From: Catajapyx aquilonaris
Lineage: Eukaryota
Assembly (NCBI GenBank): GCA_000934665.2
Contig: KZ538851.1
Location: 1 to 44,449, forward strand
Direction of reading: 5' to 3'
DNA length: 44,449 nt
Shown here: positions 1-44,449 of the stretch, piece by piece
Layout: each line of letters opens with the position of its first letter
Numbering within the stretch: position 1 is the first letter of the stretch
Position numbers and translations under genes: made by a program
Notes under the pieces: generated by a model
The model's database searches: none
Told to the model about the DNA's origin: nothing
Seen by the model: the letters and a program-made list of their open reading frames with translations, nothing else

Positions 1-276
1 ACGTGGGCCTTATTTGGTACATATGGTCTTAATAAGGCCCATGTGTAACACTTTACTTATCAGTTTGTCAGCCTAAAATATCCATTGCAGCATATACAGA
101 GATTTATTGCCTTGTGCCTTATTACATGATGTATGCTATCTATCCATGCAGTCAAATAAATGCTCAACATTCACTACCGGTATAGGACTGGTGAAAAATT
201 GTTATCTGTTAGGTGGGCCTTATTTGGTACAGTACAGGTAGGCCTACCTTATTTGTTTATTGTCTGGGAGCGCCAG

Positions 277-364
277 GGAGTACCTGGGAGTACCAAGGAG
301 TACCAAAGGAGTACCAAAGAGTACCACTGCAGGTGTACACCGGAGTACCGAAATGAGTACCCCC
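277..364. repeat. Irregular GAGTACC heptamer cluster (7 copies)
   Basis: GAGTACC recurs with mostly 3-4 nt spacers; probably transposon subterminal repeats. Confidence 0.6.
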
Positions 365-1514
365 TTGGTGAAACCGCTTGCAGGGGTTAGTTCTGCTATC
401 CGGCACTGACTGTACGAAGAGCATGCTGCTTGGTTTAATCCCAAAAAATCCAACTTACTATAGATTTTTACTTTGCCGTAGCACCAGTATCGTTTTTATG
501 GCATCACTATTTTAAAATATCAAATCATGTGACCCCTCCTGCCATCTTGCAACTCTGCTGTCTCAGACTGTTCTTGTGGCAGTTGTATTCTGGTCGGACA
601 GGGTGTCCCTCTATACTGGGATTGCTCTGGCAGAATTTCTGCCGACAATAGTGTCACTCTAATGTCAGCTCATTTTTGTCCATGTGTTAATGACATACCG
701 TAGGCTACTGTATATCTAAAATGATGGAACCTTGATTTCTAAACCATGTCCACATATGATTGATTGGTCAACTCAATGTAATTTCTAGACTTCACCTCAT
801 ATAGAAACACATTTATTGACAAGTCTACATTATTATGCATGTATATTGTACCCTACAATTTGTTTTAAAATGCTGAACATGAGTAATAAGGTACGGGACA
901 TGCATTTTGTAGTTTAAGAACCCAAATGTTTCCAATCAAAATGTGTAAGGGCCTAGCTCGTTATTCAGGCTTTACTTGAGAAGAATGAATTGTGTTACAC
1001 GTACTGTACAAAACTTCATGCACAATATGAGAATGCCCACAATGACAACCTTCACGAAAGAATTGCAGGACTTTTTGAATTATTCCATTTACTTCAGGCC
1101 AAACACAAGCATATTGAATGCATCTTGCAACTGTCATTTAGGACAACAAATTCCATGAACTGCATGCACAGCAATAATGTAGCAAAAGGTACTATGCACA
1201 TATTTCTGCAAGTCAGAGAGGCAACAGTGAAGAGTCCGCAAGCTATATTCCCTGCATGCAGTTAGGAATTGCAGACCAAAATGTTTTTGACTTAATTCAC
1301 ATTTGTCTTATTTTTAGTTGGTAAATACAATATCCAAACATCTCAAAAACATGTAAAAGCTTTCATATAAATAGTCAACACTGAATTGATTGTAGTCAAC
1401 TTTTTTTGGGTATATTCCTGTATAAAAGTAACACATTCCCCTCCAAGAGCTTTAGAAAGCCTACACAAACAATAATATTCCAAAAATGTCTCTCACTGGT
1501 GCAGCCACATGGAT

Positions 1515-4341
1515 TTACACATATTTCTTCAAAAAATTCTGCAAAGAAAGATTAACAATGTGAGTTTCAAAATCATTGTTAGAAGAATATGCTTTACCCA
1601 TGACCCTGAATAGCAGCAGGCAGTGCAGGCCCATATAAAATGACGTTAACCAGGGAGCTGGTGTGTACCCAGGGTAGCAACTTAATAATAATAGTAAGCA
1701 CTTAATAATAATAATGGATACCCCATGATAGGCCACCTTGGGCCTTTTAGGGGATCATCTCTTAATTGACCGCCTTTATTAATTGGCTGTCATGTGATGT
1801 GTTTTGATAGTAGGAGGAAACAGGAGAGCCCCAAGAAAACCCACACGAACACGGAGAAAACCCATCGAAACTCTTTCCACATAAGTGTGATCCAGGGATC
1901 GAACTTGGTTGGGACCTCAGAGGTGGAAGGCTGTGGTGCTCACCACTACACAACCTACTAGCCACTTAATACAATCAGCTCTTGATACAATATACAAAAC
2001 TTGCTTCACTTTTGAGGAATATTTCACGATTCACTCCTTCCTTTGAAAAATATTAGCTGCTTTATTTTTGATGACTATTAAGGGCTGATTGTGTGGAAGT
2101 AGATTGGGAAAATCTCAGAGTATGTGTAGGTATTCCCAGTACGTAATCTGACAAAATCATAGATTTCCTTCTTAATTTTTGCTGATACAACTGGCCCTAA
2201 ACATTTACATTCCCCATAATTTTCTGCTTCTTGAAAAATATTAGACTTCCTCTTATATAACAGGTAAGCTGAAAACAAACTATGTTTTACACTGATATGT
2301 CAGTATAGCCACAAAAGGTTCAATTTCTAAAACCTGGTCATCCATGTTTTTACCTGCACATTGCTATAGATGTGGTTATACCATGAGTAAGTTCTTACCT
2401 TGGCCTTTGAGGTTAGCAAAAAGACAAAGGTTTCAATAAATATGAGCACATAGAGGAAGGAAGTTACCCCAACTCACCTTCTGAAGCAGGGCTATTGAAG
2501 CATGTCGGCAGACATCACCGACATCAAGCATGATATCCAGTGAGTGAGCCACAAAGTCTGAATTCTTCCAATGGTTCCGCTTCTCCATGAGAGCTGCGGT
2601 CCCAAAAAGCAGTATTCCACACACCCCAAAAAACACCATGTATGGGTAGTACTGGAAAAGTATAAAGGACATTTCAGTGTAACAGATGTTTAATTTAGGT
2701 CTAATTATTGATAACTGACCTGATAAAGAAAATTGGCACCAACAAAAATCTTGGCCAGCCTGAAGTCCGCCACCAGTGCCGCAAGGGATACAACAGGACC
2801 TGCAGCCAATACCACCTGACCTTGTGAGGTTAGATACACTATGCCACTGAAGCAAGCCAAAGTAACCCAGGCTATGTGGAAAATCAGTGCTATCAAGTGT
2901 GGTGACGTGGACACTGCAGATTCCACAATGGATCCAACTATTAGCCCTGTAATAAGGCATGATAATAATAATTATCAGGATTTAAGGTTACTGGTAACAG
3001 AGTTATGATTTAATAATGGCATTTTTAGATGAGACTTAGATTTAAGGTCTTTTAAAGCAAATTTTATGGATTTGAAGGTACTGCTCATATACAGCACGTT
3101 TCCCATGACAAAAATTAAATAACGATATCAAACAAATTCATTGCTATACTGTGTAGTAGGCTAGTTATGAATGCAGCTTTTAAAGTCTATCATTGAGCAC
3201 ACAATTATCACCCTGGCAGGGATCATGTAGATTAGGAAAGTGAGGATGTGTTTCACAAATCCCCTGCTTTATCCTTCTAATGAACACAGTGTAGCCATTG
3301 GGTGGAAGTTAATCACTTATCACCAATTTAAACATGACTGATCACTAAAAATAGGACTGACCTTACAAAATGCTGCAACTATAATGGCCCTTACAAGAGC
3401 ACTGTTGGCATGAATAATTTCAATATTGTTTGCAATATTTGAAGGGTCGCCCCGAATAATGTTGTAAGTGACATTGGTTACCATTATTACTTACAACATT
3501 ATTTGGGGCAACCCTTCATTTCTTTACTATTAATTTTGTACCACAATATTTGCAGTTGGTGGTCTAGTGGCTTGCCACTAGCCAGCCAAGCGGGAGGCCG
3601 GGGTTCAAATCCCGTCCCCGTCACCTCTGCTTGGCTAGGTCTTTTTCCGCTTTTCACCCGACATGCCGGGGCAGAATTGCACTCCCTACTCCGCCCAGGG
3701 CCAGGAGAAAAGGGCTGGTGTTTAAAGAATGTCAGAAATGACTACCGCACAGCATCCTCCCTTGGGAACCTCCCCTTCCACCCTAAGAGGGCCTCGGGCC
3801 CTATCACAGGGCATTAAAAAAAAAAAAGATTTGCAGTTCAGATTCTCAGTGACCATTCTCAAACAAATATAGTCCCAGAAGGCCTGTAATTACCAATGCA
3901 GAAGGCAAAGACGAGCAGGAAGATGAGCCTCTCTTTTCGGTTCTGACCCCGTGCATCAACTGTGTTTTTCAATGCAAAATATGACCCCAGTAATCCAACA
4001 ATGGAGAGTCCACTGAATTCAGTCAGCAGTGAAGTGTAGGCACCAAAAGCAGCACTCAGGCTGCACAAGGACAGGCAGCCATACATGCTCCTGAGGTGCG
4101 CTCTCTCTCTTTCCTCCCTAAAAACAAGAAAAACATACAGCCAGTTTTTCATCGGTTCTTATGCTTCCTTTCGCTGGAAACACCCTAATAATATAACAAT
4201 AGTTTGACAAGCTAACAGTGGCACATAAAACCTGCTCATAAAATATTCATGTCCTATTCGAAATAATAAAAAGATAGCATGAGTCACTTACCAGCGTGCA
4301 TTGAATGTAGCCAGCAAACTATCTAGGTTGAGTCCCACCAT
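1515..4341 (-). CDS. Divergent tandem paralogue of Bax inhibitor-1 (TMBIM6-like), about 232 aa, 5 coding exons
   Basis: Exons 4341-4292 (MVGLNLDSLLATFNAR), 4117-3894 (AHLRSMYGCLSLCSLSAAFGAY...RLIFLLVFAFCIG), 2946-2720, 2651-2478 (LMEKRNHWKNSDFVAHSLDIMLD...LLQK) and a probable last exon 1538-1515 (NFLKKYV*, strong polypyrimidine acceptor, KKxx ER-retrieval end). All GT-AG and phase-consistent, 699 nt with no stop. Collinear with the adjacent BI-1 gene. The last exon is the least certain. Confidence 0.82.
1703..1965 (-). mobile_element. tRNA-derived SINE with V-domain-like core (family A, degenerate copy)
   Basis: B-box GTTCGATCC, core TTCTCCGTGTTCGTGTGGGTTTTCTTGGGGCTCTCCTGTTTCCTCC, (ATT)n tail. 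Homologous to the copies at 26088 and 27164. Confidence 0.8.
3558..3828 (+). mobile_element. tRNA-Gly-derived SINE (family B) with poly-A tail and 10-bp target-site duplication
   Basis: A-box TGGTCTAGTGG, tRNA-Gly(GCC)-like GCCAGCCAAGCGGGAGGCCGGGGTTCAAATCCCG, A-run tail. ATTTGCAGTT is duplicated at 3548-3557 and 3829-3838. Confidence 0.85.
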
Positions 4342-5171
4342 CTTTGATATTGATTATCCTTCCCACCCCACCTCCAGTCAGTGCTGCTGCCAGTGCTGCC
4401 AACCACAGTAGAAGAAAGTTCCACTCTCTCATGTCCATAAACAGTACTACTTTTATTGTGCGAAACACTGCCAACCACAAAGCTACACATGATTTTACAA
4501 TGAATATATATATATATTTTCATGACCAAAATAACGAAATAGGCAGTTCAAACGAGGATGCAACTACATCAACTGTACAAGTCAGTCACATTTTGCATTT
4601 GAAAAATTCCCCAAACATTCCGTTCCCCAAAAGAATATTGCAAAATACGTGAACCACCACTAGTACACATAACTAACACATTGAAACAAAGGTTAGCCTG
4701 AACTGCTGGGGGGACTGAAACATGTATTTATTATAAAGGGAAAGGTTGGGCAGGAAGGATTGCACCATAATTTTGAATATGATGGAAGACAAGGGGAACC
4801 TCCCCTATTTACATTCTAATAGGGCCAAATAAATCAGAACATCAAAACTTCCCTCTGAGATCGATGCTAGCTCAGAAATTAAGCCTATTGAAACAGAAAC
4901 CCACGTAAGAACAAAGTTCTGGCGGAATGCAGTTAAAGAAAATAAAACTGTCCACACCTACACACAATTATTTTAAATTTCGCCACAAACAACGACTCAA
5001 GATTTATTCGTAATTTTGCTGGTGTGATCCTACAAAAGTAAAAAGTATACTTCAACACATTGCGCCAAGTGGTAGTAGCAATTGTTGTCTCTGTAAATAT
5101 GTAACATTTGAGAACCCCGGGTTATGATAACTGAAAAATTATACTCTTCTCTCCATATTTGCGTCTGAATT

Positions 5172-8100
5172 TTAGTTCCTTCGGTTTTTCTTCTGGTTTT
5201 CCTGAAAGGATAAAACATGCCCATGAGTTTGTAATATCAGCACAGTGAGATCTTTCACATAAGATGCAGGTTTGGCAAATCCCAATTATTTGAACAAATT
5301 TTAACGAATCGACTCTATCACAACAGCACTGAAATAGCCGTAGCATCATAACATTGCAGTTCTCAGTAGCAATCTGTGGCTTAAATAATAATTCAACAAG
5401 TCTCCCCTTTAAAAACTTTTGTGCCACTACATCCTGCACATTAAAAAAATGTCTCTCGCCATCATAATTTTTTATTGCTTTATTTATCTCTTGCGAGCAG
5501 TGTTCATAAAGGGCCCCAACCACCATTAAAACTAGACCAAGTGATTAATTCAGAAAAATGACAGAAATATCCAAAGTACAGTTTATGGAGTCAACAAATG
5601 GACTCAAACACACTCTACAACCATTTATCTGACACAAAACACGAGCTCACTTATCTACAGTGCACATCTCCATTAGTTACCATACCATATTACCTGACAA
5701 ACTGACAGGATGGCCATGTAATGAGATTCACCAGGATATTACCAGAGGATTATCATTTGGGCCAAATATGTGGAGCTATTCCACGATAATAAGTATCTAT
5801 GTCTGACTGACCCATATTAATCATGCAGAATTAAAAAAAATCTCTGCTATAACATTGGTAAAATGGCACCTCTTCTTAACAAATCTACGCAAGGTTCATT
5901 AGCAGAGGAGGGTCCCCTGGTTGTCAGGTATCCTTTTCATCCCTCCTGATTTATTCATAAGCAGGGCAGAATGGCAGGAGTTATTTTTGTGACAATTGTT
6001 CCTTTATAATATTAGTTCGGATATGTCTTGGCCACACAGGTAGCCCGATAATATCCTGGTTTGAGGATGTAGGCAACACCCTATTGCCACTATTGGTGAG
6101 ACAATGTAGTACAATAAACATGTGTTGGGATACTTGATATCAAGATTTCAATTCTACAGGGAAGTCAAAACTGAGACACCATTATATGAGAGTAAGGTGG
6201 ATTTGTATCACGATGCAATGAAATCCAAGCATTTAAACATTCCTGCCATTTAGGCATGAGCCTTGTTCTAGACTTTTGTTAAGGATGTTTTGTTAAGCAA
6301 GAAGCCATGGTGATATTAACTACGTGAATGATCTAATAGAATAATGAAATTTGAAGTTTGGTAACTGCTTGTCCAGGTATTGAAATGGGCCAGCATCCCA
6401 TGAATCCCAAACCAGAATACCAGTTCATTAGCTTAAAATCCCACATTGTTACTGACAAATACACCTCGTCATTAATGACTTCAGAGCTTGCAGATCAATG
6501 AAAGTGAAGTTAGTACTAATTAATTGTGAGTATTTATCGCTTTTAAAGGACATGCGTTATCCGCAAGACACTGACCTTCTGTGAGAGAATTATGAGTATG
6601 CGCCGGAAGACGCCAACAAAGTCGACGAACAAGTCAAGGGAGTGGGCAACAAAGTCCTTGTCTCCACGACGTCTCTTCTCAATAATGAGCTGGGTGTCAA
6701 AGAGGATGAAGCCCAGCATCACAGCCAGGCCCAGGTACAAGTGAAGCTGGTAAAGCATCTGTGAGCCAATAAACAGATTGGCCAGTGCAGCCATGGACAT
6801 GATGGAGAGACCCGAAAGGAGTGGACCACCCAAGAGCAGCATCTGCCCTTGGGAGGCCAGCATCGCTGAGGCGCTGAAGCATACAAACACCACCGAGGTT
6901 GCCAGGAAGGCTGTTGTCACCAGGGTTGGCTCTATCATAATGGACATCTCCAGGAGAGGACCCATACCCAGACCTAGTAATCAAACATAAAAACTGTCAT
7001 AACTTGGAGATTCAGGCAAATTCTTAGAAAACTAACAGGTTATCACTTAACAAGTGCTACAATCCTATAATGAATGATCATATGAATATTACCAACTACT
7101 GTACTGCACCACTAGATCCATTTTTATGAAACCAACTTATTCTCATAAGCGAGTGTCATTTGAATCATCATCTGCAATGAATTGCAGTTTGGACATTTTA
7201 CAACAATAGTAAATGTATTTTGACCTTAGTGTTACAGTTTCATTGGTAAGTAATGTCGTAGTTCGAAAGAAAAATCTTTGATGTACACTTTCAGTGTTCT
7301 TCCACCAGTAGTAGTTCATGTAACAAATAATTGAACCATAAATAGGCTTAGTAGTTTATTGCACCTAAAATGTGTTTGCCAAGTTCCCATTTTGTAGCAA
7401 CTGCACACCTGATCTGCCCTGGCAATTTTAATCATAACATGAACTTAACTCTGGCAGATACGCCTGCCCAGGAAACTGATAATACAAACAAGATACAGGC
7501 CTACTTGTAAAAAAGATAAGTGACACTTGCATGATTTCAAGCTTGTCATGAACTACAGTACTTCCAGCACAGAAATTCATGTGCATAGTGTGGAGAATAA
7601 AATTACTCCAGAAGAACACTGTTCAAATAAGCAGGAAACTATTTTGTGAGTTCAAGATACTGACCAGTACAGAAGGCAAAAGCAAGCAGAAATCCAAGCC
7701 TCTTCTGCCTGTTCTTTCCATTGTCATCTTGAGTGAACAGAAGAGCCATTAAAAATCCTAGTACTCCAATGGTTCCCAGGAGAGGGCTGTTGAAGAAATC
7801 CGTCGAGAGATACAGGTATCCACCCACAGCAGCAGACAGGGCTGACATCGACAGGCAGCCATACACATTTTTCAAGTGACTTCGAACTGGTGCCTCACTG
7901 AAAGTTGTTAAAAATTAGACTTATTTGACATCAACTCAACATGATAAGGAATGAGGCTGCAATTAATGCGAGCTTCAGGGTTGGTTACTTAACAAGACTT
8001 TTACAGTATGGTACTCCTTAATTAGTTCAAGAGGATTGAGGTGGGGGGATGCATTGCCCAATACATCTGCATCATTTAGTTCTACTTCATGTGCTATTCC

Positions 8101-10031
8101 CACAGAGTCAATAAAGACTGTAGAGGGGTTGTCATTTTTTCTTAAAGTTTCCAGGTGATGCATTTAAAACACTACAACCTGTGTAACACAAGCTACTTCC
8201 AAACCTGCAATATTATTATACCTGCATAATCCCAATAACCTTCCCACAACATTGACAGATGAGTGTGCCAGAGGAGTTAGCTATTCATGTAATGAAGTGC
8301 ACACATTGTTGTGTGATCATGCATAATTACAAGGAAGATTTCTTATGGCAAATGATCAGGTGTAATCAACAGTAAGTATAATCAGGCGTGCCTGTAATAC
8401 TAGTGGCTACTCTCATTTGGCCTCTAGCAATGCCCTTGCTGGGAGGTGGCATATTATAACTGTCATTGAATTTCCCCTGAAATACCTGGTCATATCATAC
8501 TGTAGGCTACATGTACTGTACATAAAAGAATATAACAGGACTATCATCATTGTTTTACTGTGCCAATTAATTTGTTGCACTTGATAAACTCTTTTCTGAT
8601 ATCTGGAAAAGCATTATTATGGTCCCCTCTATGCCTTCCTGAATGAGTAATAACACTAATAAGTATGTGAAGTACATGAGCAGCAACTGGGGAGTTCACA
8701 AGTCATAACATTGCAGGTGGTACATGTACTAATCTGCACCCTAATCCATACAAGATACAACTTGCCAGGATTTTTAAAATGAACGTTGATGCATTCTTTC
8801 ATCTAATAGGAAGTTCCATGACCCCCTCAAGTCAAGGGCAATGTGACACTCCACATGCTGTGACTTATGTTACCTCCTATGTACACATACTTCCCTCATT
8901 TAATGATTATTATCAAAATTCCCGCTGCTCATGCATTTCTAAAATCCAGAAACCCCCGCCTTTTCGCATTTTATACTAGACACAAATTAGATGACTCGGT
9001 GTGATGTACTGTGATCACTTTCAATTCAAACCATCACAGCAAAAAAAAGTACACAGGAATTCCCTAAACATCGCAATTTTTCAAACCCATTCTCCTAGGA
9101 TAAAGAAATGTGGAGCTACTTTTGCTGCCATGCATCCTTCCTCCTAGGCAGTGAGGCATAAAGGTTCCAAGTTTGAGTAGTTGGGGTAGAACAGTTGCCA
9201 CCCTAGCAGGATACTAAATTTTCACCTGCTTGCTGCCAACATCAACAATGCCACTGCCTAAAGGCCGGTATCGACGTAAAAGTTTCTCGGGCATGAGTCG
9301 AGACGGACTCTATGTCGCCCCAGGGCCCCCTCGGGTCCCTCGGAAAGGGGATTAAAGTTGCAAATTTTCTACGTTTCCCCGTTCCTCGGATCCGGGCATG
9401 CGGAGTTGGCTCCTCGTGCGCTAGATATCTTTTACGTGAATACCGGGCTTAAACTGGGCTTTTTGAAACGTTGCTGACTTTCTAACCTATCTACCAAAAG
9501 CGAGTGTGGCAAAGTAGCAGCAACACTCTTTAACGCAACAAGTCCATTATGCAACGGGCAATTTCATAATGAGTATTGTTCCCTAAATTGGCAGCGCACG
9601 CCAAGGCGCATGCAGTGGTCATGATCAGCAGTGACAAAAAGTATAACATGATCTTTATAAGTTCTCAAACTCCAACTTTTCAGTAATATACTGGAGTGCA
9701 GTGTTGTGAAATAACTCCCAGTACACAACTTGCACATGCAGAGTAACCAACTTGCAATGAACCCACCCACCCCTACCCAGAAGTTTCTGCATATAGAGCA
9801 TTGAGGTCAGTCATTCCACATCTTGAGACAAGATGAACAGAATCTCCCTTCGAAAATACGCATCGTCATCCCCACCCTTGCCCCCATTACCTTCCCAGTT
9901 CCCCCGCTCCCTCCCATTCAACCCATTACCCGGATGAACCTTCTCTTTCCCCTCTCCTCTGTCCCCCCTTGGACCACTCACAGCTTGGTTGAGAACGTCC
10001 GGAAGAAAGTGTCCATGTTGAAAGACTCCAT
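5172..10031 (-). CDS. TMBIM6: Bax inhibitor-1 (TMBIM6/TEGT), 236 aa, 4 coding exons
   Basis: Exons 10031-9982 (MESFNMDTFFRTFSTK), 7897-7665 (HLKNVYGCL...KRLGFLLAFAFCTG), 6973-6576 (LGMGPLLE...GFILFDTQLIIEKRRRGDKDFVAHSLDLFVDFVGVFRRILIILSQK) and 5201-5172 (ENQKKNRRN*). GT-AG, phases 2/1/0, 711 nt. Carries the hallmark BI-1 motifs HLKxVY, FDTQLIIEK and DLFxDF plus a basic tail. Confidence 0.95.
9262..9449. mobile_element. PIF/Harbinger-type MITE in BI-1 intron 1
   Basis: Imperfect TIRs AGGCCGGTATCGACGTAAAAG / CTTTTACGTGAATACCGGGCT, flanked on both sides by TAA. Confidence 0.7.
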
Positions 10032-11150
10032 TTTTTTCCGTCTCTCCTTCGATGTACGTACGTCTGACTCTCTCGCTCGCAGATACAGATAGATAGATCG
10101 CCTGACCTGCACCCCCTCCTCTCCCTCTTTCTCTTGCCCTGCCTACGCGGCTGCTCCACCACTGGCCTGATAGAACGTACGTCTCCGGGACAGGGTTGCC
10201 AGCCCTGGCATACTATTCGCTAGGGGGAACTCCCCCCCGATCCAAGCCCGATATCCCGTTGCCTATGACGCACTATTGTAAACAATAATCGAGCTTCGTC
10301 TGGCCACAATGTGCATGTCACACTGCCCGTTGCGTACCTCTACCGAGGCACCTCATTGGGTATCCGCTGGAACTGGCCAATCCAGGCTCAGGAATGTACA
10401 CAGTGCTGCAAGTCGCACGTGTACACAAACTGGAATTTGAGATAATGCTGGTAAAAACTTGCGACATGTTTAATCAGTAATCAGGGGAATAAATATTTTA
10501 ATGCTGTATGTTTCAATTGTGCAGAAGTGCGTGTAGCCGATAGTTAAGGTCATATCGGGACAACCTTGCGATTAGGACACGTCAGGTGAATCGGATGACG
10601 TCACAATTTCGACATATGTCGTGTTTTTGCCCCCCTTACTCAAACACAATGTCTGATGATTTCCCACAGGAATATTTCGTCAGACTTTAGTCAGGCTAAT
10701 ACCGCATGCAATCCTCGTCACTTATTAACGTACGTCATGGAAAATGTGCACATTATTCCATATTTACCGATCGCGTCTGACTATAATAAGGCGGACATGG
10801 TTTGGAGTACATATAAATTGATGGCCAGCACAAGCACGTTCTGTACCAACTACCAAGTGAAAAATTATAACTGTTGATTGAATTATTTTGCCTACATTCA
10901 TTACAAGCCATATTTGCCGCCTTCCCTGAAAAGCAGAGTTGCCAACCACGTCCTTCATGTAATAAAAATATTAAACAGGGCTAATTTATTATGTAATGTC
11001 CGTCGGCAGGTACATTTGCACTATTTTAATCCCGAATTGATTGGGTGACTAGTAGAGTTATTCCTATCTTGGCTGGATAGATAAGTTGTTAACTCGTGCG
11101 TGCAATCGTGCATCGGTCATCGGATTGCACATGGTGGTGCAGGAGGAGCG
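10032..11150. promoter_or_regulatory. Divergent (bidirectional) promoter region between BI-1 and the smORF/RNA-ligase unit
   Basis: About 1.1 kb between opposed start codons, CpG-rich. Contains CCAAT 10377-10381, E-box CACGTG 10416-10421, TGACGTG (minus) 10578-10584 and a perfect CRE TGACGTCA 10596-10603. Confidence 0.6.
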
Positions 11151-11363
11151 ATGCGCGTGGGTGGGTATGCTCTGGTTGCAGTGGCCGCGGTGTGCTTCGC
11201 GGCAGGGTTTGTTGCAGGGTACAAGGGGAAGGAGATGAGGATCGAGTGGCTGAAGAGGAGGAGGGACAGGCTGGCCTCTAAGCTGATCGACACCCAGAGG
11301 CAGATAGACACCTTCACAGGAAAGAGGACCGCCGTCTCGGGTGGGGACCACTACCAGTTGTAG
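11151..11363 (+). CDS. 70-aa single-pass membrane micropeptide, mitoregulin (MTLN/SMIM37)-like
   Basis: MRVGGYALVAVAAVCFAAGFVAGYKGKEMRIEWLKRRRDRLASKLIDTQRQIDTFTGKRTAVSGGDHYQL*. N-terminal hydrophobic helix with GxxxG, then a basic amphipathic helix. Aligns without gaps to the human mitoregulin sequence as recalled (FAxGxxxG ... R...L..R..RL..KL..TQ...D). GC-rich coding-like codon usage. Confidence 0.78.
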   Translation: MRVGGYALVAVAAVCFAAGFVAGYKGKEMRIEWLKRRRDRLASKLIDTQRQIDTFTGKRTAVSGGDHYQL

Positions 11364-11430
11364 GCACACGCCCGACCCCAGCTTAGTTTGTAGAGTTAGT
11401 GCAAATCTGCCCAAATCAACGACTAGTAAT

Positions 11431-13236
11431 ATGGGGGACGAAGAGCCACATGTGGATAGCTGCGTGGAAGAGGAGGAGGTGGCCACAGACATTGCAGAAA
11501 AACTGGAGGAAATGCATGTGACAGATCAAGGAGAGGTGTACGATACAAGAAGGTAATGTTGTTGCATCATCATACATTCAGCAGTTGGATTTTGTATTAA
11601 ACTCTTTGTTTTTGTATCTTTATATGCATTCAAAGATTGGCAATAGTTGCCATAATTATCTGATTTGTTTTAAAATTGAGGCAATGTAATTAATATATTA
11701 CCGCAAACCTTAATACTGTAATGTTTCGCCCAGGTATTACATTCCCAGCAACTAATTTTATGCAGTTGGTTACAGTTTGCCCACCGTCACAAGTACGTTA
11801 AGATGGTTGAGGCAGACGTTCCGGAATCAATTCTTCCACCTGGATACACTGGCACCTTGATCGACGTTAAGGTGGGCGGGAAAGGTGGCCCAGACGATCG
11901 TATTTACAACCAACATGAGGAGCTGAGGGACAAGATAGCCCGGGGAAATTGCTTACTGCGATTGCACCATGGAGGCAAGACGTGGACCACATTTCTGGTG
12001 TATGCCCTGAAAAAGTTCACTGGTGGGATGGGCGATGAGGACAATTCATGCAACACTGATGATCAGGTCTGGAGGCGCTACTTTTTGGGAGAGGTTGATG
12101 ATGCTGAGACAATTGTGTGTACCCAGAAGGCAAATGGTGAGGCAGCACATTTCAGTGCATGCAAAGTTGGAGATAAGACACTAATCTGCACAGGATCAAA
12201 AAATGTGCACATGCTCTTGTCGTGTCGGGATGACATTGAGAAGTACAGTGAAGGCCGGTACAACATTGCACGAGTTGTGGCTAAAACTGTTATGGATGTT
12301 ATAGAAGATATTGGAAAGAAGCGTCGCCAGCGCCTGTTGAAGTTTTTGTTGTCAAACCGGTACACTGGTGTATGTGAGGTGCTACAACCAACTCATCAAC
12401 ATGTGGAAAACCTCTCATATCTAACCCAGCCTGAGCTTCGGTTTGTTGCTTGGACCAAACCGTATGTGAGCAATGACAAATCATTTTGTGCAGTTCCTGC
12501 ACATGAAGGAATTGACAAAGCACGTTCATTTGGCCTGAAGACAGTTGATTATAAGATCATACCAGCATACAAGGCAGAAGACGAAATGAACTCCATACGA
12601 AAGCACTATGGGTATGAAGGCAAGGTGTTGTACTTCCTGGATTCACATGATAATGTGCTTGGGCTGGTGAAGAAGAAGACTGCATGGTATGTGTTGTCTA
12701 GAGCCATACGTGAGAAATCCTGCACAGCCTTGGGGAAGAAGGGTGGAGGGAGTGAGGAGTCAGGGAAAAAAGTGAAGAAGAGAGTGAAGGAGATCCAATC
12801 CTGGCTGCAGTTCTCATCAGCCTTTGGCAATGCCTGGGCAGTAAGTAAAAGTTTAACAAGTTTAGCATGTCATATCAAATCATTAAGAGATCCTTAGTAA
12901 TTTCTGGTATTTTTCGAAAAGCTAGGTTGCTCAAAAGTTACTTAGTTCTACTGAGAATCATTGAGCCATGTAAAAATTGTTGCAGAGCATGTGGGATGTT
13001 GGCAAAATAATGTAAAAATTGTTGCAGAGCATGTGGGATGTTGGCAAAATAATGTAAAAATTAATTTCAATCCATGTGTTCAACAGGAGCTTGGTGCTGG
13101 ATATATCAGGTGGCTTCTCAGTCAGAAGAGGCGGAACAAATTTGACGGTGATCCCCGGTCCATGTTTCCAATTCTCTGGGCAAGATACCTGGCGGAAGAA
13201 GACAAGTCTGATAAATTTGATTGGGATATCGCATAA
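11431..13236 (+). CDS. Stand-alone ATP-dependent 5'-3' RNA ligase-like protein (Trl1/Rnl1 adenylyltransferase type), 448 aa, 3 coding exons
   Basis: Exons 11431-11552, 11766-12840 and 13087-13236 (GT-AG, phases 2/0, 1347 nt). Nucleotidyltransferase motifs occur in order: IARG, KKF, motif I KANG (12127-12138), Ia GSKN (SKN at 12196-12204), III GVCE (E at 12376), IV EGKV (12616), V KKK (12670), then WYVLSRAIRE. AATAAA at 13244-13249. The gene model is solid; the function is inferred from motifs. Confidence 0.8.
12968..13062. repeat. 42-bp tandem duplication (about 2.3 copies) in ligase intron 2
   Basis: ATGTAAAAATTGTTGCAGAGCATGTGGGATGTTGGCAAAATA is repeated exactly at 12968 and 13010, with a partial third copy at 13052. 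Confidence 0.95.
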
Positions 13237-15159
13237 TAATGACAATAAATTAATGAAAAGTTCATGTTTAATGAGTTCTGTGAAAACTAGTCATCAATGC
13301 TAAAATTGCTGATTAACATATTTTTGCTACTTGAAACAAACTGGTCTAAATAAAATATACCATGATGAATGAAAGCGTTTGATATCACCATGTAACAAAG
13401 GACCATTCCAACAACAATAATTCCCAACACAATAATTTAAACTTGGCACTACAAATTATGTATTATCAGGAATGTTTTGATGGCTACTGAATTTTGGTGT
13501 GATGATTATTGAGACATACAGTATTTATTTAAGGGAATGGCCTTCCAAACTATGGCACCAACTGTTAATGACTGATAGGTTGCAATAAAAGATCTATGCC
13601 TCAGTACTGTAGCTCCACTTTACAGAATCAGGCCAATATTGAACTTGCTGTGAACATGAATTTCTAATGTAGACTTTCGAAACAGGATGTTTTTAAAATC
13701 TTGCAGCAATGTGAGTAGCTTTGTATATTAGCACATGTAGGGGTGTGTGTGTGTGTGTTTTTTTGGTCCTGCTGAAGTTAGCAGAACCTTTCAGCGATAA
13801 TTGGTGTCTTTAACCATGGTATGCCACAGAAAGAGTTTGGCAAACCCTTGCTGGAGCAGAAGGATGTTTTTAGCCGAGCCTACCAGGACAAAAATCTTGC
13901 CCAATGAGGACGCTCCTAAATGCACCAGTGCGCCAACTGGTGTGCCTGGCCTGTTCCCCTCCGGTACGGCTACCAATGACATCAGGGCTTGGATTAAAGG
14001 AGCGTTTTTTGGTATGCACCGGTAACAAATGGCGAAGGAACGCCCGAAGTAGTCTAGTTTCACATACTCATAACCAGTCGTGGGACTCGCCATGTTGGAT
14101 TGACAGGACGAACCATATCCTCTAGCCCGGTGCGACCGGTACCCTACCGGTGATGTCATACATGATGTTGCCTTTGCTACGAGTCGGCGGACCTGAGAAT
14201 TTAGGAACGATTCCGGTCGCATCGGTTGGCTACCGGCGCATTTAGGAATGTCCTCATTGTGTTGTTCTCCTGGGTATCCTGTTTGCTCTGACAAGTTAGC
14301 TGTTGCTCTCTGCCTCTCTGGAGTGGATTTCACTGATTTCCCAGAGGCCGTGAAAATGAAAACACAGTTTTACACGGCCTTTCTGGGGTGGGGAAGCGCA
14401 GTTTTCTCTCTCTCTCTCTTGTCGAGTCAAATGCTGCTGCTTTCCTTTCCTGGCCTCTGGCAGGTGTACTCATGTTGGCAGTAGGTGTTGATGGTGGACA
14501 GCAATTCTATGACTTCCACCTGTCTGACAATCTTGTAGCATCTTAAGGAAAGTACCACCACCAAGTAAGTACGGCAAGAAAGGAAAAATAAGTGGCACTT
14601 CATTTTCCATGTTGCAACTGATACAGTCATGTGCACTCTTAGACCAAAGTTTTCAACCACAGCTGGATATTGCATGTATGCATATGCAGTTCTACTTGAA
14701 ATAAGATGATAAAAACTGTACTTCAAAAATGACTACCATTATCACAATGAAATGAAAATTAACATTCTCTTCTAAGTAATGCAACATTGGCCAAAACATA
14801 GACGTTTTGCTCAGAACAATGCTTTCATACACCAACTCCATCTTAACATTTCTCAGAGATGAGTTTTCAGTTCTATGCAATAAAATATGGTGTAGGTTTA
14901 TTTTAAATCAACATCCATTTATTCTCATAATTATGAATAAGGTTTTATTTGTTGCTCACAAAAAATAATTAAAATGCCAACAATGGAATGCCTACTCCAT
15001 CTCATTATAGATAAAATTCCATTGGTTAATCCCACAAGTAGTCAATACTGCTTATTACTCTGTAATAGCCATAAACAAGACTAGTAGAAGACCAGCTTCA
15101 TTAAGACAACAACAACAATACTGATTAGCAGGCAACAATGTTCTTTTTCATTACATGCC

Positions 15160-18100
15160 TCAACAATCGACACCCTTCCCCATCCCGCTCCACCTGTCTG
15201 GCACCAGCAGGAAGTATCGGTCCATCGCTTCGCAGAAGCGGGCTTGGTACATCTCTGGGTCCACTACTGTTGGTAGCTTTCCCTGACCTCCTAGGATGCC
15301 GTAAGTCTTCACAAATTGTTCCAGACGTTTGTCCCATGTGAATGTGCGAATGTAGTCTGCAAATACGAGTAATTTCAATAACTTAGATATTTCTACTTGA
15401 TAAACTACTACAAAATTGAATTACAGCTTCCATGTTACTAGCAAATGTGGCTGTTTATTCCCAAAAAATTCAACTCATGCAATCAGTTTAAAGCAGAGGT
15501 CTCAAACTCAATTTGGTAGAGGGCCACATCTGCTTGGGTGAACTTTAGTAAGGGCCACACTTTTACCAGTGGCGCAATATTCGTACTAAAGCCTAATCGT
15601 GTCAAAGTGTAACTAGAACCTATACTGCAATATACACAACACAGGAACTTAAAAATAAATAGCTGAAGTGCTTGAAAGTTACATGATCAAATTTCATATG
15701 TGACAGTTTGTGTTTTACATTTTGTCTGGAAGTCTGACATCACGTGTATCGGGCAAGTCATTACAGAACCTCATCAGATAATCACGATCTTCTAGGTTCT
15801 CGTTAACATTCATCATTGAAAGTAACTGCTCACACAAGTATGTGTTACCAAACATTGCAAGGTACAGTACTATATCGCTCAAAAACATAAAGAGACAATT
15901 TTGATATATGTTTTTGAGCGATATATTGTAGTACCTCACATCAAATTGTTTCATATTAGGGAATTGCCAGGCAAATAATTATGTGCAAAACTTTGAAATC
16001 CCAACAATCTTTGTAGGTCTACTTGTTCCTGAGAGCAGAGTTTACACTGGATTTCAATGGACTCCATCTGAACCTAATCACTTTCCTGACTGACATCATA
16101 TGAGAATGGAGAAGCAAACAGCTGAAAATCTTTCACACACAATTTGAAAGAATCTCATTTCAAATTCAGTAATTAAAATTGTTTAAAAAAAATAAGCATT
16201 GAAATTAGGTTCAAGTCCTTGTGCACATGACATTTGAGAATCTCAGAAGCATTCCAGATTTCTTCACTGAACCCATGCTGGCATAGCCATGTACCGGCAT
16301 ATAAAGGAATTTGTTCCATCACAAAATTGTCAACTTGTTGGATTAGGGCCATGGGCGCAAATAAGCTGCCTGCGGGCCACACGTTTGAGACCTCTCGTTT
16401 AAAGCAAATCAACAATCACAACAATGTTCCTTCCAACGTTGCTTCCAATATTATAATAGTTGCATCTTTTTAAGTTGGTTGCTAGGACTAACAATTCGCA
16501 AGTTTCCCCCGTTTCCTTCTTGATCTAGGAACAGTTCATTATGCTGTGTACCTTATCTACTAGCAAATTGTAGTGTTTCTGTCCACCACATTGACTTGGT
16601 AAATGTTGTATCATGAATCACCTGATCTATTCAAACATTGTAATGAGACAGTCAAACTGAGGAGAAACTTCTCTAACTACGTGCAAGAACATAACTCCCA
16701 TAATGAATTTAAAATGTGGAAAATGTTACTTTCCATGATCTTGCCACATCATCAATTCATAAAAGTCCATGAACAAAATTGATGGTTGAGAAAACCAGTT
16801 ACCTATGATGCCAACCACCAGTTCCTTGTTATCCTCATCCAACCCAACCAGCAGGGAGTAGTCCATCACCATCTGCGAGGCCAGGAAGGCAGCATCTTTG
16901 TGTAGGGCCATGGAGAGCACCGTCTTAGAATGGGGGCGGATGTACAAAGGAGACTCACAAACCACTATTGAGAGAAGAAAACTGTCATGTAAAGCATATC
17001 CCAAATATGTTCAGGTTAATACATTTTGAGGATCTAAATATAGCCAGCTTACGCTTAAGTAGGTTCTCATCAAGCAATACAAGTTCTCCCTCTTGCTGCT
17101 GCTTCCCCCCAGTGTGCACCATCCTATTGCGCACTGATCCCTTAAGGTCAAATTTCTGGGTAACGTTGCGCCCATAAAATAGGTTCTCCATGATGAGCAC
17201 ATCCATCTTGGAAGCTGCATTAGTGGAACTGTTCTTGAATCCAATACGATACACGCCCAGTATCTTGGCCAGTGCAGTTGTGGAGCCTGCTGTTCCACTT
17301 GCCATGTACTTGAAGTAGTTGGGAGCAAAGTCAACAAAAGACTGAATCTCAAAGCGGGACATCTGCTTCAGGATGAGTCGGTCATCGAATGTCTTGCAGA
17401 AAGTTGACCCTGACTTTCCTCCCCTTGCTGCCCATGGGAAGCACCTCTGAAGAGATCTGTGGGATGATTTGGTGTTTTCAAAGTGAAAAAAGTCTCAAAA
17501 TTTTGTAAGTCTCTCTGAGCATCTTCTGGTACATAGTTGCTTTGCATTCAAGTTAAATGCTCTTTCTTCATGTACACTATAATGATTAATGAGATCCCTG
17601 CACATCCAATACATATCTCTTGCCTACTTACACAATTATTCTTCATTACCAATAATTAGAATTTCAGGTAATGTGATATGACTTATGTACTGATACTGCA
17701 ATCACAATCAACTGCAGTAATGACATCACAAAAAACTGCAGTTGGAGAATGTCTTGATGTTTCACTATATTATCATAATGTATGCCATGATTGTTGGTAT
17801 TAAGAAGTTCAGTTTAGTTTATTTACCTCGGTAGGCTTAATGCCTTTACATGGGGGAGCTCCCCTGAATATTTACATTAATTAAATTCTCTCACTTATTT
17901 ACCTTACATGTGGTTATTTCACTCTTGTAGTAATAAAATATACAGTTTTATTTCGAGGAACATCAAATGAAAACTAGATGGGGGGTATTAAGGAGTAAAA
18001 ACTAACCTGACATAACCCTCTTCTCCCTCTGGAATCAAGCAGCGTCGGCGCATCTGCCGGAACTGTTCTGCATAGTACACCCGGCAGTAGAACTTGGCTG

Positions 18101-21100
18101 TTGGGCAAAGGAATTGCAGTTCTATGTGGTGATCAGGGTTCTTCAATGCAGGGCTGCTGTTCACATTGTTTGAGGCAGGCTGGTTGACAGGATTGCCAGG
18201 AGAGGCTGATGAAGTGTCCGAAACTGGTTCATCCCGGAGGTCAGAATCCCATCCATCTGCTTGTTGTGGAGCCTGTTGTGGTGGGGCATTCAAGAGGTTC
18301 TGCTTTTCACCCCGACGAAAAGATAAGAGAGGCTTGCGGGTTGACTCAGTTGAAGATTCCATTGATGACTGCAGGGAAGACTCCTTGTCTGATGATGATT
18401 TATGGCCCCTGCGCTTTGGAAGTGGACTAATTCCACTCTCCTTGCCCTGCCCACCCCCTCCAACAACACTTCCTATTGCTGCTGTGTTGGCCAGAATTTG
18501 TGCTTGAATATCATGAAGCTGCCTCTCATAGTCAGCTGAGCACAGGGCAAATGCAATAATGGAGGTGGGTTCACCCTCATACACCACTACTGGCACTGTT
18601 GTGGTTGGAAGATAAATATAATGCTCCCCAGCATCTAAAGGGCAGGTGAGTGGTCCAGATGGAGCAGTAGACAGCAACTGGGTCAGCAATGTCTTCACCC
18701 CTCCTTGCATTCTTCTCTCTTGCTGGCCTATCCTTGAGTCACCAGCATCCTCTATTTTGCACTGTTGCAGACGGCCATCTCCGTCTGAATGTGATCGCTC
18801 ATGGCCACGGGCAGGAGACCCTGAAGAGTGTCGGCTGCGGGAAGGGGCCACCAAAACTGACTCAGTCTCTGGCTCACTGTTGGGGACACTGTCATCGCTT
18901 ATGACAGGATCACTCTCCACTCGTGGTATTGACAAAGGAGGATAACTGGCCATCCTGGCACGTTTCTGCTCAGGGGTGCCAATGGGAGGCAGGGGATCGG
19001 ATTCTGGTTCATCAGTGGTAGTCTGAAAATATGGAATGATGGTAATGAAACTGCTTTCATACTTATACGGATAAACAAATAAATAAATAAACATAACTAG
19101 GACTGTTACCTATTACATCTCATTTATATCACTTATTTGTGTTGCATTATTATCACTAGGGGCTGGTTGCAAGAAGAATCATGAAACATCTGCAATTTAT
19201 TATGTATATTCACAATACATAATCCGACATTATTGGAGATTTCCTCCATAATTTGTGTTGAACAACAGGCCATCAGTGAGTACGTTTACATGGGACTAAA
19301 AATCGGCCTGACCCAGGCTTCCTAAGCAAGGCCATCATCGCCTTAGGTAGACCACCCGATCCAAAAGGCCTGGGCTGCGCCCGACAACGGATCAGTGAGG
19401 CCGGTCTATCATAGGCCCAGCGGCTACATGGGAGTAAACCGCCTAGCATAGGCTAGGCCAATTTTTAGTCCCATGTAAACGCACTCAGTGTCCATTATAC
19501 AATCTATTCACAATCACAGTAAGAATGTGGATTATGTAATAATCATATTTTACCTCAATGTTAATTATTGCTATCTAGAAATCTAATTATATCCACCACA
19601 ATTTATGGAAGAGCTCAGGAGCCATACTGCTGCTGAATTAATACAACAGGAAATGGTGATTCCATTTACAGCAGAGACTTTATGCTGATTTTCATTTGCA
19701 ACTGTTTTTTGCTCTTCAGTCATGAACATTAAAAACTGATTACTCTGCTGGAATCAGTGATTTTTAACAAATCATATGTGGCCTTGGGATTTGATTTGAC
19801 ACCAATGCCACTTGCAGTGAAGCTAATCTAAAAATGAAACAGCCCCTAATTAATCTACTATGGTTAGTCATATGAAAATGAGGCTTACGTATTATCAAGA
19901 ATATCAGATTTTACATACTCTTAAATTACAAATATCCAATTCATTTGACTTATGTATGGTAAGAGAGAAACAACAGTAGCCTAAGTAGATACATACATTC
20001 TCAGAATTGGGAATGGCAGTTGCAAAGACCTGAGACTTGGATGCGGTCCTTCCTTGCTTCTCTTCTCTTCTTCGCTGTAAGGACAGATCCTGGATATGCA
20101 TGTTCCAGTTGCATACAGCATCAGATATCATGTACCGGAGCTGCACAGCACAGTCTCCGATGTCCCACATCGCTTCCTGGAAGTCTGTCAAGCCGCGTCC
20201 AGAGCGATAGCAGGGAGAAGCAAGAGATGGAGAAAATGGTTGCGGGCAAGTTTCTGGGGGAAGATCATTGCCACTGGGTCGACAAGAACCTTTCTCCTGG
20301 GAGCCACTACTGTGATGGTGGTTGCGTTCCTGTGACACTGCTGGGGAAGTCAGTCTCATCTGCATCTCCTCTATCTTAGACCGGAACATAGCATGTTCAC
20401 CCTGGAGCTGGTCCAATAGTGCCGCTGAAAAAATGTTTGTTGCAAGCAACTCCTCAAATATTTACTGTAACTTAATACTGAACTCCCCTTAAAACCACTT
20501 GCACATTTTTAGTACTACATGTTTCACACACAAAAATGACATACCAATATACTTTTTATCCTGTGCATCCTCCTTGAGGTTGTGCAACCTCTCCTGAATT
20601 GCTCCAAATATTTCCACTCCCTTAACAGACAAGTCCCTCATCTCTACTGTCAGACTTTCCTTCGAGGCAGGATCTGATCTGAAGCTTATCGTGCAGGGTG
20701 GCAGGTTCACCTCCCATGTTGATATAGGAGAATATCTGTAAAAATATTGCAGGTGTTGTAGTGTCACATAAAAATAAATTTAAAAATACATTATGTTACA
20801 ATAAAACCAAAAATGAAGTGCATCTTAAGACTTTCAGAGTTTGCTATAATATTGACAGTACAGTAAATAATGAACTAGTTACTTTACGTACTTGAATGCA
20901 GCAACTATGTTCTTTTGCAGGAAGTATTGATAGTGCTCATAGTGCAAGGAATGTGGGCAGGAGAATTCAGCATCAGGAGCTGTTCTCCTGGTGTAGATTC
21001 CACCATGGAACCTCAGCTCTAAGTACTTGGCAAAAGACAAGGACCAGGCATCAATTGACAGTGGCAAGATAGGTGACACTTGAGCACATTGCCGGCACCA

Positions 21101-24100
21101 ACTCCAAGTCAGGATAGTTTCTCCTTGTGTGGCCACTCCTTCTAGGGATTTCATTGCAATGTGCACACATCCCCCATCATGAACAAAACGGCGCACATGG
21201 TTCAGCATTGGGGTGTCGCATGAAGCTGATGGACAAGCATATGATGGGCGGAAGCAAAACCGTTCCAGAAAGCAGCCTAAGGGAATGTCATTACGACCAT
21301 ACAGATCCATAGTGACAACCCAGGGGTTCACACAGAAGTATGGTGCATTTGGTGACACAGGGGAGTAACTGCAAAACAACACAGAGAAGCGCTGATGGTT
21401 CAATGGATCCAGAGCATCCACACGTCCATCCCATTTGCTCTCAGATGTTTTTGTGGTCGTGGCAACAACTCCATGATTTTCATGCTGGCTCAGCCGACCA
21501 CCTCTTGCTCGAAAATCTGCCAGCATGGCCTGTATCTCTGATGCATAGACAGGTATATTAAGTTGTGCTGACAAGAACTGGTGTGGTGGATTCATACGTG
21601 TGATGTAATTATTTTTTCCAACTGGCACACCAGGTAAAGCATTGTTGTCTGCTCTAGGTATTCTGCATTGCTCTTTCCCAAGGAACTGCTCTGACCAATA
21701 TATCTCTGCAGGTAGGTACTGACGTAGAACACAGCGCTTCCCAGCATCTGTCTCCAAATAAGGTACACTGTACTTAACATATGGAGAGATGCTGAGGGCA
21801 GTATCATCTAGAGCACGTCGAAAGCGATTTTCTGAAGGAAGTTCTGCCACACGTAGTGAAAGAGCAGCACCTGATGAAAGCATATCCTCCTGTGCTTGGT
21901 CACCCTGGAGGTACTGGTGAAGTGGGTCTGAGAAATCACTGACCTCCAGCATCTCACCCTTCTTCTCTGCTGCAGACACTGTGCAGTGTTGAGGAAGTTC
22001 TTAAACACAGAGCAATAAATTAACCATAATATCACGAAACATTTTCCACATTTGATAAACATGCCTCAAATGGTAAATTTTTGTTAGTTGATGTTACAAG
22101 TTTGTAAAGAAATGTCTTGAGATATCAAGAAGCTCACCTGCTGGTGTTGCTGATGTCATTTGTACCTTGGCATCAACTGGTGAGTTCTCTGCTGGCTCCT
22201 CATCAAATAATGTATCACCACTGGGAGGAGGCATTGCACACTCATCCATGAGAAATGACCTCTCTAACCGCCAATTATATGCAACAAATGTAAGAAAAGA
22301 GACTGCCCTCTTGACCTTCTGCAGTTCAGAGGTACTAGCCCCTCTCAATAACACGGTGCATCCTAAGTGGGCCGCACACCCCTCAAAAAACATAAGTGTC
22401 TTGGTCTTTCCTCCCCCAAGGTCAAACCCTTTCACAGAGAAGCGGTGGCACATTCCCAGCCTTGGGATCCCAACATGCGCGTCCAAGGAGGGAAGGACAT
22501 CTGCCTGGGTGCAACGGGACACCCTTTCCATGACACTGGCCTTTACATTCAGCACAAGGGTAACCCCATGCTCTCGCAAGTTATCTTGGGCAATTCGAGA
22601 CACTGTCTTCTCCACTAACAGGAGATCTGGCTTTAGGGCTAGTATGCGAGAGACAGCATTTTTCAAGTAGTCAGGTTCCTGAAATGGTAAATAGTTGTTA
22701 TTTTTCAAAAAGGAATATTGAATATATTTTTTGCATGTGTCATCTGGTTTATGATGAAGATCACACTGAGGCCTACTATACTTATACTTAGTCACAATAA
22801 AGACATCATGCTTCATAGTCGAGAACTTTTCATTTGCACGGCAGTGTATTTTGTGTTGGTGCAAACCAACAGATGAATGTGTTACAATGACAGGTAATGT
22901 CAGTGTGGTGAGTAAGATGCAGTATGATTGTGAGTAATAGTGACTCAAGTGGCAAGTCATGTACTGTACAGTGTGAGTTGAGAGAATGAGCTTAGTAGTT
23001 CCCAGCACATTCTACGACTGCAGTCTCAGCGATGAGGTAATGAAGAAATATAAGCAGGTCCACAGAGATAATGAAGAGGAAGATGGGTGAGTAAGTAAAA
23101 AGAGATGGATGGGGACAGCCAGTGAATTTGTGTGTCAAGATGGCAACAAGAGGACATCTCGGAAGGGATAAGGAAAGAAGGCAGTTGCAAGTACAGCCAG
23201 TGAGACACATTGAATAGTAGAGATAATATTGGGTTACAATAGATCAGACCACAGTCCTATAGAAGAAGGGTTTATAAAAAAGCCTCCAAAGCACCCTTGC
23301 CTCCATAATAATGCAGAGAGTGCCTCTAACTCAGTGGGGTCGGCCAAGACACACAACTCCCTAACCTTCATAACCCTAGTACTTCTCCTTACATCATCCC
23401 TGCTAATGTCATGCTACATTACTCTCTGGGAGCTAGTATTTCACAGTTGAAAGAAAATGAACTTAAATGAACAAGTGTGAAACTATACTTTAAATATGTA
23501 AATAGTTGTACAGTGAAATGAAAACAAAACCAGAAGACAGTACCGTAAGAGAGGGTTATTTCATCACAAGGAAAGGAAAAGTTTTTCTCAGACTACCATT
23601 AATTCAACAATCCACTAGCATCGATTTCATGATAGTGGACATTTGATACAGCAGATAGAAGCAAAAAAGCAGATGTGCCACATTTGTTGAGCTTCAACAG
23701 CAATTTGAAAATTGATGACAAATCGCTTCAAAAAAGCGAGCTGTAAACTTTCCAATCTGTACTAACAAAAGGTGCGCCTGAAGAATGAAATTATCATGTA
23801 CACATAAATTATTTGGTGTGCTGAGTCCTCTCTTACGGTAATAAAAAGTAACTACTCCACAGGCTAAATAATCAATTCACAGAACAATAGTGTTGTCCGA
23901 TTGACACTGCACCGGCTACACTCGGTGTAGGGAGGTGACGTCACAGTGCAGCGAGTGTGACCCAGCACTGGGGCCTCGAATCGGACACCTCCAGTGCAAC
24001 CCAAGATGGCCGACAGCAGGATTTCCACAGGATCGTGCACAGGATCGTGGGCACCTTGGCGGTTTGACCTTTTTTAGCTCTTTATAACGACGAGCAATTA

Positions 24101-27100
24101 ATACTTGCACGCTAGGGGACACGGTGGTCTAGTGGCCAGTCCAGGGGCTACTGGCCAGCCAAGCGTAAGGTCCCAGGTTCAAATCACCCTCCATCCGCCG
24201 CCATCTTGCCAGCCCGTCTTCGCGCCTTACACCGCCTGCCCCACCTTCTCCACTGGTGCAGCGAGTGCAGCCCCCCGCTTGCACTGGTGCAGTTACACTG
24301 GCGAATCGGACACGCTGCTCCCGGTGAATCGGACGCTTTTTCCTGCACGAGTGTACACTGGCTACACCAGTGCAATCAATCGGACAACACTAATACTTAT
24401 TGCATCAGACAATGAAAGTGCAGATTTTTTGGAAGTTGATGTAACTGACCTGCATCCAGAGGGGCTCCAGAGAGAGAAACTTTCCCTCCATCCTCTGATA
24501 TATAATAGACGAACTGAGAAGAAGCACCTGGGGGTTTACTAGATTGGCAGGCATTGACCGATGGGCCACATTTTTGGAGCACACCACCCCATTTACTATG
24601 CATGACTCGGCACGTTCACCACCTGGGACTTTCTTTATTTGAACATATCTGCAAAAAGTAATAAAATGTTATGCATATACACAAACTGTTCATGCCCAAC
24701 AATAATGAGTAACTTACTGTTGGATGTCCATATCATCATTGTTGCATTTGACATCAGGCTTGACATGTTCAACAATGCAGTGGACCAAGGGAAGAATCAC
24801 ATCAGCCCATGAAGGAGCCAATCCTTCTTTTGTCAGCATTTGCATCAGAAGTGTCTTTTCATGACTCAGGTAAGCTTCACTACATAATTTCAAAAATCAA
24901 TTATATTACAATACAAAACAACATGTGAGTACGTGTGTGGTACTACTGACCAATGAATAGATAAAACATGTGCTTTACTAGAAGAACGCTTGTATGACCC
25001 TTCTGCAAACCAGGATCATTGGGAGAACAAATTAGTAATTCAGTAACATGACATTGCCTCAATAGGTTTTTCTTAGCGCTGTTTTGGAAACAGCATCTTA
25101 TTTTTGTGTAAGTTCTGAGGGAGCTGTTAATCCCTTTGGCCCCTGGCCTTATCTTAATTAGAGGCAACTTGGACATAGCTAATATTTCTTAATTTGGTCA
25201 ATTATTTGCAAATAAACATTTTCAAATTTCCATATTTGGCAGCACTTCAAAATCTCACAATATCAATGACCTATGCTTATGTGTCAAATTTTCCCTGGTA
25301 TTTTCCTCAATTTGATTATGAACACTTCTTATTTTCTACATTTATTGGTCAATACTTCTGCACCATTACCCAACACATGCAATCAAAAAGTTCATGTTAT
25401 ACAAATCATCCTACCTGAGGCGTTCAAGGGCAACCTTCTCCCCAGTTTCTGCCCTCAAATGTTGTGCAGGAGACCATCCAGTTGGGGCAACAAATTCTCT
25501 ATTCCCCTGCATATGGGTGAAGAGTGTTTCCTTCAAGAAGTCCTCAGATATTTCAGTGCTGGACAAGTCCATTTCCAGCATTGGATATTGTGGCAGCTTA
25601 CCTAGAAAGACATTATGTAGATTGCACATCACTCTTGATGTCACAAAGGAGAAACATTACTTTGGCCTAGACCCATTGAACTGAACAGGATTTTCATAAA
25701 TATGCATGAGGTGATCAAATGGGAGCACCACAGTGAACAAATTTTGGCTCTGAAGTATGGTGCTGAATGGCAAAGGGCACTAAATGACATGGTGAAAGTG
25801 GCGTTAAGAGAAAGCTTTTCACCCTCTGGTCACGCTTTTCACCTGTGCATTCAACCCTACAAAGCAAAACAACTGACCATGACAATCCTTAAAATCTGCC
25901 TTATTTACCTTTACCTTGAGTTCAAACAATGGAGCAGAGGACCAAATTCGACTAAATTTCAAGCCATCAGCAAAACTATTATGTCATCCTAAAAGGCAAC
26001 AAGTCTATGAAACTGTGCTGAGAAATGCTGAATATGGTACATTGAAACCTAAATAAAGTGGAAGCAATGCTTTCAGTGATATGAAAGCTCTTTAGGGGAT
26101 CATCTTTTTAATTAACCGACTTTAAGCATTGCCTTTGCTGTGATGGATTTTGAAAGTGGGAGGAAATGGGAGAACCCTGAGAAAACCCACGTGAACACGG
26201 AGAGAACCCATGGAAACTCTATCCACGTAAGTATCCTCTCAGGATCTTAGAGGTGGATGCTAATCACTCCGCCACCGTGTTGCCATGATATGCAAGCATT
26301 ACAGCTGGTCACATTTTGAATTTGACTTGTATTGCACATCTAAATGTGTAACTTATCTGAGTAACTCTTAAAAATTACATCGAACTTACCAAATGTGATT
26401 GAGTTGTCTCTCCTGCTTCTTTCCTCTTCACTGTTCTTCGATTCCAGCTTAGCTTTTGACACAGACACTGTACTATCTTCGACATTGAGCTCCAAATAAA
26501 ACATAGAACCAGCAGAAGAAAGGTGCCCAGAACCCTGCCTGAAGGGCCGCTTTTTTTCTTCTTTGGCCACATCGTCAGACTCAGAATCTGAGAAGCAACA
26601 CACATGTAAAGCTCGATTAACACACCACATGCTCAAAAAAGTCTCATGCATATTATTGGTGCTTCTTCGAAGCAAGTTGTAGGAATTCTTATCAAGGAAC
26701 AGGGCAGAGGTTACATTTATGATATAATCAGGGCAAACAGGAGACATCAACCCCAGACAGGGAGGTATGTGGGAGTCTAAAAAACATGGGGAAAATGATT
26801 CATCTCTAGTTAGAGGCCTAATTTTGATTTGCCTTCTCCCTCAACACCGGAACAAATTCAACAAATTTACTTGGCCTATAGCATTTGAGACATGAATAGT
26901 TTGGCATCACAGATGTGGTGGAAGTGGGGGATAGGTATGTGGCATAATGTGGCAATGGTACAGTGTTGGACATTAATCGAGGCATTTGAGGCACTGGTGG
27001 CTAGTGACATTTTCCGAATCGGCAAAAGAAGGAATTGAAGATAAGGATACTGCAAGCCGGGCGAGCAAGATTCCTTCCTCTGCCGCTTCGGAAAGTGTCG

Positions 27101-30100
27101 CTAGCAGTATGCCTCGAATTATGTCCAACACTGTACCATTTTACAACTGCATGAATGTTGCATATAATGGATACCCTGTGATAGGCCTCCTTGGGCCTCT
27201 TAGGGGATCATCTTTTCGTGAACCATCTTTAATCATTGCAGCTGCACTGTGATGGATTTTGATTGTGGGAGGAAACAGGAGAACCCCGAGAAAACCCACG
27301 CGAACACGGAGAGAACCCATTGAAACTCTATCCACATAAGTATCCTCTGTCTGACCCGGGGATCGAACTCGGGACCTCAGAGGTGGAAGGCTGCGGCGCT
27401 AACCACTGCGCCACCATGTCGCCCTGCCATGAATATTGCATATAAAACTGGAAGGAAATTATAACTACTTCACTTTGCTAATCCCCATGTTATTTTCTTG
27501 TATTTGCTTGTATCGCTTGCAATCATGCAAAGTTTGATTTCACAAACTTAAGAGTGCTGTAGTCTTACAAGAGGAACTTCACTGATGATTTGATATTCTA
27601 ACCAAGTAGGTTCAGTGTTGGACGTTAACTGAGGCACACGGCTAGCAACATTTTCCGAAGCAGCAGAAGAAGGAATCGAAGATAAGGATACTGCAAGCCG
27701 GGCGAGCAAGATTCCTTCTCCTGCCACTTCGGAAAATGACGATTTTGCATTGAAACCAAATGCAAAATCGCCTATCTCTTTGAGCAATATTGTAGTACAG
27801 TGTTGGACATCAATCAAGGACATTAATCAATTAATGTCCAACACTGTATTACAATATCGCTCAAAAAGATAGATGATTTTGCATTTGGTTCCAATGCAAA
27901 ATCGTCTCCATCTTTTTGAGCATTATAGTACAGTACATATCTCCCTATAAAAGTTAATTATGCCAAGTTAGAGAAGCGTAAACAGGAGAGGGGGGGGGGG
28001 GGGGNNGAGAGAGAGAGAGAACTTTAACAAAGAGTTCTCACTGACAGTGAGTGGTAACAACTTTTAAATCACAATCCTGATGGAGGCATTTGTAATGTAC
28101 GAGCATTGCACTTCCCTTCACCACATTGACCCGCCAAGGACGTGCCCTCTACTTGCCGGAGCGTAGGAAGCCTTACCCTCAGACCTATTACCGATTTACC
28201 CATTAATTAACCTATGCCATTTACACTATCCAAACAAACAACCTTAGCCTCAGCCACATGGCAATGAATGATATCAGTTGGCACTTTTACAATGGTGGGA
28301 TATCGACAACAACAAAACTACTTATGATTATTTAAAACACAAAAAAAATCCAATAGTTACTAACCTATAAAAAGTTCATCTTGCATTCCAATTTGTTTCA
28401 GCCATAAGGGTTCATGGGCCTCTGGAGCAAACTCCCTCCTTTGCAAATCCACACAACTGTTAGATGAGGCAGCACTATCCTCCTGAGAAGTGGTGAATGC
28501 CTCTTGAGGGCGGTATAACATGTATCCATCCACAAAGTCTTGCTCACCATGAGAAATGCACTCCAGGAAACCAGCATCAATCAAGACTTGCCCTATCTTT
28601 GTAGCTTGTGCTCTGGGAAACAGGACATGACAAATATTACTGCCATTAAATCTGCTGATGCACCAAAAATCTCACTCACTAAACATAGCAAAGTCTTAAA
28701 ATTAACCTTGGAGGTTAAATCTAACACTACCATACCCTGCATTAAAACCACTGAAAGCAGGAATTAGAAAGTTTAGAGCATAATAATCATTACCTTGTGG
28801 AGGCCTTCCCCTGAGAAATGAGCCAGTCCACAAGTTCTGCACCCACAAAGCAGGACTGGAAAGTTCTGAGTCTGTGTCGATGGCTCTGCAAAGTTACTCC
28901 TGTGATGGGTTTGCACATCTCTATCATAAGAGAGCGGAGATGGACACAATCCTGCAGAAGGGTTTTGCGCTCCACAGGACTCAGCTCATCAATTGGATCC
29001 TGCTTGGAAAGGTAAACATCTGGCTCATGGCCTTTGCTGAAAGAGATGGAAAGAGGAAGCAATTGATACTGAGAGTGCTGGCAGACCACGAAATACTGCA
29101 GTTGTACTCATGCCACTCATTCAATCATTACTACTGAGGCGCTGACCATGTTGGTAAAAGGCTGAGAATCCAATTCCCACTAACAACCAATCCTTACAAA
29201 AAAATAATTTTCTTTCTACTTACTCCTGAATAAGTGAATAATGCCTTTCCTTTTTGTGAAGTTATTCATAAGAGTACTACATCAGCAGTTCTCAACCGGT
29301 GGGGCATGCCCCCCCCCCCCCCCCCCCCCNNNNNNNNNNNNNNNNNNNNNNNNNNNNNNNNNNNNNNNNNNNNNNNNNNNNNNNNNNNNNNNNNNNNNNN
29401 NNNNNNNNNNNNNNNNNNNNNNNNNNNNNNNNNNNNNNNNNNNNNNNNNNNNNNNNNNNNNNNGGGGGGGGGGGGGGGGGCAATGTGGCATAGGTTGAGA
29501 ACTGCTGTACTACATACTGCAGTGCAAGCTAGTGAAGATTCAATCACAAGTGGGTGCAGAGTTTGGTCTGCTTTCTGGGGTTTTTCAGCCCACTGAGAAT
29601 GGCTAGAAATGTAGAAGAGGGCTGGAAAAACCCAGAAAGCTTCAAAAACTTTGCTTGGGCCAACTATAAGATGATGCACAGTTACAGCACAGTAGAGTAG
29701 CTTGAAACTGTAGTACCACACCACAGTGCAATTGACAGGGTTGTGCAATATTACTTCTGACCTGTCTATTTCCATCTATGGGAGGTAGGTAAGTGAGGAT
29801 CAGCTGTTATCCACACCAACGTGTGCAACCCCACTTTTTTGCCAGGTCTGACACCATTAGACAAGTATAGATCAAATGGTAAGATTAAGTCATATGGTTT
29901 TTTAAAAATCCACCATTATGGATATCACATGATGATCATAATGATAGACATTTGTGGACTCATAGGGTTCGTACACATCACACAATTTGTTGATTGATAG
30001 AGTGTAAGTGGGACAATAGCAGATTCATATGATACTGATGACATCAGGCATATTGTCAATAGGTTGAGTGTAAGTGGGACAATAGCAGATTCATATGAAT

Positions 30101-33100
30101 ATGGTGCAGGCCATAGCCCTAGAAAAAAGCGAGCGAAGCGAGTGGTTTTCTACGCCTGACCATAGAAAAATGCGAGCGTAATGAGGGTTTTTCTAGTCTC
30201 ATTCAAAAATACAAATAAACAATTGATGATATTCACACTGTATCTGAATCGAGTTATCACTTGTTTCAGAATGGGGATTTTGTACTATCAGGATTGTGAT
30301 AAAAACAATTGGAATTTGTTTCATGGAAATGTTTTCAATAGTGACAAAAATATAGTTAGAAAAGAAAATGCCAAGTATACCTTCCAAGTGCAAATCTCTC
30401 CTCAAGATAGCCTGCTGATGATCTCCGCCTTAGGGTTCCCATACCACCCCCTCCTCCACCACTCTCCTGAACACTGGGTGAATTTGACCTGCTCCCTGTG
30501 TGATCACCTAGCTGTGTTTTTAAATCAACTTGCACTGCCCGTAAGTCCAGAGACAGGTCAGTCGCATTGGTTGACTGGAGGAAAGAAAGGATATCCTTAC
30601 AGCATTGTGTGCAGACACGGAGATCGCCTTGGCAACATGAAAGGAGAAGAAACTTATTTCAGGTTACAGTACATATTATATGACAATGTAAATAAAAAGT
30701 ACATGGCAGCCAAAAGAATATCTGAAAAAAATAAATGAGGATCAGGCATCTATGCTATGCAACTTAACATGATCAAGCAAATTATGTTATTAGTTTCATG
30801 ATTTTCACCATCATTGGCAAGGCTCAAATTCCAATGATGTCAAACTTTTCCTAGGCAGTAAATTAAATGTGGGTCTAGATTATGCATCTTGATTAATGGT
30901 ATTATCTGTGCTTGTTTATAAACAAGTAGGGAGTGACAAAACCTACAAACTTTCCTGCCTGTTATATAAAACCCATGATGAAGTTTCAAATCTTTAGAGC
31001 TTCACCTGCATATCCCATTATTTTTCCAGGAATCTCCTTATTGCAGCATCTCGAACAAAATATTCTCCCGCATACTCGACAATGGTGCCTCCGCCTGAAT
31101 GTGGTGAACCTATCTCCACACTCAAAACATTCCTTGCTAAGTGAATCTGGCATCCAGTACTGCTTCATGTCTGCTTCTTTGTAATTCTGCAAGAAACAAG
31201 CAAAGAACAAACATAATAAAAATATTCATTTCTAATCTTATTTTCTCAATAGGTACTTACAGAGCTCTTGAGAGCTAGAAGCTCACTAATGCGCTTTATG
31301 ATACTAGGCATGCTTCTGTTGTCACCTTCATTTTGGTAAAAAGAAAGGCCTAGGGAGGTAGAACTAGTCTCACTTGTTTGAGATTGGGCATCATGTCTCT
31401 AGCAAAATAAAAATAGTGGATTAGATTTAACTTCTCTGTTGAAAAGATATGAAACAGACCAGAATCTCTGGTATTGTACACATTTGCATGAAATTATGAG
31501 AAATGAATCTTTTGACCAGAGCAGATGAATTTCACAAAATACATTTTCTAGCAAATATTTTCAAGTCACTGCATTGTGGATAATTCTATGGATGCTCCTC
31601 TGATTGTGAGTGCAGAAACTTCACTTAATTACTCTTGTGACTTAATATTGACTACCATTCAAAAATAATTTACAAACCAATATTCAGTAATATTCTTGGT
31701 TGGCATGCATGTTATTAGAGCATTCTCTTTGCCACTGACATCTATGCAAATACATTCAAGAAATCTTGGAACAATACATTATTTTGGTCTTTAGTAGAAT
31801 TATTATACTAAAGACCAAATGTATAAAACAATTTATTACTTGGTCTGAAAGTTCCCTTGATGACCAGCTGGCACCTTCTGATTCTAAAAAACTTGTCTTA
31901 TCTCTTTCTTTGGAATTGTCTGCTAAGACAGCTACATCATCACTTGAAAGTGATGCTTGTGGGAGTCTTGTGTGAAGTGAGTCTCTGGATCCTGACTCTG
32001 GAATGAAAAACATCACGAGCATAAGTGACACACAATGGTGAGCACAGATAACTGCTAATCCACTAACTAAAACCATTGGCTTCGCTAAATCGCTAATACT
32101 AAACAGCTCGAAATATCAGAGGAAGCTAAACACTAACTTTTATTGCATGAAATAAGCCTCTTTTTTTTGGCTCTACAACCCTTTAAAAAATAAACAGAAC
32201 CTAGAGTGCTAGAGCCTAGAGAGCACTGATGCACATACACCTGATTGTTTTTTACTGCTCCGTACAAAAAATAATCAACTAATCCAAAAAGCAAAAAAAA
32301 TGAATTGCAACAAAATTACTATTACATTTTACAATCGGAAAATGTAATTCACTTTGGCTGGACCATCTCTGACTCCCAACGTTTCGAAATGATGGTGGTT
32401 ATTGGCCTTCAAAAACATCAGACTTTCAAAGTTGTCACCTGAGAGGGTGGCTCTCTTCGCCCTCAATATATCTTTGCCAATAGAGAATAGGCGCTCAACT
32501 GCAGCACTGGATGGGATGGTAGTGTTATACCTAATGAACTGTGGCAACCCTGTGCAATGCTGCTCAAAAAATAACAGTGAGACAGAAACATGTATTAATT
32601 TTGTTAGCGGACTTACATTTGGCAGAACTAAACTTAGCAGAAGCTAATTGTTCCGCTAACGCCTTACAAAGTTAGCGAAAATGCTAATCAGCTAACCAAA
32701 AAGTTGGCTTCGCTCATTAGTGGTTAGTGGAACTCTGCCCACCAATGGTTAAACATGGTTAGGCTCATAGGCTGATTATTCAATACAAGTTGCCATCTGT
32801 TGTGTCAAAATTTAACGGTTTTGCTAAAATGGAGCACATGCAAAAGAAAAACATGCAAGTGAATTTGATGACACTATACAGGGTGATCCAACTCTATGGC
32901 ACCAGTAGTTATTGAAAAAATCGCGCAAGCTGCTTGTTTATAAGCAAGTCGTTGCTAAGAGATGCTTTCTGGCTCTTTCTGGAGAATCGGGAATAGCACC
33001 TGCTGATATTAGGTCCAATGGCCATGTAACAATAATATTTTATTTGCTGGTAACTAAACAACGCTGCCTGTTGACCTGTCTCAGTTTTGCCAACAGCGGC

Positions 33101-33838
33101 CAACAATGAACAGACCAGAAGGCCTATTTATTGACACACCCGGGTCTGTCCAGTTCCGACGGATTAGACCTTTGGTTTGGCAGCTAGTGACCACGGATGA
33201 TCCTTTTTTCCCTCATTAATATTGTTACATGGGCATTGGACCTAATATCAGCAGGTGCTATTCCCGATTCTCCAGAAAGTAACTCTTATTGATCTCTTAG
33301 CAACGACCTGCTTATAAACAAGCAGCTTGTTGATTTTTCCAATAACTGTTGGTGCCACAGAGTTGGATCACCCTGTATTATAATTATCCGAGTACCTGAA
33401 CAATTCACAGGTAATTCCCTAAGCAATATTTTGACATTTTCAAGTTCAACCATTGCATGTTTGTATTCAAGAAATGTAGGCCTGATAACACTCCCAATTA
33501 TCTACTTGCAGCAGTCCATGCAGCATACATATGACAATACAATATGTTCCCACTAAACCCAGAAGTTGCATAAACCTCCCCAATAAACTAAACCAAAATG
33601 ACAGTTCATTTTAATGCAAGAGAATGACTTCCGTTCATACTGTTCTCCTTCCTAATAATAATACCTCCTGCAGACAGGTACGTGATTGTATAAGCAGAAG
33701 CAAAACACCACTACCTTTCCTGATCCTGAACAGTTTGGAAAAGGAGAATCCACCAGCCCTGGTACCATCTGCCTTGTTGACCTCTGAGCTCAGGGGAGCA
33801 AACTCCGTCAGCTTGGTTGGAGAGCCCAAGTTACTCAT
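15160..33838 (-). CDS. PIKFYVE: 1-phosphatidylinositol 3-phosphate 5-kinase PIKfyve/Fab1, about 2036 aa, 19 coding exons
   Basis: Exons: 33838-33715, 31997-31840, 31398-31261, 31186-31006 (FYVE: WMPD, RRHHCRVCG), 30627-30381, 29036-28794 and 28612-28365 (DEP), 26587-26390, 25601-25415, 24879-24718, 24648-24450 and 22678-22138 (CCT/TCP-1-like), 21978-20892 (conserved Cys-rich region, SFAKYLE), 20735-20545, 20424-19997, 19022-18007, 17456-17053 (GGKSG, DLKGS), 16964-16803 (MDYSLL), 15356-15160 (DYIRTFTWDK). All GT-AG and phase-consistent, 6111 nt. Confidence 0.96.
15494..16396 (-). mobile_element. Defective hAT (Charlie/SPIN/GTF2IRD2-type) DNA transposon
   Basis: TIRs CAGAGGTCTCAAAC / GTTTGAGACCTCTC, perfect 8-bp TSD GTTTAAAG (15486-15493, 16397-16404). 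Decayed transposase C-terminus on minus (FASPFSYDV, QMESIEIQC, MFGNTYLCEQLLSMM). Confidence 0.9.
15865..15931. mobile_element. Short palindromic TA-inserting MITE nested in the hAT relic
   Basis: TATATCGCTCAAAAACATA...TATGTTTTTGAGCGATATA inverted repeat flanked by TA. Related arms occur at 27738-27906. Confidence 0.7.
19278..19486. mobile_element. MITE (Harbinger-like termini) in a PIKfyve intron
   Basis: TIRs GAGTACGTTTACATGGGACTAAAAAT / ATTTTTAGTCCCATGTAAACGCACTC. Flanking direct repeat AGT (or CAGTG if the TIR is taken 1 nt shorter). Confidence 0.85.
23888..24392. mobile_element. About 505-bp MITE with 17-bp perfect TIRs containing a tRNA-like Pol III head
   Basis: TAGTGTTGTCCGATTGA (23888-23904) / TCAATCGGACAACACTA (24376-24392), internal AATCGGAC repeats, A/B boxes at about 24116-24190. 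TSD ambiguous. Confidence 0.8.
26088..26284 (-). mobile_element. SINE family A, internally deleted copy
   Basis: Homologous to 27164-27424 over the core and the start of the tail; the B-box region is deleted. Confidence 0.8.
26961..27133. mobile_element. Tc1/mariner-type palindromic MITE
   Basis: TIRs CAGTGTTGGACAT / ATGTCCAACACTG, TA on both sides, largely self-complementary interior. A second partial copy starts at about 27613. Confidence 0.85.
27164..27424 (-). mobile_element. SINE family A, near full-length (tRNA head + V-domain-like core + 3' tail)
   Basis: A-box TGGCGCAGTGG, B-box GTTCGATCC, core GTTCTCTCCGTGTTCGCGTGGGTTTTCTCGGGGTTCTCCTGTTTCCTCCCAC, tail CCCCTAAGAGGCCCAAGGAGGCCTATCACAGGG. 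Confidence 0.88.
27613..27936. repeat. Composite MITE cluster with an approximately 170-bp near-perfect palindrome
   Basis: A truncated copy of the 26961 MITE, then inverted arms 27738-27797 / 27847-27906 around a 49-bp mini-MITE (27798-27846) with the same CAGTGTTGGACAT TIRs. Confidence 0.8.
29283..29507. mobile_element. hAT-type MITE spanning an assembly gap
   Basis: TIRs CAGCAGTTCTCAACC / GGTTGAGAACTGCTG, perfect 8-bp TSD TACTACAT (29275-29282, 29508-29515). N-run 29330-29463 lies between C and G homopolymers. Confidence 0.88.
30000..30197. repeat. 33-bp direct repeat followed by two hairpin units ending in CTAGT (possible Helitron/Helentron-like end)
   Basis: GAGTGTAAGTGGGACAATAGCAGATTCATATGA at 30000 and 30066, then TAGAAAA-GCGAGCG...-TTTTCTA twice, the last ending CTAGT. 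The element class is a guess. Confidence 0.45.
32033..32747 (-). mobile_element. Defective hAT transposon retaining the C-terminal dimerisation-domain fragment
   Basis: ORF 32329-32547 FIRYNTTIPSSAAVERLFSIGKDILRAKRATLSGDNFESLMFLKAN. Degenerate TIRs CAATGGTGAGCACAG / CTCTGCCCACCAATG, GCTAA subterminal repeats, 6/8-matching TSD GTGACACA / GTTAAACA. Confidence 0.85.
32879..33375. mobile_element. Tc1/mariner-type MITE with about 160-bp inverted arms
   Basis: CAGGGTGATCCAACTCT...AGAGTTGGATCACCCTG, long imperfect inverted arms, TA on both sides. Confidence 0.9.
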
Positions 33839-34530
33839 GTCTGCCGTGTGACCAAATGTGACTTTCTAGTACTCAGCAACATACGGAAGCCTCCTTCCCT
33901 GTAAATCCAAGAGTGTAACAGCTGAGGTCTGACCAGCTGGACCCTGCGTTTCGAACTAAATGTGATATGTAGGCTATTCAATATACCAAGTGCAGCCCTT
34001 CTCTCATGTAGTGGCCCGAGTTGTCCGCAGCAGGAGCATCTCGTGACATTCCCTCGAGAGCCATTTCCATTGCCCCCTTCATCACAGCTCCTTCCGGGCT
34101 GCTATCTGCTGCTATCGTCCTATGGAAATTGGGACACGGCCCATCATGCACAGATTAACCACCAGCCTCACAAGTACCACGTAGGCACCAACTGATATTA
34201 TTTTATAATTATCACAATGTAAAAATAAAAAACCCCAAAATTATCTCCATAAAACTGTCGCGCCCAATGCGCATCTAGTGTCGAATCCGGTCGAATCGCA
34301 TAATCCCCAAGAAGTGTGCATTTCCCTCGTTAGATGGCGGACGGATCGAGAGCCACCCGCCTTGAACAGAGTTCCCGCCAATGGTCCCCTTCCCTCGAGT
34401 TGCCATTGGCGCGAAGCACGTGTTGTCGGGACCATTGGCGGCGCCCATCCACCCCGTCCACCCACCCAACCCAGCCTCTCTCGCTCCGTCTCTGGGCATC
34501 TCGGCGCCAGTATCCAGTCTGTCGCCGGAC
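33839..34530. promoter_or_regulatory. Bidirectional promoter/5' UTR region between PIKfyve and the membrane-protein gene
   Basis: About 690 bp between opposed ATGs, CpG-rich. YY1/Pho-like AGATGGCGG at 34332-34340 and several CCAAT/ATTGG boxes (about 34264, 34378, 34405, 34434). Confidence 0.6.
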
Positions 34531-34860
34531 ATGGAGCGGAGGAGCCAGCGACTGGAGGATGCCCGGTTGAGGCTCCGGCGGGCCCTTGACCGGATGGACA
34601 AGCTCGGGGTCAAAGGGCACCACCTTAAAGAACTTCAGGGTCTGATCGAACGTGGACTGGACCACCGGATCAAAGACAAGCAGACGCTGGACCACACGGA
34701 GAATGACACCAAGAAGAAGAAGTCCTCCAGGGTGTTGTCGGTGTTGGCCGGTGTCGTGAGTGTCACCCTGGTCCTCGTCATCTACTTGGAACTCTACACG
34801 GTGCATGGTTTCTCCAGGGCGTGGCTTAAATGGGAGAATGTCGATCTCTACTCTGTCGAG
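34531..34860 (+). CDS. First coding exon of a predicted type II single-pass membrane protein (possibly C6orf89/BRAP-like); the remainder lies outside the window or was not found
   Basis: ATG at 34531 in good context (GACATGG), 110 GC-rich codons. Helical N-terminus, KKKK stretch, then hydrophobic VLSVLAGVVSVTLVLVIYL. Ends at a strong donor GAG|GTAAGA. The family assignment is only a weak impression of architecture. Confidence 0.7.
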
Positions 34861-37800
34861 GTAAGATTTGAATTGTGCGGCACATGGCCACGAATACCGG
34901 AACTCGTAAAGCTAACGAGAATTAAATTGTCACACCAGGTGTGGGTCGATTTCATACTTGGCTTTAGCACATTTGCTACATCAATAGTAGTTTTATATGC
35001 GTGCCGACTCATTAAGGTCATGGTTTCCGCCCATTCTTATTACCAACAAGTAAATCATATCGTGGGAAATAGGCAGAAGTTTGATCCGCAGGTGCACACA
35101 GGAGAAAATTTGCATGATATAGGTGTTCATTTCATTTTGTGCGATCATAGCCTTGTTATAAATTCAACAGAGCATCCATTTTCACCTAAATCGCCCTGGG
35201 TGCTCCCATGCAGGGATCCGTTTTATATGAACTGGTTGAAAAAAAAAAAGCCAATTGACAGCTCTTGAGTGACATAATAGCCGGTCCATGAAGCCTGATC
35301 AGGAAAACTTTTGTGGTAGCGGAATACTGCATAATAAAAATTAGCGTGTACTTTCTCTCCGTGTCAGTTTTCATCCGTGCTGTGTAATACCAGTTGTTGT
35401 TACATGCATGAATATAATCACGTAGCAATTATATGATATCTAGGGGTAAGAAGTATCTGAATATATGAAGTGCAAGCAAATGGAAAGGAGAGCACTGAAG
35501 GTGAAAGGCCTTTTGCAACGGTCATGGTGGCAAAAACCTACCTGTTTCCACTCTGGTTTTTAACACTAAATAAAGCCACTTTTCTTCAGTAAGCAGCTTT
35601 CATTTAAAATAACTTTAGCGACAAATACCCAATCATTCTTAACAAAAGTAACCAGGAATAAGTGAAGCAGAACAGTTGAGCGAAAAATGACCTTCTTATA
35701 GGCACTGACCTGAATGTACTTTCATTTCCGCGCCATTGGCTGCTGCATGTGGGAGTGGGCGAAAATTTCTACACGCCTAACAATAACCGTGAGCATGAAG
35801 GCGAGTGCCCAATTACAATGAGCATGTCATTCGATTGTTCTTCAGACCGGCTACGAATTTTATGGGCTCATTATAAAACCCGGTTCCGAGTTGTAGCTGG
35901 CGTTTATTGAAATAGTGCGTGAGGATTAAGTCTGGAATATAAATAATAGAAAATGGGTGTATGGATCAGTTTCATGCGAGAGATCAATCTGGTTTGCGCA
36001 AAATACCGTGACGATAATGTTGTTAACGGATAAGATGAGGGTTGATAAGGGTTGATGGATGTAGTACAACCTGAATTTACAACTTTTTATTTTCTTAAGA
36101 GATTGGGCGTTCAATCACGTTCAGAATGATGCGTCACGTCATTTTGAGGGAGATGATAATAATTCTGAAAGGGAGTGTAACTTATGTGCCGCACTGGTAA
36201 TGATCCTAATTATCGCTTCAATCCCCTTTCAAGTCCTATAATTCCCTTCTTTATGTAGGATTAGGGTGTAAAACTATTCGGTAAAAGTGCAGGAAACTCT
36301 CACATCAGAGGCGCCAAGTAAACCAAATAATTTAAATAGGAGAACGGGGTGCTGGGATACTGCCAGGGGCTAAATCTTGTCAAATAAACCTCGTTGAGGT
36401 GCAATTAGGAGCATTTTTGTGGATATCAGATGCTCTATCTGGGGGCTCTAACCATGAGACGGACGGTGCTTACCTGCATTTGGGACTAAAACCATGATGA
36501 AAGGACGCTCGTGACAGCAAAAGCAAAGCTGAATGAGGACTTTTTTTGTAAGAAATATATTGCATTAAATAATAAGCATAATATATTATATAGGACATAT
36601 TCATGTACTTCATACATCTCCGGGGAACATTTTGTACTGTGTAAAAGGCATGTGGGGACCTGTAAATAATAGTAACCAGCAGGGGACTACTTCGCTGCGG
36701 GTGGGCCTCGTATGACTAGAGCATTTGCTTACACAAAAAAGGTTTCCGTGTGTAGGCTACTACACAATAGATCTGGATTTATAACGGGAGCGGAAAGTCA
36801 CTTTCATGCTGAGAAGCATATCGAATGAAAGTCAGGAGAATCTTAGCATAAAAGATGAGGGCTCGCGATTTTCCAGGTCGTATCAAGAAATATTCATGTG
36901 CAAGTAACTCTCGATTTACGTGACATATAGACGATTTTCGTAGAATTGGAGAGTATATCGAAAGAAATCGAACGTGGTATCCCCCACCAGGGAGTAAGGA
37001 AATGGCAGAAGATAAGGAATGCCTTTAAAAACACCATTTATTGCGCATCGTATTTCCTCTACGTTTTTTAAAAGCAATAATGACGGCATTAAAGAGCCTA
37101 TATAAAATGACAAATGACTTTACATCGGAATGGTTTTGTGAATATGGATCCCTTGCAGCACTTTGGCTGCAGGATTGCTCGTAGGCAGATGTTGTCGATA
37201 ACCTAAAGTTTATCGACAACCTGATATGCACATAATATAAAATCAATATAGTTCGACTTTTTTCCGTAGTGATTATATATTTAAACGTAAGACTTTCATA
37301 ACTTATAAGCTGAAAAGTTTCTTCCCGCTTTATGTCAGCTATACAGTACAGACGTAACTTGCTATAGTTCCATCACCTGTGGCTACAGCATCCAACATGC
37401 CTCGCCAAACTAGAACCAGTCCACATCGATTTCAGAACCACGTTATATACCATCAAGTTATATCCATCTGTTTTTTTCTGCTGTTTTCGACTCCCTTCCT
37501 TTTTACGACGAAGAACTGTTCTCATCAAAATTTGATGAGCTGCTTCTGGGCGAGGAAAATACCAGAGCCCAAGTCCTCTGATGCCAGCCAGCCACAGTTT
37601 TAGGATCACGCACATGAGGTCTTTTCCGTTCCCAATTTGCTGGGGAACCCAGCTTTGTGTTTTGTGGCCGGCACACTGCGGGGTACTATTTTCTGAGGCC
37701 GGCATGGCAGGTGGTTTCATATCGACATACAGAATTTTAGAATCTGAACTACCAACACGCAGCCACATCAGGGTTGCTGCAAGATTACGATTTTATTCCA

Positions 37801-40800
37801 TGGCATATAGGGTCTACCTCAAAACTCTTTATTTGGGACGCGGTTCTGCACCAGCTGACACCTGATACTGTACATGTGATCCCATCATTTAATGACATTC
37901 ATTGGCTATATGAAAGCAAATCCGTACATATGAGGATGTGGGGCAGAGCTATATCCTTTTACCCATCGGATGTGCGAATTTGAAATCTCGCAACACAAAG
38001 GCTGAAAAATAACGAGCGAACCTTTTCCGAGAAGCCTTCATAACTCACAGAGCGCAAAGGCAATTTTTCGGCTCTCAGGTAACGTGTAGCCAGCGATGCC
38101 CATACATTTTCTTATAGCCCCTGACTTACGCTCGGCTGGAAAAAACTGACAATGTCGTATACAGTATATTATATGGGGTGTTTCTGCGCCCAAGTTGACG
38201 GTCCCAACATCCGGTATCACTTGGGGAGTAATTGATGACTCGAATTCCAGTGTAGACTGACAAAGTTGAGAGCTTGATTTACTGTATCCTACTATAGACT
38301 TATCTATTATTTATTTCACAATTTGTTCGTCAAATATCTCGTGCGCTTTCACTTAAATTAACTGCATCTCTGGATGCATGAATTACGAGAAATATTGCGC
38401 TGATGCATGTACAGTTCCTACCATAAATTGATCAATTATGACTATTTCCCGATTCATGTCGCATTTCTCCGGAGCCGAAGTAAAGTCTTAGAAATTAGGC
38501 CAAACCAATGTAATTAGGACTTGCGGATTATTTTACTGCCATTTACCAATGAAGCGCTAATCCTGTTTAAGCCTCTTTGAAAATCAATTCTTTTCGGGTG
38601 GGATTTCAGGTAATGTATTCACTCAGTCTTAAGATCGTTAAGAACCAACGAAACGTGCCTCACCGTCTCAAATTTCATCTCGAACTGCAACCGCTCCCTT
38701 TAAGGCCATTAAATTTAGATTTGCACTTTTTTTCTGTAGGTGTGCCATTTGGGTTCCCATTCTGCATTACTGGGACAATTGGTTGCAAACATAAATATAA
38801 AATATCCTGGAAGGTATGCATCACTCCACGAGACTGTGCTTTTATAAAAAATGCTGTACTATAATATTGTCATTATTAAAATTTAGACGTGCACAGGCAA
38901 GGAGTGTCTAGGTTTTCAAGGATAAAGCTATTTATCAAGACTCAGGTGCACAACATGAAACCAAAATGAACCTCTGTGAAAAGATAAGTGGTCGGTTCTA
39001 TGTATAGGCCTACATAATGTAATGTTCTACGTATTTCCATTAGTACTTGTAGACACAGCGGATTAGTTCCTGAGACTACAGATATTTAGGCCTGCATATA
39101 GTGTCTAATTGCATACGTATAACTCTACATTATACACATACTGTAGCATGCGTATGATACCGTATATCTTACATTTGTTACAGTACATTTTCCTTATAAA
39201 CCAACCGAAAAGCAATATTTTGTGTAACTTGTGCTATTCCCAAGACCCTGCAGGTGTAATCAAAGTAGATATTCCTCTAAAGTAAGGTTAAATATGCTGA
39301 AGTGCAAAGCACATTATGGGTAACAAAACCAGTGTTACCCACACTTGTTGAGGCAACAAAACTTCTTTGTCCGATTCAAACTGCCACTGTTGTGAAACAG
39401 ATGACAGTGCAACGGCGTAGATTTGCAGTTTGCACCACAAAACTATGAAACCAGTTACAAAGACTTGTTGGCCTTTCCAAGTGGCACGCAATGTGGGCTT
39501 CAAAGAGACAGGATAATAAGGTACCGGTACAAGTAAATATCCGTCACATGCTACAATATTACTAGGTTAAGTGGAGAAAAGACACACTGTGTTATGTCAG
39601 TAGTGGCTTGCTTATCTTTGTTGGTAGGCTATGATACATAGGTATCATTTCTCCAAAATAATAAAATCCCCGTTATGTTAAACAGCCTGCTGCACATTGC
39701 TGCACATGTCCAGCTGAAATATCCTACTCGCATAAAAACCGTGACAATAATTTTTAAAACATCTGTACGTATACACCTTTGTGATTTTGAACACCGAAAT
39801 ACGCTGACGAAACTTTTTTAAACTGCATGAAAGAGATGCGTTGCTATTTTTTCACATGATAGATGTCCCCGCTTAGGGTTTTGATCTATAGATTACACGT
39901 ACTCTGAGCATGAATGAAATTAATCCAGGCGCGTATTTTAAAAACAATACGCCGAGGCTTGAATGTCCGAGGCCCTCAGGTTGTCGTTTTTGAGAATACA
40001 AGGGGCGGAAAAATGGATTCCCATACCCATACCCATACCTTTTCATGTGTGAAACTTTCGCCGTTTTGTTTTACCAGCAAAAAAAGCCAACCTATGTCCA
40101 ATATAGGAACTAGGAAGCTCAAATTTTTCGCCGCTTTTAACCATAATATGAGAATTTATTACGAGTAATGTGCGTATGTGCCTCGCCATATGCTTATTTA
40201 TACAGGCTTATGAATCATTATGCCTCCCGCTTAGTATAGGTGTGAAATGCAGGGACGTGTAATGTATTGTACTGTTCACAATCTGGGATGTATAAAGATT
40301 ATTTGCTGTATTTTCAATTGAATCATTTAGTAATAGCTTTTCCGTCACATACACCGAGTTTTATTATACTGTACAAAATTTCATATCTACATCTTTAAAA
40401 GCAGATGAAGTAATTTCTGCACAATTAAAGCAGTATACTGTATAATTAACCCTGAAGCAGCCCAATTAAAAATGTTATTTTATGTGCCTATATGAAACTT
40501 TGTAATAGACACGAAGTGCTTCAATATGCTTTTACCGTGACATATAAGTAGCATTCATCTGCGCTCATATATTCGGGTGCCCTTAATCATCATATTCTGG
40601 TACAAGTAATAGTAACATGATTTCCCAAAGGAGACGAGCAAATTCCGACTAACTCTCATAGCGATCATCGTATAGTCCTGTGGATTTCCCCTTGGAAACA
40701 TATCGGCGAGCAGGTAACGTACGGTAATGTAATCTGATCTTATTAAAGCTGCACATTCGGATCCGAATGGAATAATATATCCTTGGCTGAATTAGCCCAG

Positions 40801-43800
40801 CAGAAGTTATCAGGAATTTATAATTCTCAAGTTACCTCTCAATGATGTCAAAGGTTGATAGCGCACCATCTTGGAAGGGATCCGCCGTCTTTTAATGATC
40901 GCCTCACGTCAGGTCGGATATTACAAATAGACACCATCTTATCCTCGGAGGGAAGGTTATATGCTCCAGCCCTCTTCGTCTTTATGAGACTTTATGGATA
41001 TAAAGCTGGGTTTAGCTCACAAATCAGGTTTTCATACTCGTTTACGTCTGCTAGAGGGGTATTAGGTGGAGCTAAAGAGAAGAATGAAAGGTGTTTTCGT
41101 TCTGATAGGAAATATCTAACGGTCTTTACATCACTGACTTTATTCTGCAGCAGTTTAAAAATGGTGTTGCAAATTAAGCAATGAAAAAATGGAATGATAA
41201 TTAAGAAATTGCAAACTGTGGGCCATTTTTTAATATCTGTATGCGTTTATAAGTTGGTCCGGCCTTTTGTACGAGTTCGTCTACTAAAATCTGTAATCTG
41301 TAATATTGAATATGTGCACATTATGATGCAAGGGTATCTTGTTATGCAAAACTTGTTAGAATGTAGGTACTAACCTACGCACTTCAGTTGCCATTATTGT
41401 CATTTTCCTTTCACGGTTACTTTCCCTTTCTTGCATATCACGAATCGCCCAGCGGTTGACCTTATTCCGGAGGCCACGTGCGATACCTCTCTTTCCCCAG
41501 TGCAAAATAAGAGAGAAAAACAATGGCATAACGGTTTTTGATGATACGTGTAACCGTCTAACCGAATGTCCTCAAATGCCTCAATTTGGCCCACATGTCG
41601 AACAGCATTTTTTTGTGGAAATTGCAGGAAGGTAACCTACATACAGTTTAGATACACTGGATATAAGGTGGGAATAAATCGTACAAACTATGAGAGATTG
41701 AAATTTTACCACTTCTTGAGACTTCGATTTCGCTCCCATGTAAACAACATTTTTAGAGAGCACCAATAATACGCGAAGAGCAGGCGAAGAGTAATTTTCT
41801 GCTTCACCAAGCAGGATTCCTCAGAGGCGGTACATGATCCCGATGATTTATCGCTCTCCACCCAAGTGGGCTTATGACATGCCATGTATACAGTACATGA
41901 CTGTGAGAAATGGAATCATCGATCGTGCGTGTAAGGAGTCGAAGGGAAAAATGTAAAATCTTATCAGGATGCAGCAGGCGGGATTGAATTTTTCTACCCA
42001 CTTTTCCAGGGGAATGGTCAAGGGATGGGAGCGACACGATAAAAGAGTATGGAGTAAAGGAGCTTATCAGGCGGAAAATGACTTACATGCCAGAATGGAC
42101 TTGAATTAAACCTGGCTGTTGGTGTTTACGGATTTTCTTGGGTCTCTGCAAAGGGCCGGCTTTAGAGTTCCAGTTCGCTCCAGTTGTGCTTCCAATTCGA
42201 CGTCATTACGGAGGGAGACGTGGCCTTTAAATTGCAGACAGTAGATCATTGCGCATTTTGTGCCCTTACTCCGCAGTATACTGTATATGTATTGAATTAG
42301 GTATTGCTCTAAAAATAAACGCGATTTGTGTCTCGCCATTTACTCTCTCAAACCTCATTTAAATTTAATACGAAGAAGTCCCATAGAGGCTTCTACAAAG
42401 GAACTACAAAATATTTAGTACGCTCCATTCTGGCTAGTGAGCTTTGTGAATTATTTGTATCTACCGTTCCCTTCTGTTTCTACCGAATTAAACCAACTTT
42501 CCAGTATTCTTCAGTATTACTTTAAGAATTATGGTATGCTTTATATGTTAAATAGCACTGTAGAATGGGTCCTGTAACATACCTTGTAATATTTAAAATC
42601 CTGAAATATTAATTGCGGAACTTAAATATTCTGTTTGGGCTGCTATGTGGCAAATGAGATTTTCCTACTTCTCAGGTGTAGTGAGTGCAATATAAAACAA
42701 ATTGCAGCTAGTGTAATCAAGAAGAAAGTCACGACACTCTGAAAGTCACTCCAATTCACGGTACCCACATCAGTAGCTTTAGAAAGTTGTGGCAAGCTTT
42801 TATTAGAGAGCTTTTTCAACGACCCTGTATATATTGCCCTAGTCAGCAACATGAAAGTGCTTCCACTACAAGAATATTTCTCCCCCATGCAAATACAACA
42901 AGTTAAATATTAAATAAATCCGTGTGATATACACTGTACATACGGTACTATACAATTCATTTGCATATTCTGTAAAGTAGGTCACCACATTAGGAGCCAA
43001 GAATACCTGTAACTTATAGATGATTGTTTGAGCAGGGTCGCGCAAACAGGTTGAACCTGATAAAGTGAAACACCATTTTAGCCAGGCGGCTAGTACCGTT
43101 ACAGCATCTCTAAGGACACCTCGGGCACTCAATCTGCCCGTGAATCGTGGGCTGCACTCATTCTGGTCACGAGCGAAGCTCTCCCACACTCTTTCATCTA
43201 TTATTTATCCATGGCTGCTGGGGCTGTTCATAGGCAAACACCGGGCCCAGCAGACACTGGAAATGTCATGTGCCGGGTCTATGCCGGAGGGTGTTTTGAC
43301 AAAATTGCCATTGATGTGGTTATTTGGTATTTTGTACGTCTTTGGTGGAGTTTTTTTGGGGGGCTTTGTGCATACAATAAAGGGGAATACAAAAGTCCGC
43401 CAATTTCCTCGCTATTATTACTAGGCACTGGATTTGACAATTCAGCGGTTTACTCAAGTGGATGTATTTTGAAGCTTTCCCAGGGCTGGGTTTTGAGTAT
43501 GGACTTCGCTGTATGGGTATGCCATGTGATACGTGTTCATCATAATTGCAATAGTGGGGCATAATTTGGAGAATGTGAAATAATATTTGCGAGTTGTAAG
43601 TTCTTCATTCTAACATATTAATATAGTTTTCCTACACTTTGCCCCAAAAATGGTTTCTTTTTGGATCATGATTTTTGTAAGCTAGACCTACGTGTGTAGA
43701 GTAGCCTACCGGCTAACTAGTAATTAAATGCACTCTGTAGCGGGGCGTTGTATTGCAATCATATTATACTGTACAGTGATGTACAGTGATGCAGACACCG

Positions 43801-44356
43801 GCCATAATAAGCAAATATGGTAACTTAATATCTGTTAATATTCAGCAAATTATTATCTTGCGGTAATGCATTACAATTAATTTTTCATGGTCCAGCCCTC
43901 TACATGGTGTGTTTCCAACAATCTGCTTCGGGTGTGCTTCTGATGCCTCAAAATACTGTAGCCTACCATGATTATGTTTACATAGGCCTGCAAGCTTACA
44001 GGCATAAGTCACTCGCTACACGGACAAAATTAGCAGGTGCAGATTTTGCTGTGTAAATAGATAAGACCAAAAAAACATTGGGTATATTCTGAAATCTTGC
44101 TTTCCATTTAATCGCAGCCTGCAGACAAAATGCGTGCGTACAGAGTCTGCAGTGTAGGCCTACAGTATTTGTATAAATATTCGATTGTAACTATTGCATC
44201 TTAAAGCAAAGCCTTCATTTTTGTGATTTTTATGCATTGAAACGTGGCCGAATAGATACCTTCTTAAACAGGTACCAAATAAATACAACAATCTTGCTTA
44301 TTATTATATTTCATGTATGATGTAGGCTACTGTACCTTGTGTAGTCCTGTATTATA

Positions 44357-44449
44357 CAGGGTGTTTACGACCTAACTTTACAAACTTCCAGGGGTAATAG
44401 AGGGGACCAAGACAAACATTTTTGACATAGGAAACCGTGTCCGGAAACG
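44357..44449. mobile_element. Probable left end of another Tc1/mariner-type element (cut by the window edge)
   Basis: TA|CAGGGTG terminus as in the 32879 element; the partner TIR is not in the window. Confidence 0.45.

Follow-up and report, generated by a model that had tools for sequence, protein, structure and literature searches.

In the view of textbooks and recent papers, the exons of animal tRNAs and of XBP1 mRNA are joined by RtcB, and the RNA ligase of the lancelet is treated as a curiosity. According to the literature, T4 RNA ligase 1 has no requirement for a 2'-phosphate. The lancelet enzyme BfRNL, a stand-alone RNA ligase of Branchiostoma floridae, is said to have been reported by Englert et al. 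in 2010 (PNAS 107:16834). BfRNL is described in PMC3400036, PMC4090602, and PMC10946426, and the last source presents it as a stand-alone 3'-OH,2'-PO4/5'-PO4 ligase, which complements a yeast trl1 deletion when it is combined with a kinase-CPD module. In the ligase domain (LIG) of trifunctional fungal Trl1, the KxNG sequence constitutes motif I (PMC10946426). According to PMC11404444, fungal LIG is the founder of the Rnl6 clade and is constructed from an adenylyltransferase domain and a unique five-helix C-terminal module, which spans aa 328-406 in Chaetomium. In the same paper, H227, R334, and R337 of Chaetomium LIG bind a sulfate as a mimic of the 2'-PO4, replacement of these residues by alanine slows RNA adenylylation 60- to 420-fold, and the three residues enforce the 2'-PO4 requirement; the histidine of this triad lies at +9 from the motif III glutamate, while the two arginines directly follow the motif V lysines (PMC11404444).

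The window analyzed here, by which the whole 44,449-nt stretch of DNA is meant, harbors an intact gene at 11431-13236 on the forward strand, which is composed of three exons and encodes a predicted 448-aa protein (Table 1). This protein is very probably a stand-alone, ATP-dependent 5'-phosphate RNA ligase of the Trl1-LIG (Rnl6) type belonging to the DUF7920 family, for which a sealing mechanism is proposed below.

Table 1. Features of the ligase gene and of its neighbors in the window.
Feature	Position (nt)	Residues	Strand	Remarks
Bax-inhibitor exons	3862-4158, 6546-6980, 7642-7914		-	ORF search of the window
Exon 1	11431..11552		+	ATG at 11431, context agtaatATGG; 40 codons plus 2 nt
Exon 1, 3' end			+	donor AAG/GTAATG, phase 2
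Intron 1	11553..11765		+	213 nt, GT...AG
Exon 2	11766..12840		+	adenylyltransferase domain and first half of the C-domain; every catalytic motif
ARG		R100-G101	+	invariant in family alignment
KKF		K124-F125-x-G127	+	K, F, and G invariant
Motif I (KANG), predicted	12127..12138	K162-A-N-G	+	K, N, and G invariant, 34/34; K162 codon 12127-12129
GSKNVH		G184-S-K-N-V-H189	+	invariant in family alignment
Motif III region (VCE...QHV), predicted	12376-12378; 12400-12402	E245; H253	+	E245 and H253 invariant
Motif IV (EGKV), predicted	12616..12627	E325-G326-K-V328	+	E, G, and V invariant
Motif V (KKK), predicted	12670..12678	K343-K-K345	+	K343 and K345 invariant
WYVLSRAIRE	12700..12711 (R pair)	R353-A-I-R356	+	W348-Y349, R353, and R356-E-K invariant
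Exon 2, 3' end	12840		+	GCA/GTAAGT
Intron 2	12841..13086		+	246 nt, GTAAGT...AACAG
Exon 3	13087..13236		+	acceptor ttcaacag/GAG; final 49 aa of the helical C-domain; stop TAA at 13234-13236
Poly(A) signal AATAAA	13244		+	downstream of the stop TAA
PIKfyve gene	about 15163 to 31225		-	ORF search of the window

Family membership was examined with the 355-aa translation of exon 2 (P0001). Residues 111-311 of this exon match Pfam DUF7920 (PF25536) with 32.9 bits and an E value of 4.8e-8, above the curated cut-off of 27, and the stop-to-stop ORF gives 32.5 bits when it is taken as the query. The same region matches RNA_lig_T4_1 (PF09511) weakly, with 18.4 bits (E 0.002) against a curated threshold of 28.3, while a relative (P0401) passes this family with 30 bits in the corresponding region. 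A search of 5.8 billion proteins returned 124 homologues at E <= 0.001 (best 2.8e-107); the best are 430-500 aa long and share 44-49% identity across the whole query, the top one 48% over 100% of exon 2. Taken together with the Pfam score and 35 invariant alignment columns, this match set lies far beyond what chance would be expected to yield. A profile search of 1.84 billion representatives collected 1708 clusters at E <= 0.001, including 336 at E <= 1e-30. Among the matches listed are springtails (Folsomia, Allacma, and Orchesella), other arthropods (barnacles, copepods, decapods, krill, and an ostracod), further animals (molluscs, nemerteans, an annelid, a bryozoan, hemichordates, Branchiostoma, a tardigrade, and a rotifer), and the non-animal oomycetes, a chytrid, and the heterolobosean Acrasis. 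Insects, vertebrates, nematodes, and chelicerates do not occur among the 120 of 124 matches listed, which is weak evidence of absence. Nearly all homologues are labelled as "uncharacterized" or "DUF7920 domain-containing". When PDB sequences were searched by HMMER, neither the protein itself nor the family profile retrieved an RNA ligase; what came up instead, a pertussis-like toxin subunit (E 0.48) and designed TPR proteins, was discarded as chance matches. Because nothing beyond such chance matches was obtained from PDB sequences, the link to Trl1 rests on the fold comparison and the motifs. RLIG1/C12orf29 is absent from the Pfam matches, and no such chain appears among the structural matches listed.

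All the motifs from ARG to RAIRE which the preliminary description had put forward are found in its order in one reading frame, and the arginine codons that it placed at 12700 and 12709 are those of R353 and R356. The 34-member family alignment contains 35 invariant columns, which include all the motif residues, and every one is kept in the window protein. The hallmarks of covalent nucleotidyltransferases and ATP-dependent RNA ligases, that is, the KxNG lysine, the motif III glutamate, the EG pair, and KxK, are thus present in 34/34 members, with K162 as the residue predicted to be covalently adenylylated. The motif calls cover I, III, IV, and V at the level of single residues.

The fold was predicted by AlphaFold2 with the family alignment for the window piece 11734-12840, which starts with 10 intron-derived residues and lacks the final 49 aa of the protein, giving a mean pLDDT of 91.4 and a pTM of 0.89. 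When this model was compared with the PDB by Foldseek, the top matches were the fungal tRNA ligase domains 9qw7, 6n0t, 8rbj, 6n67, 9r3w, and 6n0v (E 4e-11 to 3e-9, TM about 0.6), followed by T4 Rnl1 (E 2e-9 to 7e-9) and, at lower ranks, by archaeal Rnl3, Naegleria Rnl5, T4 Rnl2, and DNA ligases. In VIA-align, the model superimposed on 6n67 with Z 24.2 and an rmsd of 3.4 A over 298 residues (model 5-367 on chain 37-407), while T4 Rnl1 gave Z 20.4-20.8 over 247-253 residues, confined to chain residues 0-278. The full-length springtail homologue P0003 (432 aa, 48% identical) was also modeled (pLDDT 92.7, pTM 0.91) and contains five helices past the motif V strand (325-340, 349-367, 371-390, 399-416, and 418-429). 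It aligned to Trl1-LIG with Z 24.9-26.5 over 337-347 residues as far as chain residue 406-412, the best value being obtained with 6n0t (Z 26.5, chain residues 35-406), and to T4 Rnl1 with Z 19.4-19.7 over 248-272 residues, stopping at chain residue 252-287. The lead of Trl1-LIG over T4 Rnl1 is accordingly wider for the springtail model (26.5 vs 19.7) than for the window piece. Identity to Trl1-LIG within the structural alignments is only 16-18%. In sequence alignment, exon 3 matches the C-terminus of the springtail homologue without gaps. The models predict for the DUF7920 family the Trl1-LIG architecture of an adenylyltransferase fold and a five-helix C-domain, and the Trl1-like assignment of the preliminary description is borne out in that AlphaFold2, Foldseek, and VIA-align converge on a nucleotidyltransferase nearest to fungal Trl1-LIG, with T4 Rnl1 behind.

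An RxxR pair just past motif V had likewise been pointed out, and R353 and R356, together with H253, do occupy the positions of the fungal triad. H253 lies at +8 from E245, one residue below the fungal +9, and R353 and R356 lie at +8 and +11 from K345. If yeast motif V is K284/K286, as we take it to be, the corresponding lysine-to-arginine distances there are +9 and +12. In the model, R353 and R356 occupy positions 7 and 10 of the helix that opens the C-domain (helix 317-334), and the same placing holds for Chaetomium R334 and R337 when counted from residue 328. All three residues are invariant, in 34/34 and 38/38 aligned sequences. By position and conservation, H253, R353, and R356 are thus candidate equivalents of the fungal triad with a one-residue shift, and dependence of the ligase on a 2'-phosphate appears reasonably likely.

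The fused kinase and 2H CPD modules of trifunctional Trl1 and plant RNL are missing from the window protein, which stops at the usual family C-terminus. The 448-aa protein contains no Walker A match (G.{4}GK[ST]). It also lacks a 2H phosphodiesterase pair: its only two H.[TS] tripeptides begin at residues 29 and 169, and the context of both is unlike that of 2H proteins. Pfam detects neither a kinase nor a CPD domain in it. The lack of kinase and CPDase domains asserted earlier is in keeping with both this motif scan and the C-terminal alignment with homologues. Among the 286 six-frame ORFs with a length of 55 aa or more in the 44,449-nt window, none matches a PNK/CPDase (kinase/CPD), Tpt1, Clp1, or RtcB family.

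Fused forms exist among the relatives. Precomputed annotation gives a kinase or CPD domain for 0/24 longer relatives (638-724 aa) and a B3/4 domain for two of them. Sixteen long proteins, comprising 12 from the 150 best profile matches and 4 from a longer-length search, were scanned directly. P0350 (732 aa) carries DUF7920 followed by Pfam tRNA_lig_kinase (35.2 bits vs a cut-off of 22.7) and two HxT motifs after the kinase; P0398 shows a sub-threshold tRNA_lig_CPD match, and P0384 and P0402 possess an N-terminal AAA_33 kinase-like domain. In the motif scan, P0398 and P0401 display the Trl1 order of ligase, P-loop, and two HxT motifs, while P0384, P0380, and P0402 bear the P-loop and HxT N-terminal to the ligase. 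The R..RE signature is present in all scanned fusions except P0402, which has RALRQK there. Such kinase/2H fusions suggest that the DUF7920 ligase is functionally tied to Trl1-type healing modules.

These results also bear on the possibility that the protein is a T4 Rnl1-like repair ligase, which would seal simple 3'-OH/5'-PO4 breaks, such as those in tRNA anticodon loops, and would not need a 2'-phosphate. In that case, there would be no reason to postulate a Tpt1 step or a pathway of the Trl1 type. T4 Rnl1 is the second-best structural match of both models, RNA_lig_T4_1 is the only sequence-level match to a named ligase family, and the one-residue offset in the triad spacing points in the same direction. 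The Rnl1 alignments, however, end at chain residue 252-287 of 375 and leave the C-domain unmatched, while Trl1-LIG is matched to its end at 406-407. The invariance of H253, R353, and R356, the fusion of relatives to Trl1-type kinase and 2H modules, and the use of a 2'-PO4 end that PMC10946426 reports for BfRNL further argue against the Rnl1-like reading, which is accordingly considered unlikely.

With regard to the gene model, the preliminary description had assigned the start ATG (11431) and the stop TAA (13234-13236) correctly; its single span 11431..13236 holds as to the limits and fails as an undivided unit, as two GT-AG introns divide it into three exons, and the protein ends 91 aa past RAIRE instead of about 95. 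The motif-bearing stop-to-stop frame comprises 391 codons (11722-12897), and the predicted exon join translates as a 1347-nt frame with no internal stop. The acceptor tttatgcag/T at 11766 is the sole one of four candidates examined for intron 1 that restores the frame, and it yields ...YDTR-S-WLQFAHRHKYVK, where S41-W-L-Q-F-A fits the conserved family helix xWLxWA in the alignment. The acceptor 11776 and the combination of donor 11553 with acceptor 11734 were rejected, and correct placement of the donor GT leads to 11552/11766. The second splice junction is located within a conserved motif, where no gap arises in the alignment with twelve homologues (NAWA/ELGAGYIRWLL vs xWxxLGxxFxxW), and the C-terminus lies 0-4 aa from the ends of seven arthropod homologues among the twelve aligned. 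Intron 2 contains a perfect 42-bp tandem duplication at 12968-13062. Exon 1 encodes an acidic N-terminus of low identity to homologues, a region poorly conserved throughout the family. Because of this low identity, the model of exon 1 is based on its ORF, on the splice signals, and on the fact that the gene requires an ATG further upstream. The poor conservation of exon 1 is also what would favor an inactive relic, i.e., a pseudoenzyme or an unexpressed gene; the open spliced frame, the canonical GT-AG introns, the good start context, the poly(A) signal, the retention of all invariant family residues, and the co-linearity of the C-terminus with homologues make such a relic highly improbable.

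The ligase gene is flanked by two animal genes on the minus strand, which encode a Bax inhibitor and PIKfyve, and a mitoregulin ORF (11151-11363) is situated directly upstream of it; its G+C content is unremarkable relative to the rest of the window. One PIKfyve exon is nearest to insects (cockroach 53%; snail 50%, tick 49%, scorpion 47%). A role for the mitoregulin ORF as a conserved ligase partner was considered and found unsupported, as tblastn of its peptide against 78 metagenome loci encoding ligase relatives gave a best E of 0.066, and Pfam MTLN matched 0/148 ORFs upstream of relatives (148 of 223 candidate ORFs scanned).

A phylogeny, which had been suggested earlier as a means of distinguishing vertical retention from horizontal transfer, was built from the window protein and 49 family members chosen for named, diverse origin among the matches listed. 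The window protein is sister to the springtails (SH-aLRT 90), and the enclosing clade with barnacles, copepods, decapods, and krill is supported by 93 under LG+C20; under LG+G4, with a query having a slightly wrong N-terminus, the support of this pancrustacean clade is 97. Deuterostomes, molluscs, and arthropods each cluster by species, and the ostracod falls outside on a long branch. This grouping by species fits vertical inheritance in an arthropod and speaks against contamination or recent transfer; the arthropod host supposed in the preliminary description is plausible from the pancrustacean placement and the insect-like PIKfyve exon. A foreign origin, as a protist or fungal contaminant or by recent horizontal transfer, for which one might invoke the family's occurrence in oomycetes, a chytrid, and a heterolobosean and the textbook status of Trl1-type ligases as fungal and plant enzymes, is the least probable explanation of all, given the spliceosomal introns, the neighboring Bax-inhibitor, mitoregulin, and insect-like PIKfyve sequences, the ordinary G+C, and the tree.

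The interpretation as a sealing-only Trl1-like ligase is thus supported, and the following mechanism may be proposed. K162 of motif I would attack ATP to form ligase-AMP, which would pass the AMP to the 5'-PO4 end of an RNA, whereupon the 3'-OH of the other RNA end would attack the resulting AppRNA. R353 and R356 of the helical C-domain, together with H253, probably bind the terminal 2'-PO4, in which case the enzyme would seal 3'-OH,2'-PO4/5'-PO4 ends. Such ends would be made by a separately encoded kinase and cyclic phosphodiesterase, and Tpt1 would then strip the junction 2'-phosphate. We infer the enzymatic activity, the partner enzymes, and the substrates, which may be tRNA halves, XBP1-type mRNA, or damaged RNA.

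Among the described systems, BfRNL is the closest counterpart. As described, BfRNL is, like the window protein, an animal polypeptide consisting of the ligase only and weakly similar to yeast and plant tRNA ligases, and its healing enzymes are encoded elsewhere, none being contained in the window protein either. The window protein shares 47% identity with a Branchiostoma DUF7920 protein over 97% of exon 2, and the two occur in a common tree. The corresponding cluster consists of Branchiostoma proteins throughout (8/8 members, including XP_002604648.1), which are named uncharacterized or DUF7920, and the Branchiostoma member of the family is most probably BfRNL, whose description it fits. The host lineage differs, being arthropod-like and nearest to springtails. 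In the literature searched, neither biochemistry of arthropod members nor the name DUF7920 was found, and the available portions of the papers naming both Trl1 and Branchiostoma make no mention of an arthropod or mollusc member. The gene is less unusual than first implied, as this family of the lancelet (BfRNL) type has members in many invertebrate phyla.

The fungal Trl1 ligase domain (Chaetomium thermophilum 6n0t/6n67/8rbj and Candida glabrata 9qw7) is the best whole-length structural match of the predicted models, the five-helix C-domain included. It shares with the window protein KxNG, the motif IV EG, the motif V KxK, and His-Arg-Arg at equivalent places, whereas the low identity, the lack of a fused kinase/CPD, and the shifted triad spacing set the window protein apart. 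The sealing-only tRNA ligases of Mucorales also consist of a stand-alone LIG with a conserved arginine pair and have their healing enzymes elsewhere (PMC10946426, PMC10680797). With 49-55% similarity to the yeast Trl1 ligase domain (PMC10680797), they are close to yeast Trl1 and arose by loss within fungi, whereas the window protein is a member of DUF7920, which is a distinct family. T4 RNA ligase 1 (2c5u, 5tt6, and 9do4) has the adenylyltransferase fold in common (Z about 20) and is related through RNA_lig_T4_1, whereas its C-terminal domain is unmatched, the alignments stopping at 252-287 of 367-375.

Taken alone, the window represents an ordinary annotation of an already described enzyme type that is widespread in invertebrates, and its interest arises mainly from the fact that databases continue to list the family as a domain of unknown function. 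DUF7920 may constitute an animal and protist branch of Trl1-type ligases that occurs in ligase-only, ligase-kinase-CPD, and kinase-CPD-ligase forms, such that a yeast-like heal-and-seal pathway would be ancestral to animals, would still operate alongside RtcB in this arthropod and in numerous other invertebrates across many phyla, and would have been lost in, e.g., insects and vertebrates; we regard the case for this view as evenly balanced. If it holds, the Tpt1 that is conserved in animals would retain its classical role in these species. The present gene and its many uncharacterized homologues indicate that arthropods, molluscs, annelids, nemerteans, hemichordates, and other groups have kept a sealing enzyme of the Trl1 type. 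DUF7920, so far without a named function in databases, thereby gains a concrete and testable one, which may help to explain why animals possess Tpt1 and CNPase-like kinases and indicates tractable invertebrates for studying the division of labor between two ligation pathways.

A short open reading frame of 70 codons was identified immediately upstream of the DUF7920 (Trl1-LIG-like) RNA ligase gene, and its product matched the Pfam family Mitoregulin (MTLN) with 48.3 bits (E 9e-13) against a cut-off of 27 bits. The closest cluster in the ESM Atlas (score 0.89) was likewise a family of mitoregulins, with molluscs among its members. Both frames lie on the forward strand and are separated by only 67 nt between the end of the mitoregulin ORF and the ligase ATG, a gap in which no AATAAA was seen, and because of this arrangement the two may share one common transcript, composed of a micropeptide uORF plus the ligase, or may represent overlapping genes. 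Among the metagenome loci examined, no mitoregulin-type ORF was found 5' of the ligase relatives. Within the ligase gene itself, intron 2 carries a perfect 42-bp tandem duplication (12968-13062, forward strand; 2.3 copies, 100% match).

Two further protein-coding neighbours lie on the reverse strand. A PIKfyve/Fab1 gene extends across at least 16 kb (about 15163-31225) and is interrupted by assembly gaps (N) at 28005-28006 and 29330-29463. Exons of Bax inhibitor-1 are present twice, which may reflect tandem duplication or the decay of one copy; no Pfam match was obtained for the possible further ORF bearing a similar FVAHSLD stretch.

Coding features flanking the ligase gene
Feature	Position	Strand	Remarks
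Mitoregulin ORF, 70 codons	11151-11363	+	ATG 11151, stop 11361-11363; Pfam Mitoregulin match
Bax1-I, N-terminal part	7642-7914	-	Pfam; paired with C-terminal part 6546-6980
Bax1-I, C-terminal part	6546-6980	-	Pfam; paired with N-terminal part 7642-7914
Second Bax1-I, N-terminal part	3862-4158	-	Pfam, weaker
Possible further Bax inhibitor-1 ORF	2436-2981	-	Similar FVAHSLD stretch
PIKfyve/Fab1, FYVE	30989-31225	-	
PIKfyve/Fab1, DEP	28363-29107	-	
PIKfyve/Fab1, Cpn60_TCP1	22097-23011 and 24408-24668	-	
PIKfyve/Fab1, PIP5K	15163-17494	-	

In addition, a region at 34209-35268 displayed a G+C content of 0.53, versus about 0.40 elsewhere, and harbors long open frames on both strands (including 300 codons on the forward strand), none of which gave a Pfam match.

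Extra domains accompany the ligase in several relatives. The B3/4 domain, whose fold is that of the beta subunit of phenylalanyl-tRNA synthetase, occurs in some DUF7920 ligases of 495-700 aa (P0264, P0266 and P0112), where it fell below threshold in our own scan (26.9 bits versus 29.3). Moreover, a Methyltransf_16 lysine methyltransferase is fused to the ligase in P0302 and P0319, and HAM1_N in P0291. Such attachments may be genuine accessory domains, or else fusions introduced by the gene models.
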